DNA from: an uncultured Gammaproteobacteria bacterium
Lineage (GTDB): Bacteria > Patescibacteriota > Patescibacteriia > Magasanikbacterales > GWA2-37-8
DNA: 64,000 nt
NCBI GenBank assembly: GCA_964478235.1
Contig: CAYZGX010000004.1
Location: forward strand, 4,320-68,319
Direction of reading: 5' to 3'
Shown here: positions 1 to 64,000 of the stretch, one piece after another
Layout of the letters: every line of letters starts with the position of its first letter
How positions within the stretch are numbered: position 1 is the first letter of the stretch
Notes under the pieces: generated by a model
Database searches by the model: none
Told to the model about the DNA's origin: nothing
The model's input: only the letters and a program-made list of their open reading frames with translations
Made by a program: the position numbers and the translations under genes

Positions 1-275
1 GCCGACTCCTCAGCTGCCTCAACGATCGCTTCAGCATATTTCATTTTTATATTTCCCTTTTTTGCAGTGCGTCTGGTGGCACATGGCACCACCCCACCAT
101 CAAATACATCAATTCCAAGTGAGGCAAGCATCGGCATAAGCCCTGCTGAACGGATTGCTTTTGGACCACTGTCTGTTCCGATATTGTCTTTTCCTAGATC
201 GAGCGGAATATCAAAAATGGCCACCTGTTTAACTGTTGGTTTTTTTTCTAAAAATGAGAGGTTATCGAGAGTCAT
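1..275 (-). CDS. arginase/agmatinase/formiminoglutamase-family protein, N-terminal part (gene continues beyond left edge)
   Basis: Minus-strand ATG (complement of 273-275) opens an in-frame reading MTLDNLSFLEKKPTVKQVAIFDIPLDLGKDNIGTDSGPKAIRSAGL... that runs off the window. The DxPxDLG...GxxxGPxAIRxAGL N-terminus is typical of the arginase family. Hand translation; absent from the ORF track because it is truncated at the edge. Confidence 0.5.
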   Translation of the reverse strand, partial: MTLDNLSFLEKKPTVKQVAIFDIPLDLGKDNIGTDSGPKAIRSAGLMPMLASLGIDVFDGGVVPCATRRTAKKGNIKMKYAEAIVEAAEES

Positions 276-328
276 ACCGTATAAATAGTAAAACGATCGC
301 TTGTGGCGACCGTTTTAGTATATAGTGT

Positions 329-673
329 TTAGGCGGCTGGTGCAACGGTTTCTTTCGGAGCAGCAGCTTTTTTAGCTTCTGCAACTTGCGCATGGCGCTT
401 CTTGGAGAGGAAAACAGATTTCTGTTTCTTATCCTTGATAGCCCCGGCAGCAACGAGAAGGTTGTGGATAGTTGGGGAAGGTTGAGCACCTTTACCGATC
501 CAGTACATCACACGGTCGAGTTTTGGCTGAAAAGCGTTTTCTTTAGCGTGTGGATTAAATGTACCGAGAAGTTCGGTGTATTTGTCGTGGGTATCACGAG
601 CTTTTTCAGAGACAATCAAGCGGTAGGAAGCAAGCTTCTTTTTACCAACTCGTTGTAAACGAATCATTAACAT
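329..673 (-). CDS. rpsP: 30S ribosomal protein S16 with Lys/Ala/Pro-rich C-terminal tail
   Basis: MLMIRLQRVGKKKLASYRLIVSEKARDTHDKYTELLGTFNPH matches the S16 N-terminal signature. The tail AKKAAAPKETVAPAA is low-complexity. Confidence 0.85.
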   Translation of the reverse strand: MLMIRLQRVGKKKLASYRLIVSEKARDTHDKYTELLGTFNPHAKENAFQPKLDRVMYWIGKGAQPSPTIHNLLVAAGAIKDKKQKSVFLSKKRHAQVAEAKKAAAPKETVAPAA

Positions 674-754
674 AACGTTATATAAACAGTTTTAGATAAA
701 CTGTGACGAATTTGAGAGCCCGACTACTATAGTACATTCTGAGGGTTTTGTCAA

Positions 755-3700
755 CTATTCAGTGGTTTTATCCTCATACTGCTTCACATCTTCAATTTTG
801 ACACTGAGCAGCTTGGAAATACCATCGCCTTGCATGACAACGCCATAGAGGGCATTAGCTGCATGCATGGTGACACGATTGTGGGTGACGATAATAAACT
901 GTGAATGGGTCGCGAGCTCGCCCATAATCTTCACAAACTTCATCGTATTGCTTTCATCAAGAGCTGCTTCTACTTCATCAAGCACTACAAACGGTGAAGG
1001 GTTGTTGAAAAGAATCGCGCAAATAAGGGCAATGGAAGTGAGGGTACGCTCACCACCCGAGAGCATGTTGAGATATTTAACTTTTTTACCTGGCGGGTTG
1101 GCGATAACTTCGATACCGGTCAAAATCTTTTCTTTTTTCTTTTGAAGCGCTGCGTCTTCATCAGATACTTCCGCTGGAGCCACAGTGCCATCAGGTAACA
1201 CAACTTCTTCGGCTGGCGGCTCGCCATAAATCTCTTCGAGCTCAGCTGTGCCACCACCAAATAAAATCTTGAAGTAACGATCAAAATCTTTGCGAATTTT
1301 TTTGAACGCAGTGGCTCGGCGTTTTTTCATGAGTTCATCCAGCTCGGCGATAAGGGTGTTCAAATCTCCTGTCGCTTTGCGCAAATCGGTAAGCTGACCG
1401 GTGAGGAAATCGTAGCGCTCTTTGGTTTCTTTATGTTCACGCACCACCTCTTCGTCAATACCGCCAATGAGGCTCAGCTGGAATTTTAATTTTTCAATAT
1501 CTCCCGCAAGCACCGTCAACTGCTCAAGCGGAACAGCTGTCACCCCGCGCTTAATAATTGAGTCAAGCGATACTTTCATATCGTTCATCACTTCTTGCGC
1601 CAAATCTTCTTGTTTGGTTTCAAGCTTGGCTAGCTCGATACGCAGATCATTGCGGCGGTTCAAAATCGCATTCACCGCTTCTTGTTTTTTCTGCATGTCG
1701 CTTTGGAGCGCAAAGACACGCTGTTTTTTCTCTTCTTCAGCTCGATTATAGTTTTCAATTTCTTCGGCAACTTTGTTTACCAAAGCATCGCCTGTGGCGC
1801 GAGCAGTTTCAAGCTCATCTTTTTGAACAGCTAATTTCTTGAGCTGGTCACCATATTCTTCGGGGCTGGCTTTGATAAGCGACAGCTCATGCTCCAACCG
1901 AGCGAGCTCGCGTTCGTTATTTTTATATTCAATTTCAATCATCTCCGCTTGTGACGCAGTTGTTCTTGAGTGAATTGTTGCCTCAAGGAGTTTACTCTTG
2001 GCAGCTTCAATCTGGCGCTCAAGGTCGGCGAGATTGTGTGTTTCGAGCGTCACTGCCGCCTGCATATCGGCGGTATGATCCTCACTACTCAAAGACAACT
2101 TAGAAGAAAAGCCAACCGAACTGCGACGGTTGCGGAAACCGCCACGCATAATACCTTTTTGTTCTACTAAATCGCCATCAAGCGTCACCATGCGAGCCCG
2201 GCCAATACCAAGACGTTCTGCGACTTTCAAATCTTTAACCACCACGGTACTGCCAAACATCATGGAAAAAATGTTGGCAAATTTGGTATCAAAACGAACC
2301 AGGTCAATCGCTTTGCCAAGCACCCCTGCTTCGCCAAGTAAACTTTCTTCATTACCGTAGCTGGCGCGCGCCTGAATTTTATTGAGAGGCAAAAAAGTAG
2401 CGACACCAAATCTGTTCTCGCGCAGATAGTCAATTGCTAAACGAGCGACACTTTCATTTTCAACAACTAAAGAAGAGAGGTGCGAGCCGGCAGCCACTTC
2501 GAGCGCCAAGCGATACTCTTCATCAACTTCACCGAGTTCAGCGACCAATCCATGGACTTTACCAAATTTATTTTTGGCTTCAAGCACTGCTTTCACCGCC
2601 GTCAGACCAGAATATTCGCGATAACTCTGCTCAGACTGGTTTTTCATCATTTCGCTTTGCAGGCGAGAAATTTTGAGGCGGAGCTGGGTAGCGTCAACGC
2701 TTAGTTTTTCGGATTGTTTTTTATGTGTTTCCGCTTCTTCACGGCGACGAGAGGCGTCAGCTTCGGCGGTTTTGAGGCGATGGGTAATCTCCCCTTCTTT
2801 GTTTTTGAGCTCGGTCACCTTGCCTTCGAGCCAGCCAACATTTTGTTGCCCAGCTTGGCTGTATTCGGTGTGCATCTGCCCTTCGAGGATAGCCAGCTGA
2901 CGTTCTAAATCATTTTTGGCATGCACTGCTTCTTGGTAGCGAGCTTGGAGCGCATCAAAGACTTCTTGGCGGGTAGAGCCTCGAGCGAGTTCGGCCAATT
3001 CTTCTTGGATTTTTTCTAACAATGTAAAAGTTTCACGATATTCCCCTTCTACAACAGTGAGCTGATGCGTCAGATGATCGACTTCTGCTTTATTGCGACT
3101 ATAGATTGTACTGTAATATTGCTCTTGGGCGCCATGTAGTTCGGCTTCTACTTCTTGGCGTTGCTCCAGCTTGTGCACTTGTTTAGCGAGCATTTTGAGA
3201 CGCGGTTCAACTTCAGCGAGTAACGTCTCCGCCTGCTTCATATTATCTTCGGTGCGGGCGAGTTTGAGCGAAGCTTGATGTTGTTTAATTTGATGTTCTT
3301 TAATACCTGAGGCTTCATCAAAAAAATCTTTGCGCTCCGACGGCGACACGGTGAGGAGGCGATCAATCATGCCTTGACTCACAATGCTATACGCTCCCTC
3401 GGCAAATTTAGCCTTGGCCAACAAGAGATGAATATCGAGCAAACGAGCTGGATTGTTATTAACAATATATTCACTCTCCCCCGAGCGATACAATCGGCGG
3501 GTGATAACAATTTCCGGAGCATCAATGCCAGTGTCCACACCGGTGTTATCGAGCACCATAGTGACCTCGGCAGCGCTGAGCGCCCCTTTGGTTTCGGAGC
3601 CATTAAAAATAACATCCTCACTCTTTTTAGCGCGAACATGTTTCATACTCTGCTCACCCATCACCCAGCGAATCGCATCAGTGACGTTGGATTTACCAGA

Positions 3701-3820
3701 GCCATTTGGCCCCACAATACCAGTAACACTAAAAAATCCGTCCTTAGGCGGAAGGAAGTCGAGGATGGTTTTACTGGCGAAGGATTTAAAACCTTGAATT
3801 TCAAGTCGTTTCAGGTACAT
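755..3820 (-). CDS. smc: chromosome segregation protein SMC
   Basis: 1021 aa. N-terminal Walker A (GPNGSGKSN), long coiled-coil arms, hinge, and a C-terminal ABC signature/Walker B (LSGGERTLTSIALICAILFNNPSPFVVLDEVEAALD). Confidence 0.95.
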   Translation of the reverse strand: MYLKRLEIQGFKSFASKTILDFLPPKDGFFSVTGIVGPNGSGKSNVTDAIRWVMGEQSMKHVRAKKSEDVIFNGSETKGALSAAEVTMVLDNTGVDTGIDAPEIVITRRLYRSGESEYIVNNNPARLLDIHLLLAKAKFAEGAYSIVSQGMIDRLLTVSPSERKDFFDEASGIKEHQIKQHQASLKLARTEDNMKQAETLLAEVEPRLKMLAKQVHKLEQRQEVEAELHGAQEQYYSTIYSRNKAEVDHLTHQLTVVEGEYRETFTLLEKIQEELAELARGSTRQEVFDALQARYQEAVHAKNDLERQLAILEGQMHTEYSQAGQQNVGWLEGKVTELKNKEGEITHRLKTAEADASRRREEAETHKKQSEKLSVDATQLRLKISRLQSEMMKNQSEQSYREYSGLTAVKAVLEAKNKFGKVHGLVAELGEVDEEYRLALEVAAGSHLSSLVVENESVARLAIDYLRENRFGVATFLPLNKIQARASYGNEESLLGEAGVLGKAIDLVRFDTKFANIFSMMFGSTVVVKDLKVAERLGIGRARMVTLDGDLVEQKGIMRGGFRNRRSSVGFSSKLSLSSEDHTADMQAAVTLETHNLADLERQIEAAKSKLLEATIHSRTTASQAEMIEIEYKNNERELARLEHELSLIKASPEEYGDQLKKLAVQKDELETARATGDALVNKVAEEIENYNRAEEEKKQRVFALQSDMQKKQEAVNAILNRRNDLRIELAKLETKQEDLAQEVMNDMKVSLDSIIKRGVTAVPLEQLTVLAGDIEKLKFQLSLIGGIDEEVVREHKETKERYDFLTGQLTDLRKATGDLNTLIAELDELMKKRRATAFKKIRKDFDRYFKILFGGGTAELEEIYGEPPAEEVVLPDGTVAPAEVSDEDAALQKKKEKILTGIEVIANPPGKKVKYLNMLSGGERTLTSIALICAILFNNPSPFVVLDEVEAALDESNTMKFVKIMGELATHSQFIIVTHNRVTMHAANALYGVVMQGDGISKLLSVKIEDVKQYEDKTTE

Positions 3821-3890
3821 ACGTCATTAGTCAGAAAAGTATACCATAAGGCCTTTATCCCCCACAAGATAGTTTGGCCACGAAAGAACC

Positions 3891-3919
3891 TTGACAAAAG
3901 CGATATCTATGGGTATACT
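3891..3919 (+). promoter_or_regulatory. near-consensus sigma70 promoter facing GC-rich islet 1
   Basis: TTGACA (3891-3896), 17 bp spacer, TATACT (3914-3919). Lies in the divergent region between smc (minus) and the 4053 ORF (plus). Confidence 0.5.
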
Positions 3920-3945
3920 GAAGCGTTGTTCTTTTTATTTCTCCC

Positions 3946-4027
3946 TATAGTACTCGGGGAAGAAGGCATTTGAAACGAGTTTCAAGAATCTTCTCCCCTG
4001 AGTACACCCACCCAGCCTATCTAGGGG
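3946..4027 (+). promoter_or_regulatory. structured leader: 16-bp imperfect inverted repeat hairpin plus a second short hairpin ahead of the RBS
   Basis: gtactcggggaagaag...cttctcccctgagtac (14 of 16 bp complementary) encloses the palindrome ttgaaacgagtttcaa. It is followed by cctatctaggggatagg and then GGAGGcacgaccATG. Confidence 0.4.
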
Positions 4028-4052
4028 ATAGGCATTTCGCGGAGGCACGACC

Positions 4053-4373
4053 ATGGCACGGATCGTTTTTCACGACTGCGGTATTCACGTTTCGCTCGAG
4101 ATCGCCGGTCAGAAGGGCAAGCGTGTGGAGGCGCTTCGCATCTTCGTCCAGGACGAGATCGACAAGCACTACCGCTTGGGCGACATCAGCCCGGCGGAAA
4201 AGAAGGCCCTCCTCGAGGAGGCCAAGACGCACTCCAAGCTCTTCGACACGGAGGAGGAGATGATGAACGCGCTCATCGAGAGCCACCCGAAGCTCGCCAA
4301 CATCCTGAAGGCGGCGAGCGTGCTCGGATACAAGTCGGCCGTCCTCATCGCGATGCCCCACGCCGAGGCTTAG
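4053..4373 (+). CDS. hypothetical small protein (GC-rich islet 1, paralog A)
   Basis: 106 aa. GGAGG lies 7 nt upstream of the ATG. Natural amino-acid composition (K, E, I rich) in contrast to the antisense frame. Shares an ...THSKLFDTEEEMMNALIES... motif with the next ORF. Confidence 0.55.
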   Translation: MARIVFHDCGIHVSLEIAGQKGKRVEALRIFVQDEIDKHYRLGDISPAEKKALLEEAKTHSKLFDTEEEMMNALIESHPKLANILKAASVLGYKSAVLIAMPHAEA

Positions 4374-4403
4374 CCCCCACCACCACGAACCGGAGCACCT
4401 GAG

Positions 4404-4787
4404 ATGCTGGAAATTTGCGAAACGTGCAAGCTGCACCTTGAGCTCACTCTGCCAACTGGCGGAGTCGACCGACATCCACTGCTCGCCACGCGCGGAGCGG
4501 TGCACCGTCGAATCGACGAGCTTGAGCGGCACGAAATCATCACGGTCGTGGAGGCGACCCTGATGCGCGAAGAAGCGGACACCCACCCCAGTCTGTTCGA
4601 CGACATGAACGAACTCTGCGAATCGTTCGGTCTGAACGAGCAGACCGTGGAGGGGATCAAGTCCATCGTCCGAAACAGCCATCGCCATCTCGGCAACGCG
4701 CCCGTCGTCATCGACTACAGCCCCGGACGCCGACTCCACATCGCCGTCGAGCGCCACCGCACCAGCAGGGTCGCCGAGGCCACCTAG
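4404..4787 (+). CDS. hypothetical small protein (GC-rich islet 1, paralog B)
   Basis: 127 aa, tandem to the previous ORF with a 30-nt gap. Its motif ...THPSLFDDMNELCESFG... resembles the one in paralog A. No recognisable domain. Confidence 0.5.
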   Translation: MLEICETCKLHLELTLPTGGVDRHPLLATRGAVHRRIDELERHEIITVVEATLMREEADTHPSLFDDMNELCESFGLNEQTVEGIKSIVRNSHRHLGNAPVVIDYSPGRRLHIAVERHRTSRVAEAT

Positions 4788-4866
4788 GGAGAAACTACAC
4801 GGTCACTAACCCGGCAAGCCCGACCACCTTGCCCGGCACTCACCCGACCGCTTCGGGTGACACACT

Positions 4867-4900
4867 AAAACAGCTTTTTTGAAGGCTGTTTTTTGTTTTT
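4867..4900 (+). terminator. intrinsic terminator closing islet 1
   Basis: aaaacagc / gctgtttt stem followed by a T-run (ttttttgttttt). Confidence 0.55.
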
Positions 4901-4962
4901 AGACTTTAATAAAATTTTATCTCTCCCCTGCTAAACTGTAGTTTGACGACCCGCTCGTCACT

Positions 4963-5349
4963 TTGTATACTAACCATACTATGTATATGGTAACCAAAAA
5001 AGAAAATCCAACGAATCAGGATATCCTGACCGCTATTAACGACTTTGCGAATTATGTCCAAGGGCGTTTTGACGATATCGAGGCTCGGTTTGAAGGCGTT
5101 GACGCTCGGTTTGATGGTATCGGCGGTCGATTTGAAGGTATTGAACAGCGTCTTGATAGAGTCGAAGCGACGATGGTTACCAAAGACTATCTCGATGAAA
5201 AGCTTGCTGACTTGCGCGGAGATTTAGTGGTTTTGGTTCGCAAAGAAGATGCCAAGCTCACCAAACTTATTGACCTCTTGTCCGATAAAAAAGTCCTAAG
5301 CTCCAAAGAACGCGCGGAGCTCACTCACATGGAGCCTTTTACTCGTTAA
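4963..5349 (+). CDS. hypothetical coiled-coil protein with heptad (21-bp) repeats
   Basis: 128 aa. Contains RFDDIEA RFEGVDA RFDGIGG RFEGIEQ RLDRVEA. An alternative start at 4981 is possible. Confidence 0.55.
   Translation: MYTNHTMYMVTKKENPTNQDILTAINDFANYVQGRFDDIEARFEGVDARFDGIGGRFEGIEQRLDRVEATMVTKDYLDEKLADLRGDLVVLVRKEDAKLTKLIDLLSDKKVLSSKERAELTHMEPFTR
5065..5169 (+). repeat. 5 x 21-bp tandem periodic repeat inside the CDS
   Basis: cgttttgacgatatcgaggct / cggtttgaaggcgttgacgct / cggtttgatggtatcggcggt / cgatttgaaggtattgaacag / cgtcttgatagagtcgaagcg. Confidence 0.8.
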
Positions 5350-5363
5350 TACCTGCGCTTATT

Positions 5364-5392
5364 AAAACAGCTCCACTCGGGCTGTTTTTTAT
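5364..5392 (+). terminator. intrinsic terminator
   Basis: aaaacagc...gctgtttttt, a hairpin followed by a T-run. Confidence 0.55.
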
Positions 5393-5408
5393 TATCGACC
5401 CGCCATTC

Positions 5409-5437
5409 TTGACAATCCCCGCTTTTCTCGGTACTAT
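5409..5437 (+). promoter_or_regulatory. sigma70 promoter of nrnA
   Basis: TTGACA (5409-5414), 17 bp spacer, TACTAT (5432-5437), 12 nt before the ATG. Confidence 0.5.
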
Positions 5438-5449
5438 GTCTCGTTCCCT

Positions 5450-6406
5450 ATGCAACATACTGCTTATCAAATTCACCGCCATATTCAGCAAGCGAAAAAA
5501 GTGATGATCGTCCCCCACCAGAATCCTGATGGCGATGCGATTGGCGCCGCTACCGCTTTTCATGAATACCTCACCACGCTCGGCAAAGAGATTATTATTT
5601 TTTGCGCCACTTCAGTGACTGAGAAATTATTGTTTGTTCCGAATAGCACCAAAGTTGTTACTGATCCAACTGTCTTCAACGACCACACTATTGATACGAT
5701 CGTCGTCCTTGATTCTGGGGATTTGCGCTACGCTGGCATCGCTGAACTCGTCAAAAACCATCCAGCGACGATTATCAACATCGACCACCACGCCACTAAC
5801 GAACACTATGGCACGTACAATCTGGTTTTGACGTCAGCCGCTTCTACCACCGAAATCTTGTATCATTTTTTCCGTCACAACGGTGTGCGTGTCAACCAAC
5901 ACATGGCCACCTCTCTTTTGACCGGCCTCACCACCGACACCGGCAACTTTAGTAACGGCGCCACCTCTATGTCAGCTTTTTCTGTCGGTGGTGAGCTTAT
6001 CCGCTCGGGTGGTAATTACAACCTGATTAACAATGCCACTCTGCGCAATAAATCTGTCGACACCTTGAAGCTCTGGGGCAAAGTATTGTCGCGCCTCGAA
6101 AAAGATGAACGCCTCGGCCTTACCCACACCTATCTCACCCAAGCAGATATGCGTGAATACAATGTACCGGATAATGAAAGTGAAGGGATTGCTAATTTCT
6201 TGAATAATTTAGAAAATACCAATATCGCTTTGATTCTCAAAGAAACACCTGACGGTAAAATCAAAGGTAGTTTCCGCACCACCAAAGATACTATCGATGT
6301 CTCAGCCATGGCGAAAGCCCTTGGTGGCGGTGGTCACAAAAAAGCTGCCGGCTTTGCTTGCGAAGGCACTATTGAAAGCGTGCTTGCTCGCATCTTGGCA
6401 ATGTAA
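5450..6406 (+). CDS. nrnA: DHH/DHHA1 phosphoesterase, NrnA-type oligoribonuclease/pAp phosphatase
   Basis: Motifs HQNPDGDAIGA, DHH (IDHH) and the DHHA1 GGGGHKKAAGF. Confidence 0.85.
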   Translation: MQHTAYQIHRHIQQAKKVMIVPHQNPDGDAIGAATAFHEYLTTLGKEIIIFCATSVTEKLLFVPNSTKVVTDPTVFNDHTIDTIVVLDSGDLRYAGIAELVKNHPATIINIDHHATNEHYGTYNLVLTSAASTTEILYHFFRHNGVRVNQHMATSLLTGLTTDTGNFSNGATSMSAFSVGGELIRSGGNYNLINNATLRNKSVDTLKLWGKVLSRLEKDERLGLTHTYLTQADMREYNVPDNESEGIANFLNNLENTNIALILKETPDGKIKGSFRTTKDTIDVSAMAKALGGGGHKKAAGFACEGTIESVLARILAM

Positions 6407-6447
6407 ATTGACAACCTCGTGTAGCTTGTATATTATTAGAAAACCTT

Positions 6448-6519
6448 TCCGGGATAGTTGAGAGGTACAACGCCACGCTGTTAACGTGGATATCCTTGGT
6501 TCGATTCCAAGTCCCGGAG
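6448..6519 (+). tRNA. tRNA-Asn (anticodon GTT)
   Basis: Acceptor TCCGGGA/TCCCGGA, D-arm GTTG/CAAC, anticodon arm CCACG-CTGTTAA-CGTGG, T-arm CTTGG-TTCGATT-CCAAG. CCA is not encoded. Folded by hand. Confidence 0.85.
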
Positions 6520-6524
6520 CTAAT

Positions 6525-6565
6525 ACATAAGACGACCTATAAAGGTCGTCTTATGTATTATTTTT
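6525..6565 (+). terminator. intrinsic terminator after tRNA-Asn
   Basis: ataagacgacc / ggtcgtcttat hairpin followed by a T-run. Confidence 0.7.
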
Positions 6566-6728
6566 GAGTTTGGAACCGAACGAAAGACGCGCCAGAAAGA
6601 AGTCAGGTTTTTCTCTTATTAATTGACGCCCCACCCTATAGGGAGTACAGTACCTATCCAGCAGTTATTCAACTGTACAACCCATTGGTTCGTGCACATT
6701 CCCATGGTCTACAGATAGCACTATCCAT

Positions 6729-6806
6729 ATGACAGAAGAAAAACCAGCTGCCCCAGCTCCAGCACCGACTGTTCCAGAGAAGAAGGATGAACCGAAGAAA
6801 GTCTAG
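6729..6806 (+). CDS. possible 25-aa peptide (MTEEKPAAPAPAPTVPEKKDEPKKV) in a stand-alone mini transcription unit
   Basis: A candidate promoter TTGACG (6611) ...TACAGT sits upstream. The ORF is followed by the terminator cagacctcaccagggtctgttttt. No SD is evident. Confidence 0.25.
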   Translation: MTEEKPAAPAPAPTVPEKKDEPKKV

Positions 6807-6825
6807 TTTCCGCCAGATCGCCAAA

Positions 6826-6855
6826 CAGACCTCACCAGGGTCTGTTTTTGTTTTG
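6826..6855 (+). terminator. intrinsic terminator
   Basis: cagaccc-type stem (cagacc tcacca gggtctg) followed by tttttgtttt. Confidence 0.55.
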
Positions 6856-6921
6856 AGCGGTCGCTTGACACCCCTTCTTTGGCCGTGGGATACTAAACCG
6901 TACTAACATAACCTATTATGT

Positions 6922-7272
6922 ATGCCTGAAACACGACGCCGCGAAACTTCATCAGAAGATTTCCCAACACTCGCTATCACCAAAGGCTTGGTATCTGAAC
7001 AAGCCCAAAGTCTCAGTCGCGACCTCATTTTGGCTATCCAAAAAACTGCCGCTGAGTTTCGTGTCGCTGAAGATTCCGAGAAAAGCCAAGCTTCTTTCCG
7101 CAAGGCCTACGAAGTTCTCCAAAAATTACCAGACATTGATTTTGGCACTTTGTCCGCTATCGACTGTGGTGTTAGTGAACGTGATTTTACTATCTTCAAA
7201 AAACTTCTCCTCCGTCGCTTGGAGCATGGCAACATCGCTACTCTTGGCGCTATTGAATCGCTCGACGAATAA
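6922..7272 (+). CDS. hypothetical protein, apparently co-transcribed with clpP
   Basis: 116 aa, no recognisable domain. A candidate promoter TTGACA (6862) +17 GATACT lies upstream. The gene ends 14 nt before clpP. Confidence 0.5.
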   Translation: MPETRRRETSSEDFPTLAITKGLVSEQAQSLSRDLILAIQKTAAEFRVAEDSEKSQASFRKAYEVLQKLPDIDFGTLSAIDCGVSERDFTIFKKLLLRRLEHGNIATLGAIESLDE

Positions 7273-7286
7273 TCTAACCTTACCCT

Positions 7287-7898
7287 ATGAACAAACCAGC
7301 TCCGGTGACCTCTTTGTATTCCAACTATCTCATCCCGACAGTTATTGAAAAAACGAATATGGGTGAGCGCGCCTACGATATCTATTCGCGCCTGCTCCAA
7401 GACAGAATTATTTTCCTTGGCAGTGAAATTGATGACAACGTCGCAAACGTGATTATCGCCCAACTCCTCTTCCTTGAAAACCAAAGCCCAGAAAAAGATA
7501 TTAAATTGTATATTAATTCTCCAGGCGGATCGGTGACTGCTGGCCTCGCTATCTACGACACCATGCAACATATCAAAGCTGATGTCAGCACTATCTGTGT
7601 TGGCTTGGCGGCGAGTATGGCCGCGGTACTTCTCTCGGCTGGCAAAAAAGGTAAACGCTTCGCCTTGCCGAATAGTGAAATTATGATCCACCAAGTCATG
7701 GGTGGTATGGAGGGCCAAGCAAGCGACATCAAAATCCGCGCTGAGCGGATGCTTCGGATGAAAGAGCGTCTTAACAAGATTCTCGCCGACACCACCGGCA
7801 AAGATATTAAAGCCGTGGAAAAAGACACTGACCGCGACAACTTTATGCTCCCAACTGAGGCTCTCAAATACGGCCTAATCGATAAAGTAATCGACTAA
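7287..7898 (+). CDS. clpP: ATP-dependent Clp protease proteolytic subunit
   Basis: Classic ClpP motifs [21 protein letters not shown]...[14 protein letters not shown]...MIHQ. Confidence 0.93.
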
Positions 7899-7907
7899 AA
7901 CACACGC

Positions 7908-7950
7908 TCACAGCCTACCCGCCCTGCCCTGGGGCGGGTTTGTTTTATTT
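7908..7950 (+). terminator. intrinsic terminator after clpP
   Basis: cccgccc tgccctg gggcggg followed by tttgttttatttt. Confidence 0.65.
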
Positions 7951-7993
7951 TGGCTAATATAAGCCATTTTATCTCTTTTTCAGCTATACGGGC

Positions 7994-8022
7994 TTGACAA
8001 CAGGAGCTATCTGTGCTATACT
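7994..8022 (+). promoter_or_regulatory. near-perfect sigma70 promoter with extended -10
   Basis: TTGACA (7994-7999), 17 bp spacer, tgcTATACT (8014-8022). Confidence 0.6.
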
Positions 8023-8027
8023 TGACC

Positions 8028-8367
8028 GTTACCTGCTAAACACAGGTTTCCAGTACCAGATTTGGACGCACCGTCGAGACTATTCACACGGATCTCCCTG
8101 AAGTACTGTTTACAACCGACTATACCCTAACACTCCGGATGCAGTTTGAAAATGGATTTGGGGAAATGCTTGTTTCTCGGCTCCGTGCTGACGAAATAAG
8201 TATCTCCCCGCGTCCACGACAAGCATGGAGATGTGTTATTGGGTAGACTGGCTTCGCGCTGGGCTCTACTTCTGTAACACATCTTCTTGGGTGCGGTTTC
8301 GGTCACTTCTGTGACCACAAATGCAAAACTCCCTCGTACCAGCAATGGTGCGAGGGAGATTTTTTTT
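8028..8367 (+). ncRNA. candidate structured small RNA of about 340 nt (family unassigned)
   Basis: Runs from a consensus promoter to a strong terminator with no ORF longer than 16 codons. Hand-found hairpins: acctg-ctaaaca-caggt, tatctcc...ggagat, gatgtgtta...taacacatc (9 bp) and ggtcac-ttct-gtgacc. Confidence 0.4.
8329..8367 (+). terminator. strong intrinsic terminator (ctccctcg-N14-cgagggag followed by T8)
   Basis: An 8-bp GC-rich stem followed by attttttttcg. Its reverse complement could also close the minus-strand gene ending at 8376. Confidence 0.7.
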
Positions 8368-8375
8368 CGTTTGGT

Positions 8376-10355
8376 TTATTGTCCGGCTGGAGCGAGAGCA
8401 CCAGCAGATGTTGAAGACACCGTCCCAGCTGATGGAGCACAGGTGGTTTGCCCAGCACAACTACCCTTTGGTACGCCGACCATACAGATGCGTGGCAGTG
8501 GTCGGTAGTAACTATCAAATGGTAATTCAATCGTCTCCCCTTCTGGAGTGGTGCGCGTATAGGTGAAGGTGGCATTAGCTCCGCGGAAGGCGTTCTGACA
8601 TTTGGTTTGTCCTGGCTCAAGCGAGCCGTCGTCGATATAGAACGTTTGCTCGTCGCCGGCTGGAATCCATTTTTTCACAATCGGGTGCGTATAGGAACCA
8701 CTGCGACCATCGGGCTTGCCCCACAAGCTGAAGGCAAGTTCTTGTTTTTTATAATCAATCGTCGTGAGTAGAAGAAGGTAATTGCCGGTGTCGTTGGTAA
8801 ATTTAAAATCTAGGTGTGGCTCATAGAGCGTCGCGTCGGTGCCGGGGTTGCCGTTCACCGGATCAGCATAATAGCTCACCACGAGGGAATGATTGCGTCG
8901 CTCGGTAATCGGCATACCGGAGTTCATCGCCATACGGAAAAGGGTTGTCCCCACTTGGCACATCCCGCCACCAATTTCTGGTTTAATCTCCCGGCCTTTA
9001 ATCACCATCTCTGGCAAGAAACCATTTTCAGCGGTAAACGGGCCAGCTGATTTATTAGCAGAAAAAACTTCACCTGGTTTAATAAGCGTACCGTTGAGGC
9101 GCTTCACCGCGAGAGCAATATTTTTAATACGATTAGTGTGACTATCTTTGAAACTAGAATAGCCCGTGCCGATAAGATCGGTAATGCCGAGTTCGTTAAT
9201 GTCAGCTGTTTTGACCGTTGGCTCGACAATTTCTACCACCACACCCACTGTTCGGATGTCTGACGGTGTATTGTAGTTGCGAGCGGAAAAAGCCAAATTA
9301 ACTTGCTTGGCTGTTTCCGAAGCGTTTACTTTGAGACCGGTTTGGCTCCCTTGAAACTCTTCTACTTTGCCATCTTTGATAGCAAATTTTGCTTCTTTAG
9401 CTTCAGTATCAATTGCTGGAGAAACGGTTTCGTGGATAAAATCTCCAAGCATTGTTTCATCAAGCACTAAGACAGGCAGAGCATCAGCATCTTTTACCAC
9501 CGTTAACCAGCTCGCCATATTAGTGCGTGAAATCACCCACTCTTCGCGAGCGTTAGTTTTGTTGTTAACATAATTCAAGCTGAGCGGACCAGCGCTCAAC
9601 ACCAACGGAACATTGCCCACCACTTTTGCCACATCTTGTTTGGTAATGGTTGGTGTCGTGGTTTCAAGAGCGATACTAAGCGGACTAAATGATAAAGCTC
9701 CGAGTGTCTGCTCTATTTGTAGACGAAGTGCTTGGTAGTTAAATGATTGACCATCTTTTTCTGGAACAACGGTCGCTCGTTCGTCTCTACTGACCACAAT
9801 TCGAGCATCGGCTCCCCTGTCTTCAAACGGCGCCAAAATACCTTTCACCATATCTTCCAAGCCGTTTTCTTGAACTTCAACTGGCACGATCACGGTGTGC
9901 GTATTAAAACGAAGACGGAGTGGGGATAAAAATCTAGTGAGCACACTACCGGTGCGTCCTTGGTTGAGAGCTTCGCGAGCGGTAGATTCACTATCGAGCT
10001 GAACAATTTCACTACTCGTGTCACCAGCAACAACAGTGTTAATCACGACCGATTGCGCTTGGCCTTTGAGGTCGGTAAACGAGAGGGTGACACCTTCTTT
10101 GGCATAACGGTTGTTGGCGGTTTCAATGAGTGCAACCACTTCGTTTCGAGATAAACCACCCAGATCAAGCAGGCCGACTTTGACCCCTGGAAAGACTTTG
10201 CTGTCGTAGGACATGTTATAGAGCGCAATTCCCCCAATAGCACCTCCCACAAGCACCACCAGAACCCCGAGAACGCCTAATACCACCCGAAAACGACGTG
10301 GGGGTGGGTTAATGGTGTTTTGTACGGCTGCGGCCGTTTGTGACACGAAATCCAT
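8376..10355 (-). CDS. VanW-family membrane-anchored protein
   Basis: 659 aa. N-terminal TM segment (VLGVLGVLVVLVGGAIGGIAL). The C-terminal region RRNHSLVVSYYADPVNGNPGTDATLYEPHLDFKFTNDTGNYLLL is typical of VanW domains. Confidence 0.7.
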   Translation of the reverse strand: MDFVSQTAAAVQNTINPPPRRFRVVLGVLGVLVVLVGGAIGGIALYNMSYDSKVFPGVKVGLLDLGGLSRNEVVALIETANNRYAKEGVTLSFTDLKGQAQSVVINTVVAGDTSSEIVQLDSESTAREALNQGRTGSVLTRFLSPLRLRFNTHTVIVPVEVQENGLEDMVKGILAPFEDRGADARIVVSRDERATVVPEKDGQSFNYQALRLQIEQTLGALSFSPLSIALETTTPTITKQDVAKVVGNVPLVLSAGPLSLNYVNNKTNAREEWVISRTNMASWLTVVKDADALPVLVLDETMLGDFIHETVSPAIDTEAKEAKFAIKDGKVEEFQGSQTGLKVNASETAKQVNLAFSARNYNTPSDIRTVGVVVEIVEPTVKTADINELGITDLIGTGYSSFKDSHTNRIKNIALAVKRLNGTLIKPGEVFSANKSAGPFTAENGFLPEMVIKGREIKPEIGGGMCQVGTTLFRMAMNSGMPITERRNHSLVVSYYADPVNGNPGTDATLYEPHLDFKFTNDTGNYLLLLTTIDYKKQELAFSLWGKPDGRSGSYTHPIVKKWIPAGDEQTFYIDDGSLEPGQTKCQNAFRGANATFTYTRTTPEGETIELPFDSYYRPLPRICMVGVPKGSCAGQTTCAPSAGTVSSTSAGALAPAGQ

Positions 10356-10361
10356 AGGCGA

Positions 10362-10796
10362 CTAATCCTCAATAACAATAATAGGAATACTACTGGTAAC
10401 AATCGCCTTTGGCAAGTAAATAGCCAAGACGCCATTTCGGTATTCTGATCGCCCCATATCGGCTTTAACATCTACTGGAAGAACGATGGTGCGGGAAAAA
10501 GTTCCCCAATAGCATTCGGTGGTAAAATATTGTGATGCTTTGGGTACTGGCGACAAACGACGACCGCGAATGGTGAGAAAATCGTTGTGGAGATGAAGCT
10601 CAATATCTTCTGGTTTGGTACCGGCCATGGTGGCAACAATAACCAGCTCCTCTGGTGTTTCAGAAACATCCACCGACAACTGGCCTTCTTCATGTTCAGC
10701 GAGACTGCGCTCACCAGCTTGGCGAGCAAGCCAAATAAGCTCATCCGGAGGGCGGATTGGAGCGTTTTTAAAAGGAATAGGATTACTCATGGACAT
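10362..10796 (-). CDS. Hsp20/alpha-crystallin family small heat-shock protein
   Basis: 144 aa with the alpha-crystallin core (LSVDVSETPEELVIVATMAGTKPEDIELHLHNDFLTIRGRR...GVLAIYLPK). The promoter carries tgcTATACT. Confidence 0.85.
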   Translation of the reverse strand: MSMSNPIPFKNAPIRPPDELIWLARQAGERSLAEHEEGQLSVDVSETPEELVIVATMAGTKPEDIELHLHNDFLTIRGRRLSPVPKASQYFTTECYWGTFSRTIVLPVDVKADMGRSEYRNGVLAIYLPKAIVTSSIPIIVIED

Positions 10797-10869
10797 AGAG
10801 AAAAGAGTGGCTACTGAGCAAAGTATAGCACAGAAGGCCGGCGTGGGACAACGCCCCCGCCGAGCCGTA

Positions 10870-10898
10870 TTGACCGATTTATAGAAACTTGGTAGTAT
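10870..10898 (+). promoter_or_regulatory. sigma70 promoter of the tRNA-Phe/tRNA-Pro unit
   Basis: TTGACC (10870-10875), 17 bp spacer, TAGTAT (10893-10898). Confidence 0.5.
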
Positions 10899-10920
10899 GG
10901 TTATGCTTTATTTTGAAGAG

Positions 10921-10992
10921 GCCGTGGTAGCTCATTGGTAGAGCGCTGCCCTGAAGAGGCAGGCGTAGCCAGTTCGATTCTGGCCCGCGGCA
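10921..10992 (+). tRNA. tRNA-Phe (anticodon GAA)
   Basis: Acceptor GCCGTGG/CCGCGGC (one G-U pair), D-arm GCTC/GAGC, anticodon arm CTGCC-CTGAAGA-GGCAG, T-arm GCCAG-TTCGATT-CTGGC. Confidence 0.85.
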
Positions 10993-11019
10993 CAGGGTAT
11001 ATAACCCACCAACAATTTA

Positions 11020-11093
11020 CGGGGTATGGCTCAATTGGCTAGAGCGTCTGGTTTGGGACCAGAAGGTTGAGAGTTCAAGTCTCTCTACCCCGA
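11020..11093 (+). tRNA. tRNA-Pro (anticodon TGG)
   Basis: Acceptor CGGGGTA/TACCCCG, D-arm GCTC/GAGC, anticodon arm TCTGG-TTTGGGA-CCAGA, T-arm GAGAG-TTCAAGT-CTCTC. Confidence 0.85.
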
Positions 11094-11101
11094 CTAATAA
11101 T

Positions 11102-11135
11102 AAAACCGTCCATGATTGGACGGTTTTATTATTTA
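11102..11135 (+). terminator. intrinsic terminator after the tRNA pair
   Basis: aaaaccgtcca-tgat-tggacggtttt followed by attattt. Confidence 0.7.
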
Positions 11136-11270
11136 ACCAACAACCTTACAGACATCCGCACAAACAAAAACAGCCTTGCTAATAAGACTGTTTTTGAAAG
11201 GGTAGCGATGGTTTGCCCCCTCGACAACGGTGTCTCGCTACGATAACACCGAAGTGATACGATTCCTCGC

Positions 11271-11444
11271 CTAGAACGGCGGATCGTCTTTCTCAGGCTC
11301 TTCCGGGGGCGGGGCGGGCTTTTCCTCCTTCTTCATCTTGGGGACGAATCCCCGACACCCGATGTGCCCCAGGGAACCGTAGTAGCCCTGACCACAGAAC
11401 GAGCACGAGCGGTAGCGCAGTTCGTTATCTCGCGAACACGACAT
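11271..11444 (-). CDS. hypothetical 57-aa Cys-containing protein (GC-rich islet 2)
   Basis: MSCSRDNELRYRSCSFCGQGYYGSLGHIGCRGFVPKMKKEEKPAPPPEEPEKDDPPF. GGAGGTG lies 5 nt upstream. A promoter TTGACT, 17 bp, TAGTAT is present on the minus strand. The terminator hairpin aaaaacag...ctgttttt sits at 11168-11200. Confidence 0.5.
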   Translation of the reverse strand: MSCSRDNELRYRSCSFCGQGYYGSLGHIGCRGFVPKMKKEEKPAPPPEEPEKDDPPF

Positions 11445-11551
11445 GTAACACCTCCGAGGTTGAAGTTATTGCCATACTAACGCGCCACTTAGAGAAAGTC
11501 AACAGATTAAAAAACCACCCAATCGGGTGGTTTTGTTTTTGGTGCGGGATT

Positions 11552-11893
11552 TTAGAAGTTGAGCTTTTCGTAGAAACTGCCAACAACTGGCAATGCTTCT
11601 TGTTTGCCTTGAGCTGCTTTGACCAAGCCCATAATCCAGAGGATAAGGAAGGCGAGGGAAACCAAGATCTCAAGACCAAAGAGGAAAATGTATGAGGTAA
11701 CGATATTCCACACCACCCAAGTCAAAAGCAAGCCGAGACTTTGTTTGACATGAAACTTCACAAATGGGTCGTTCTTAGCGTCGGTCAAGAGCGGTACGAA
11801 GAACAAGAAGTAAGCAATAATTGCCATCGTCGTGTTCTTGCCACCGCCAGCTGGTGCTGGAGCTGGTGTTGGGGCTGGTTGCTGTGTGTCCAT
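11552..11893 (-). CDS. DUF4870-like small membrane protein
   Basis: AIIAYFLFFVPLLTDAKNDPFVKFHVKQSLGLLLTW. The start was chosen at MDTQQP to avoid a 32-nt overlap; an upstream ATG at 11962 is possible. Confidence 0.5.
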   Translation of the reverse strand: MDTQQPAPTPAPAPAGGGKNTTMAIIAYFLFFVPLLTDAKNDPFVKFHVKQSLGLLLTWVVWNIVTSYIFLFGLEILVSLAFLILWIMGLVKAAQGKQEALPVVGSFYEKLNF

Positions 11894-11930
11894 ACTAGAA
11901 AAGAAAGAATTAATCCCGAAGGGCGGGAGA

Positions 11931-12290
11931 TTATTTGGAAAAAGCGAGGTAGGCTGGAACAAACAAGTTCACTACTGGAACAATCATAAGCACACCGATC
12001 CAATCTGGTTTGCCGAGGCGTTTAGCAATTTCCATGAAAACCAAGATGGAGATAACGACGTTAACAAGCGGAATGAGGAAGAGCAAAAACCACCACATTG
12101 GCTTATTAGCAATTTTGAGAATCAGGAAAACGTTGACGATTGGTACAAAAGCGAGCCAGCCGTTTGGGGTAGCTGTTTTTTTAGCCATCATCATGAAACA
12201 GACACCAAAATAAATCCAGGTAACGAGGGTAATAATACCCATAACGCCGGCCATCATGCCAGCAACCTGCTGATTGATTTCACCTTCCAT
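11931..12290 (-). CDS. small polytopic membrane protein
   Basis: 119 aa with 3-4 TM helices. No specific family assigned. Confidence 0.5.
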   Translation of the reverse strand: MEGEINQQVAGMMAGVMGIITLVTWIYFGVCFMMMAKKTATPNGWLAFVPIVNVFLILKIANKPMWWFLLFLIPLVNVVISILVFMEIAKRLGKPDWIGVLMIVPVVNLFVPAYLAFSK

Positions 12291-12414
12291 AAGGAAATAC
12301 TATAAAAATAAAAATCTCTCTTACGACAAGAATACCATATCTTGAGGCACGGGGACAATAACCTGTCAACTTGACTATCCCCTATTTTTTGATACACTAC
12401 TCTCCGTCGTAAAA

Positions 12415-12501
12415 GGAGAGATGGCCGAGTGGTTTAAGGCAGCAGTTTACTAAACTGCCGGGCTCGAAAGGGCCTCTAGAGTTCGAATCTCTATCTCTCC
12501 G
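12415..12501 (+). tRNA. class II (Ser-type) tRNA with anticodon loop TTACTAA, formally anticodon ACT
   Basis: Acceptor GGAGAGA/TCTCTCC, D-arm GCC/GGC, anticodon arm GCAGT-TTACTAA-ACTGC, long variable arm GGGCTC-GAAA-GGGCCT, T-arm TAGAG-TTCGAAT-CTCTA. A promoter TTGACT...TACACT lies upstream and a terminator downstream. Confidence 0.7.
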
Positions 12502-12506
12502 CACAA

Positions 12507-12535
12507 AACAAAACACCCTAATGGGTGTTTTGTTT
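12507..12535 (+). terminator. intrinsic terminator after the tRNA
   Basis: aaaacaccc-taat-gggtgtttt followed by gtttt. Confidence 0.7.
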
Positions 12536-12595
12536 TATATTGAATGTGAAAAAAAAGATTCAAATGCCAGAACAACATCGTACGACATATAAAAA

Positions 12596-12625
12596 CAAGA
12601 CGCCCGCCGGATGAAATCCGGACGG
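12596..12625 (-). terminator. intrinsic terminator (minus strand) closing the 12802-13161 gene after a structured 3' region of about 180 nt
   Basis: Minus-strand reading gcccgtccggatttcatccggcgggc followed by gtcttgtttttat. Confidence 0.55.
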
Positions 12626-12801
12626 GCGAGGTGGAAGCGCTGGATCTTCGAACCCGAGTGGGTGTTTAGATCTGCGCCTCTGGCGGGGAGCCTGCTTTGC
12701 GCACGAGCGTGCGCTAGGGGCATCTCCCAAATGCCTAGGGTGGACCGGGGCGGTCGTAGCTAGGCTAAATTGACGGGTAGTACGCACGCTAGAGCAAGGC
12801 T

Positions 12802-13161
12802 CTAGTCGTCGCTATCGTCTTCAGAATCGTCGGCGTCGCCGTCGTCTGAATCCGAGTCTTCGGTATTGCTGGGGTCGTCCTCAGCTTCGTCAGAACTGCA
12901 GTCGTAGCTGGTGCACTGGTCACCGAGCCGATTGTCACGTTCGATTTTTTCGTGGGCTTCGCGCTTGCTTTGCACGTTATTTACATAGCCATACGAAGTA
13001 TCACAATCGCGACAAAGAATCTCATAACTACGAATCTCTGGCCCGTCATCATCGCCGGGAAGCAAATCGTAGATAATCCTTTCGAGCCCGCTCATTGGGA
13101 TGTACTTCAGGTAATACCAGTTACCCATGACACACTCCTCGTGTGAGTTGGCCTGCGACAT
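12802..13161 (-). CDS. hypothetical acidic Cys-containing protein
   Basis: 119 aa with CxxC...CxxxxC spacing (CRDC, CTSYDC) and a poly-acidic tail DSDSDDGDADDSEDDSDD. An alternative start at 13128 has a GAGGAG SD. Confidence 0.5.
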   Translation of the reverse strand: MSQANSHEECVMGNWYYLKYIPMSGLERIIYDLLPGDDDGPEIRSYEILCRDCDTSYGYVNNVQSKREAHEKIERDNRLGDQCTSYDCSSDEAEDDPSNTEDSDSDDGDADDSEDDSDD

Positions 13162-13224
13162 GCGGGCTAACTAAAAAGGATACTAGCAAAAGTATCCCGA
13201 AAAGTCAAGGTAATTGGGCTGTTT

Positions 13225-13665
13225 TTACTCTAATTCAAGCCGAAAATATTCTTGCCCGTTGACCGGGTCGGTGGTTTCCTCAAAACCATATCGTTCCAAA
13301 AACGCTCGTCCCATTTTGGTATCGGCAAGAGCAGTGATGTAGGCGCATTTGCCAGTGCGCGCTTTAGCGACCGATGCTTTGAATAAATCTTCAGACAAAA
13401 CACCGTCACGGAGATCTCGGTCAACTAAAATGACTCCGAAGGCTGCATATTTCACCTTTTCGTTGTCGGTCCGGAATTCATAGGTAACAATCCCCTCAAG
13501 ATTACCCGCCCTGTCCCGACGCTCTTCAACGTCATAACCGTCGAGTGCGGTGTTGATAATATACTCATGCTTATCTCGACCGCCTGGATAATTTTCTTTA
13601 ATAAATTGACTGTATTCAGCGAATTTCGCTTCGCCGGCATCTCGTCGTTCTCCGCGCATAGACAA
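13225..13665 (-). CDS. GNAT-family N-acetyltransferase
   Basis: C-terminal motif KCAYITALADTKMGRAFLERYGFEE, typical of the GNAT acetyl-CoA binding region. Confidence 0.65.
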   Translation of the reverse strand: MSMRGERRDAGEAKFAEYSQFIKENYPGGRDKHEYIINTALDGYDVEERRDRAGNLEGIVTYEFRTDNEKVKYAAFGVILVDRDLRDGVLSEDLFKASVAKARTGKCAYITALADTKMGRAFLERYGFEETTDPVNGQEYFRLELE

Positions 13666-13723
13666 AAAAATACGTTGTAGTTTAGTCTCTACAACGTATC
13701 ATAGTTTGGATAGTTTCAGCAAC

Positions 13724-15184
13724 TTAGAGAGCGCCGAGATCAAGTGTTTGGTCAATCGTCATTGACTCTACAAATTCGTAGGCGTGGCTGACCAGAATAA
13801 CAGCACCTTCAAATTCATCAAGGGCTTTAGCGATAATTGGTAAATGACGGAAGTTAATATGGTTCGTTGGCTCGTCCATAATCAGAAGCCCTGGCTTTTG
13901 GAGCACAAAGCGCGCGTAGCAGAGCAAACCTTTCTGCCCTTCCGAGAGTGAGCCGACTTTATTTTTGAGCATATCTGAAGTGAGGAGAAATTGCGCCGCT
14001 GTCGCATAGATTTCTTGGTTCCATGGTTCGTCCATCATCTCTTCGAGTGCTTGGTAGGCGGTTTTTTCAAAATCTAAACCAGAAAAATCTTGACGGTAAT
14101 AGCCGACGCGCACATCTTTGGTGATAGAAGCTCCCGATTCCTGGCCAGTCGCCAACGCTTCGAGGAAGGTGCTTTTGCCAATCCCGTTTGGACCTTTGAC
14201 GAGAAGACGTTGTTTTTTGCGAAGCGACAGTGGGACACTGAGTGTTTTACGAGTCGGCTCGTGATTAATCATCACCCCAACTGAAGAAATAGTTGCGACT
14301 GCTCCAACAATATCTGTCTGAGCAGGAATAGTGAATTCATTAATGGTTTTATCTTCTTGACGTTCATCTACCATCTCATCTTCGGCTTCGGCCACCTGCT
14401 CTTTGAGCTTGCTCGCCAATTTACGCATCTTACCACCTTTATGCGAGAAAAAGTTTACTTTATCTTTTTTATCTTGAATACTTTTCTTGAGCTGAGCATT
14501 TTTGGCGCGCTCGCGTTCAATCTGCGCTTCAATTTCTCCAAGCACACTGTAATAGTCGCCGATGTACTGCTCCACTTTGTGGGTGTAGGAGTCCAAATAC
14601 AAGACACCGTGAGTGAAGGCGTTCAAAAAGTTAGCGTCGTGCGAGATAACTAAGCAGGTCTTTGGGTAGTCCATCAAAAACTGCGTGAGGTGCTCAATAC
14701 CTTGGGTATCCAAATTGTTGGTTGGCTCATCAAGCAGCAAAATATCTGGCTCTTGAATAAGCGCATAAGCAAGAAGTAGACGTGCCTGCTGACCGCCAGA
14801 GAATTGTTTAATTTTTCGATCGAGCGGAGCGACAAGGTGCACTACTTCAAGCACGTCTTTAATACGCTTCGGCAAATCATACATTTTTTTATCAAAAGCG
14901 GAGGCAAAAAATTCTTCCACAGTTTTTTCCATGTTGTCGCGCTTCATCACCTGTGTCGCAATAGCGATCGTAGCCCCAAGACCAAGATGCACTCCCCCAC
15001 TGTCAGGCTTCAAATCGCCGGTAATCATCTTGAAAATAGTACTTTTACCGGCACCATTTTGCCCCATGATAGTAATTTTGGCATTTTCACGAATAGAAAA
15101 ACTCGCCTCGTCGAGGATAGTTTTGGTATGGTCATAATTAAATGACACTTCGTCAAAGCGGACAATAACGTCGCCGTGGTTCAT
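13724..15184 (-). CDS. ABC-F family ATPase (two fused ABC domains, no TMD)
   Basis: Two Walker A motifs (GQNGAGKST; GPNGIGKST), two ABC signatures (LSGGQQARL; LSEGQKG), and an inter-domain linker. Confidence 0.85.
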   Translation of the reverse strand: MNHGDVIVRFDEVSFNYDHTKTILDEASFSIRENAKITIMGQNGAGKSTIFKMITGDLKPDSGGVHLGLGATIAIATQVMKRDNMEKTVEEFFASAFDKKMYDLPKRIKDVLEVVHLVAPLDRKIKQFSGGQQARLLLAYALIQEPDILLLDEPTNNLDTQGIEHLTQFLMDYPKTCLVISHDANFLNAFTHGVLYLDSYTHKVEQYIGDYYSVLGEIEAQIERERAKNAQLKKSIQDKKDKVNFFSHKGGKMRKLASKLKEQVAEAEDEMVDERQEDKTINEFTIPAQTDIVGAVATISSVGVMINHEPTRKTLSVPLSLRKKQRLLVKGPNGIGKSTFLEALATGQESGASITKDVRVGYYRQDFSGLDFEKTAYQALEEMMDEPWNQEIYATAAQFLLTSDMLKNKVGSLSEGQKGLLCYARFVLQKPGLLIMDEPTNHINFRHLPIIAKALDEFEGAVILVSHAYEFVESMTIDQTLDLGAL

Positions 15185-15295
15185 AGGGTTAAAAAAGGAG
15201 AAACAATGAGGCTATGGTATACCATGAAAAATAGAGAAAGTCAACGTGCGCTAACAAAAACCCCGCTTAGCGAGCGGGGTTTTGCGAGGGTGAGC

Positions 15296-15655
15296 TTATT
15301 TAGCAATATGTATTTCTACGTCCCGATCAAGCGGAGCGGTCACACGCATCGAGGTGACAATATCGTTCCAATACGGTGAACTAAGATTTTCCCAGCGTTT
15401 AACATTTACCCGAATACCGTCAGAGGAGATGACCATTTCCGGCGTTGGTGTGTCGTTATCTGGCGTTGGGCAGACAATATACGTAGAGCCGGCTCCACCA
15501 GAAGCATTGCAGTGTGTTGGAATTTGAAACGTAGCAACACCGCCAATGGTGAGCTCTTTTTTGGAAACAACCTGCTCTTGTACAACTAATTTCTGAGGGC
15601 AACCAGCGCCGGCGAGGATGAGGAGGGACGCAACTGTCAAGATGATTTTTTTCAT
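15296..15655 (-). CDS. hypothetical lipoprotein
   Basis: MKKIILTVASLLILAGAGC, a signal peptide plus lipobox. Confidence 0.55.
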   Translation of the reverse strand: MKKIILTVASLLILAGAGCPQKLVVQEQVVSKKELTIGGVATFQIPTHCNASGGAGSTYIVCPTPDNDTPTPEMVISSDGIRVNVKRWENLSSPYWNDIVTSMRVTAPLDRDVEIHIAK

Positions 15656-15663
15656 AGAGTATT

Positions 15664-16437
15664 TTAAGAATTATTTTTCGGCGGTAACGGAAAAAACATG
15701 CTGACTCTTTTTTTGTATTCCGCAAATTCTGGTTTTTCGACCATTTTCCTTTCTAAAAGAGGAATACCAGAAACTTTCAAAATTAAGAAGGTAATCGTGA
15801 GTGGGCCAATAATTCCAAATGCGCCGCCCGGTACGGTAAGGGCGCTGAGCCCTATCCCCCACCACTGTGTAACTTCTCCAAAATAGTTAGGGTGGCGACT
15901 GTACCCCCACAAACCACTTTGGATTATTTTTCCTTTGTTCAGCGGGTTGCTAATAAAGCGAGCAAGCTGTGCATCGCCAACCGCTTCAAACAAAAATCCT
16001 ACCAACCAAACACCAAAAGCTAGACCGTCTAGCACACCCAGGGGTTGACCAACGTTGCGGTTGACGAGCATCACTGGCAGAGCAATACAATAGAGTAAGG
16101 CGCCTTGTAGAAGATACACTTGCGCGTATGAGCGGAGATAAAACCATTTTCCCCATTCCTGACGCCAGGCGAGGTAGCGATAATCTTCACTCTTTCCTTT
16201 GTTGCGACGATAAATGTGCCAGGCCAATCGTGCGCCCCACACAGTCACTAGACTATTTACTACGAGCCCACGCAACGATGTTTCCTCAGACAAAAAATAG
16301 GCTACCCAGGCTACAACCACAAACCCCAATCCCCAGGCACTGTCCGCAACATCATTTCTTTTTTTGAGCAGAGAAATAACAAACCAAACATTCATGTAGC
16401 CAAATAAGACGACAGCGAGTGCTAAAAAATAGCTCAT
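15664..16437 (-). CDS. DUF1295 / steroid-5-alpha-reductase-like membrane protein
   Basis: Polytopic, with a C-terminal region WGYSRHPNYFGEVTQWWGIGL characteristic of DUF1295/ICMT-like proteins. Confidence 0.65.
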   Translation of the reverse strand: MSYFLALAVVLFGYMNVWFVISLLKKRNDVADSAWGLGFVVVAWVAYFLSEETSLRGLVVNSLVTVWGARLAWHIYRRNKGKSEDYRYLAWRQEWGKWFYLRSYAQVYLLQGALLYCIALPVMLVNRNVGQPLGVLDGLAFGVWLVGFLFEAVGDAQLARFISNPLNKGKIIQSGLWGYSRHPNYFGEVTQWWGIGLSALTVPGGAFGIIGPLTITFLILKVSGIPLLERKMVEKPEFAEYKKRVSMFFPLPPKNNS

Positions 16438-16832
16438 ACACCTAGTTTATTGGCGACGAAGTAAGTTACTGTCGAAACTGAGGCAGCGAGCGTTGCGCCC
16501 CACAACAAATCGACAACAGTGACTAACAACGGCCAATCTTTGAGTGTGGCCAAATTGGTGAGATCGTAGGTGGCATAGGTGATGAAGCCAAATAGCGCTC
16601 CAAGAAGTACGGCCTGTACCCACGAACCTTTTTGAAGAGCCGGCTGAACAACAAACACTACGAGCCCGGCGATAAACACTAGGTAAAAAATAATGGCTGC
16701 AGCCCAGTTAATATCACTCTTCATCAAAAAACCAATCTGCTTGCTATAGAAATTTTTTGCAACAAGCCCGAGCCAAACCATGTCAATTGCAAAAAAGATC
16801 GGCAGGGCAATGAGGTATAACTTGGCAAACAT
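16434..16832 (-). CDS. DUF2177-like membrane protein
   Basis: 132 aa, 4 TM helices, 4-nt overlap with the downstream gene. Confidence 0.45.
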   Translation of the reverse strand: MFAKLYLIALPIFFAIDMVWLGLVAKNFYSKQIGFLMKSDINWAAAIIFYLVFIAGLVVFVVQPALQKGSWVQAVLLGALFGFITYATYDLTNLATLKDWPLLVTVVDLLWGATLAASVSTVTYFVANKLGV

Positions 16833-16835
16833 ATA

Positions 16836-17231
16836 TTATTTATTTAAAAAAGTAATAGTAAGTTGCAAAACGGTCGCAAACGACACCCAGAGCAGATACG
16901 GGATTTGGGCGTATGCGAGAACGCGAGCGTGCGGATAAATCGCTACGATCGCCCAAATAAGCGTGCCGAGCACAAGCAAAATATCAACTGCTGCCAAAAG
17001 ATTATTTTTGAGACCAAATTGCAAAGGAGTGAAAGCAGCGTTAAACACCAAATTAAGAATAAACGGGACAGCTACAGCAAAGGCGATTTCTTTTTTCCAG
17101 GCCATTAAAAATACTTTTCCAAAAGTAACGGCAATAATACAATACAAGACCGTCCAAACCGGACCAAAAAGCCAGCTTGGTGGAGCCCATGATGGTCTGA
17201 TTAATTGTGAGTACCAGTTATATGAATTCAT
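16836..17231 (-). CDS. tspO: TspO/MBR (tryptophan-rich sensory protein) family
   Basis: RPSWAPPSWLFGPVWTVLY plus a Trp/Pro-rich 5-TM topology. Confidence 0.75.
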   Translation of the reverse strand: MNSYNWYSQLIRPSWAPPSWLFGPVWTVLYCIIAVTFGKVFLMAWKKEIAFAVAVPFILNLVFNAAFTPLQFGLKNNLLAAVDILLVLGTLIWAIVAIYPHARVLAYAQIPYLLWVSFATVLQLTITFLNK

Positions 17232-17240
17232 AGATTATTT

Positions 17241-17729
17241 TTATAGAGATTCAACACTGTCCATTTTTTTAGACTGTACCGAACCGTCTTCATTGAAAGA
17301 AAAAGCACCTTTTATTTTGGCTCCAGCAATAACTTCTGGTAGCCAGAAAATATCATCTGACCACATTTCAGCGAAAGGGATTTTTTCGACAGTGAACCAT
17401 TCTGGTTTCATCTCTTCACTTTCCAGTATAGCACCTTCCCACTCTTCGGAGAAATAGACATGGGCCAGTAAATTCCAGGTTGGATTGTGTGGGAAATAAA
17501 ACGATAGTTCAGCTACTTTTTTGAGATTTTTTGGCTGAACACCGACTTCTTCCTGCGCTTCTCGCTTGGCAGCATCTTCAATTGTTTCTCCTAGCTCTAC
17601 TTTGCCACCCACACCATTCCACTTCCCCATCCCAAATCCTCGTTTTTTCATCGCCAAACATAGCTCTCTGATAGCGCCATCGTGCCGTTTAATGAGGAAT
17701 AGGAGGGTAACTGGGCGGAGGGAAGTCAT
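17241..17729 (-). CDS. NUDIX hydrolase
   Basis: Nudix box GGKVELGETIEDAAKREAQEEVGV. The start was chosen at MTSLRP; the ORF track extends to 17819. Confidence 0.75.
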   Translation of the reverse strand: MTSLRPVTLLFLIKRHDGAIRELCLAMKKRGFGMGKWNGVGGKVELGETIEDAAKREAQEEVGVQPKNLKKVAELSFYFPHNPTWNLLAHVYFSEEWEGAILESEEMKPEWFTVEKIPFAEMWSDDIFWLPEVIAGAKIKGAFSFNEDGSVQSKKMDSVESL

Positions 17730-17836
17730 AGCTATGTAACTATAGCCCAGCGGGTGGGAATGTACAAGATAAGAAAACCCCTTACTTTGACGAATGACGC
17801 GCACCAGGCTACAATGCAATTATCAAAAATTTAAGC

Positions 17837-18304
17837 ATGTTGGCCGTGAAACGAATTTCAACCCTATTTCTCCAGACAGTCATTGTGCTCATCGGCATCG
17901 GTGTTTTTGTTTTTATGCTTTGGGAGCCTCATCTTGAAGGCAGGAACGTGAACGCCACATTTTTTGAAATCTACTTCAACGATCCTTTCTTGGTATATGC
18001 CTATACAGCGTCCATTGCTTTTTTTATAGCGCTCTACCAAGCATTCAAAGTCGTAGGGTATGCCCGAAGCACAACATTATTCTCGCCAGCGACTGTGAAG
18101 GCGGTGCGGACAATTAAACATTGCGCATTATCTCTTGCGGGTTTAGTTGCAGCGCCAGTAGCCTACTTGTTTATAGTTCGACCAGGAGATGATATTGCCG
18201 GTGGTGTGGCAATGGGCCTGATGATCATTTTTATCTCTGTTATAGTTGCCGCTGTTTCGGATGTCTGTGAAGGAATACTACAAAGCGCTGTAGATAAAAA
18301 ATAG
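17837..18304 (+). CDS. DUF2975-like membrane protein
   Basis: 155 aa with 4 TM helices. Confidence 0.45.
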   Translation: MLAVKRISTLFLQTVIVLIGIGVFVFMLWEPHLEGRNVNATFFEIYFNDPFLVYAYTASIAFFIALYQAFKVVGYARSTTLFSPATVKAVRTIKHCALSLAGLVAAPVAYLFIVRPGDDIAGGVAMGLMIIFISVIVAAVSDVCEGILQSAVDKK

Positions 18305-18345
18305 TCTGAAGAATAATTACTAAAAATAATTTAAACTAACATACT

Positions 18346-18771
18346 ATGACAACGATCAATCCGTATATAAATTTCAACGGCAACGCCGAAGAGGCGTTTA
18401 CATTTTATAAATCAGTTTTTGGCGGAGAGTTTGGAAAGATTACTCGCTTCAAAGACATGGCGAGTCCTGAGTTTCCGGTAGCAGAAAAAGAAGCCAACAA
18501 AATAATGCGCATTACTTTGCCTATCGGCCCAAATATACTGATTGCCAATGATATTCCAGAAAGTATGGGGCGAGTAAACGAAAAAGAAAATAGATCCAAA
18601 ATTGCAATTACTGCGGAAAATAAAGAGGAAGCAGATGCACTATTTAACGGGCTTTCGGCAGGCGGGGAAGTAGAAATGCCAATGGCAGAGAGTCCTTGGG
18701 GCACCTACTTTGCAATGTTTAGAGACAAGTATGGAATCGAGTGGACAGTGGAGTGTTCAAATAAAATCTAA
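18346..18771 (+). CDS. VOC/glyoxalase-superfamily protein (PhnB-like)
   Basis: MTTINPYINFNGNAEEAFTFYKSVFGGEF...MRITLPIGPNILIANDIP, a typical PhnB-type VOC domain. Confidence 0.7.
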   Translation: MTTINPYINFNGNAEEAFTFYKSVFGGEFGKITRFKDMASPEFPVAEKEANKIMRITLPIGPNILIANDIPESMGRVNEKENRSKIAITAENKEEADALFNGLSAGGEVEMPMAESPWGTYFAMFRDKYGIEWTVECSNKI

Positions 18772-18773
18772 CT

Positions 18774-19190
18774 ATGAAAAGTATTGCAAAAACCATTTCT
18801 GAATATAATAAGTTACAGGTAGTAGGCGCAAAAAAGATTTGCGCTATTTTAGAGCTGAATATAAATAAATATTTAAAGAAGAGTGAATCAAAGGTGTGGC
18901 ACGGTACGCCGGTGTGGTTTATACAAGAAAATCCAATCGTTTCATACTCTGTTCGAAAAGACGGCAGAGTATCACTTATGTTTTTTAGCGGGCAAGGTTT
19001 TAAAGACACAGCTTTAAAATCAGAAGGAACATTTAAAGCAGCCGAAATTTTTTATACAGATGTAAAAGAAATTAAAATTGCTGATTTAAAAAAGTGGCTT
19101 AAGCAGGCGCAAGATATACAGTGGGACTACAAAAATATCGTAAAGCGAAAAGGCGTTTTGAAAAAGATACCTACACAAAAGAAGGCTTAA
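18774..19190 (+). CDS. DUF1801 (YdhG-like) domain protein
   Basis: 138 aa. Stop/start is coupled to the upstream gene (TAActATG). Confidence 0.6.
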   Translation: MKSIAKTISEYNKLQVVGAKKICAILELNINKYLKKSESKVWHGTPVWFIQENPIVSYSVRKDGRVSLMFFSGQGFKDTALKSEGTFKAAEIFYTDVKEIKIADLKKWLKQAQDIQWDYKNIVKRKGVLKKIPTQKKA

Positions 19191-19225
19191 ATAAAAAGAC
19201 ACCCACAAGGGTGTCTTTTTATTGG

Positions 19226-19310
19226 CGGAGAGGGGGAGATTCGAACTCCCGAGGCCTTGCGGCCTGCAGCTTTAGCAAAGCTGGACGATAGACCACTCTG
19301 ACACCTCTCC
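19226..19310 (-). tRNA. tRNA-Ser (anticodon GCT), class II, CCA encoded (to 19223)
   Basis: Minus-strand read ggagagg tg ...cagct-ttgctaa-agctg, variable arm aggcc-gcaa-ggcct, T-arm gggag-ttcgaat-ctccc, acceptor cctctcc g CCA. The D-stem pairs poorly. A bidirectional terminator lies at 19197-19222. Confidence 0.7.
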
Positions 19311-19359
19311 GTTGGTCTAGAACGACTCAATAGTACTCAAAAATTGTCCTACCGTCAAG

Positions 19360-20943
19360 GTGTGGTATACTAGGCGGAATCCTATGAAACAGCGTATTTT
19401 GACCCTTATTGTCGCGAGTTTGGCTGTGTATGCCTTTGCTTTTTCTATCCTGTCTCGCACCTTTGACGGTGATTTTGGCTGGCACCTGCGTTTTGGCAAA
19501 GAAACTACCCTCGGCGCCCTGCCATATATAGATACCTATACCTATACCTTTTTTGGTCGGCCATGGAACAACCACGAATGGGGTGGTGATGTTCTCTTTT
19601 GGCTTATCTATGACGCCACCACAAACATTGGCCTCACTGCTTTCATAGTCCTGGGGGTCACTCTCGCTTTTCTTCTTTTCCCGGTAATTTTTTTGAAACG
19701 CTTTTCGCTCGCCACAATCCTCGCGAGTGGGATCACTCTCGCCACCGTTGATTATATTCTCTCTATGCGCCAAACAACAATGGCGCCGTTATTATTTGTT
19801 GCTCTTATTTATCTCTTGGAAGCTTTCCCTCGTCGACCTCGCTTGGCTTTTTATCTTATCCCGCTCATGTGGGCATGGTCGGCGTTTCACGGCAGTTGGA
19901 TTCTTGGCTATATGACCGTCGCCGTCTACGCCTTTGGTAACGCGCTTGAATATTTTAGTTACCGCTATATCCCCCGCTTGGCCAATGGTGTGTTTTGGCG
20001 ATCCAAAGACTATGCTCTGATTGGCGGAGTGACGCTTGCATCTATTCTCTCTATCACTATTAATCCGTATGGCTGGCATCTGCTAGCTGAGGTGGGCAGT
20101 TATTTTACCGAAAATTATTTCAAACAATACATCACCGAATGGTTGCCAAGCTACACCTATCCAGTCTATTGGTCGTTTTTTGTATTAGTGGCCGTCGTTT
20201 TAATTTTCACCGTACGTGGATGGTTGGCGAAGAAAATCACTATTCCGCAGTTAGGTGTTATTGCGATGATTATGCTCAGCGCGATTTTGTATCGCCGAAA
20301 CGCGCTGTATTTTGCTATGCTCGCGACCCCATTTATTGCTTACATCTTCGCCGCTGTGTGGGAGGGGTTTTCTCCACGACTCGCCAAGCACCAAAAAACC
20401 CTCTCTCTCGGAATACTGACGGCGGCGCTGGCGGTTACTGGTTATTTTTTCCGCATCGCTTGGTATATCCCTGATCCGTGGACCAACGACGCTTTTCTTA
20501 TGAGTCGAGGCTTCCCGGCCCCAGCTGTTCGCGCACTCGAGCGCGAAACCAAACAACTCGTTATCTTCAACGAATTTCATTGGGGTGGATTTTTAAACTG
20601 GACATTGCCCGACAGCTTAGTCTATCTCGACGGCCGAGGCACAGCCACTTGGCGACTATCCCCTTCAAGCACCCTCTACGGCGACTACCGCCGACTTCGT
20701 TTTGACCCAGGCGGCTTGGCTTTGATTGAAACGAGCCCAGCCCAGTATATTCTCCTGGAAAAACGTTTCTCAGGTTATTACAAAACACCAAACCGTCTTG
20801 ATCGGTTGGTTTTTGGATCTGATCTTGAAAAGATTGTTAATGCTTCAAGCACTCAGCTTGAAATCGACCTCGTCACGTCTACCAACTGGAGTGTGCTATT
20901 TGAAGACACTCATTCTATTGTCTACCGCCGGTCGCGAGAGTAA
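19360..20943 (+). CDS. polytopic GT-C-fold glycosyltransferase-like membrane protein
   Basis: 527 aa, at least 10 TM helices, an N-terminal DGDFGWHLRFG motif, and a C-terminal soluble domain. An alternative start is at 19384. Confidence 0.5.
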   Translation: MWYTRRNPMKQRILTLIVASLAVYAFAFSILSRTFDGDFGWHLRFGKETTLGALPYIDTYTYTFFGRPWNNHEWGGDVLFWLIYDATTNIGLTAFIVLGVTLAFLLFPVIFLKRFSLATILASGITLATVDYILSMRQTTMAPLLFVALIYLLEAFPRRPRLAFYLIPLMWAWSAFHGSWILGYMTVAVYAFGNALEYFSYRYIPRLANGVFWRSKDYALIGGVTLASILSITINPYGWHLLAEVGSYFTENYFKQYITEWLPSYTYPVYWSFFVLVAVVLIFTVRGWLAKKITIPQLGVIAMIMLSAILYRRNALYFAMLATPFIAYIFAAVWEGFSPRLAKHQKTLSLGILTAALAVTGYFFRIAWYIPDPWTNDAFLMSRGFPAPAVRALERETKQLVIFNEFHWGGFLNWTLPDSLVYLDGRGTATWRLSPSSTLYGDYRRLRFDPGGLALIETSPAQYILLEKRFSGYYKTPNRLDRLVFGSDLEKIVNASSTQLEIDLVTSTNWSVLFEDTHSIVYRRSRE

Positions 20944-21601
20944 AGCCGTGCACCACTTCTGCGCCAGCGTCTTTGAGAGCTTTGGCGCAGGCCTCCAAGG
21001 TGGCGCCGGTGGTGTAGACGTCATCAACGAGCAAGACTTCTTTAGGTACTTCCCCACCCTGCCAGACAAACGCTTCACGTACATTTTCGTACCGCTCCGT
21101 GCTAGAGAGTGTTGCTTGTTGTTTGGTGGCGCGAACCCGCACCAGGCTCACAGTGTTGAGTGGTAGCGAATATTTTTCTGCCAAACATTCGGCAATAACT
21201 GCCGACTGGTTATAATCCCGATCACGTTCACGCGCCCGAAACAACGGCACAGGAATGGCGGTTGGCCTGATATACTTTTCTCGCTCAATTGTTATTACCT
21301 TCTTCCATACCTCGCCGATAGTTTTTTGATGGTGATATTTAAATTGTTGAATCAGTCGCCCGATAATACCGTCAGAGGTATACGTATAGAGCGAATACAT
21401 GCTATCTAAACATGTTAGCGGCCGACAAGTGTCACAAGTGCGAGCACCCGGCGCGCGACATGATGCACAAAAACTCCTCTCTGTAAGGAGTTTTTCTTGT
21501 GTTCGGCAAGGGTGACACCACCACTCGCCTTCGGCCCTACACTGGAGACAGTGTGTAGGAAATAATGCTTCAATGAGCCACCCGACCACGCCGGATAGCA
21601 T
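20915..21601 (-). CDS. comFC: ComF-family protein (ComFC; phosphoribosyltransferase domain with N-terminal 4-Cys zinc finger)
   Basis: CLQCRAEGEWWCHPCR...CASCRAPGARTCDTCR plus the PRTase motif VLLVDDVYTTGATL. It is the last gene of the T4SS-like operon. Confidence 0.8.
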   Translation of the reverse strand: MLSGVVGWLIEALFPTHCLQCRAEGEWWCHPCRTQEKLLTERSFCASCRAPGARTCDTCRPLTCLDSMYSLYTYTSDGIIGRLIQQFKYHHQKTIGEVWKKVITIEREKYIRPTAIPVPLFRARERDRDYNQSAVIAECLAEKYSLPLNTVSLVRVRATKQQATLSSTERYENVREAFVWQGGEVPKEVLLVDDVYTTGATLEACAKALKDAGAEVVHGFTLATGGRQ

Positions 21602-21604
21602 AGG

Positions 21605-22195
21605 TTAGCGCGCTTTAACGGTGAAACTGTCGGCTAGCCAATTTTTTCCAGAGAGAACCATAACTACGGTAACATCTTGATAGCTTTCTAGTGTTTTTTT
21701 ACCGGTTTCTTCAGTGGTTTTGCGCACCTTTACCAAAACTTCCGCTCGCGCATCTGTCCAAGAATTCAAGGTGGTATTCATCGCCTCAGCCAAGACCGAC
21801 ATATATGTTTGGTTGAGCGGTGCTGGTTTGTTGAGTGGTTGACTAATCCGCGTCCAGAGTGTTGGCGTGACCAGATCTCGCACCTCGCGAATATTTTGGA
21901 AATTATTTTGAGTGGAGAAGCTGTTGTAACGCTCTACAAATACTTTGGCGAGTTGGCGAACACCGTTTTGGGTGTTCTCAAGCGACGAAGCTGGCTTGAT
22001 TTGCAATCCTGTTGGCACGGTTGTCGATGGCACACTTGGGGTTGTCTGGTAGACTGGCACAGGAGCGGTGGTGGTGACGCCCGGCTCAACCGCTTCTCCT
22101 CCGCGCGAACGGATAAAACGCACCAACAAAACTGCCCCGACAAAAGCGAGGACGAGGAGCGCCATTCCAATAAATATACGGTTGCGTAGAGGCAT
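21605..22195 (-). CDS. VirB8-like bitopic protein (N-terminal TM plus NTF2-like periplasmic domain), tentative
   Basis: 196 aa with a single N-terminal TM helix, a Thr/Pro-rich linker, and a C-terminal beta-rich domain (...YQDVTVVMVLSGKNWLADSFTVKAR). Confidence 0.35.
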   Translation of the reverse strand: MPLRNRIFIGMALLVLAFVGAVLLVRFIRSRGGEAVEPGVTTTAPVPVYQTTPSVPSTTVPTGLQIKPASSLENTQNGVRQLAKVFVERYNSFSTQNNFQNIREVRDLVTPTLWTRISQPLNKPAPLNQTYMSVLAEAMNTTLNSWTDARAEVLVKVRKTTEETGKKTLESYQDVTVVMVLSGKNWLADSFTVKAR

Positions 22196-22206
22196 AGACA
22201 GATAGG

Positions 22207-24081
22207 TTATTTGGCAATTTGAGCTTCAAACTCTTTTTTAGCTTTTTCAATTTCCATCAATTGCTCTGGATTGGTGGTGACGATCTGATCTTCGGTGTAG
22301 GAAGCCACCACTTTGATAGCTGCGTGCTTAAACCCAGCAAAGAAAATACCTTCACCCACTCCACTCTCGAGCAAGAGATATTTTTCACTATCGGTGAGGA
22401 GAAACACTTTTTGGATAAGATCCACCGACGCTGGCGATTGTTTCATGAGAAGCTGAAGCGCCGAGTTGGTCACAATCGCTTGGCCATATTGCGATTTCAA
22501 GAAATCGTTCACATCTTGGGTGATAGTGGTCACACCGAGATAATATTTGCGACAACGTTTGACGAGAGCAAAGATAAACCGAGCGGAGTCTTCGTGTTGC
22601 ATGAGCCACCAAGCTTCATCAATAACTAAAATGCGTTTCTTGCGTTCACTGCGCACCACATTCCAGATATAGTTGACGATAGCGTAGATAGCTAGTGGGC
22701 GAAGCTCGTCTTCCAAATCACGCACGGAGAAAATAACCAACTGGTTTTTCATGTCTACATTGGTTGGCGAGTTGAACAAGCCAGCAAAGGTACCTTCGGT
22801 AAATTTCTTGAGCTTCAAGACCAACTCTTCGGAGCCTTCCATGCCTTCCAAAACTTCTTCTAAATCTTGCATGATTGGCGGTTCAGCGGTGCGCAAGTCT
22901 GCGTCATTGGTAATATCTTTTTTAGCATAGGTTTCAATGAGCGCCCGGTCGATCAGCGAATCCTGCGCTGTGGTGAGACCGCCAAGCATAATACGGAGCA
23001 ACCCTTTGACGGTAATAACGGCGCCACGGATAACATCTTCGGTGGACACTTCCTGACCCATTGGGCGAGGCAAATCAAACGGGTTAATTTTTGCTTCTGA
23101 TGACAGCGAGATATTTACATAGGTACCGCCAACAGCATCGCAAAGATGTTTGTATTCCATTTCCGGATCAATAACGATCACTTCCACACCCATCATCATG
23201 GTACGGAGGATTTCTAATTTCACCGCATAACTTTTACCAGCACCGGACGTCGCGAAGACGACCATGTTGGCATTCTGCAGCGAGAAACGATCAAACAAGA
23301 TAAGACTATTGTTATGGCGGTTGATGCCATACAAAATACCACTATCACTCGTGAGCTCAGCCGAAATGAATGGGAACGAGGCCGCAATTGGGCTGGAGTT
23401 CATGTTGAACGAAATCAGAAGCTCGTCGTTACAGAGTGGCATAGTGGAATTAAAACCTTGCTCTGCTTGATAGAGAACTTTGCGGGTGTTGATAAGTTTG
23501 GCACCAAAAATACTTTCAATATCTTCCGAGGCTTGATCGAGCTTTTCTTTGCTTTCAGCGTATACGGTGATGTAAAAAGCAAATTGGAAAAAGTGCTCGG
23601 TCCCCTGAGTCAAACTGTCGCGCAATTGTTCAATATCGCGAAGCGCTGTTTCACGTATTGGGTCGCGCGGCGCGCCTTTGTCATGATCAGCAGTGATTTG
23701 GGCTTCGAGCGCACCCACTTTATTTTTGAGTTGTTTTAAAATAATTTCTGCTTTGACCGGATAAAAATACATGGAAATATCCATGGTGCGCGACAGGTTG
23801 ATAATTGGCGAACTCCAACCGATAGAAATATACCGAGGATACGAAACGACAAATAAGGTTCGGCAAAAGGTGGTGCCGAGCTGGATAAAATTAGACTCGA
23901 CATTAAAAGCTGCCGGCGCAATAAGATCGCGAATCGAGACGACACCTTCGCGATAAATCCGCTCTTCTTCGAGCGTCACCAACTCTTCGCTCGATTTATC
24001 CGCGAGTTTTTTCTCTTCTTTTTCCAGTTTATTTTCTTTGATGCCAGTTTCTTTGCTGACACTCGTTGGTTTAAAAGCCAT
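22207..24081 (-). CDS. VirB4/TraE/PrgJ-family T4SS ATPase, C-terminal ATPase portion
   Basis: Walker A GAGKSYAV, Walker B ILVIDEAWW. Its N-terminal region aligns to the VirB4 mid-domain. Confidence 0.85.
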   Translation of the reverse strand: MAFKPTSVSKETGIKENKLEKEEKKLADKSSEELVTLEEERIYREGVVSIRDLIAPAAFNVESNFIQLGTTFCRTLFVVSYPRYISIGWSSPIINLSRTMDISMYFYPVKAEIILKQLKNKVGALEAQITADHDKGAPRDPIRETALRDIEQLRDSLTQGTEHFFQFAFYITVYAESKEKLDQASEDIESIFGAKLINTRKVLYQAEQGFNSTMPLCNDELLISFNMNSSPIAASFPFISAELTSDSGILYGINRHNNSLILFDRFSLQNANMVVFATSGAGKSYAVKLEILRTMMMGVEVIVIDPEMEYKHLCDAVGGTYVNISLSSEAKINPFDLPRPMGQEVSTEDVIRGAVITVKGLLRIMLGGLTTAQDSLIDRALIETYAKKDITNDADLRTAEPPIMQDLEEVLEGMEGSEELVLKLKKFTEGTFAGLFNSPTNVDMKNQLVIFSVRDLEDELRPLAIYAIVNYIWNVVRSERKKRILVIDEAWWLMQHEDSARFIFALVKRCRKYYLGVTTITQDVNDFLKSQYGQAIVTNSALQLLMKQSPASVDLIQKVFLLTDSEKYLLLESGVGEGIFFAGFKHAAIKVVASYTEDQIVTTNPEQLMEIEKAKKEFEAQIAK

Positions 24082-24082
24082 A

Positions 24083-24766
24083 TTATTCTTCGGTTCGTAA
24101 TTCGTTCAAATTGCCCAACTCTTGGGATAAAGCAATATCAGTATTATACGTCGAAAAGTACAGTTCGATAAGCGACTGAGTATCGAGACGCACGGTGGTG
24201 AGCCCCATCGAGCTCAAGCCCGACTCAATTTGGCGCACTCGGCTATCTAAATCATATTTGCGCTTAGTAAATCGTTCGCCTTTGAGCTTGATCACCGAGG
24301 CTGGATTGACCACTTCGCCCATTCTGGCAAAAAATCCTTTATTTTTGTTGGAGCTTGGATCGTAGGGTACGACAACGTAAAACTGCTTGTTCATAATTTC
24401 GCCAAGCGATACGAGCTCGCTCACAAAGGCTCGATAATCGGCAATTTGCGTGCGAAGTAATTCGTTAGTTTGATTTTTTTCTTGCTCCAACAGCTTATCC
24501 ATATACGGCTTGGTCTGGAGTTTGCGCGATTGGATCAAAATCTGGAGCGGATGATCGAGTGAATTTAAAAATGAAACGTAGCCCGAAATAATCGCACTTT
24601 GTTCATCTTCGTTTTTGAGGGCGAAGTTGATACTCGACACCATAATGACCGCTCGAAGCGTACCATCTTTCATCACCACCGTGTCTTGCTTGATTTCTGA
24701 AATCAAAAGATGGTGCTGGGTGGAAGGCATTTTTGGTTTTTTTTGAACTGGCTTTGTATCTTTCAT
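24083..24766 (-). CDS. VirB4-family N-terminal domain as a separate ORF
   Basis: VVMKDGTLRAVIMVSSINFALKNEDEQSAIISGYVSFLNSLDHPLQILIQSRKL is typical of the N-terminus of Gram-positive conjugative VirB4. The stop is TAA, followed by 1 nt, then the ATG of the next ORF. Confidence 0.6.
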   Translation of the reverse strand: MKDTKPVQKKPKMPSTQHHLLISEIKQDTVVMKDGTLRAVIMVSSINFALKNEDEQSAIISGYVSFLNSLDHPLQILIQSRKLQTKPYMDKLLEQEKNQTNELLRTQIADYRAFVSELVSLGEIMNKQFYVVVPYDPSSNKNKGFFARMGEVVNPASVIKLKGERFTKRKYDLDSRVRQIESGLSSMGLTTVRLDTQSLIELYFSTYNTDIALSQELGNLNELRTEE

Positions 24767-24769
24767 ACA

Positions 24770-25201
24770 TTATTCCCCTTTATAATAACCGCCCGTATTC
24801 ACCATGAGTGATAAATCTCGGATGCGCGTATGCGAGGCGGACTTGGTCAAATCTGCTTTCTCCTCAACTTTTTCTGGCTCATTATCTTTCATAATCGCTT
24901 TGAGCTCAGCAACGGTATTAAATTTATTCCAGGCTCGGCGACTTGGACGGCGGGTAGTCTGGAGAATATTCAGCAAGAAAAAATGAAACGGTTGGCCGTT
25001 GATAGTAGCAAAGGCAAAAATCAGGGTGAGCCCGCCGATCAGGGCGAGAAGCACAATAAAGAGCGATGTATCGGCAAATTTAAATGATAAAAAACACAGC
25101 AAACCACCAACTAGGATAATCACAAATTGACGGCTCGTAATTGGCCCAAAAATTTTATCCTCCACGTCAATAAATTGTGGCACCATGAATTGGTTCATCA
25201 T
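24770..25201 (-). CDS. VirB3/PrgI/TcpE-like small membrane protein
   Basis: 143 aa with two TM helices, immediately upstream of VirB4 as in Gram-positive T4SS loci. Confidence 0.45.
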   Translation of the reverse strand: MMNQFMVPQFIDVEDKIFGPITSRQFVIILVGGLLCFLSFKFADTSLFIVLLALIGGLTLIFAFATINGQPFHFFLLNILQTTRRPSRRAWNKFNTVAELKAIMKDNEPEKVEEKADLTKSASHTRIRDLSLMVNTGGYYKGE

Positions 25202-26445
25202 AGGTAGTCGAGTTGACGCTCCATAGTTATAATCGCTTGCATTTCCAGGAATGTAATTGTTTTAGTATCGGTGAGAGCGCTAAGCGGAGTCTTGCCGGCA
25301 AGCGCATGAATCGCTGTCGTTACATATTCTCCGTAGAGCGGTGACGCTTTCCAAGCATCAAGCGCTTCGAGATATAGCAAAATTGACTCGCCTTGTAGGT
25401 TGATAAACTTTTGTTTGAGGCGAAGAGCTGCTTCTTCAGGTTTGTTTGAAAGCCGACGGAAATCGGTGAGACCAAACGAGCGAATTTCGTCGGTTGGACC
25501 AACTGCTCCAGGTTTGGCAATAATATCTTTCATTGACGATTTTGCTCGCGAGTCGGCGGCGAGTTTCATAAACGGATCTTCGGCAGCAGTAGTTTTGGTG
25601 AATGTTTCAATGACTTTCTCTTTCGTGAGCGGAGCGGCTGGGGTTGAAGCTGGTCGAGGCGACACCACCGGCATTGGGCGTGGAACAACAGGGGTAGCGA
25701 CCGGCTGAGCGGTCATTGGCTTTGGTGCTGGCTGGAAAGCCGGCTTTGACGGAGTAGCCTGAACAACCGGCTTAACTGGAGCAGGTGCCACTGGTTTTGG
25801 CGAACTCGTTGCCTCTTGGCCATGTTTGAAAGCATTAAATGGTGTGGTGGTGGCTGGTAGTTCTTTTTTGTACGGAATAAGATCTTCAAAGCCTGGAAGA
25901 TGTTTCAAAACTTCGTGAGCCTGGTCGCGAGTGAGACCAACTCCCCCATCTTGTTCAGATCGACTGAGCGCTTCTTCTACCTGATCAACACTACGAATAT
26001 CTTTGAGGCGAAGCTGAATCAAAGTGCGAAGACGGTTGAGATTATTTTTAGAAACAGTAAACGATAATTTTCCGATGATTTCATCGGCTTGAGCATCACG
26101 CGGCAAACTAATCAGTGGTGCGCCAGAGCTGGTTTTTGGAGCTGGCTCTTCGAGGAGTGAGGACATGTCAGCTTTTGGCAGAGCTGACTTGGCTAGGCGA
26201 GGTGGTGCGACTGGTGAAGTCGCTACTACCGGCTTTTGCTCAGGAGCAGGCTCAACTGGTAAATTATCCGGCACGACAACGGGTGGTTTTTCTGGAACAG
26301 AGGCAACCTGAGTCGGAACGGCTGGAACTGGAGCTGGCGAAGCCGATGCTCCAGCTTTTTTTTGACGAATCTCATCAAGGCTCATGCGCACCATAGTGCC
26401 ATCAGCTTTTTTGACAAGAATTGTTTTTCCTCCTGTGTCGGCCAT
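25198..26445 (-). CDS. hypothetical Pro/Ala/Val-rich protein
   Basis: 415 aa with low-complexity PVxP tracts. ATGA overlap with the downstream gene. Confidence 0.5.
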   Translation of the reverse strand: MADTGGKTILVKKADGTMVRMSLDEIRQKKAGASASPAPVPAVPTQVASVPEKPPVVVPDNLPVEPAPEQKPVVATSPVAPPRLAKSALPKADMSSLLEEPAPKTSSGAPLISLPRDAQADEIIGKLSFTVSKNNLNRLRTLIQLRLKDIRSVDQVEEALSRSEQDGGVGLTRDQAHEVLKHLPGFEDLIPYKKELPATTTPFNAFKHGQEATSSPKPVAPAPVKPVVQATPSKPAFQPAPKPMTAQPVATPVVPRPMPVVSPRPASTPAAPLTKEKVIETFTKTTAAEDPFMKLAADSRAKSSMKDIIAKPGAVGPTDEIRSFGLTDFRRLSNKPEEAALRLKQKFINLQGESILLYLEALDAWKASPLYGEYVTTAIHALAGKTPLSALTDTKTITFLEMQAIITMERQLDYL

Positions 26446-26452
26446 AAAAATA

Positions 26453-27499
26453 TTATTTTAAAAGCGCTTCGTTCCATTCAAACGCGCCAGTTTGTTCGTT
26501 GTAGACATACAACTCTCGTATTGTATCATCGTTATACTTTACTGCCCACTCTTCGAGCATACCAAGCACCGCTTCAGGATCTTCAAATTGCCCATCTTCA
26601 CTCTGTTTGAATTTACTTTGGGCAACAAGTTGAATATCTAGATAGGTTGGTTTTGGGGTTGGAGCGGCAGCAACAGAAGGTTTTACAGCTGGCTTTGCTT
26701 CGGTCTTTGGGGCGGTTTGTGGGGCTGGAACTGGCTCAGTAACAGCCGAAGAAGGCCCCTCGCCTACAACCTTGCCAGCAAGCGCTCGCTTATATTGCAC
26801 AGCGCCTTCTTCAATATAGGCGTCGATCGCATCAGCCATGCTTGGATTAGTATAGGCCTGCACTGTAGCCCAAATTGACGACGGCTCGCGCTCGGTAAAG
26901 AAGTCGTATAACCCAACGAGTTGCTCGATCAACTCTTTATCTTCAGCAATAGAAAAGCGCATTGCCCCCTCATCATTTTTCGCAAAAAAGGTATCTTTAA
27001 TTTTTCCCATGACTTCGGCCACTTCGAGCGAGGTAGTGGTGCTCAATTTTGTTCGTTTAATATCGGTGATAAGATCTTTAACCAGCACATCTTTTCCTTG
27101 CCACACCCCGACAAACGCCTCAGATTCAAAAAAGGCTTGGCGAATATCTGCATAAAGTACGGCCATATCTTTGTCATCAAGACTGCGTGAAGCCAAATAC
27201 CACATGATTGTTTTCCAGACATCAAAATCAAGAGTAAAGGCCATTGCAATCTGCCGACCAATCACTATCTTTACAAAGGTATCGCGATCGAGCTCAGCAT
27301 AGAGCTTCCAGGATAGCTCTGTATACAATCTAAAATACGTCCAGCGATACAAACTATCAACCCGAGCATTTTCTCCTTTAAAATCTTCGTGGAGTTTGCC
27401 CCAGGTAACCAAAAGATCTTCAGGTTTTTTATGCCCGCTACGAATAGCTTGTTCAATCGCTTCAAACGATTGTATACTGACTTGTTTAACAAACAACAT
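26453..27499 (-). CDS. hypothetical protein (T4SS operon)
   Basis: 348 aa with no recognisable domain. Confidence 0.5.
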   Translation of the reverse strand: MLFVKQVSIQSFEAIEQAIRSGHKKPEDLLVTWGKLHEDFKGENARVDSLYRWTYFRLYTELSWKLYAELDRDTFVKIVIGRQIAMAFTLDFDVWKTIMWYLASRSLDDKDMAVLYADIRQAFFESEAFVGVWQGKDVLVKDLITDIKRTKLSTTTSLEVAEVMGKIKDTFFAKNDEGAMRFSIAEDKELIEQLVGLYDFFTEREPSSIWATVQAYTNPSMADAIDAYIEEGAVQYKRALAGKVVGEGPSSAVTEPVPAPQTAPKTEAKPAVKPSVAAAPTPKPTYLDIQLVAQSKFKQSEDGQFEDPEAVLGMLEEWAVKYNDDTIRELYVYNEQTGAFEWNEALLK

Positions 27500-27542
27500 A
27501 GTGTAAATAAACCGCTCTAAAAACTCTGTTCACTAAATAGTA

Positions 27543-30500
27543 CTAAGGGTTCGCTGGTGGTTGAGGTGGCGGAGGTGTACCAGCGGCACCGCTTTGACCT
27601 GCATTATTACGATTCTGTCTATTTAAATTATCAATAACGCCCTTAACATAATTCTTTTGGTTAGCATCTGTCATACGCTCATAGGCAAACTGCAACATCT
27701 GCGCCAAACCACGGCTATCTTTGGCACTTTTTACTAACTCATCAACCAACTCCTGTGTCTTGCCCCCTGAATTATCCAAAATTTCAGCGAAGTCTGCCTT
27801 GACGTATTCATCAATACTAGAAGTAATGTTGTTGGTAACTGGCGCTACCATTTTCACTACGATATTCTTAGATTCGTCAGATTTGACGACGTATTTACCA
27901 TTTGTATTTTTATCTACCGAACCACCAAAGCCGGCTAAAGTGGTAATTTTAGAGCCGGACAACGCATTGTCACGACGACCTTTCACATAACTTAAGCCAT
28001 CAGAATCATCTTTTGTAAGCACTGTTTTGAGCTGACCATCTGGTAGTGTTTCCACACTGAAAAGACCAGCTAAACTTAGCGCACCTTGACCAGCGGCTTT
28101 TTCAGACTCAAGACGAATTTGCGAGCGTAGTTCTTCAGGAAGAGAGCTAAACTCCCGCTCAACATCAGCCTCACTTACCGCTTTATTTAAAATAGCGCTA
28201 AGACGCTGAGCTTGATTTCTTTTTAGCGCAGGAGCTGCAATTTCAACACTTGAATCAAGCGGAATGTTGGCCCCTGCTTTATTAAGTTCTTTTAATACTG
28301 TCATCTGAATACCTTCAGCGTAGGCAGCGTGACGATCCAAATTACCAATAGACATTTCAATAGCGCCTTGTCGCAACTGATTCAAGGCTGCTGCAGCTTC
28401 TGCTGCTTGCGCTGGGTTTCCTGCTGAAGCCAAAGCTCTTTCGGCATCTTGTACTCTTTTCAACTGCGCAAGACTACGGGCCATAGCGGAGATGAAGTCA
28501 CCAACAACCTGAGCTTCAATTTTAACTTTAGCTTGCTTATCAAGTGTTTTTTGTAAATTAGTGGCTTCGCTAGCGCGATTGTTGCGAGTGAGATATTCGT
28601 CGCGAGCCTTGGCAACTTCTCGTTCTCGCTCAGTGCTTGTTTTATATTCCACCTGCTCAGTGACAGCTTTGGCGGCAAAAAAACCTGGAACACGTTCTTG
28701 AGCGGCCAACGTTTGTTCGGAACGAACAGCCTGACGACCAGCTTCATCGCGCTCGGCGGCTGCTTTTGCACCAAAGACATCAGCTTTTTGTTCGGCTGCC
28801 AAGACACTGGCTTCGCGCTTACTTTCTACACCAGCTTGAACAACATTTTTTTCTGCTTCATATTTAAACACTTTAGCTTTTTGTTCGGCAGCTAGAATTT
28901 GTTCGGCATTTTTAGCTTCAATCTGTGCTTCAGCGGCTTTAGTGTTGGCTCGAGCGCCAAGAATTATACCTTCTCGTTCATGGAATGTTTCATCGCCTTT
29001 TTCCATTAATTTAAGCTCATGCATGGCGTATTTTTCTGCTCGTTTTGCTTCGGAATGTTGTTCGATTTGATGTTCACGAACACCTAAATCAAGCTTGAGC
29101 TGACCTTGCCATGATTTACTCGTGCTGTAGGTTTCTTCCACAATAACCTCCTGCATGTGCGCAGCCTTTTCAACATCTTCTAGACGCTTCTCAGCACGAC
29201 CGCGGGTTTCAACAATCATAGCACCGAGTGTGCCAAGCTTACCGGCCAAACCAGCTTTTTCTTTATTTTTATCAACAGTCCCTTGCTGTTTGGCGAGCTC
29301 TGCCTGTTCTTTTTCTGTCAAACCGCCGCCGGTTCGCTGTTTCTGTTCGAGACGAGCAATTTCTTTTTTAGCAGCAACTGTTTCTTCGATAGCTTTAGCT
29401 TGCGCGTTACGTTTTTCATCAGATTTTCCAATAGCAATTTTTGCCACGTTCAAACCGGTTTCAGCCAAGCGAACGGCTGGACGAGCGGCATATTTAAGAG
29501 CTTCTTTGCCTGCTTCAGCACCTTTATCAACAGCCCATCGTGCCGCCATCGCACCACTGGCATACATACCAACTTTCTTGCCAAAATCCACTGCTTCACC
29601 AGCCCATTCGCCACCGACGCCACCAAGCTGACTGGCAGCACGAGCGCCGACCATCAACATACCAATAGCGATAGCGAAATTGGCCATATTGTTCCAATCC
29701 CAGGCCGCACCAACACCCGATGCCTGATCACCCAAAATACTGTCGGCGTCGGCCGTGTTAATTACCGAGCCACCAGCGATTTCATCATGCACCTTGCCGT
29801 TGCCAGCAGTGACAAAAGCGAGCCAGATAAAAAACAACAACACCGGACCGGTGATGACGTTGGCTGTAAATTCACTCCACCACTGATTAGCATATTCTTC
29901 GGTTTGTGGAAGTACGCTCAACACAAACGCGAGTGGCGACAAAACAATCAGCACCCAGAGCACCACCATGCGGGCAATCAACATGAACAAAATAGCCAGC
30001 ATCATTCCCATCGCAATAGAGGCAAAGACGAGCGAACCAACTGAGGCTAGGAAAATATTCGTATTATCAAAAGTTTTTGGATCAGCACTGGTGGAGAGTT
30101 CGCGAATCTTGTCCAAATTAAACATCTGAATTAAATTACCGCCAGCAGTGGCGGCAATACCGTTCACAAAAGTAATCATCACTACTTGCGCAACATCAAT
30201 CACGACACCACAAATAGTTCGACTAAAGTTCACCAGAATAGCGGCCATCACCATTTTTACCAACATTTTTTTCCATTCGTAATGTTCCAGGCCAAGAATG
30301 GTGCCAAAAGCAATGACTAATAAAATCACAACAAAACCCATGTTGGTAATATCTCGGACCATCACCCAACCAACATTGACGGCGGAGGCATTTAAGAAAT
30401 CGTTATAGCCCGCGAGCTCAATAATAAAACTGAGCGCAAACATGGTGAGCGACAAACACAAGCGAGCGAGCGCCAAAATAATACTGGTGAGAAGCGACAA

Positions 30501-30701
30501 CCAAAAGCCTGGGCTCGAGATGCCATCGGTGGCAGTCTGTACACCTGGGGCTGTTTCGCCGGCAGCAAAAGCCGGGTGAACACCTGCTATTGCCATCGCA
30601 CTTACGATACCAAAAAACATCGCCACACCGATGGTTTTTCGATGGCGATAGAGTGACTTTTTCCATGACGAGACTACTTTTTGGACAAGCTCAAAAGACA
30701 T
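27543..30701 (-). CDS. VirB6/TrbL-like polytopic membrane protein with long C-terminal coiled-coil/Ala-Lys-Glu-rich extension
   Basis: 1052 aa with an N-terminal signal peptide, at least 6 TM helices in the first 450 aa, a coiled-coil-rich C-terminus and a PPPPQPPANP tail. Confidence 0.55.
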   Translation of the reverse strand: MSFELVQKVVSSWKKSLYRHRKTIGVAMFFGIVSAMAIAGVHPAFAAGETAPGVQTATDGISSPGFWLSLLTSIILALARLCLSLTMFALSFIIELAGYNDFLNASAVNVGWVMVRDITNMGFVVILLVIAFGTILGLEHYEWKKMLVKMVMAAILVNFSRTICGVVIDVAQVVMITFVNGIAATAGGNLIQMFNLDKIRELSTSADPKTFDNTNIFLASVGSLVFASIAMGMMLAILFMLIARMVVLWVLIVLSPLAFVLSVLPQTEEYANQWWSEFTANVITGPVLLFFIWLAFVTAGNGKVHDEIAGGSVINTADADSILGDQASGVGAAWDWNNMANFAIAIGMLMVGARAASQLGGVGGEWAGEAVDFGKKVGMYASGAMAARWAVDKGAEAGKEALKYAARPAVRLAETGLNVAKIAIGKSDEKRNAQAKAIEETVAAKKEIARLEQKQRTGGGLTEKEQAELAKQQGTVDKNKEKAGLAGKLGTLGAMIVETRGRAEKRLEDVEKAAHMQEVIVEETYSTSKSWQGQLKLDLGVREHQIEQHSEAKRAEKYAMHELKLMEKGDETFHEREGIILGARANTKAAEAQIEAKNAEQILAAEQKAKVFKYEAEKNVVQAGVESKREASVLAAEQKADVFGAKAAAERDEAGRQAVRSEQTLAAQERVPGFFAAKAVTEQVEYKTSTEREREVAKARDEYLTRNNRASEATNLQKTLDKQAKVKIEAQVVGDFISAMARSLAQLKRVQDAERALASAGNPAQAAEAAAALNQLRQGAIEMSIGNLDRHAAYAEGIQMTVLKELNKAGANIPLDSSVEIAAPALKRNQAQRLSAILNKAVSEADVEREFSSLPEELRSQIRLESEKAAGQGALSLAGLFSVETLPDGQLKTVLTKDDSDGLSYVKGRRDNALSGSKITTLAGFGGSVDKNTNGKYVVKSDESKNIVVKMVAPVTNNITSSIDEYVKADFAEILDNSGGKTQELVDELVKSAKDSRGLAQMLQFAYERMTDANQKNYVKGVIDNLNRQNRNNAGQSGAAGTPPPPQPPANP

Positions 30702-30860
30702 GGAGACAGAATTATCAAATGGATAGGTTTAGTATACCACAAAATAGCCAAACCAACGAGACAATGTGGGGATAATACCTGACTGTTTTGAGCGGTTTTG
30801 GCGAGTTTTGCTGAAAGGTCGTTTTTTTGGCTAAGATACTATCCACAGGGCGCACTAGTC

Positions 30861-30889
30861 TTGACAAAACGCCTGTGCTATGGTATATA
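30861..30889 (+). promoter_or_regulatory. consensus sigma70 promoter with extended -10 facing GC-rich islet 4
   Basis: TTGACA (30861-30866), 17 bp spacer, tggTATATA (30881-30889). Confidence 0.55.
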
Positions 30890-31146
30890 TGTATGTTGTC
30901 TAAGAAAGAGAAGTAGGGCTGTTTTTAGCCATTTCTAGACATTTTGATCATTAAAAACGAGTGCTCGGACAAGAATAGCAATATTCTTCCCCGCCTCTAT
31001 AACGATGGAAATAACACAAGACGACCTAGAGTCGCTGGAGATTGGCCATGAGAAAATTACTTCACAGTACGGAGTAGTTGTCTAACGGCCAATCTCGGCA
31101 ACGGGCAATCACGCCCAACTCAAACCCCCTACACGGGGAGGATCCC

Positions 31147-32022
31147 ATGCGCAGCATGTATCTGAAGGGGCTCCTCGGAGCCATCACCCTTTCTCTCGCG
31201 GTCGCTTGCGGCCCCGGGACGCCCGGCAACCCGGACGGCAACGACATCGGCAACGATGGCGGAGCTGTCTCGGAGAAGGTCGCTGTCAAGAACGTCCAGA
31301 TCGTCGATCTGCAGAAGAACCAGGCCACCTTCAACTTTGAGGTTGTGGGCCAGCCCGTGAGCGTCACGGGTACTTGTAAGACGGTCGGCACCACCGACTG
31401 GCACCAGGAAGGGTACGCTGTAAAGATCGGAGGAGGACGGTTCTCCTACACGGCGGGTCTCAACCCCCGCCTTCTGCCCGACACGGCCTACGAATTCGTC
31501 GCGACGGCCATTGACACCGACGGCGCCACGAGCGAGGTTACGATCTCGTTCACGACGCCCAAGGATGTTCCGGTGGAAGATCCGATGTGGACGTATGCCA
31601 AGGCGGTGATTCAGGGCAAGTACAATGTGGCACGTGAAGACGTGAACGAGCTGGTTGACCCCAACCACATTCGTCTCTCAACCACCTCAACGACGAAGTG
31701 CCCGACCGGCAAGAAGCTCTCGGGCCTCGGCTGGGAGGACTCTATCTGTTTCGACCCGGTGACCCTCACCGGCCACCGCCAGATCGACAATGATCGGATC
31801 GACATCACCTTCGAGATGTGCAACGTCTCGGCGGTGAACGAGAACTTCCCCCAGTTCGCCGAGATCACCAACGCCTGGTGCCAGACGCATGTCTGCCCGG
31901 CCGAGTGTCTCGACCAGTGGGGGCAGCCTCGTAGCGCCCAACTCATCATGCGCAGCACTGAGCTGTTCATGGGCGTAACCACCAACGGAACGAATCTGAA
32001 GGTCGAGAACTTCAACAACTAA
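31147..32022 (+). CDS. hypothetical secreted lipoprotein (GC-rich islet 4)
   Basis: MRSMYLKGLLGAITLSLAVAC, a lipobox-like signal peptide. GGGGAGG lies 7 nt upstream. An upstream ATG at 31078 is possible. Confidence 0.55.
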   Translation: MRSMYLKGLLGAITLSLAVACGPGTPGNPDGNDIGNDGGAVSEKVAVKNVQIVDLQKNQATFNFEVVGQPVSVTGTCKTVGTTDWHQEGYAVKIGGGRFSYTAGLNPRLLPDTAYEFVATAIDTDGATSEVTISFTTPKDVPVEDPMWTYAKAVIQGKYNVAREDVNELVDPNHIRLSTTSTTKCPTGKKLSGLGWEDSICFDPVTLTGHRQIDNDRIDITFEMCNVSAVNENFPQFAEITNAWCQTHVCPAECLDQWGQPRSAQLIMRSTELFMGVTTNGTNLKVENFNN

Positions 32023-32058
32023 CCCAGATAAGGACGTCTGAGTGCATTCCATCGTTCC

Positions 32059-32098
32059 GCGCCGGACCTAACGGGATCAAACCCAATAGGTCCGGCGC
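32059..32098 (+). repeat. perfect 11-bp inverted repeat hairpin (gcgccggacct-N18-aggtccggcgc)
   Basis: Read directly from the sequence. Lies between the islet 4 ORF and the shared terminator. Confidence 0.7.
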
Positions 32099-32101
32099 AC
32101 A

Positions 32102-32136
32102 CAAAAAACCTGTACAGATATTCTGTACAGGTTTTT
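32102..32136. terminator. bidirectional intrinsic terminator (A6-aacctgtacag-atatt-ctgtacaggtt-T6)
   Basis: An 11-bp stem flanked by an A-run and a T-run. Serves the convergent islet 4 ORF and the giant minus-strand gene. Confidence 0.75.
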
Positions 32137-32158
32137 TCGTTTGAGAGATTTCTCCTAG

Positions 32159-35100
32159 TTATTGCGCTGGAGCATCGGCTGGCACTACCACACGGCCAGT
32201 GCCATTACCAAATAATTGCCAAGAAGCTGGGCGAATACTTTTTGTAATTCGATCAACACAAGCGTCCGCAAAACACCCACCCTTAGCCGGGTTACAAGAC
32301 CCAGTACACCAACCCCAGTTATCTTGTGCATACACTTTTGGTTGGAAGACACAGAAACCGTTAGCAAAACTTCCGCCACCAGCCCCAATGTTACACAAGC
32401 CGTTTGGCTGACTAGTATCACTCGTGCTTCGGCAATAGTTTTCACTCGCCTGATTACATTCGTAGACATGATTTTTGAATTGGTAATAGCCAGCGTTACA
32501 CGTCTTGTCTTGGAGAATACCAAAGTGCTGTGACTGTCCAATGATTTCTGGACTACAAATGTCTAATGTTTGACAATCGTTGTTGCTGACGCAAGCAACA
32601 GTCGTCGTGACGCTAGCTGCCAACTCATTTGGGAAAACATTTTTCAGAATACAGCGTTTTGTCGCCGAGCCCGGAACAATCGCTTCACACGAACCATCTT
32701 TAGCCCCGCGTTGGTTGCGGTAATATGACGGATCGCCCGAGATATAATCATCACGAGTGTTGTCGCTATCGCCCCAATTGACGGCTAATTTACGAATCGG
32801 CATTTGATTGTTATCAGCAAAGGCAAAGAAGCGAAGCGAGACTGGTGTCCCAGCAGCAACCGGCACAATACCACCGGTATAGAACTGGTTATTAGCAAAC
32901 ACGGTGATACCTTTCCCGCCTTCCTGACAACGCTCTTTTCCACCAACAAATCGGCAGTTGCCGACAGCGAGGACGGTTGGAGCAAACCCAGAAGTACCGC
33001 GCACATCCCAGCCGTCGCCTTCTTCTTGGTAGGATTCTGGTGTATAACCACCGGTTGTTTTGGTTCGACAAGTTTGTTCACAGACAGCAGTGCGTTGCGC
33101 ATCGCCTAACATTGCTGTGGCGCTACAATAATTAGCGTTAGATAATTCGCCTCCACCAGAACTCGAGATAAAACAATCAGCCGGCACTGAGCAAGCCTGA
33201 CCTTCCATAGCAGCATTATAATCAATTTGATCATCAGAATTTGGCGGACGATAGCAAACCTGTGAATTGGTTGGGAATGTTGGACGAGACAATTCAAAAC
33301 GAGTCGCTTTGGCAAAAATCTTTTTAAGTTGTGTTACAAAACGATCATCTTCTTGCTGATACCCAACCGCTGTAGCATCACTGTCAAAATAGGTTTTAAC
33401 TTTTCTATCATTTGGACTATCAAAATACTCACCAATTGTGCATTTATATTGAGGATCAAACATGCGAGATTTGATAACCACTGCTCCCGGACCAAATCCG
33501 CTCAAACCAACATTAAGTGAAGTGGCGCTATACGGCAAACAATCACCACTTATTGAAGGGAAGGCATTTTCATCAACTTGCTTCCATAGATTTTGAGTAA
33601 AGCCCACAATAGTACTTGGATTATCCCCTGTCTCGTACAGTACCTTACAGCGATCTTCTGTTCGCTTTACTTCGAACTGCCCTGGGAATTCAGCTGGGTA
33701 ATTACCAACTGGTCGCCAATAGATACTAGACTCTGGCTTGACGCAATCAAAGCTGATTCTGATTTCGTCTTCACCGGCTGTATCAGGTCCACAGGCTGGA
33801 ACTGGTTGTTTGTTAATAAGTGTTACTTTTGGAACAAGTCCTGGTGCACACGCATCTTGCAGATTTCTCTCAACACTCCAATCAGCCATGTTTTTAACAT
33901 AGTTAGTAGAGCCAGCGACCATACAAGCCCAAGCGCCACCATCAAGTGTACACTCACTATTGTCACTACCTCGGTAGGTACCGTTTCTTACCAACGCTAT
34001 CGCTTCGGCCAAGCTTACCATATCACCATTAGCATTCTTAAATTTATTAATGATATCATTTTGACTCACAGCGCCATTAAACGAGCCGCCATTAAAGAAT
34101 TTTCCGTCACAATCGAGGTAATACGACAAGTTCGATGCATAGCCATACACCGCTTCCCAACGCTCAGACTGCGCGCAGTAGGTCGGCCCACCCTCAGCAT
34201 ACCCCAACTTACCAGCATCAAAACCGGCTTCCACAAATTGGTTGTAGAGATCAGCGGTACCATTGGTGCGCCCCGGGAACCAGGTGAGACACTGTTGGTC
34301 GTCTGGGTTGCCGTAGAGAACGCTGCGAGAATCTGTTTCTAAGCAATATCCGCGGTAGCCAAGCAATTTAGAGCTATTTGTTTGACGCTGACAAGTACCA
34401 TCCGGTGCGCAGTCACTATTTTGCGTACAGACTTTTTCTTGACTATCGGCTGTACGACCATTAGAACCACCGACACACAAACCAACCGGAACACCGGCCA
34501 CACGACACAAACCACCACCACTGCTACACTGGCTATCTTCGGTACACCCGGTGACCTCAGTATCATCAGTATAATCACCACCAACACAGACCAGACCGAC
34601 TGAGGCTGCTGGAGCTTTTATTAAACCTTCCGTCATGTTTGGCTTCTCGCGATTCCAATAGCGCACGAGGGCATCACCATAGTTGACTTTGGTGTAATCA
34701 CAGTCACAAGCTGTATTTGACGGAGAGCCATCGAGGCCTGGAACGGCAGTTTCGCCACACTTGTTGGCGAGGCCGTACACGGCGTTGTTGTTTTTGAGGA
34801 ACGTGGTGAATGGGAACGGAGCATCTTTTTCTGGATAGCCACGGCAAATCTGACTTTGAGCTTTTTCAAGTTCGCCAAAATCATTTTTACCATCAATGGT
34901 GCGAACGCAAGTTTTGTTGATACACAAACCTTGGTTGGTGAGTTTGCCACACACCTGACCATCTACTTTACACGAAGTACTCTTGTTTTGCTGAGTGATT
35001 GATAAGCCATCAGGGCAGTTTTGTCCACCACAAGGAATCGGCTTGATTAAACGGTAATCTTTTTTATCTGACGATGAAGTGAAGTTGATATCGGTCAATT

Positions 35101-38100
35101 CTTCAACTGGGTAGAGGCCTAAGATTGAGTAGCCAGTATAATCCATACCCGACCAGCCGATAGAGCGACTGCGGTAAATATCTTCGTTCAATACTTGGTT
35201 GGAGTAGTTGCTCTGCACCCAGCGCTTACATCCGCCGTTGCCATCTGACTCAGCACAGCGCTGAACATTCTCACAGATATCTTTATATTTACCTGTGTCA
35301 CGATCAAAAACAGTCTTGGAACCCTGACATTGCAACCATTCACCACATTCGCGATCGCGATTTACTTTGATGATGATATTACCGTCGTTAGCTGGATCAG
35401 CGGTCACTGGAGCTGGCACTTTGCGACCATTGTTGGCTTCGCTCGAAGCGTAGAGCGCTTTGGTGTTAAAGAATTTATTTGGATTGTCTACTTGATCAAA
35501 GACAGCACAGCCTTCTTTTTGGCTTACCTGACCAGCACAATCCCCTTCGCTCACGCGATTATCTTTCAAGAAATAGTACGATTTATTATTATCCGTGCGG
35601 TCGACAAACTGCGTACACGCATTTTGGTTAGTTGGACATTCACCAACAAAATTATTATATTGTGTGTTTTCCGAAGACCACAGACTATATTCACCATTAC
35701 TCAAATAGTTGCGATAACATGGTTGTGAGCCGACGTCGGTACAGGTATTACCAGCGCCACATTGGCTGTCTTGACTACAGTTCTTCCCAGCATCATTACT
35801 ACAGACACCAACACCTTTCCAGAACCAACCGTCGGATTGAACGGTGGTGAACCCCGCCCCGGTTGGGACTTTTACCGGCACACCCTTGGCATAGGCACAG
35901 ACTTTTTGTCCAGTGATAGCTGGATCTTTGAAATAACGAGTATCCGCACCGTCACTATAGGCGTTACAGCCAACAGCCTCAGCTCCGCAAAGCGCTGTGT
36001 CATAGAGAGCTGGGTCATTTTTGATAAGTGCTGTCGTAAACTGAGCACCGCCTGGGGTCAATTGCTGAGCGCCAGCAAAGGTACAGCCGAGATCGGCTTG
36101 ATTACACGTGGCCGCCTGGTTAGCTACCAAATACATTGGGTAGGTGCTAGTGGTGTCGGAAGGGATATAAATAGTGGACGAAACAAAGCCGTTGCTTGCC
36201 CCGCCTGAGAAGGTGGAAATGGCAGTTTTTATTTGCGCTGCTTCGTGGCCACGAACAGTAATATAACAGCCGGTATCGCCAGTTGGGATAACACAGGAAA
36301 AAGCTTCGCCGCCAATAGTAACTTGAGCGGTTGAACCGCCACGACCAGGAACCCAGACGTTATTAGCCGAGGCTTTGGTTTGTGATGGGGTGTTTTTGGT
36401 ATCTAGAACAGCGGTACAGCCAATAGCATTTTCGCGACACAAATAACTGAAACCAGTCAAATAGTAGTTACGGTTATTTTGATCAGCGTAAGCCGAGCAA
36501 CCGAGTGCCTCACCGGGCAAATTATCGGCGACATCGCTATCACAAATTGGATCAACGCTGAGTGATTTTTTAACTAAATACTGAAGATCGCGCACGCGAA
36601 CGACACGAACGTTATCTACAAACAACTGGGTGTTTGGCTGAGTACCCACAAACGAGATTTGTGTTGTTGAGGTGGTGTTGGAATAGGTAAACGGACCAAC
36701 GCGGTAGGTGTTCCAAGTGTCGTTGACCGGAGTGGCACCGACCGGCTGAGTCATTCCACCAACCCGCACCGAAATTGATCCGACATTGCCTTTGGCCCAG
36801 AAGGTGAGGTCATAGGTTTGCCCAGGAATAAGGGTGGTGGCGCGAGAAATTCCAGCAGCCGCAACAGCTGAGAAAGAGTGCTCGTTGACCCGAACAGATT
36901 CACTTGATAACGCTCCACCGCCCCAAGCCGACAAGGCTGACGTTGAAGTGACATTTTCAAAAGTGTCATTGAAGATAATTTCTACATTGTTACCAGCGTT
37001 GCCTTTATAGGCACGGCAGGTGTCAGCACTCGCTGAACAACTGCGACTTACTCCAGCGGTGTTTTCAGCACCACCTGGGAGACCATCATAGAAACAACTA
37101 CCTTCGCGGTATTCACCATTTTGGAAACATAATTTACAAACCCCTACTCCACCACTGGTGTCCCAGAAACCTTTAGCATCTGAACACGAGCCGGCAGTGT
37201 TGGTGGAGCCGTCAGAAACAGTATAGAAATCATTAGTGCTCAAACGATATGGCGTACAGGATTCGCTTACTGGGATAGTGTTAGACAGCAGGCGGTAGTA
37301 GACTTTTCCACTATCATCATTAAATTGACGACAATCGAGCGGTGCTGTGCCGTTCTTATATGATGTTTCAGTACATGAAGCGAGCTGTTCAGCTAACTCA
37401 GCGGTAGTTTTAAAAGAATATTTTGGCGCTCCAAGCGGACCATTAGAAATATCTTTATTTTCTACCAAAAGATAGGTTTTTAGTTGGAAACCACCTTGCA
37501 CTGAACCTTCGTAGGTAATAAAATTCTTACCCGCTTCTTTGCTTGGGTGGGCGCAGGTGCGCAAATAAGAAAAGTATTCAGTCTTTTCGAGGCCGCCTTG
37601 AGTGGTGCTCAAATTGGTGAAAGCGCTACAGCCTTCGTCAACCGCGGCACAAGCAGTACCAGACGATGGAATAATATAGGCAACACTTTGACCGCTTGAA
37701 TAGGTACTTGGCATTTCGCGATACGCATCGTAGCCGATACATTTAGCGTCACACTGATCGTTCCAATCAACTTGATTGCCGATGACTTCAGCTGGGGTGA
37801 ATTTCCCCGGCACACGCTCACTACCCCCGATAGTTGGAGTGTAAAAATTACAATTTACTTCTTCAGGAATACAGACACCGGAATAGTCTTTACAACTTGC
37901 TGAGCCATCAAGACGCGCTAAATCGGCGACAGTCATTGGCTGATCAACCATTAGCGTCGTTGGGTCGGCGTCGTAACATTTCAAATAGTCTGGAGCCTTT
38001 TTAACAAACAACGACTCCCCTGTCCCCGCTACTTTGAACGCTGAACAGCCAGCTGACCCGGCGGAACAACTGGTGGAAACTTTATTGTTGAAATAAATAC

Positions 38101-40039
38101 CGGTATTAGTGTCGTTGACAGAGCTGAAGGCACCTGGGGCAACCCAACTACCATTGGCGTTTTGAGTGAGACTATAGGCACGGCAGCCGACATTTTCTTG
38201 AGTACATGAAGCAGTATCGAGCGTGCGATACAAATAAGCTGCCTGACGGCCATTGGCGTCGGTGAAAGCACGACAGGTGGCATACTGTGGGGCACACGTC
38301 TGCGCATCAAACTTCCAAGTATTTTTTTCGCGAGTGCAGTACGCAAAATCATTACAATTGCCATTGGCATCAAAGGCAACACAGGTCTGAACATCAACAC
38401 ATTCTTGGAGGCGATCTGGCACGCCGTTGGTCAAAATGTTTGGGCCGTAGACCAAAGCGTTACATTTAGCTGGCGGAACTTTGAGCACCCAACTTGGATC
38501 AACTAAATGACAGAACGGGAAGTTGGAACTGGCGATACTTGGATCGGTTTGGCATTTCAAAAAGCCGTCAACCACTTCGGAAAGTCTCCATGGGCGATCT
38601 GGACTACTGTTTTTGGCGGCAATTTCAAAACCGAGCGGTAAAATACGCAATTGGCGCAACACTTGGATATTGCTATAACAGTAGGCTTTGTTGAAACAAT
38701 CTTTATCTTTGTTACGACCGTCGTTTTCAGCTGGAGGCAAGAGATACCAGTCGCCATGGAGCCAGCCTTGCGCAATCGCTTCTTGGATAGTCACCGGCTT
38801 GCCAAGCTGAGCTTGTTTGAAAGCCACGACCATCTGGTCATCCATGCGACAATTGTAGAGTCCTGGATTTTCAGGGCAGTTGCTAAGCTGAGAAATAAGA
38901 TCAAAACTTTCTACCGAATCAATTTTTACTGCTTGCAAATAACTAAAGAAGCTTTGGGCCACAGCAACACCACCGCCAGCAATACCATAGAACTCCCCAG
39001 CCAAGCCTTGTTGACTCTGGGCAAATGGACCGCCAGCTGTTCCGCCACTCGCTGGACACTTATCTCCAATACAACCAGCACCAAAGGGTAAAACACCTTT
39101 TTCTTGGAAGTTTTTGACCGCTGTACCCACCAGGGTATTTAAAAACAAAGATAAGGCCGCTGGAATGACCTTAATATCTCCGTTAGCTAGCAAAGCATTC
39201 AACTGATCGTTGGTGGCTTTTTGCTCTTTATCTGGAGTGTTGGCTTTGAATTGTTCGGCGATAAGCGGAGCGGGCGTCTGGATGTCACCGCTAACTTTAC
39301 TTTCTTTAGCTTTAAAACCTTGTCCTTCTTGGCGATCAAGGAGGAGGGCTTCTTTTTGTTGTTTAATGACATTGTTAATTTTTTCAGTGGTCTGACCGTA
39401 GAGACCGAGCGGACTGTCGTCAGTCGAGAGAGATAAACTAAATTGTTTGCTTAGTTGCGCCGTGCCACCATATTTACTTTTCCAAGCATCGCCATCGAGC
39501 CAAGTTTTGGTGAAATTAGAAAAAGTACAATTAGGGGTGCCTTGTGGGCCAGCAAATGTTGGGCCGGTAAACTGGGTGCGGAGACCGACTTTGAAAGCTA
39601 AGTCTAATTTAACATCGGGAATTTTACACAAATTAATACCACCAGCTTTACCAAGCTCATCAAGGGCAGTGCCAGCAGCGCCGTCGGCAACAGAAGATAA
39701 ATAGTCGCCAAAACCTTTGGTTTGGGCAAGTGGGGTTTGACCATTACCGCCAGTCGCGAGCCACACTGCTGAATCATAGGCCACTTTACGGATAGCATAA
39801 CCTACTGCCCGAACCACAGCGTTGACTGAAGCAGCTTTTAAACCTTCCCAAATAATAGTGAGGATGTCGTCTGCAGCTTTTGGAATATCGCTCGTCACAG
39901 TCACTGGAATTTGTGCTGAAGCAACCTGCGGAACCAAAATCGCCCCAAAACTGCTCACAGCAACGACAGCCACCATAGCCCAGGTGGTGAGAATTTTAGA
40001 AATCTTGGAAAACATACGTGGATGTACCGTTTTGAACAA
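32159..40039 (-). CDS. giant (2626 aa) secreted/membrane-anchored Cys-, Gly-, Asn-, Thr-rich surface protein
   Basis: A single uninterrupted ORF with an N-terminal hydrophobic signal/anchor (WAMVAVVAVSSFGAILVPQVASAQ) and over 150 Cys residues. Confidence 0.8.
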   Translation of the reverse strand: MFKTVHPRMFSKISKILTTWAMVAVVAVSSFGAILVPQVASAQIPVTVTSDIPKAADDILTIIWEGLKAASVNAVVRAVGYAIRKVAYDSAVWLATGGNGQTPLAQTKGFGDYLSSVADGAAGTALDELGKAGGINLCKIPDVKLDLAFKVGLRTQFTGPTFAGPQGTPNCTFSNFTKTWLDGDAWKSKYGGTAQLSKQFSLSLSTDDSPLGLYGQTTEKINNVIKQQKEALLLDRQEGQGFKAKESKVSGDIQTPAPLIAEQFKANTPDKEQKATNDQLNALLANGDIKVIPAALSLFLNTLVGTAVKNFQEKGVLPFGAGCIGDKCPASGGTAGGPFAQSQQGLAGEFYGIAGGGVAVAQSFFSYLQAVKIDSVESFDLISQLSNCPENPGLYNCRMDDQMVVAFKQAQLGKPVTIQEAIAQGWLHGDWYLLPPAENDGRNKDKDCFNKAYCYSNIQVLRQLRILPLGFEIAAKNSSPDRPWRLSEVVDGFLKCQTDPSIASSNFPFCHLVDPSWVLKVPPAKCNALVYGPNILTNGVPDRLQECVDVQTCVAFDANGNCNDFAYCTREKNTWKFDAQTCAPQYATCRAFTDANGRQAAYLYRTLDTASCTQENVGCRAYSLTQNANGSWVAPGAFSSVNDTNTGIYFNNKVSTSCSAGSAGCSAFKVAGTGESLFVKKAPDYLKCYDADPTTLMVDQPMTVADLARLDGSASCKDYSGVCIPEEVNCNFYTPTIGGSERVPGKFTPAEVIGNQVDWNDQCDAKCIGYDAYREMPSTYSSGQSVAYIIPSSGTACAAVDEGCSAFTNLSTTQGGLEKTEYFSYLRTCAHPSKEAGKNFITYEGSVQGGFQLKTYLLVENKDISNGPLGAPKYSFKTTAELAEQLASCTETSYKNGTAPLDCRQFNDDSGKVYYRLLSNTIPVSESCTPYRLSTNDFYTVSDGSTNTAGSCSDAKGFWDTSGGVGVCKLCFQNGEYREGSCFYDGLPGGAENTAGVSRSCSASADTCRAYKGNAGNNVEIIFNDTFENVTSTSALSAWGGGALSSESVRVNEHSFSAVAAAGISRATTLIPGQTYDLTFWAKGNVGSISVRVGGMTQPVGATPVNDTWNTYRVGPFTYSNTTSTTQISFVGTQPNTQLFVDNVRVVRVRDLQYLVKKSLSVDPICDSDVADNLPGEALGCSAYADQNNRNYYLTGFSYLCRENAIGCTAVLDTKNTPSQTKASANNVWVPGRGGSTAQVTIGGEAFSCVIPTGDTGCYITVRGHEAAQIKTAISTFSGGASNGFVSSTIYIPSDTTSTYPMYLVANQAATCNQADLGCTFAGAQQLTPGGAQFTTALIKNDPALYDTALCGAEAVGCNAYSDGADTRYFKDPAITGQKVCAYAKGVPVKVPTGAGFTTVQSDGWFWKGVGVCSNDAGKNCSQDSQCGAGNTCTDVGSQPCYRNYLSNGEYSLWSSENTQYNNFVGECPTNQNACTQFVDRTDNNKSYYFLKDNRVSEGDCAGQVSQKEGCAVFDQVDNPNKFFNTKALYASSEANNGRKVPAPVTADPANDGNIIIKVNRDRECGEWLQCQGSKTVFDRDTGKYKDICENVQRCAESDGNGGCKRWVQSNYSNQVLNEDIYRSRSIGWSGMDYTGYSILGLYPVEELTDINFTSSSDKKDYRLIKPIPCGGQNCPDGLSITQQNKSTSCKVDGQVCGKLTNQGLCINKTCVRTIDGKNDFGELEKAQSQICRGYPEKDAPFPFTTFLKNNNAVYGLANKCGETAVPGLDGSPSNTACDCDYTKVNYGDALVRYWNREKPNMTEGLIKAPAASVGLVCVGGDYTDDTEVTGCTEDSQCSSGGGLCRVAGVPVGLCVGGSNGRTADSQEKVCTQNSDCAPDGTCQRQTNSSKLLGYRGYCLETDSRSVLYGNPDDQQCLTWFPGRTNGTADLYNQFVEAGFDAGKLGYAEGGPTYCAQSERWEAVYGYASNLSYYLDCDGKFFNGGSFNGAVSQNDIINKFKNANGDMVSLAEAIALVRNGTYRGSDNSECTLDGGAWACMVAGSTNYVKNMADWSVERNLQDACAPGLVPKVTLINKQPVPACGPDTAGEDEIRISFDCVKPESSIYWRPVGNYPAEFPGQFEVKRTEDRCKVLYETGDNPSTIVGFTQNLWKQVDENAFPSISGDCLPYSATSLNVGLSGFGPGAVVIKSRMFDPQYKCTIGEYFDSPNDRKVKTYFDSDATAVGYQQEDDRFVTQLKKIFAKATRFELSRPTFPTNSQVCYRPPNSDDQIDYNAAMEGQACSVPADCFISSSGGGELSNANYCSATAMLGDAQRTAVCEQTCRTKTTGGYTPESYQEEGDGWDVRGTSGFAPTVLAVGNCRFVGGKERCQEGGKGITVFANNQFYTGGIVPVAAGTPVSLRFFAFADNNQMPIRKLAVNWGDSDNTRDDYISGDPSYYRNQRGAKDGSCEAIVPGSATKRCILKNVFPNELAASVTTTVACVSNNDCQTLDICSPEIIGQSQHFGILQDKTCNAGYYQFKNHVYECNQASENYCRSTSDTSQPNGLCNIGAGGGSFANGFCVFQPKVYAQDNWGWCTGSCNPAKGGCFADACVDRITKSIRPASWQLFGNGTGRVVVPADAPAQ

Positions 40040-40042
40040 TGA

Positions 40043-40657
40043 TTAAGGGCGTGGCGATGTTTTGGCACTCGAGCTAGCATAGGCCGCGGCGGCCATAGCC
40101 AACAATTCTTTATCACTTAGACTTTTAACTACTGCTTCATCAAGACCACCGGCAATAAGGAGTGACCGCACCTGCGCTGGATCAGATAACACCGAGCGAA
40201 TATCTCCTGTTTCAGAAACATCTATCATTTGGGGCTCAACGAGAGTTGAGGTGGCACTAATCGACAAATTACCTTCTCCAGATACAATTGGATTGTCGCA
40301 TTGTTGTCCAGCTGGGCAGTTTGGATTTTGTCCTTTTTCAACTTCCTGCTTATCACTCACACCATCAGAGTCAGTATCTTTCAAATACGGACTGGTCTGG
40401 TATACATATAATTCATCAAAATCATTGAGGCCATCAAAATCAGTATCACGAAAACGAAGCGCTTCTGGCGAATTAACTTCGTCTTTCAAACTTCCTGGAA
40501 CAGTGTTCGTTAGGGCAAATGGCGCATAGAGACGATTGCGGATTTGAAGCGCCCCAAGAGCCACGCTAATAAGCGCAAAAATGAGCAGTAAAGCTACGCC
40601 GAGCTTCTGCTCATGAGAAAACCGTGGCGGCAACGTTTCATTGTCCGTACCGTCCAT
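40043..40657 (-). CDS. membrane-anchored protein with thrombospondin-type-3-like Ca-binding repeats
   Basis: N-terminal TM helix, then DTDFDGLNDFDE / DTDSDGVSD repeats. Stop is 3 nt before the giant gene start. Confidence 0.6.
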   Translation of the reverse strand: MDGTDNETLPPRFSHEQKLGVALLLIFALISVALGALQIRNRLYAPFALTNTVPGSLKDEVNSPEALRFRDTDFDGLNDFDELYVYQTSPYLKDTDSDGVSDKQEVEKGQNPNCPAGQQCDNPIVSGEGNLSISATSTLVEPQMIDVSETGDIRSVLSDPAQVRSLLIAGGLDEAVVKSLSDKELLAMAAAAYASSSAKTSPRP

Positions 40658-40697
40658 AACGCAACAGTGTTAAAAACTGTACGTAGTATACCACAGT

Positions 40698-41540
40698 TTA
40701 CAACTTGGTATAAGTGGATAAACGCTTGGCAAGGAGAATCCAATCTTCCATGGATACTTCTTGTGCTCGAGCCTCGAGCGGAATACCGAGTTCCACAAAA
40801 ATATCCTGCACTTCCCCTTTATGTTTTTTGCCAACAACTGGCAGAAGGTTTTTAATGAGTAATTTACGACGCTGGGCAAAACCGGCTTTGACCAAAGTGA
40901 AAAAAAAGTCACTATCTTTCTTGGCGATGAGCGGTTTTTGGTGTGGGGTGAGGGTAATAACCGCCGAATCAACGGCTGGCACCGGCCAAAACGATGTTTT
41001 TGGCACCTGAGCAGTAATAGTTGGCGTCGCGTAGAGCTGAACGGATAGAGCGAGGAGCGATAAATCTCCTGCCTGAGCACAGATGCGCTCAGCTACCTCT
41101 TTTTGCACCATACACACCAGCACAGTTGGCGGGATGTCTAGTTCTAAAAAAAGTCGAATCACAGCTGAGGTGATCTGATAGGGTAAATTGGCAATAACTT
41201 TGTACGGCACTGGCGGGGGTTCAAAACTGTGAAGAACATTCCCCCACACTACGGTCAAATTCTTGTACTGATCGCGCTTGGCCTCCCAATAGGGGGCGAT
41301 TTTTTTCTCAATCTCATAACTTATCACGGTGCCGGCTTTTTCCACCAAAGGAATGGTGAGCACGCCAAAACCCGGACCAACCTCAACAACCGTGTCTCCA
41401 CTCGAGACACTCCCCGCTTCGAGCATACTGGCGATCACCTGCTCATCGAGCAAATAATTTTGACCGTACTTTTTGGACGGCGTGAGGCTGTATTTTTTAC
41501 ACAGCGACAAAAGATAATCAGGATTAAATAATTTCGACAT
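40698..41540 (-). CDS. rsmA: 16S rRNA (adenine1518/1519-N6)-dimethyltransferase
   Basis: KKYGQNYLLDEQVIASMLEA...VVEVGPGFGVLT (SAM motif I) and NLPYQITS. Confidence 0.9.
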   Translation of the reverse strand: MSKLFNPDYLLSLCKKYSLTPSKKYGQNYLLDEQVIASMLEAGSVSSGDTVVEVGPGFGVLTIPLVEKAGTVISYEIEKKIAPYWEAKRDQYKNLTVVWGNVLHSFEPPPVPYKVIANLPYQITSAVIRLFLELDIPPTVLVCMVQKEVAERICAQAGDLSLLALSVQLYATPTITAQVPKTSFWPVPAVDSAVITLTPHQKPLIAKKDSDFFFTLVKAGFAQRRKLLIKNLLPVVGKKHKGEVQDIFVELGIPLEARAQEVSMEDWILLAKRLSTYTKL

Positions 41541-41548
41541 ACACTATA

Positions 41549-42691
41549 CTATTCAGCTTTAAGACCGGCATCAGTGTAGCGATTGGAGGCGTTCCACATC
41601 AACCAGCCAGCATTACTATATTTTTCAATTGTCTCAATTTGCGCTCGGATTTTTGAGGCATCATAGACTGCTCCGAGATGAAAAGCTTGAATCCACGGGC
41701 GCACCTCGGCGCGAGCACCAGCAAACCACGGCATGCCTTTTTGCATACCGTTATCAAAAACAAGCGCTGGGTGTTCGGCGGGATTTTTGAGTCCCAAATG
41801 CCCCGACGGATAGTGCGATGGATACATCATTGGCGCGATGTAATCAACTTCATTCACGGTATCGGCCAAACGCTGACCAATACTCATATCATCTTCGCCA
41901 CTTTTTTCCATGACAAATCCAAACAAATCAAGTGAGGTCAAAACTGGCTCTGGCTTCATCTTGGCGTTCACATATTTATAAAATCTAGCCATGGTTTCAT
42001 ATTTTTTGCCCGTACTGCTCGCGTAGAGGACCTGGCTCATGTTACCATCAGACGGAAAGCGGACGTAGTCAAAATTAATTTCATCAAAACCATAGGTTGC
42101 CGCTTCTTTGGCTAGCGCGAGATTATACTCCCACACTTCCTGCTTGGTAGGATCAACCCAGAGTAGTCCTTTATGATCATGCCACAAACCGCCACGCTTA
42201 TCTTTGATCGCCCATTCGGGCTTGGCGCGAGCCAGGGCCGGATCTTGAAAAACAGTTTGTCGAGCAATCACATAAATAGCATTGTCGTGCAATGTCTTTA
42301 TAATAGTTTCTAGATTTGGTAACCGATTGTCTTTTAGTTTTTTGTCAACTGCCAAGGGTACTTTGGTGTCGTAAAGTACAAGCCCGCTATAATCTTTAAT
42401 ATCAATAATCACACCATTTAATTCGGTGCGGTTAATCAGGTCGATCATTTCAGCCATTTTTTTAGGACTCCCTGCTGAATAGGCAGTGAGGTAAATCGCT
42501 TTGACGGTTTGCCGAGCCGGCTTGCTTCGCTGAACTGGCGGCGGAGCTTGTATTGGCGCAATAAGAGCTTGAGATATACCATAAATCTCCGCTCCAGCCT
42601 CTTTCCAGGCAGTAGCAACACCAAAAAAACTAACACCAGCTACAACGAGCAAGCTGGTAAAAGAGACGGCTGGTGAAACCACCTGAGACAT
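41549..42691 (-). CDS. membrane-anchored TIM-barrel glycoside-hydrolase-like protein (DUF4015/GH-like)
   Basis: N-terminal TM helix plus motifs GFDEINFDYVRFP and WVDP, typical of GH-like hypothetical hydrolases. Confidence 0.45.
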   Translation of the reverse strand: MSQVVSPAVSFTSLLVVAGVSFFGVATAWKEAGAEIYGISQALIAPIQAPPPVQRSKPARQTVKAIYLTAYSAGSPKKMAEMIDLINRTELNGVIIDIKDYSGLVLYDTKVPLAVDKKLKDNRLPNLETIIKTLHDNAIYVIARQTVFQDPALARAKPEWAIKDKRGGLWHDHKGLLWVDPTKQEVWEYNLALAKEAATYGFDEINFDYVRFPSDGNMSQVLYASSTGKKYETMARFYKYVNAKMKPEPVLTSLDLFGFVMEKSGEDDMSIGQRLADTVNEVDYIAPMMYPSHYPSGHLGLKNPAEHPALVFDNGMQKGMPWFAGARAEVRPWIQAFHLGAVYDASKIRAQIETIEKYSNAGWLMWNASNRYTDAGLKAE

Positions 42692-42694
42692 AGT

Positions 42695-43306
42695 TTAGAG
42701 AGAAATAATTGTTTCACCCTGACGAATAATCGTCAAAGTGCCGTCAGACTGTACTCGTACTATAGTGGTTGGCGGACGTTTCGGCAAGACGCCACGAGCG
42801 AGAATATAATCGGGCTGTACGGCGCGTCCTTGAAACATCGCTTCAACGGCCTGACTATCATACATATCACCGGCGTCAGAGACGTTGCCTGAAGTGGCGA
42901 CTAACGGCTTGTTCATTATTTCGGTGAGCGACACCAAAAAAGGATCGTTCGTCACTCTGACAGCAACCGTACCGTCTTTAGCCACCACCCCCGAAGCAAG
43001 CGCCGGCTGAGCAACATTATTATATTCCCCCACCACCGTGACTGGTCCTGGCCAATAAGTCTTCGCAATTTTTTCCAAGGTATCATTCCAGATAAAATAT
43101 TTTTTGGCCATGGCGATTGTTGGCACCACCACGAGGAGTGGTTTGTCTGATGGTCGGCCTTTGATAGCAAAAACAGCATCTACAGCCGATTGGTTGACGG
43201 CGTCACAACCCAGGCCATACGATGTTTCGGTGGGAACAATCACTGTTTTGCCGTTCAAAAGCTCGACAATGAGCGCTGCGGTGGTACATTCAGTTAACAC
43301 TTTCAT
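42695..43306 (-). CDS. tsaC: L-threonylcarbamoyladenylate synthase (YrdC/Sua5 family)
   Basis: VIVPTETSYGLGCDA...LLVVVP, the YrdC fold signature. Confidence 0.85.
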   Translation of the reverse strand: MKVLTECTTAALIVELLNGKTVIVPTETSYGLGCDAVNQSAVDAVFAIKGRPSDKPLLVVVPTIAMAKKYFIWNDTLEKIAKTYWPGPVTVVGEYNNVAQPALASGVVAKDGTVAVRVTNDPFLVSLTEIMNKPLVATSGNVSDAGDMYDSQAVEAMFQGRAVQPDYILARGVLPKRPPTTIVRVQSDGTLTIIRQGETIISL

Positions 43307-43307
43307 A

Positions 43308-44378
43308 TTAGCGTTTAATCCATTTCAAATAGGCTTCGGCGAGCGGAAGCAATTCACCTTCCAAAACATTTTCTGGATCGGTTGCTTTGTATTCGGTGCG
43401 GTGATCGTTGACCATGTGATAAGGGTGCAATACATACGAGCGAATCTGATTCCCCCATTCGGCCGATTTATATTCCCCGCGTAATTCTTGGCGCTCTTTG
43501 GCTCGCTGTTCTTCGGCCAAGCGGTGGAGTTTGGCTTTCAAAATTTTCATTGCCATATCTTTGTTTTGCGCTTGCGAGCGTTCATTCTGGCATTGCACGG
43601 TGATACCTGTTGGAATATGCACGATGCGCACAGCTGAATACGTGGTGTTTACACTCTGACCACCTTTTCCGCCAGACATAAAAGTATCGATGCGTAAATC
43701 TTCTGCTTTGATAGTTACTTCTACTGAATCATCAACTTCTGGCAAGACTTCTACCAGAGCGAACGAAGTGTGACGCATTTTTTCAGCATCAAACGGTGAG
43801 ATGCGTACCAGTCGATGAACACCGTGTTCAGATTTTAAATAACCAAAAGCATATCGGCCGGTGACTTCAAAGGTTACTGATTTATAACCAGCTTCCGCCC
43901 CGCGCGATTCGTCAATAATTCTGGTTTTCCAACCTTGCTTTTCGGAAAAGCGTAAAATCATGCGTAGTAACATTTCACTCCAATCTTGCGCTTCGGTTCC
44001 CCCGCTCCCTGCATGAATCGCCACGATAGCATTGTTGACATCGTAGGGTCCGCTCAAGAGAAGAGAAAACTCATAGGCGGTAAATTGTTTTTCCAGCTCA
44101 GTAATTTGTAGGGCGAGATCGGGCGCGAGCGCCGGATCACTGGAAAGTTCTAACACATCTGTAACACTTTGCTCAAGCGCTTCCCATTTATCTACTTCTT
44201 GTTTAATCGCCTGATAATCTTGCGTCACCACCTGGGCGCGGTTGCGGTCATTCCAAAAAGAACCCTCATTCATCTCCACTCCCAGCTGCTCCATCTTTTT
44301 TTTGAGACTAGCAAGATTGAGGAGTCTGGTTGTCTCCTCAATTTTTTTAGTGAGCTCTTGCAGTCGTTCCACTGACAT
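43308..44378 (-). CDS. prfB: peptide chain release factor 2 (single uninterrupted ORF)
   Basis: SPF tripeptide (VRISPFDAE) and GGQ (SGGKGGQSVNTT). No internal in-frame UGA frameshift site. Confidence 0.9.
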   Translation of the reverse strand: MSVERLQELTKKIEETTRLLNLASLKKKMEQLGVEMNEGSFWNDRNRAQVVTQDYQAIKQEVDKWEALEQSVTDVLELSSDPALAPDLALQITELEKQFTAYEFSLLLSGPYDVNNAIVAIHAGSGGTEAQDWSEMLLRMILRFSEKQGWKTRIIDESRGAEAGYKSVTFEVTGRYAFGYLKSEHGVHRLVRISPFDAEKMRHTSFALVEVLPEVDDSVEVTIKAEDLRIDTFMSGGKGGQSVNTTYSAVRIVHIPTGITVQCQNERSQAQNKDMAMKILKAKLHRLAEEQRAKERQELRGEYKSAEWGNQIRSYVLHPYHMVNDHRTEYKATDPENVLEGELLPLAEAYLKWIKR

Positions 44379-44381
44379 AGG

Positions 44382-44873
44382 TTAGAAAATTTTTCCAAAA
44401 CTAACAGCGATAAGAAGCGTCACGAGCCCCGAGCCAAGAACAGCTGAGGTGAGATAGATCCACGAATGACGGAAGGGTACGCCGAGCAAAAAAGCGAGCA
44501 TGGCGCCGGTAAAAATACCACTTCCAGGCAACGGCGAAACGACAAAAAATACCAGACCGAGCATGCCATATTTTTCGTATTTTTGAAAACCGTCTTGAGC
44601 TTTTTTTAGATTATTCGCCCATTTTTTTCCAAAAAAAGTTCCAGAATTTTTTTCTACCCAGGCATGAAATCTGTCAGCGTGGTACAGCAAAAGAAGTACT
44701 GGACCAATATTGCCAAGCATAGTCAAAAAATACACTTCCCAAACTGGCATGCGATACACCAAAATCCCAAGCGGAATGGCGGCTCGTTGCTCAAGAACCG
44801 GAATCATAGCAACGAGAAAAACAGCTAATTCGTTTGGAAAACCACTAAGGTAGAGGGCGATTTGATGAAGCAT
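44382..44873 (-). CDS. small multidrug-export-like (COG2426) membrane protein
   Basis: 4 TM helices. The start was chosen at MLHQIAL; the ORF track extends to 44912. Confidence 0.45.
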   Translation of the reverse strand: MLHQIALYLSGFPNELAVFLVAMIPVLEQRAAIPLGILVYRMPVWEVYFLTMLGNIGPVLLLLYHADRFHAWVEKNSGTFFGKKWANNLKKAQDGFQKYEKYGMLGLVFFVVSPLPGSGIFTGAMLAFLLGVPFRHSWIYLTSAVLGSGLVTLLIAVSFGKIF

Positions 44874-44926
44874 AGTGTCAGATAGTGTACAGTATGCCCT
44901 CACTCTACGCAACTCGCATCAAACCC

Positions 44927-44955
44927 TTGACAAAAAGCCCTTTTTCTAGTAGCAT
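44927..44955 (+). promoter_or_regulatory. sigma70 promoter facing islet 5 ORF
   Basis: cTTGACAaaaa (44927-44932), 17 bp spacer, TAGCAT (44950-44955). Confidence 0.5.
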
Positions 44956-44991
44956 GCTCAAGCTTCACCAACCCCGGCCTAGGAGGGCCCC

Positions 44992-45177
44992 ATGTCGAGC
45001 CAGAGCTCAGCAAACGGACACGATGGCGGTACGGACGACGAAGTCAACCTCTCACTCGAGAGCCCGGAGGTCATCTCCGACCATACGAGCAAGAAGGGTG
45101 TCGAATACAACCCCTTCGGCGGGGTCAACATCGACCTCACCAGCTTCCCCGAGTGGATGGAGACCAAGGGCTTCTAG
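44992..45177 (+). CDS. hypothetical 61-aa acidic protein (GC-rich islet 5a)
   Basis: GGAGGG lies 5 nt upstream. MSSQSSANGHDGGTDDEVNLSLESPEVISDHTSKKGVEYNPFGGVNIDLTSFPEWMETKGF. Followed by two hairpins. Confidence 0.5.
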   Translation: MSSQSSANGHDGGTDDEVNLSLESPEVISDHTSKKGVEYNPFGGVNIDLTSFPEWMETKGF

Positions 45178-45223
45178 CCCCCCCCACTTGAAGCCAACAA
45201 CTCGGCTTCCGTTGGGCCACATA

Positions 45224-45286
45224 AAGCCACCCCAACGTCACAATCTGTTGATACCATCGACCGATTGTGACGGGTGGCTTTTTTGT
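45224..45286 (+). terminator. long intrinsic terminator hairpin (aagccacccc...gtcacaatc...gattgtgac gggtggctt followed by T6)
   Basis: Nested inverted repeats followed by ttttttg. Confidence 0.6.
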
Positions 45287-45320
45287 TTCTTGAGATAAAG
45301 AAAAAATAAAGTCCGACCCA

Positions 45321-45349
45321 TTGACAAAAACGTTATTTTTAGCTATAAC
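45321..45349 (+). promoter_or_regulatory. sigma70 promoter for islet 5b ORF
   Basis: TTGACAaaaa (45321-45326), 17 bp spacer, TATAAC (45344-45349). Confidence 0.5.
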
Positions 45350-45430
45350 AGAGGCATCTTGAGACGCTCCAACCAGCGCTCACGAATCCGCGCCATGCCG
45401 GCTCGGAAACAACAAAGCGAGGATAGCTCT

Positions 45431-45871
45431 ATGACAATCGAGACTCCCCCACCAGAATCATTTGGATTTGATGGTGGAATGGACGATGCCGGACATGCTC
45501 CGTATATCGACAAGCTTTTGCGCGAAACCCTCACTGAAGTGGTACTATTATATGCCAAAGAGGAACGGGTGACACCCGAGTATGCCGATCGTGTGCGCCT
45601 GGAGTTTTTGCGCTTTCTGTCATTAGCTCGTTTTGACGACGGCCTCCTGTTGCCGCCCACTCCAGTGGAACGTTTCTGGAAACTGTTCGTCACAGCAATG
45701 CCTGCTCGCTATCAGGAGCTCAGCCAGACGCACTTTTTTGGGAGTACCCCTCCCTACCCGGTGCCTCAGGGTAGCCGTCCAGAATTGCTCAAACGCACCA
45801 AGCACACCCTTTGCAAGTACTACAAGCAGTACGACGCCGACATCTGGGGAATGACCGATGAGACCGATTAG
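45431..45871 (+). CDS. hypothetical protein (GC-rich islet 5b)
   Basis: The start was chosen at MTIETPP, with GAGGA 8 nt upstream. The ORF track begins at 45359. No recognisable domain. Confidence 0.5.
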   Translation: MTIETPPPESFGFDGGMDDAGHAPYIDKLLRETLTEVVLLYAKEERVTPEYADRVRLEFLRFLSLARFDDGLLLPPTPVERFWKLFVTAMPARYQELSQTHFFGSTPPYPVPQGSRPELLKRTKHTLCKYYKQYDADIWGMTDETD

Positions 45872-45973
45872 CGCGACGAGGCGAAGGAGAGCTCGATTAC
45901 TACCACCCCGGCGACGCGGATGTAAGTATATTCCTACTTCATCCGCGTCCGCCCCCAACCCTACTACCAATTC

Positions 45974-46005
45974 AAAAACCTGTACGAAATTCGTACAGGT
46001 TTTTT
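45974..46005. terminator. bidirectional intrinsic terminator (A5-cctgtacgaa-a-ttcgtacagg-T6), near-identical core to 32102-32136
   Basis: Lies between the convergent islet 5b ORF and groEL. Shares the core aaaacctgtac...gtacaggtttttt. Confidence 0.7.
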
Positions 46006-46033
46006 ATATGACTACTAAGGGTGTTCAACTCGT

Positions 46034-47964
<1,931 letters not shown>

Positions 47965-48000
47965 ACTTTAGAAAAAATTTATCTTTTTTTAAACTGGATT

Positions 48001-48027
48001 TTATCACTCAGTAAATGTGAGTGATAA
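48001..48027. promoter_or_regulatory. CIRCE-like HrcA operator (TTATCACTC-N9-GAGTGATAA)
   Basis: A 9-bp inverted repeat with a 9-nt spacer, one mismatch per arm versus the TTAGCACTC-N9-GAGTGCTAA consensus. Lies 36 nt upstream of groES. Confidence 0.7.
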
Positions 48028-48106
48028 ATCCTCGTGTAAGTCATCTTAGTATATACAAAACACTCCGTCAAGGAGTGCTCTGTTGGTAAGATGTGGATAA
48101 GCCGAA

Positions 48107-49390
48107 CTATTCTTTTTTGGCTATACTTAGAGAAAAAATAACCGCGCTCATTATAGCTCCCGACCCCAAGGTCCACCAAAAATGTTCGGTCATATATCCG
48201 GCCAAAACAACTACTATACAGGCTAGCCCGAGCGGATTGTGGTGGGCAACTACACGGATCAACCCTCCCAAACCAACCAGTACAAGCCCCACGAGCGCCA
48301 GACCACCCTCAACGGCCAACAGGGCCAGTGTGTTGTGAACAGGCTGAGAAGTGCTCAGGCTCCCCGTTCGTTCAAAGGCGAGCCGTGTGGAGGCTCCAGG
48401 GCCCACTCCAAGGGCAGGGGCGGAAGTAAACATCTCCCAAGCCTTAGCGTACTGCGACGTTCGCTCTACGAACGATCTATTTTCTAAGCGCCCTGTGCCG
48501 GTGAGACGAGTGACAACGAGCGGCCATACGAACATACTGCCGAGAACAATTATTACCCCGACACATGCGAGTTGACGATAGTAGCGTTGCGTCGTGAGCT
48601 GATCTTTTTTCTGATACACACCCACTCCGAGCGCCCCCAAAGCAAGTAGCGCCGCCGCCCAAGCTGAACGAGCAAATGACACCAGAAGACCAAGTGTTAC
48701 AACAGCTTGTCCTAGCACAATCCATTTTTCGTATTTTTTTGAATCAAACACAACGATGATAAGTGCACCAACAACCAAGGCTCCAGCGAGAAAACTTCCA
48801 AGCTGGGCAGGTGAACCAAAACTACCATACGCCCGGAGCCAACGCTCCCCACCAACTTCAATCACAAACATCCCGAGCCGACTCGCTTCTTGCGGAGCTA
48901 TACCCGACCAGGCCCACGAAAAAACTTTTTGCACTCCAAATTGCACGAGCGCGAGAATACCCTGTCCCACCCCACTTAGCCAAAAAACTCCAAGGAACAT
49001 GTCTGGACGACGGCGCACCTCTGTAGCAAGAATGAGTAGTAAACAAAAAGATTCAAGTAGACGAAACAGATAAACCCAGGCGAGTTGTCTATCTTGACTC
49101 GCCCAGAGCACCGCTGAAAGAACTACTACTATAGCGCTTACCACGACTAACCGATGCCGGCGTTTGATAGGCAAAAAAAGTGACGGTTCCGCAACGTGTC
49201 TTGTTTTTACTAATTGAAAAAAATACAGATAAAAAAGCACCCACGCAAGCACCTCAACAGCGTACAAACTATGTGTCGTATATTCCCAAGATACTCCCCC
49301 GAGCATTGTTGGCTCAACAATATACCGTGCTTGCCATGGCACTAACAAAACAATACTGAGCGATAGGAAGGTTATCAGGCGTGAGAGCAT
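48107..49390 (-). CDS. O-antigen ligase (Wzy_C) family polytopic membrane protein
   Basis: At least 10 TM helices and a periplasmic loop with the ...HNTLALLAVEGGLAL... motif. Confidence 0.6.
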   Translation of the reverse strand: MLSRLITFLSLSIVLLVPWQARYIVEPTMLGGVSWEYTTHSLYAVEVLAWVLFYLYFFQLVKTRHVAEPSLFLPIKRRHRLVVVSAIVVVLSAVLWASQDRQLAWVYLFRLLESFCLLLILATEVRRRPDMFLGVFWLSGVGQGILALVQFGVQKVFSWAWSGIAPQEASRLGMFVIEVGGERWLRAYGSFGSPAQLGSFLAGALVVGALIIVVFDSKKYEKWIVLGQAVVTLGLLVSFARSAWAAALLALGALGVGVYQKKDQLTTQRYYRQLACVGVIIVLGSMFVWPLVVTRLTGTGRLENRSFVERTSQYAKAWEMFTSAPALGVGPGASTRLAFERTGSLSTSQPVHNTLALLAVEGGLALVGLVLVGLGGLIRVVAHHNPLGLACIVVVLAGYMTEHFWWTLGSGAIMSAVIFSLSIAKKE

Positions 49391-49400
49391 AAACAGGCTA

Positions 49401-50339
49401 TTATAGTCCGAGTGAGCGACATTTTTCTATCCAAGCAGCGTACACACTCGCCCGAGAATCTGCTTCGTGTAGTTTTACCACTCCGTCTCGCAAGACAACG
49501 GCGTTGTCTGGTTTGTTAGCTCGTTCTTTGACCGAAAACTTCATTTTTAATTCTTGAATAGCTTTCATTTGCCCTTCAACTAACGCTCCGTATGCGCCTC
49601 GCCAAGAAATTTCAAAAAACCGCTTAACCACCTTGCTCAAACGCCCCAACTGAAAGATTGGCGGAATGCTCGTTATTTTTCGGTGCGGAATGAGATGGTG
49701 CGTCCAACGATTGGCTCGAAGCAATTTTTCATACCAATTATCTGGGTCATACACGGGCACCATTTGGTGGATAAAATAAGCTCCATGAATATCTTCGGGG
49801 ACAGCGCGTAGAGGCGCCAGATCTAAATTATCGGTATCAATAAAATACGACAAACACAGTCGGTCGGCTTCGTGGTCGCCATACGTGCGCGATCCGGTGA
49901 GGCGTAAAATGCTATTCGCAATGAGGCGGACAATCCACAGTCGTTTTTTCTCGGTAATAATCATCACATCAATATCACTCTCTCGGACAGCGGTTTCACG
50001 CCCAACAGAATTACAGACGAGCACTGCTTTGAGAAATGGTATCCAGGCGAGAAAACGAACTAGTTTTTTTGCTTGGTACAATTTAGCATCGCTCCACACT
50101 ACTCGAGAACGTCTTTTTTCCACCAACGCTTCTTGGCCAACCAAAAAATAATAGCCAAATTTAACACCCACTCTCCCCTGCCCCACTAAGCTATTCAGTG
50201 TATCAAAAATATCTTCGGGCAAAGCTTTGTCGAGCTCCACTAGATACAAAAAAACTTCTTCTTTGGTGAGCGGAAAATCGCTCAAGTCAAAATAAGCGAG
50301 AGTGCGAAGAATGGCCGATTCAAGCGTAGCATTAGTCAT
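49401..50339 (-). CDS. nucleotidyltransferase-domain protein (Pol-beta superfamily)
   Basis: NSVGRETAVRESDIDVMII fits the GS...D.D minimal NTase motif. Confidence 0.5.
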   Translation of the reverse strand: MTNATLESAILRTLAYFDLSDFPLTKEEVFLYLVELDKALPEDIFDTLNSLVGQGRVGVKFGYYFLVGQEALVEKRRSRVVWSDAKLYQAKKLVRFLAWIPFLKAVLVCNSVGRETAVRESDIDVMIITEKKRLWIVRLIANSILRLTGSRTYGDHEADRLCLSYFIDTDNLDLAPLRAVPEDIHGAYFIHQMVPVYDPDNWYEKLLRANRWTHHLIPHRKITSIPPIFQLGRLSKVVKRFFEISWRGAYGALVEGQMKAIQELKMKFSVKERANKPDNAVVLRDGVVKLHEADSRASVYAAWIEKCRSLGL

Positions 50340-50414
50340 ATGGCACTAGTATACTAGACTCCCCCTAAAACGCAAAAACCTCCCGAGCGGGAGGTTGTCT
50401 GCTAGCTTGTGTCT

Positions 50415-51182
50415 TTAAGAAACAATCTTTCCTTCAATCACGTCTGGTTTGTTATTTTTTGTATCGTCACTTTTTGGAGTCGCGCGATTCATAAACAACT
50501 GTTGAGCTACCATAAGCCCGGTACTAAGGAACCAATACAATGTGAGACCGGCTGGGAAACGAATACCAATAATCGCGGTCAAAATCGGCATGAAGTACAA
50601 CATCTGTTTGTTCATCATTGCAGCCATTGATTCGTCTTTGGCGCCATCGCCAGCATTTTTTGGTGGTTGTTGACGCACCAAACTCTTGGCCTGAGCCCAC
50701 TGAGCGAGACCAGCCAAAATAGCGAGAACAATACTTGGCTTGGCCAAATCAAGACCACCAAAAGTTACTGTGTTGAGGGTGCCTGGATTTAAGACAAAGG
50801 TGTAGAGATCACCAGCAAAACTATGCGCTGGATTCACCGCATCGCGAAGCACAAAGAAAAGTGCGAAGAGAATTGGTAATTGTACGAGCATCGGCAAACA
50901 GGAAGCGAGCGGATTTACTTTGTGCTCTTTATAAAGAGCCATGGTTGCTTCAGCTTGCTTTTGACGATCATTCGGATATTCCTTTTTGAGCGCTTCAAGC
51001 TTTGGTTGAATTTCTTGCATCGAGCGCTGCGCTTTGATAGAAGCGGCGGTGAGCGGATAGAGCACCAAACGAACAAGGACAGTGAGGGTGAAGATCACCA
51101 ACCCAAAATCATGCGCTGGCATCACATTGTAGAGCCAGATAAACAAGTTGAGAATCGGCTGGTAGAGAATGGTGTGAAACAT
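50415..51182 (-). CDS. yidC: membrane protein insertase YidC/Oxa1 (short Gram-positive type)
   Basis: 255 aa, 5 TM helices, a conserved GCLPMLVQLPILFALF region, and a basic C-terminal tail. Confidence 0.85.
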   Translation of the reverse strand: MFHTILYQPILNLFIWLYNVMPAHDFGLVIFTLTVLVRLVLYPLTAASIKAQRSMQEIQPKLEALKKEYPNDRQKQAEATMALYKEHKVNPLASCLPMLVQLPILFALFFVLRDAVNPAHSFAGDLYTFVLNPGTLNTVTFGGLDLAKPSIVLAILAGLAQWAQAKSLVRQQPPKNAGDGAKDESMAAMMNKQMLYFMPILTAIIGIRFPAGLTLYWFLSTGLMVAQQLFMNRATPKSDDTKNNKPDVIEGKIVS

Positions 51183-51191
51183 AATACTTTT

Positions 51192-52409
51192 TTAACCTGC
51201 ACTTTCAGGATCAACAGCATCCTCAGAAGTAACTTCTTCTGAATCAACCGGCTTTTTTTCTTCGCCAGCTGGTTTGCCGTCTTCAATAACATTAATTTTC
51301 CAACCGGTGAGCTCAGAAGCGAGGCGAACATTTTGACCACCGCGACCGATAGCGATAGAAAATTGTTCTGGAGCAACAGTCACGTCGGCTACTTTTTCAG
51401 CTTCTTTTAATTCTACACGAACAACTTTGGCTGGAGAAAGCGCGTGGGTAATATACTGTTCAGCATTTTCGTTATATTGGATAACATCGATTTTTTCGCC
51501 ACCCAATTCTTCAATGATTGTATTAATACGGCTACCGCGCTGACCGATACAAGAGCCGATTGGATCAATAGAAGGATCAGCGGTTACCACTGCCACTTTG
51601 GAGCGGAAGCCACCGTCGCGGGCAATACCTTTGATTTCAATAACACCGTCAGCGATTTCTGGAATTTCTTGGCGGAAAATTTCACGCACCATTCCCGGAG
51701 CGGAGCGGGACAAAATAATTTCTGGTCCACGAGCAGTCATCTCTACGCGAGAGACAAAAAATTTCATTCGAGCACCTGGGCGATAATGTTCGCCATTGAT
51801 CATATGGTCAGCTGGCATTACACCAGTGATTTTACCTAAATCAACCAACACCTTGCGGCCTTCAACACGTTGAATGGTGCCGACGATAATTTGATTTTCT
51901 TGATTTTTGAAATCACCAAACACCATAGTGCGTTCTGCTTCGCGCACTTTTTGGATGATGACTTGCTTAGCAGTCATCGCAGCCATACGACCAAAGTCGT
52001 GTGGAATTTCCAAAGCGATTTCGAGCGTTTCGCCAACTTTCGCACTCTTCTTCACTTCTTTAGCGGCCGAAAGCATGAGTTCCATCTTTGGATTGAAGCG
52101 TGGTAAATCGGCTGTTTCTTCGTCGGTCAATTCACGATTTTCTTCGCGAGCTTTTTCACGACGAGCGGTCAATTCTTCTTGGGCTTTTTCCAAGACATCT
52201 TCGGCAATATCTTCGACAACAACCTTAATATCCCAAGCTTTCATGTCGCCGGTGTTTGGATCAAATTTAACTTTAATATTTTGCTGTTTGTTACCAAAAT
52301 CTTTACGATAGGCGGCGGCGAGCGCTGCTTCAATCGTCTCCATAACTGCTTCGTACGACAAGTTTTTTTCGTCGCAGAGCGCTTGGATGGCTTTTGTGAT
52401 TTCTGACAT
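51192..52409 (-). CDS. nusA: transcription termination/antitermination factor NusA
   Basis: An N-terminal domain, an S1 domain and two KH domains (IGRGGQNVRLAS). Confidence 0.92.
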   Translation of the reverse strand: MSEITKAIQALCDEKNLSYEAVMETIEAALAAAYRKDFGNKQQNIKVKFDPNTGDMKAWDIKVVVEDIAEDVLEKAQEELTARREKAREENRELTDEETADLPRFNPKMELMLSAAKEVKKSAKVGETLEIALEIPHDFGRMAAMTAKQVIIQKVREAERTMVFGDFKNQENQIIVGTIQRVEGRKVLVDLGKITGVMPADHMINGEHYRPGARMKFFVSRVEMTARGPEIILSRSAPGMVREIFRQEIPEIADGVIEIKGIARDGGFRSKVAVVTADPSIDPIGSCIGQRGSRINTIIEELGGEKIDVIQYNENAEQYITHALSPAKVVRVELKEAEKVADVTVAPEQFSIAIGRGGQNVRLASELTGWKINVIEDGKPAGEEKKPVDSEEVTSEDAVDPESAG

Positions 52410-52509
52410 AGACTATGCTAAAAATGAATGAGGATAAAAAAAGAGCGACTTTCTTTAAAGTCACCCTTACTGTCAACAGTATACCACGAAGCGCTTCGCC
52501 TGTCAAACC

Positions 52510-53298
52510 CTAATTTGAGGCTAACTGGTTAGGCTTTGGAAGGGGTTTGGTGGGGGTTTTACCGGTAATAACCACCCTATCTCCCACGTCTAAAAAGGCG
52601 TACATTTTCTCTACATCTTTATAGGAAATATTCACGCAACCGTGGCTCATCGGGCGAATACCAAACTGATTGTGCCAATAGGCGCCGTGAAGATAGAAGC
52701 TTCGCTTAAACTCCAAATTCCACTTGGTGTTCGGCAGGTTATACCCCGGACCAACATAGTGATGTACTGGCAATTTACGTATGATTTCAAATTCTCCCGT
52801 TGGGGTTGGGGTAGCTAATTTTCCACTCGAAACTGGAACAGTGGCGATTTGTACTCCACCTAAAAAATAGGCTAGCTGCTGTGTACTCAAATCTACTTCG
52901 ACATGGCGTTCCAAACTGCGATCACGATCGCCTTTGAGCGGGTTAAAGCCATTTTTTACCTCAGCTCCATCAAGAAAGCTGTCGTCGTCAGTGTCGGTAT
53001 CCAAAAGATCGGTGTGGAGTTCGATTTCTAATTCATCGGATAACCCATCTTTGTCGGAATCAACTTCAGACATTTTTTTCATATTAGGAAAGCGTGGTGA
53101 ATAGCCGGTGTCCACTTCTTTGCCGTCAGAAAAACTATCACTATCCGAGTCGTTGTTGTTTGGATCAGTGTGATACACCAATGTTTCTAGATCATCTGAC
53201 AAACCATCACTGTCAAAATCAACCGACGAGATAGCCTGAACAACTCCACCATTGAGGAGGAGAGCAAAAAAGAAAATAAGGCCGATAGATTTGGTCAT
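52510..53298 (-). CDS. L,D-transpeptidase (YkuD) with N-terminal thrombospondin-type-3-like acidic repeats
   Basis: DSDGLSDDLE / DSDSDSFSDGKE / DSDKDGLSDELE repeats, then the catalytic HGCVNI motif. Confidence 0.7.
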   Translation of the reverse strand: MTKSIGLIFFFALLLNGGVVQAISSVDFDSDGLSDDLETLVYHTDPNNNDSDSDSFSDGKEVDTGYSPRFPNMKKMSEVDSDKDGLSDELEIELHTDLLDTDTDDDSFLDGAEVKNGFNPLKGDRDRSLERHVEVDLSTQQLAYFLGGVQIATVPVSSGKLATPTPTGEFEIIRKLPVHHYVGPGYNLPNTKWNLEFKRSFYLHGAYWHNQFGIRPMSHGCVNISYKDVEKMYAFLDVGDRVVITGKTPTKPLPKPNQLASN

Positions 53299-54140
53299 GG
53301 CAGTAGTATAGCACCTCCCTCGTCTGTCCGTAAAATAGCTATCCCCCATTTTTCTAGCCGCCGAATCACTCGAAGCGACGGGTGGCCATAACGATTTTTC
53401 TTACCTGATGAGATTATAGCTGTGGTCGGACCGACCGCCCGAAGAAAATCTTCACCACTCGAACTATTGCTTCCATGATGACCGACTTTGAGCGTGCTCG
53501 CCCCAAGCGCCAAACAACGCCATTTTTTAGTCGGACAATATTTTTTGAGCAAAGCCTGTTCAAGTGGAATTTCTGCGTCCCCTGTAAATAAGAACGAGTC
53601 ATTTTGGTGTTCAAGACGAAAAACAATAGAAAAATTATTACTGTCGTCACTCGGTAGTGTCATCAACAAACTGCTGTCTGGAGAGAAAAAATACAGGCGA
53701 CTATCGCCTATCCTCCACCGAGCTGGTGCTGTGAGTTTTTTTATTTTTTGACCTTCATTAGCAATGCTTTCTTCAAACGCCTGCCAAGCTGGATCACCCG
53801 GCTTTGTGCGACCGTTGGTAAAAACCCGTCTTACATCGTAGCGATTCAACACTTCGGCACAACCACCATAGTGATCGAGATCGGGGTGCGTGACGATGAG
53901 ATAGTCAATAGTGCGAACATACGCTGGCAGAGCTTGTCCAATTTCGCTTAACACTTTTTTATTCGGCCCGCAATCAATGAGCGTGGTTTCGCTGGTTTCA
54001 AATTGAATAAGCGAGCTATCCCCTTGCCCAACATTCAAAAACCACACCCGAAAGGTGTGGCGCTTGGTTTCTGACCAATAATAATACAAGACAGCGAGCA
54101 GGCTGAGTGTGGCGACAGTGAAAAATAGTCTTTTTTTCAT
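53295..54140 (-). CDS. ComEC/Rec2-related metallo-beta-lactamase-fold protein (stand-alone)
   Basis: N-terminal TM helix and HxHxDH motif (IVTHPDLDHYGG). Confidence 0.7.
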   Translation of the reverse strand: MKKRLFFTVATLSLLAVLYYYWSETKRHTFRVWFLNVGQGDSSLIQFETSETTLIDCGPNKKVLSEIGQALPAYVRTIDYLIVTHPDLDHYGGCAEVLNRYDVRRVFTNGRTKPGDPAWQAFEESIANEGQKIKKLTAPARWRIGDSRLYFFSPDSSLLMTLPSDDSNNFSIVFRLEHQNDSFLFTGDAEIPLEQALLKKYCPTKKWRCLALGASTLKVGHHGSNSSSGEDFLRAVGPTTAIISSGKKNRYGHPSLRVIRRLEKWGIAILRTDEGGAILLP

Positions 54141-54164
54141 AGTGCTGACGAGTCAGCACCCCCA

Positions 54165-54776
54165 TTATTTTTGCGCAACGATAATTTGGTTGACCCACAC
54201 ACCACCCTCTGCCACTCGCACATCCTCAACAATCGTATAAGCGAGCTCTTCCAATATTTCTCGGATTTTTTCCGGTCGATGATAATACGACTCGATCACA
54301 ATATCTCCTTCTGAAGTCGCGACTACTGGCGGATCTTTTTGATTAATATTAGTTACCACCAATCGCCCACCATCTTTGAGGACAGCGTACGCTTCGTCAA
54401 AAAACCGGCTTGGGTCTTTGAGGTGAACAATCATAAAGGCCGAGATAACGATATCAAACTCCGTATCAAGAAAAGATAAAGCCTCGGCGTCACCAACTAC
54501 TGTAGTAATTTTTGGATTTTTCTTTGTGACTATCTTTAACATCTCTTCGGAGACATCAAGCGCGGTAACAACAGCTCCTAGCTTGGCGAGCTGCGTTGCC
54601 AGTCGCCCGGTGCCAGCGCCGACATCTAAAATCGTTTTACCGAGAATATCACCAAGCAGTGGTAGCAGGCGGTTTTTTTCAAAACTGTTGAGGTATTTTT
54701 CTTTGGAATCATACTCTGAGGCTGCGAGATCGTAGCCTTTAGCTGAATCATAAACTTTTATTTTTCCTTTGGACAT
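54165..54776 (-). CDS. class I SAM-dependent methyltransferase
   Basis: Motif I ILDVGAGTGRLA and motif post-I VTALDVSEEM. Confidence 0.75.
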   Translation of the reverse strand: MSKGKIKVYDSAKGYDLAASEYDSKEKYLNSFEKNRLLPLLGDILGKTILDVGAGTGRLATQLAKLGAVVTALDVSEEMLKIVTKKNPKITTVVGDAEALSFLDTEFDIVISAFMIVHLKDPSRFFDEAYAVLKDGGRLVVTNINQKDPPVVATSEGDIVIESYYHRPEKIREILEELAYTIVEDVRVAEGGVWVNQIIVAQK

Positions 54777-56268
54777 ACCAGATAAGCGCTATATAACAAA
54801 GGAGCATTGCCCACCACGGAATGGTGAGGGGTATAGTGCTCCAGGGCAAGCCACCAAAAAAGGTAGCTAAACGTATGACATACTGTAGCCCAAAACCGGT
54901 GAGGAACGCAACCGCCTGCCCCAGAGGAAAGGAAACAGCACTCGCTAAGATCGAAACAAAACTCGCGAGCATTATCCATGGAATAATCGGCACAACTATC
55001 AGGTTGGCTGGCAGAGCGACGAGCGAAACGGCGCCAAACTGAAATAACATAAGCGGCAATGTGGTAACAAGCGCCGAAAGCGTAACAGCGAATGATTCGT
55101 GAATAGCCTTTATCAAAGCGCTTGGTGAAATTAGATTTATTTTCTGATTAATCAAGGGCGAAATATAGACCAAACCAATGGTGGCTAAAAAAGACAACTG
55201 GAAACCTGCATCATAGAGAAGAATAAGCGGATTTTCTAAAAGCATAACTGACGCTGTAACTACCAAGACCGTTCCTATTGATAATGGACGCCCTAAACGC
55301 TCTCCAAGAATAACTATCGTACCCATGATCGCCGCGCGCACTGCCGAAGCGGATAGTCCAACCAAAACGACAAACAACCAAACGCTGACTACCACCACCC
55401 AAAAAGCTTGCCGCCGCCATAATCCAGCACGGATACCAATAGTCATAAGAATACTGGCAATAATCGTAATATTAAAACCAGATACCGCAATAATATGGGT
55501 AATGCCGGTGGCGCTAAAGGCCTCTTTGAGTTCGGGCGGAAGCCCACTTCTGCTCCCATAGAGGATACCGGCGACCAAACTACTATCTGGCTCCGCCCAA
55601 AGCCGACCGACTTGCCTATCAAGCGCGGATTTTAATTGCAGAATACTACCAAGCGCTTTTTGAAAAAGTGTTTTTTCTTTGGGAACAACTCCTTGAATCA
55701 CTGGTTTTTGACACAGCGACGAGACACCTTCTTTGGCCAAGTATTTATCATAACGAAACGTACTGTCTTCGCTGGCTGCCGGGGCTTCGAGCCGACAAAG
55801 CGCCCGCACCGTCTCGCCATAGTCATAGCGCGGATAGGCGCCATACGACACTAGCACCAAACCTCGCACTTCCCCGCCCCCGAGACTATTTACCTCAACA
55901 ACATAATTGGTTTTATCTACCCGTCTGTCTGGTTCGCGAGTAATTGTTCCGACGATTTCGACCAGGTTTCCATTATAAAAACAAACTGCGCTGGGCGATG
56001 TGCAATCTGCCCCAGCAACCATCACTCGCCACACTCCTAAAATCAAAAAACAACTGGCCAAAATCACCAATCTTGTTTCGTGCTGTCGCCAAAAAATCAA
56101 GGCGAATACCAAAAGTATCCAGAGCATCAAACCGACAATAATCGCTTGGGCCGGTTGTGTATTCACAAGTGAAGCGCTCCCCACTCCAGCGATAAACAAA
56201 AAACAAAACGCCAGAAGCGTTCTGTTTTTGGAGATACAAATAAATTGTACCCCCTCCTTGATTGTCAT
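54748..56268 (-). CDS. comEC: ComEC/Rec2 competence membrane channel (DUF4131 plus Competence domains, no lactamase domain)
   Basis: 506 aa, polytopic, with ...ATGITHIIAVSGFNITII... typical of the ComEC competence domain. Confidence 0.75.
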   Translation of the reverse strand: MTIKEGVQFICISKNRTLLAFCFLFIAGVGSASLVNTQPAQAIIVGLMLWILLVFALIFWRQHETRLVILASCFLILGVWRVMVAGADCTSPSAVCFYNGNLVEIVGTITREPDRRVDKTNYVVEVNSLGGGEVRGLVLVSYGAYPRYDYGETVRALCRLEAPAASEDSTFRYDKYLAKEGVSSLCQKPVIQGVVPKEKTLFQKALGSILQLKSALDRQVGRLWAEPDSSLVAGILYGSRSGLPPELKEAFSATGITHIIAVSGFNITIIASILMTIGIRAGLWRRQAFWVVVVSVWLFVVLVGLSASAVRAAIMGTIVILGERLGRPLSIGTVLVVTASVMLLENPLILLYDAGFQLSFLATIGLVYISPLINQKINLISPSALIKAIHESFAVTLSALVTTLPLMLFQFGAVSLVALPANLIVVPIIPWIMLASFVSILASAVSFPLGQAVAFLTGFGLQYVIRLATFFGGLPWSTIPLTIPWWAMLLCYIALIWYVQRKNKSL

Positions 56269-56273
56269 ACTAA

Positions 56274-58709
56274 CTAGATTACTACACTGACCAATTTACC
56301 TTTGATATAGATAATTTTCTTTGGAGATTTGCCTTCGAGCCATTTCTGCACCTTTTCGCTCTTGAGTACTAATTCTTTGACTTGCTCTTCGGTAATATCC
56401 GCCGGAACCTCTAAGGTGTCCCGGACTTTACCGTTGATTTGTACGGCGAGAGTGAGAGTTGATTCAACTGTTAATTCAGGGCGGAACGTTGGCCAGGCTT
56501 CAAAGGTAATCGTTTTTTTGTTACCGAGCACTTTGACCCAAATTTCTTCGGCCACATGTGGCGCAAATGGCGACAAGAGTTTGGCAAAAATACCATATTC
56601 TTCTCGGCTAATCTTCTGCTCTTTGCTAAAATGGTTCACCAATTCCATCAGCTTAGCAATTGCCGTGTTGAACGACATCTTATCAATATCTTCACCGACT
56701 TTTTTAATCGTCTGGTGCATGATAACTTGTTCGTTGCTTTCTCCGTCGACTAAGGTGTCTTGTAAATTCCAAACACGGTCAATAAATCGGCGCACACCGA
56801 CGAGGCCGTTGGTGTCCCATTGCACAAATTGATCAAACGGACCCATAAACATAATGTAGGCGCGGAACGCGTCGGCACCAAACTGATCTACCATTTCATC
56901 AGGGTTGATAACATTACCGCGAGATTTACTCATCTTTTCACCATCAGGCCCGAGAATCATACCGTGACTCGTGCGTTTCTTGTACGGTTCGCGCGTTGGG
57001 ACAACTCCGATATCAAACAAAAACTGATTCCAGAAACGAGAATACAACAAGTGGAGCACAGTATGTTCCATGCCACCGTTGTACCAATCAACTGGCGACC
57101 AGTACTTGAGCTTCTCTGGTGAAGCAAAGACTTTCGTATTCTTTGGGTCGATATAACGAAGGAAATACCAGCTTGAACCAGCCCAGTTAGGCATGGTGTC
57201 GGTTTCGCGACGAGCTTTACCACCACAGCGAGGACATTTTGTGTTCACCCATGTATCCATAGCGGCGAGTGGTGACTCCCCTGTGTCGGTTGGTTCGTAT
57301 TTTTTTACTTTTGGCAATTCTAACGGCAACTCTTTTTCATCGAGCGGTATCCAGCCAGGATTCATCTCTTCGCCCTTACTTTCAAACTTTCCACTCTTAG
57401 CACAAGCTTCGCAATGAACGAGCGGAATCGGCTCGCCCCAATAACGCTGACGAGAAAAGACCCAGTCGCGAAGTTTAAAATTAACCTTGCGCTTGCCGAG
57501 TTTTTTTTCTTCGAACCAAGCGATCATTTTCTTTTTGGCATCAGTAGTTGTGAGACCGTTTAAAAATTCAGAGTTACAAGCAACACCAGTTTCAGTGAAG
57601 GCCTTGTCTTCGCTACCACCTTCAACTACTGGCTTTATTGCCAAACCAAACTTCTTCGCAAATTCAAAATCGCGTTCATCATGCGCTGGCACGCCCATAA
57701 TCGCACCGGTGCCAACACCGCCCATGACATAATTGGTAACCCAGACAGGCACTTCTTCGCCGTTGGCTGGATTAGCCACCGTGAAGCCAGCCGAGATACC
57801 AGTCTTTTCCGCTTCGTCGCGGTCAGCGGTCGCCACGCGCTCTTTCAATGTTTTTTCAATATACTCAACAATCTTCTGGTCAGCCTTCCAACCAATGCCA
57901 AGCCATTCTTTGGCGAGTTCGGCTGACACAGCGATATACGTGACACCAAAAATCGTATCTGGACGAGTGGTGAAAACAGTAATCGGATGTTCGTTTTGTC
58001 CTTTAACAAAAAACTGCACCTCTGCCCCCTCGCTTTTGCCGATCCAATTTTCCTGCTGCACGCGAGCTGGGGTGATGTAATCTACTTCTTTCAATCCTTC
58101 GAGGAGCTTATCAGCATATTTGGTAATTGCCAACATCCACTGCTCTTTGTTGCGCTGCTCAACAGCGGTACCACAACGTTCACAACAGCCTTGCACAACT
58201 TCTTCGTTGGCGAGCCCAATTTTATCTTTCGGACACCAGTTGATTGGCTGGTTTTTCTTGTAGGCCAAACCATGCTTATAGAGTTGTAAAAAAATCCACT
58301 GCGTCCATTTGAAATATTTTGGATCTGTCGTGTCAACAGCGCGCGACCAATCAAAGCCGTAGCCAAGCGAAGTCAGCTGGCGAGTAAAGTTGGCGATATT
58401 TTCGGCTGTCACCTCTTCTGGAGGGCGACCGGTCTTGATAGCGTAATTTTCTGTTGGCAAACCAAAGGCGTCAAAGCCGATTGGATATAGCACATTAAAA
58501 CCATCCATACGACGCTTGCGCGTGATGACATCCATAGCGGTAAATGGTCGAGGGTGACCCACGTGGAGCCCGGCACCAGACGGATACGGAAACTCAATCA
58601 AGCCATAAAATTTTGGCTTGGAGGAATCTTCGGCTGCTTCAAAAGTACCGTTCTTTTTCCAGTATTTTTGCCACTTTGGTTCAATATCTTTTGGCTCGTA
58701 TTTTGACAT
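56274..58709 (-). CDS. leuS: leucine--tRNA ligase
   Basis: HVGHPRPF (HIGH region), KMSKS, and the CP1 editing domain. 811 aa. Confidence 0.97.
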   Translation of the reverse strand: MSKYEPKDIEPKWQKYWKKNGTFEAAEDSSKPKFYGLIEFPYPSGAGLHVGHPRPFTAMDVITRKRRMDGFNVLYPIGFDAFGLPTENYAIKTGRPPEEVTAENIANFTRQLTSLGYGFDWSRAVDTTDPKYFKWTQWIFLQLYKHGLAYKKNQPINWCPKDKIGLANEEVVQGCCERCGTAVEQRNKEQWMLAITKYADKLLEGLKEVDYITPARVQQENWIGKSEGAEVQFFVKGQNEHPITVFTTRPDTIFGVTYIAVSAELAKEWLGIGWKADQKIVEYIEKTLKERVATADRDEAEKTGISAGFTVANPANGEEVPVWVTNYVMGGVGTGAIMGVPAHDERDFEFAKKFGLAIKPVVEGGSEDKAFTETGVACNSEFLNGLTTTDAKKKMIAWFEEKKLGKRKVNFKLRDWVFSRQRYWGEPIPLVHCEACAKSGKFESKGEEMNPGWIPLDEKELPLELPKVKKYEPTDTGESPLAAMDTWVNTKCPRCGGKARRETDTMPNWAGSSWYFLRYIDPKNTKVFASPEKLKYWSPVDWYNGGMEHTVLHLLYSRFWNQFLFDIGVVPTREPYKKRTSHGMILGPDGEKMSKSRGNVINPDEMVDQFGADAFRAYIMFMGPFDQFVQWDTNGLVGVRRFIDRVWNLQDTLVDGESNEQVIMHQTIKKVGEDIDKMSFNTAIAKLMELVNHFSKEQKISREEYGIFAKLLSPFAPHVAEEIWVKVLGNKKTITFEAWPTFRPELTVESTLTLAVQINGKVRDTLEVPADITEEQVKELVLKSEKVQKWLEGKSPKKIIYIKGKLVSVVI

Positions 58710-58834
58710 AAAAGATAATCAAGAGAATGAGTCCATTCTACCGAGAGGACGGATAAAAAGCAAGCTATAAATAAGGAAGCCCGTCTGTCGTGGAGTACGA
58801 GAGGCGGGCTAATCCCTTACGCTAGGCGTGGTGC

Positions 58835-59320
58835 CTAGTGGTACGTTACCAGATACGTGGAGCGGCGCGGGGTGTGATTACAGGAGACGACTGAAACAGC
58901 GAAGTGGTTACACTTGAGGCAGTGGTCGAAATCAATTTCTTGACCATCGACACACAGCGACTCGTCTCCCCTATTCTGTATGACCTGACTGTAGGCGGCG
59001 AGCATTTTCGGGGTGGCTTCACTAGCTGTGATGAAATGACCCGCCTTCACATGCACTTCGGCAGTCTCCTGAGGCCAATCGGCGCCATACTTGATGATTC
59101 CAAAATCGCCGACATGATCAGGGCTTTCCTGTACATAAAATTCCACTACCATTCTAGGATCAGTTTCAAGCTCTGTCTTCTTGGTGGCATATCCGCCGAT
59201 AAGGCAGAGAACCGCCAGCGCAAACGTGGCCTTCCAATTTTTGAGATCCTGATTATTATCCACGGACGACCTCCGCTTTTGGGTTGACGTACCTATGAGG
59301 GACGCTGTTATTATCGTCAT
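58835..59320 (-). CDS. hypothetical membrane-anchored protein
   Basis: The start was chosen at MTIITASLIG to avoid overlap with fpg. It has a TM helix (ATFALAVLCLIGGYA) and a C-terminal CLKCNH...SCNH. The ORF track extends to 59377. Confidence 0.4.
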   Translation of the reverse strand: MTIITASLIGTSTQKRRSSVDNNQDLKNWKATFALAVLCLIGGYATKKTELETDPRMVVEFYVQESPDHVGDFGIIKYGADWPQETAEVHVKAGHFITASEATPKMLAAYSQVIQNRGDESLCVDGQEIDFDHCLKCNHFAVSVVSCNHTPRRSTYLVTYH

Positions 59321-59355
59321 TTTTTGAGCTTTTGTCAATCCTTGGCAGTGCGCAA

Positions 59356-60276
59356 CTACTTCTGGCAATGCGGGCAAAAATGCGTCCCCCGGCCAGCGAT
59401 TTTCTTTTTATGAATCAGACCTTTTTTACAGGCCAAGCATCGTTCCCCATCGCGCTCGTAGACTTTAAGAAATCTCACAAAATTACCAGTTCGCCCGTCG
59501 CTGTCGACATAATTATTAAAAGTTGTCCCTCGCTCTTTAACAGCAAGAGCAATAATTTTTTTAGAAGCTTCAAACAAGGCGCGAATTTCAGCGGTGGTGA
59601 GGCTGTCTGTCTTTCTCCATGGCAACACGTGGGCGCGATGACAAATCTCGTCGGCATAAATATTGCCAATTCCCGCAACAACATCTTGGCGAAGAAGTAT
59701 CGCTTTGAGCACCACTGACCGGCGTTGCAACACCCCGCTTAATGCCTCTAAGGTAAACCGTTTAGTGAGCGGTTCAATACCATACGTCGCTTCAATCGCT
59801 TGCTTATCCGCCAGCGTCACCAGACGCGCATAGCCAAACCGACGCATATCGTTAAAATACAAAACACCACCGTCATTAAAATGAAAAATAATCTGAGTAT
59901 GCTTGTCAGGCAATTTCCATTCTAACGTTTCTCGATGGGCTTTGAGGCTTTTACTTGGATCTATTGCCAAAAGTGTTTGAAGTGGCGTTTGACTGTGCCC
60001 ACCAGCCAATACTTTTTTGCCTTTGGCGTAGATAAGCTGACCGGTCATTTTAAGATGTACCAGCAAATACAGCTCGGGACGACGCAAACGAAACATCAGA
60101 AGCTTCCCCACCCGCTCAATCGCTTCAATTGTATTTCCAGTCATTGCCTGGGGCAATGGTTCAGCTGACCCGCGTACTGCTTTGTCCCGGACAACGTCAA
60201 CTGCCACCACTTTTTTATGGCAGATTTTAGGCACTAAGTCGCGACGAATAGTTTCTACTTCCGGCAATTCTGGCAT
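59356..60276 (-). CDS. mutM: formamidopyrimidine-DNA glycosylase (Fpg/Nei family)
   Basis: N-terminal MPELPEVE, H2TH, and a C-terminal zinc finger (CxxC...CPHCQ). Confidence 0.88.
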   Translation of the reverse strand: MPELPEVETIRRDLVPKICHKKVVAVDVVRDKAVRGSAEPLPQAMTGNTIEAIERVGKLLMFRLRRPELYLLVHLKMTGQLIYAKGKKVLAGGHSQTPLQTLLAIDPSKSLKAHRETLEWKLPDKHTQIIFHFNDGGVLYFNDMRRFGYARLVTLADKQAIEATYGIEPLTKRFTLEALSGVLQRRSVVLKAILLRQDVVAGIGNIYADEICHRAHVLPWRKTDSLTTAEIRALFEASKKIIALAVKERGTTFNNYVDSDGRTGNFVRFLKVYERDGERCLACKKGLIHKKKIAGRGTHFCPHCQK

Positions 60277-60279
60277 AGA

Positions 60280-61521
60280 TTATTTCCACCCTCTATCTTT
60301 CATTGCTTGAGCAATGCGCTCCACCGCCAAAACGAAGGCGGCAGTACGAAGATCAATGTTGTACTTCTCTTTGTTTGCCCAGACCGAAGTGAAAGCAGCG
60401 GTCATTAATTTTTTAAGTTTACTTAAAACTTCTTCTTCCTCCCAATAATAATTCATGGCGTTTTGTACCTGTTCAAAATAGGACACCGTAACACCGCCCG
60501 CATTGGTGAGCACATCCGGAATTACCAGCACCCCTTTTTTGAATAATAATTCATCGGCTTCCGGGGTGGTTGGGCCATTGGCCAGCTCCGCAATAATTTT
60601 TGCTTGGACGCGAGGTGCGTTGTCGGCGGTAATTTGGTTTTCAAGCGCTGCTGGCACCAACACATCAACCGCCAATTCTAGCAGTTCACTATTAGAAATA
60701 GTCTTTGTCCCCGCAAAACCAAGCACGCTACCAGTAGTTTCTTTATGTTTTTCAAGCGTGTCGATAGCTAGCGCGCCACTAGCGACAATCGCCCCTTTAG
60801 AATCGCTAACAGCAACAATCTGATAACCAAGACCGCTCAAAATATGCGCCATATGACTCCCAGCATTACCAAAGCCTTGAATAGCTACTGTAGTATCACT
60901 GGCTTTTTTACCCAATTTTTTCATCGCTTCTTCGAGCACATAGACGCCGCCTTGCGCTGTCGCAAAACCACGCCCAGCCGATCCGCCGAGAGACAGTGGT
61001 TTACCGGTGATTACTCCAGGCGCATGATGCCCAACACACTTTTCATACTCATCAAGCATCCAACCCATAATTTGTGGCGTAGTGTAAACATCTGGCGCTG
61101 GAATATCTTTGGTTGGCCCAAGATGTGTGTAGAGCGCTCGAATATACCCACGAGACAACCGCTCGAGCTCCCCTGCCGATAATTCTTTTGGATTAACAAT
61201 CACCCCACCCTTGCCACCACCGAGTGGCAGATTAAGGGTGGCACATTTAATCGCCATCCAAAACGACAGAGCGGTCACTTCATCTTCCGAAACATTGGGG
61301 TGAAACCGAATACCACCTTTGTAGGGGCCACGGGCGTTGTTGTATTGGCTACGGAAACCAACAAATTCTTTGATCTCACCAGAGTCCAGGGTGACTGAGA
61401 TAGTCGTCCGATGCACAGCTTGCGGTTTTTTGAGCTGTTCAAGCAAGTGTGGAGCTAAATCAATTTTTTTCGCCGCGTTATCTAATTGTTTTAAAGCGTT
61501 TTCAAAAGCTGAGTGTGCCAT
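60280..61521 (-). CDS. gdhA: Glu/Leu/Phe/Val dehydrogenase family (glutamate dehydrogenase)
   Basis: GGGKGG catalytic lysine region plus an NAD(P) fold (GFGNAGS). Confidence 0.9.
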   Translation of the reverse strand: MAHSAFENALKQLDNAAKKIDLAPHLLEQLKKPQAVHRTTISVTLDSGEIKEFVGFRSQYNNARGPYKGGIRFHPNVSEDEVTALSFWMAIKCATLNLPLGGGKGGVIVNPKELSAGELERLSRGYIRALYTHLGPTKDIPAPDVYTTPQIMGWMLDEYEKCVGHHAPGVITGKPLSLGGSAGRGFATAQGGVYVLEEAMKKLGKKASDTTVAIQGFGNAGSHMAHILSGLGYQIVAVSDSKGAIVASGALAIDTLEKHKETTGSVLGFAGTKTISNSELLELAVDVLVPAALENQITADNAPRVQAKIIAELANGPTTPEADELLFKKGVLVIPDVLTNAGGVTVSYFEQVQNAMNYYWEEEEVLSKLKKLMTAAFTSVWANKEKYNIDLRTAAFVLAVERIAQAMKDRGWK

Positions 61522-61617
61522 ATGCGTAATACTTAGAACTAAAGGTAAGTAATCGTATACCCGACGCTTAAAAATTGCAATATAAAAAAATCCCCGCCGA
61601 AGCGAGGATTTGTCTAA

Positions 61618-61935
61618 TTACATGTGTTTTTTGATAACTTCGAGCATTTTTTCTTTCTGCACACCACCCACGATTTCATCAACGACTGAGCCGTCTTTGA
61701 ACACGAGGAAGGTGGGAATACTCATGACATTATATTCTCCAGCGACGTTAGGATTTTCATCTACGTTCACTTTGCCGACTTTGACTGTGCCAGCGAGTTC
61801 AGAAGCAATTTCATCTACATACGGGCCAGTTTGCTGGCACGGACCACACCATGGAGCCCAGAAATCTACAAAGGTCAATTGATTTGCCATTTTTACTTCG
61901 CTTTCGAAGTTGGCATCGGTAAAGACAAGCGCCAT
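61618..61935 (-). CDS. trxA: thioredoxin
   Basis: WAPWCGPCQ active site. 105 aa. Confidence 0.93.
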   Translation of the reverse strand: MALVFTDANFESEVKMANQLTFVDFWAPWCGPCQQTGPYVDEIASELAGTVKVGKVNVDENPNVAGEYNVMSIPTFLVFKDGSVVDEIVGGVQKEKMLEVIKKHM

Positions 61936-61946
61936 ATATCTTTTAA

Positions 61947-63974
61947 TTATTTTTGTAAGATAAGTTTTTTAATTTTTTCTTCTTCTTTATAAGCTTCGAG
62001 CACGTCGCCAACTTCCAACTTCATCTTACCTTCAAATTGGAGACCACATTCGTTGCCTTGCGGGATTTCGTTCATAGACTGCTTGCCTGATTGAAGCGCC
62101 GGGATTTTACCAACAGCAATAATTTCACCGTTGCGTTTCACCCGAGCTTTACAACCTTTGGACAATTTACCAGATTCTACCCGACCACCAACAATCATGC
62201 TGGAGCGTTCGGTGCGGAAGATGGCTAAGATTTTGAAAATACCAAGTTCAGTCGTAATAATTTCCGCAGTCAACAATTTTTCGAGCTCAACTTTTACCTT
62301 GTCGAGGAGATCGTAGATAATAGTATACTGGTAGAACGGCACTCCTGTCGACTGGATCATTTCCAACGAGTTTGGCGAAGTGTTCACACTAAAGCCAAAG
62401 ATCATACCGCCAGCAGTGTGAGCACGAGAAACGTCATCGGCGGTAATGTTACCGAGCCCTTTGCCGATAATTTTAATTGCCACTTCTTCGGTTTTGATAG
62501 ATTCAAGCGAGCCAATAAGCGCTTCAAGCGAACCGAGGGTGTCGGCTTTGACCACGATATTGAGCGTCTTTTTCTGAGCATCTTCGTCAGTGTCAGTTTT
62601 GGCAACAGAAACAGTTTGTTTTTCAGCACCAGTTTGAATAGATTTTTTATTGCGCACATCCACCTGCTCAGCTGTGCCAGCTTTACTCACATCGAGCACG
62701 TCGCCCACTTGAGGCGCCAATTTGAAACCGAGAATACGGACAGGACAACTTGGAGGAGCTTCTTGAATCGCTTCGCCACGATGATTTTTGAGCGCGCGTA
62801 CTTTACCGTAAACTTCACCGTTGATAACCAGCGGATCGTTGACGCGAAGTGTACCGGTCTGCACCAAAATGGTAGCGACAGGGCCAGCGCCTTTGTCTAC
62901 GTGAGCTTCGATGACTGTGCCAGCAGCTCCGCGAGCTGGATCGGCTTTGATAGCGTCGGCGTGTACATCAGCGAGCACCAAAATGGTATCTAAAATTTTA
63001 TTAATATTTTTATTTTCTTTTGCTGAAATTTCTACTACCGGAACATCGCCACCCCAATCTTCGGGAATAACGTTATGGGTGCCGAGGTCAGAGCGAACAC
63101 GTTGCACGTCAGCGCCCGGTTTATCAATTTTGTTGATAGCTACTAAAAATGGCAATTTAGCCGCTTTAATAATATTAATCGCTTCAACTGTCTGAGGTTT
63201 GACACTGTCATCAGCTGCGACCACGAGAATAGCAATATCAGCAACTTTCGCACCGCGACTACGCATAACCGTGAACGCTTCGTGACCCGGAGTATCAATA
63301 AAAGTCAAAGGAGAATGGACTTTGGTTTTTGGATTCACCCAATCAACTTGGTAGGCACCAATATGCTGCGTAATACCACCGGCTTCGCCAGCCATCACGT
63401 TGGTGTTGCGAATTGCATCGAGTAGTTTTGTTTTACCGTGGTCAACGTGGCCCATTACCACTACCACTGGTGGGCGAAGAGTCGTTGCGCCTGTGGCGAG
63501 CACACTTTCAAGACCGGCCAAATGACTGTCTTGCATAGCAGTGTCGACAGCTCCCACAACTTCTTCTTGGACAGTAAACCCAAGATCTTGAGCGATCAAG
63601 ACAGCTGTATCATGATCAATATTTTCATTTTGCGCTGCCAAGATACCGCTCTTCATAAGCTCCACAATCACCTTGTTGACTGGAATCTGTAAGCGTTCGG
63701 CAAATTCGCGCACGGTCAAAATTGACGGGATGACAACAGTCACACCAGTCGTTTTGCGCATTTCTTTTTCTAATTCTTTTTGTTTATCTTTTTCTTCCTG
63801 CTCACGACGCTCCATCATGAATTTGATACGTTTCCAATCGCGTTGAATTTGTTGTGCGACGCGATCATCAATCTTCACTGCTCGGGCACCGATATCAAAA
63901 CCAAACTCCGGCAAGATTTGGAGGAGCTTCTGAGGGTGGATTTTTAGCTGTCGAGCCAGTTCGGAGACGTTCAT
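61947..63974 (-). CDS. infB: translation initiation factor IF-2
   Basis: G domain (GHVDHGKT, DTPGH, NKID) plus C-terminal beta-barrel domains. 675 aa. Confidence 0.95.
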   Translation of the reverse strand: MNVSELARQLKIHPQKLLQILPEFGFDIGARAVKIDDRVAQQIQRDWKRIKFMMERREQEEKDKQKELEKEMRKTTGVTVVIPSILTVREFAERLQIPVNKVIVELMKSGILAAQNENIDHDTAVLIAQDLGFTVQEEVVGAVDTAMQDSHLAGLESVLATGATTLRPPVVVVMGHVDHGKTKLLDAIRNTNVMAGEAGGITQHIGAYQVDWVNPKTKVHSPLTFIDTPGHEAFTVMRSRGAKVADIAILVVAADDSVKPQTVEAINIIKAAKLPFLVAINKIDKPGADVQRVRSDLGTHNVIPEDWGGDVPVVEISAKENKNINKILDTILVLADVHADAIKADPARGAAGTVIEAHVDKGAGPVATILVQTGTLRVNDPLVINGEVYGKVRALKNHRGEAIQEAPPSCPVRILGFKLAPQVGDVLDVSKAGTAEQVDVRNKKSIQTGAEKQTVSVAKTDTDEDAQKKTLNIVVKADTLGSLEALIGSLESIKTEEVAIKIIGKGLGNITADDVSRAHTAGGMIFGFSVNTSPNSLEMIQSTGVPFYQYTIIYDLLDKVKVELEKLLTAEIITTELGIFKILAIFRTERSSMIVGGRVESGKLSKGCKARVKRNGEIIAVGKIPALQSGKQSMNEIPQGNECGLQFEGKMKLEVGDVLEAYKEEEKIKKLILQK

Positions 63975-64000
63975 GGAAGAGGTTTTAGAAAGTGTATAAC

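Follow-up and report, generated by a model that had tools for sequence, protein, structure and literature searches.

The window, by which we mean the whole 64,000-nucleotide stretch of DNA analysed here, contains on its minus strand a gene for a giant, Cys-rich protein. ORF analysis gave a coding sequence of 2,618 aa at 32159..40015(-), beginning with an ATG at 40015. An in-frame TTG upstream, at 40039, extends the ORF to 2,626 codons (32159..40039(-)), and the initial annotation was right in describing this frame as uninterrupted. The ATG at 40015 is the likely start on sequence grounds, because homologues begin at the equivalent Met. The protein opens with a Sec-type signal peptide (residues 1-34, 39914..40015, minus strand; MFSKISK...VPQVASA↓Q). 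A basic n-region is followed by an h-region of ~20 residues and an ASA↓Q site with small residues at -3 and -1, the n-h-c organization of an SPase I signal peptide as judged by inspection and a family pattern count. Of 126 family members that start with Met, 72 matched an AxA↓Q-type site, and most of the others show a related AxA-type site, which bears out the N-terminal signal or anchor proposed earlier. The signal peptide is the sole strong hydrophobic segment of the giant protein, and neither an LPXTG motif, a C-terminal TM segment, nor any other membrane or wall anchor was found in it. A promoter and terminator scan was uninformative and returned fewer promoter-like sites than shuffled sequence did.

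The giant protein contains 116 Cys residues (4.4%), a ~7-fold enrichment over the 0.65% found across 32 other proteins of the window. The initial annotation had also listed Gly, Asn, Thr, and Trp as abundant; the values for Gly (9.9%), Asn (6.4%), and Thr (7.5%) agree with this, but Trp, at 1.3%, is ordinary. The many CxxC and C-N-G stretches that it mentioned could not be recovered, as CxxC occurs once (residue 968) and C-x-[NG]-G twice. The recurrent Cys motif is C-x6-C-[RSTN]-[AQ]-[FY], present in ~12 copies. Self-BLAST of the giant protein detected no internal domain repeats.

Database searches found 182 homologues, the full-length ones of 2,500-3,300 aa (~2,500-3,500 aa for the family as a whole), and 452 matching stretches among species-representative genomes, nearly all of them labelled Magasanikbacteria. 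The family is specific to the Magasanikbacteria (Patescibacteria/CPR), an uncultured lineage of very small symbiotic bacteria throughout which it is conserved, and is present in several hundred of their genomes. Homologues carry "hypothetical protein" labels only, and our literature searches found no description of the family. Within the first 1,950 residues, 73 of the 85 Cys are at least 90% conserved, and the total number of Cys is even in 90% of 165 family members. The near-invariance of these residues together with the even counts points to an extracytoplasmic fold held by disulfides, and indicates from sequence that the giant protein is extracytoplasmic and disulfide-bonded. Taken with the conserved signal peptide, these observations support the cell-surface or extracellular location that had been suggested for it. 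CPR lineages have been reported to possess MdbA/VKOR-type disulfide machinery (bioRxiv 10.1101/335083). The body of the protein has a median identity of 45%, compared to 50% for KsgA, and is under strong purifying selection, with dN/dS values of 0.01-0.05 at dS ~1.

The signal peptide is followed by a Cys-poor, conserved N-terminal region (residues 35-360, 38936..39913, on the minus strand as are all segments of the gene) that is predicted to be helical, with a conserved hydrophobic helix at ~283-306. AF2 modelled this region as long helices at pLDDT <50, the KD hydropathy of residues 274-300 is 1.5, and no Pfam, NCBIfam, or PDB match was obtained for it. An alpha/beta domain (residues 361-500, 38516..38935; AF2 pLDDT ~80) with conserved Cys pairs at 380/389, 440/446, and 488/502 precedes disulfide-rich beta region I (residues 501-1005, 37001..38515), in which the C-x6-C-[RSTN]-[AQ]-[FY] motifs recur as predicted hairpins and AF2 confidence is mixed. 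A carbohydrate-binding module (CBM)-like β-sandwich at residues ~1006-1148 (36572..37000) lies between this region and disulfide-rich region II (residues 1149-1940, 34196..36571), which terminates at a conserved boundary motif, ..DLYNQFVEAGFDAGKLGY. The remainder of the protein consists of a hypervariable (polymorphic) region of 405 aa (residues 1941-2345, 32981..34195) and a conserved C-terminal beta domain (residues 2346-2618, 32162..32980) with a DNWGWC motif and a C-terminal end of the ..[IV][IV]VAP type. The latter domain is all-beta in the AF2 model (pLDDT ~75-85) and has no match in the PDB or BFVD. The two AF2 models used, covering residues 1-1200 (pLDDT 59) and 1419-2618 (pLDDT 54), are both of low overall confidence.

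Residues ~1006-1148 match the Pfam family CBM_4_9 (PF02018) with an E-value of 1.2e-5 and a score of 26.1 bits, which is barely over the cut-off of 25.9; the same family was matched in 8 of the 17 family members scanned. Foldseek comparison of this part of the model (pLDDT ~80) returned the CBM22 structure 4xuo (E 2.3e-6, TM on target 0.62) and the CBM4-2 structure 2y64 (E 2.4e-6). A family profile built from 30 sequences and compared to the PDB produced only CBM4-type matches, among them CBM4 1gui at E 3.6e-5, and the single giant sequence had no match among PDB sequences. With these three independent methods in agreement, residues ~1006-1148 are a CBM4/9/22-like β-sandwich of predicted sugar-binding type. 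The module matches CBM4, CBM9, and CBM22 modules by profile and predicted fold, but sits in a non-enzymatic giant protein. It is the only recognisable domain: Pfam and NCBIfam searches with the whole protein, with 17 family members, and with separate regions yielded nothing besides it, and Foldseek against the PDB gave CBM-type matches only for the 1-1200 model and nothing significant for the 1419-2618 model. Approximately 90% of the giant protein matches no known fold or family. A similarity to tail fibres was also considered and is unsupported, a search of the viral BFVD having given nothing.

Upstream of the giant gene on the same strand (40043..40657, minus) is a gene for a 204-aa, N-in TM-anchored protein that contains two DxDxDG motifs of TSP3 type, a pair of Cys in CxxxxxC spacing, and a conserved motif at the C-terminus. 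The gap from its stop codon to the ATG of the giant is 27 nt, and the two genes are found in this order in 78 of 82 loci with a median gap of ~18 nt. The two motifs, DTDFDGLNDFDE and DTDSDGVSDKQE, conform to DxDxDGxxDxxE, and 77 orthologues retain them. The match to TSP3_bac (PF18884) has an E-value of 9e-4 and a score of 19.4 bits, below the cut-off of 25, and weak NCBIfam matches were obtained to the TSP3 regions of MtsD and CglD. With one TM segment, two motifs, and tight coupling, the protein corresponds to the membrane protein with Ca-type repeats that had been described ahead of the giant. The same repeat type does reappear, as stated earlier, on an L,D-transpeptidase (52510-53349, minus strand; YkuD E 1e-22, TSP3_bac E 1.6e-4) that shares 45% identity over 51 aa with the 204-aa protein by BLAST. 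We do not retain the proposal of a Ca-dependent assembly, for which the evidence is confined to two sub-threshold TSP3 motifs in a neighbouring protein.

Downstream of the giant gene is a T4SS-like cluster, also on the minus strand. Its first gene encodes a VirB6/TrbL-like polytopic membrane protein of 1,052 aa (27543..30701) with ~8 hydrophobic segments in its first 300 aa and a weak NCBIfam match to CD3337/EF1877; the orthologue in another locus, L001, has a weak match to TrbL. The rest of the cluster (20915..27499) comprises p348, p415, a PrgI/VirB3-like gene (24770-25201; PrgI E 8e-10), TrsD (24083-24766; E 9.5e-9), VirB4 (22207-24081; VirB4/TraG P-loop E 1.5e-28), p196, and a ComF-like gene. 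None of the window proteins scanned had a relaxase domain. The co-occurrence of VirB4, TrsD, PrgI/VirB3, and a VirB6-like protein (weak matches) without a relaxase is the pattern of the MPF-FATA-derived T4SSs of Patescibacteria, and the gene content fits the ABY1-class loci described previously (PMC12102498). The same survey of CPR T4SSs reported neither a PrgB-type adhesin nor a relaxase in Patescibacteria, and the contact factor is therefore absent from the known parts list (PMC12102498).

The T4SS-like cluster is found downstream of the giant gene, on the same strand, in 46 of 54 loci, with gaps down to 240 bp. In several of these loci the VirB6-like gene comes directly after the giant, with gaps of 240-800 bp. 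In locus L076 the gene order is VirB6-like, p300, giant, which places the giant inside the T4SS cluster and away from both ksgA and the TSP3 gene. The giant gene had been described as lying directly beside the VirB-like operon; the cluster does lie downstream on the same strand, but a 1.46-kb spacer with a convergent lipoprotein gene intervenes. Because this convergent gene separates them, the giant and the T4SS genes do not form one transcript in the window. Linkage to ksgA is seen in 76 of 82 loci, and the ksgA/sua5/prfA linkage is at least as conserved as that to the T4SS. Considering this, and that 8 of the 54 loci have no adjacent T4SS cluster, the adjacency of the giant and the T4SS may in part be plain synteny within one order.

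Comparison with the closest relative, L004, revealed an abrupt change in conservation along the giant protein. Identity is 95-98% in the body and ~25% past residue ~1941, with 39 of the 40 residues at 1901-1940 still identical. Up to residue 1800 the dN/dS ratio for this pair stays at 0.01-0.04, and for residues 1801-1951 it reaches 0.11. The region 1941-2345 has BLAST matches in only 3 of 120 homologues and a single match at E<=1e-3 among 1.84e9 representative proteins, making it essentially an orphan, and it is modelled by AF2 at pLDDT <35. In the pair L007 and L083, at similar dS, omega of this region is only 0.12-0.25, and the difference between the window and L004 therefore implies replacement and not fast drift alone. 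Body and tail similarities are also incongruent among P0064, P0079, and P0081. From these comparisons we infer that the variable region diverges quickly and is probably replaced by recombination at times. A skeleton is retained in which C2123 is invariant and C2192 is conserved at ~97% in a 58-sequence alignment and at least 90% in a 30-sequence alignment. No silent copies of the variable region are present elsewhere in the window. At the level of sequence, the combination of a constant body with an apparently exchangeable tail bears the evolutionary hallmark of a protein that determines specificity.

The convergent gene encodes a Cys-rich lipoprotein of 291 aa (31147..32022, plus strand; MRSMYLKGLLGAITLSLAVA↓C) and ends 137 bp from the stop codon of the giant. 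A lipoprotein-like convergent ORF occupies the equivalent position in 40 of 62 loci, compared to 2.6% of background ORFs. These 40 proteins fall into 27 BLAST clusters and are hypervariable; the window lipoprotein has its only homologue in L005, at 36% identity. Lipoprotein similarity correlates weakly with similarity of the variable region, and no better than it does with similarity of the body.

Among characterized proteins, TraN offers a functional comparison. This mating-pair-stabilisation protein of F-like conjugative T4SSs is a diderm outer-membrane protein of ~600 aa; it is T4SS-encoded and surface-exposed, has 22 conserved Cys that are all predicted to be disulfide-bonded, and combines a conserved core with a variable "tip" that decides to which surface molecule of the partner cell it binds (PMC9246713). 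By analogy, a TraN-like functional signature can be recognised in the giant protein, namely a disulfide-rich conserved core, a variable region that is a candidate for partner binding, and a T4SS-linked gene. However, no Pfam match to the TraN family was obtained at E<=0.1 for the window protein or E<=0.05 for 17 family members, and the giant is four times larger, occurs in CPR with a monoderm (MPF-FATA) type of T4SS, contains a CBM-like module, and carries its variable part near the C-terminus. In MPF-FATA systems an adhesin stands in for the conjugative pilus in cell contact (PMC12102498). The giant resembles the PrgB-type adhesins as a large Sec-exported, putative surface protein encoded with a monoderm-type T4SS, but has no LPXTG anchor, no PrgB-type domains (adhesin/polymer-adhesin), and no homology to them. 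Within the CPR, Peribacteria encode, in a 14-gene cluster, Cys-rich extracellular proteins that average 1,655 aa, have a signal peptide, vary between strains, and were proposed to function in attachment (Anantharaman et al. 2016, PMC4736985). Compared by description only, the giant shares with these proteins a CPR origin, large size, a signal peptide, and very high Cys content; it differs in belonging to another phylum-level lineage and in being encoded by one conserved gene of a T4SS-linked cassette rather than within a 14-gene cluster.

We propose, with a probability of about 0.5, that the giant protein is a Sec-exported, disulfide-stabilised surface structure that works with the T4SS-like machine as its partner for host contact or specificity. 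The exported protein would be held at the cell surface by the TM-anchored TSP3 protein, by the variable lipoprotein, or by both, and may form a rigid projecting structure that touches the envelope of the host bacterium through its CBM-like module and polymorphic C-terminal region. Such contact could keep the neighbouring MPF-FATA-derived T4SS-like machine docked and stable on a particular host, a role akin to that of the mating-pair-stabilisation adhesins of conjugation systems, and the variable region would set host or strain specificity. Host attachment in partnership with the T4SS, as first put forward in the initial annotation, is a reasonable reading given the export signal, the disulfides, the coupling to the TSP3 gene (78/82), the T4SS linkage (46/54), and the arrangement in L076. 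More tentatively, and on balance doubtfully, the TSP3 anchor, the giant, and the convergent lipoprotein might constitute an undescribed three-gene polymorphic recognition module coupled to a repurposed T4SS, in which the exchangeable C-terminal region and its cognate lipoprotein would set the host for docking and material exchange; such a module would represent the missing contact/specificity component. The housekeeping-level conservation of the body is unusual for an adhesin and counts against an adhesin role.

That conservation favours another reading, unlikely in our view but a genuine contender, in which the protein is a general scaffold of the envelope or surface layer of Magasanikbacteria and has no T4SS-specific function. 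The variable region would then be the most exposed part of the scaffold, diversifying to evade phages or predators, and the T4SS adjacency would be inherited synteny. Flagellins and S-layer proteins typically combine a conserved body with a hypervariable exposed part, and each of the 79 distinct loci retrieved seems to have one copy of the giant gene. The strength of the prfA-sua5-ksgA linkage and the loci that lack an adjacent T4SS favour the scaffold as well. The position of the giant in L076, within the T4SS cluster and apart from ksgA and the TSP3 gene, argues against it, as do the loci in which the VirB6-like gene directly follows the giant, and a Pfam search of the window protein and 17 family members detected neither S-layer-type nor wall-binding domains (SLH, CWB).

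A different architecture is known from the polymorphic toxins WapA, CdiA, and Rhs, which pair a constant body and a recombining variable C-terminus with a small variable neighbour gene. The giant resembles them as an exported giant with a constant body, a sharp junction at ~1941, apparent replacement of the sequence beyond it by recombination, and an adjoining small gene that is hypervariable yet positionally conserved; WapA is, moreover, Sec-dependent. In contact-dependent competition of this kind a toxic module in the variable C-terminal part would be delivered by the body, with the lipoprotein serving as the cognate immunity protein on the external side of the membrane. We regard this as improbable. 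The variable part lies inside the protein, ahead of a C-terminal domain that is conserved across the family up to its extreme end, and the sparse C2123/C2192 skeleton suggests one fold rather than a series of unrelated toxins. Neither the scan of 17 members nor the precomputed Pfam annotation of 120 members showed YD/Rhs, FHA, or toxin domains, no orphan cassettes were seen, and the small lipoprotein gene is convergent rather than co-directional, with a similarity that tracks the variable region no better than the body. Still further from the evidence is a T4SS-translocated substrate or effector, or a pilus-like polymer subunit, both of which had been raised for this gene; proximity to T4SS genes is all that favours them and we consider them very unlikely. 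A Sec signal and many disulfides are incompatible with cytoplasmic recognition and unfolded passage via the VirB4/coupling-protein pathway, and the giant combines a conserved Sec signal peptide with roughly 50 predicted disulfides. Nor does it show a pilin-like N-terminus, a sortase motif, or an architecture of repeated subunits.

The preferred reading, a host-contact partner of the T4SS-like machine, bears on how CPR/Patescibacteria recognise and attach to their hosts and on what purpose their relaxase-less T4SS-like machine serves. The locus offers three handles: the giant protein as an antigen for localisation, its alleles for comparison with host co-occurrence, and, for glycan binding, the CBM-like module. 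New sequence families open to modelling are defined as well, namely the body with its C-x6-C hairpins, the conserved domain at the C-terminus, and the lipoprotein slot of the cassette. Four features went unmentioned in the initial annotation: the polymorphism of the C-terminal region, the CBM-like domain, the hypervariable lipoprotein gene convergent with the giant, and the ksgA/sua5/prfA linkage.

The gene of the giant Cys-rich protein is, as initially annotated, an uninterrupted minus-strand ORF (32159-40039) of 2,626 codons counted from a TTG. Homologues begin at the first ATG (40015), which gives a protein of 2,618 aa. It contains 116 cysteines (4.4%), an approximately 7-fold enrichment over the mean of 0.65% in the other window proteins (n = 32), along with 9.9% Gly, 6.4% Asn and 7.5% Thr; the GC content of the gene equals that of the remaining window. 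The initial annotation was therefore real in substance, but three of its details failed: Trp reaches only 1.3%, a single CxxC was found instead of many, and the C-N-G stretches were not borne out. The truly recurrent Cys motif is C-x6-C-[RSTN]-[AQ]-[FY], present in approximately 12 copies between residues 574 and 1503 and usually preceded by an aromatic strand. Self-BLAST detected no internal repeats longer than this motif. Apart from its N-terminus, the protein has no strongly hydrophobic segment.

We detected 182 homologues, nearly all full length (2,500-3,300 aa), in MAGs of Magasanikbacteria and other Patescibacteria; every one is annotated as hypothetical. A scan limited to a single genome for each species returned 452 matching stretches, and nearly all of the best 80 carry a Magasanikbacteria label. 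Many MAG records holding the locus are titled 'uncultured Gammaproteobacteria' (including L004, L006, L009 and L011, from binchicken co-assemblies), one 'Methanoregula sp.' and one 'Candidatus Udaeobacter sp.'; mistakes in taxonomic labelling or in binning probably account for these titles. Of the 85 cysteines within residues 1-1950, 73 are conserved at 90% or above across 165 sequences, and 90% of the members have an even number of cysteines. All inspected N-termini that start with Met carry an n-h-c signal peptide closing with an AxA-type site, and a C-terminal TM segment or LPXTG is absent from all members. Together these sequence features show the character of an exported protein whose predicted fold depends on many disulfides, in keeping with a report that CPR are enriched in MdbA/VKOR-type oxidoreductases (10.1101/335083). 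The C-terminal end of all family members, or the stretch close to it, carries a conserved ..[IV][IV]VAP(x) motif (32162-32200 in the window), which may serve in sorting or processing or may be no more than the final β strand.

Across Pfam, NCBIfam and both sequence and profile searches of the PDB, the sole module recognized is CBM4/9-like, at approximately residues 1006-1148. In the AF2 model of residues 1-1200 (pLDDT 59), a low-confidence helical region (35-360) is followed by a confident α/β domain (~370-490) and a confident β-rich stretch (780-1190); Foldseek matched this model to CBM22, CBM4 and CBM16 jelly rolls and nothing else. The model of residues 1419-2618 (pLDDT 54) has moderately confident β structure at 1460-1950 and in the C-terminal domain (2346-2618), the stretch between them being essentially unmodelled, and gave no significant match to PDB or viral structures. 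As only the CBM-like module is recognized by sequence or structure searches, approximately 90% of the protein lies outside described families. Two homologues, P0037 (2,922 aa) and P0061 (3,300 aa), carry insertions of ~280-330 aa within the conserved body, near query residue ~1433-1457 in both and also near ~1040-1060 in P0061. Their precomputed Pfam matches are NHL/SBBP/SGL-type β-propeller repeats, suggesting that additional binding domains were acquired as modules.

Homologues can be aligned from residue 1 to 1950 and again from 2340 to 2590; the intervening stretch does not align. Against L004, the locus with the closest relative, residues 1-1800 are 87-98% identical with a dN/dS of 0.01-0.05 at a dS of ~1. 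The last conserved stretch, residues 1901-1940, has 39 of 40 positions identical; from residue 1941 onwards identity drops to ~20-30% and dN is ~0.8-1.0. Between loci L007 and L083, at comparable dS, the variable region evolves only moderately faster than the body (omega 0.12-0.25 versus 0.03-0.07). This mild contrast implies that the tail difference from L004 reflects recombinational replacement on top of relaxed constraint, a reading supported by incongruence among three homologues: P0064 shares identities of 0.82, 0.29 and 0.47 with P0079 over body, variable region and C-terminal domain, versus 0.78, 0.70 and 0.77 with P0081. The 405-aa variable region has BLAST matches in 3 of 120 homologues and one weak partial match among 1.84 billion representative proteins. 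It nonetheless keeps conserved skeleton residues, C2123 being invariant and C2192 conserved at ~97% in a 58-sequence and at least 90% in a 30-sequence alignment, and probably adopts a single fold whose surfaces are hypervariable.

A feature absent from the initial annotation is a convergent lipoprotein gene (31147-32022, plus strand; 291 aa, LSLAVA|C, 8 Cys) inside the 1.46-kb spacer that follows the giant. At 40 of 62 loci, a Cys-rich, lipoprotein-like convergent ORF (120-290 aa) terminates no more than 450 bp from the stop codon of the giant, against a lipoprotein-like share of 2.6% among background ORFs (n = 1,195); independent gene calls have a convergent gene in L003 and L083. The 40 lipoproteins form 27 BLAST clusters, 23 of them singletons, and lipoproteins can be unrelated even between loci with 76% identity in the giant's body. 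Given such divergence, the cassette pairs a polymorphic tail with a hypervariable membrane-tethered neighbor, which may be its anchor, co-receptor or immunity-like partner.

Directly upstream, the 204-aa ORF (40043-40657) has the claimed TM helix and two DxDxDGxxDxxE motifs, although its Pfam TSP3_bac score is sub-threshold; the repeat does reappear, as had been noted, ahead of a YkuD L,D-transpeptidase domain (52510-53349). This TSP3 protein precedes the giant at 78 of 82 related loci (median gap ~18 nt), and ksgA, sua5 and prfA lie nearby at 76, 66 and 59. Between sua5 and ksgA is a DUF4015 glycoside-hydrolase-like gene (41549-42691, minus strand; E 5e-100) that has a hydrophobic segment at its N-terminus, found at the same position in 47 of the 82. 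Downstream sequence extends for 6 kb or more at 54 loci; at 46 of these a VirB6-like gene follows on the same strand after 0.24-9.4 kb, and then p348, p415, PrgI, TrsD and VirB4. The window's cluster comprises VirB4, TrsD, PrgI, a polytopic VirB6-like protein and ComF. Its VirB4 function is split (22207-24766, minus strand) between an ATPase of 624 aa and a TrsD-like protein of 227 aa, and the ComF-like gene comes last (20915-21601); this is the ABY1 pattern, described as a monoderm MPF-FATA-derived T4SS without relaxase, for which a PrgB-like adhesin was not found (PMC12102498). Since housekeeping linkage is at least as conserved, and 8 of the 54 loci lack an adjacent T4SS, the adjacency may be partly inherited synteny. 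Locus L076 (4096-14102) has the order VirB6-like (1,052 aa), p300, giant homologue, with neither TSP3 gene nor ksgA upstream: here the giant lies within the T4SS-like cluster itself, an independent arrangement preserving the link.

Sequence analysis thus shows a Sec-type export signal, a predicted disulfide-dependent extracytoplasmic fold and a CBM-like module, and a constant/variable architecture within a conserved, T4SS-linked cassette. We consider it about an even bet (probability ~0.5) that the giant is a host-binding contact protein of the T4SS-like machine. The mature protein, lacking its own anchor, would project outward, tethered to the membrane surface by the TSP3 protein, the lipoprotein or both; its CBM-like module and polymorphic tail would bind the host envelope and so dock the machine in the manner of mating-pair-stabilization adhesins. 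The nearest functional analogue, with no homology detected in Pfam searches, is TraN of F-like plasmids, whose 22 conserved cysteines are all predicted in disulfides and whose variable tip determines which surface protein of the recipient is bound (PMC9246713). A body as conserved as housekeeping proteins would also suit a general scaffold of the cell surface that diversifies in its exposed part; we regard this reading as possible though clearly less probable. A WapA/CdiA-like polymorphic toxin, with the lipoprotein as immunity partner, would account for the constant/variable junction and the variable neighbor, but is doubtful: the C-terminal domain is conserved, the variable region keeps its skeleton, toxin or Rhs/FHA domains turned up neither in 17 scanned members nor in the precomputed Pfam matches of 120, and the lipoprotein gene is convergent. 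The originally suggested T4SS substrate or pilus-like role is very improbable given Sec export, disulfides and missing pilin features.

As a host-binding contact protein, the giant would give an uncultured lineage a concrete candidate determinant of its host specificity. By inferred function it belongs with T4SS-linked surface contact proteins or CPR Cys-rich exoproteins. Its general kind is already known, as large Cys-rich signal-peptide proteins with a proposed attachment role were described in Peribacteria genomes (PMC4736985). The literature searched held no description of this family, its C-x6-C hairpin body or exchangeable tail, nor of the three-gene cassette and its conserved link to a patescibacterial T4SS.

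Just past the ComF-like gene, on the opposite strand, a 527-aa ORF (19360-20943, plus strand) has a hydrophobic N-terminus, no Cys and no Pfam match. A tRNA-Ser (GCT) lies at 19223-19310 (minus strand), unreported by Rfam at the gathering threshold. ARAGORN assigned another tRNA-Ser, with the anticodon ACT, to 12415-12502 (plus strand), where Rfam supports a tRNA; its A34 would be unusual.
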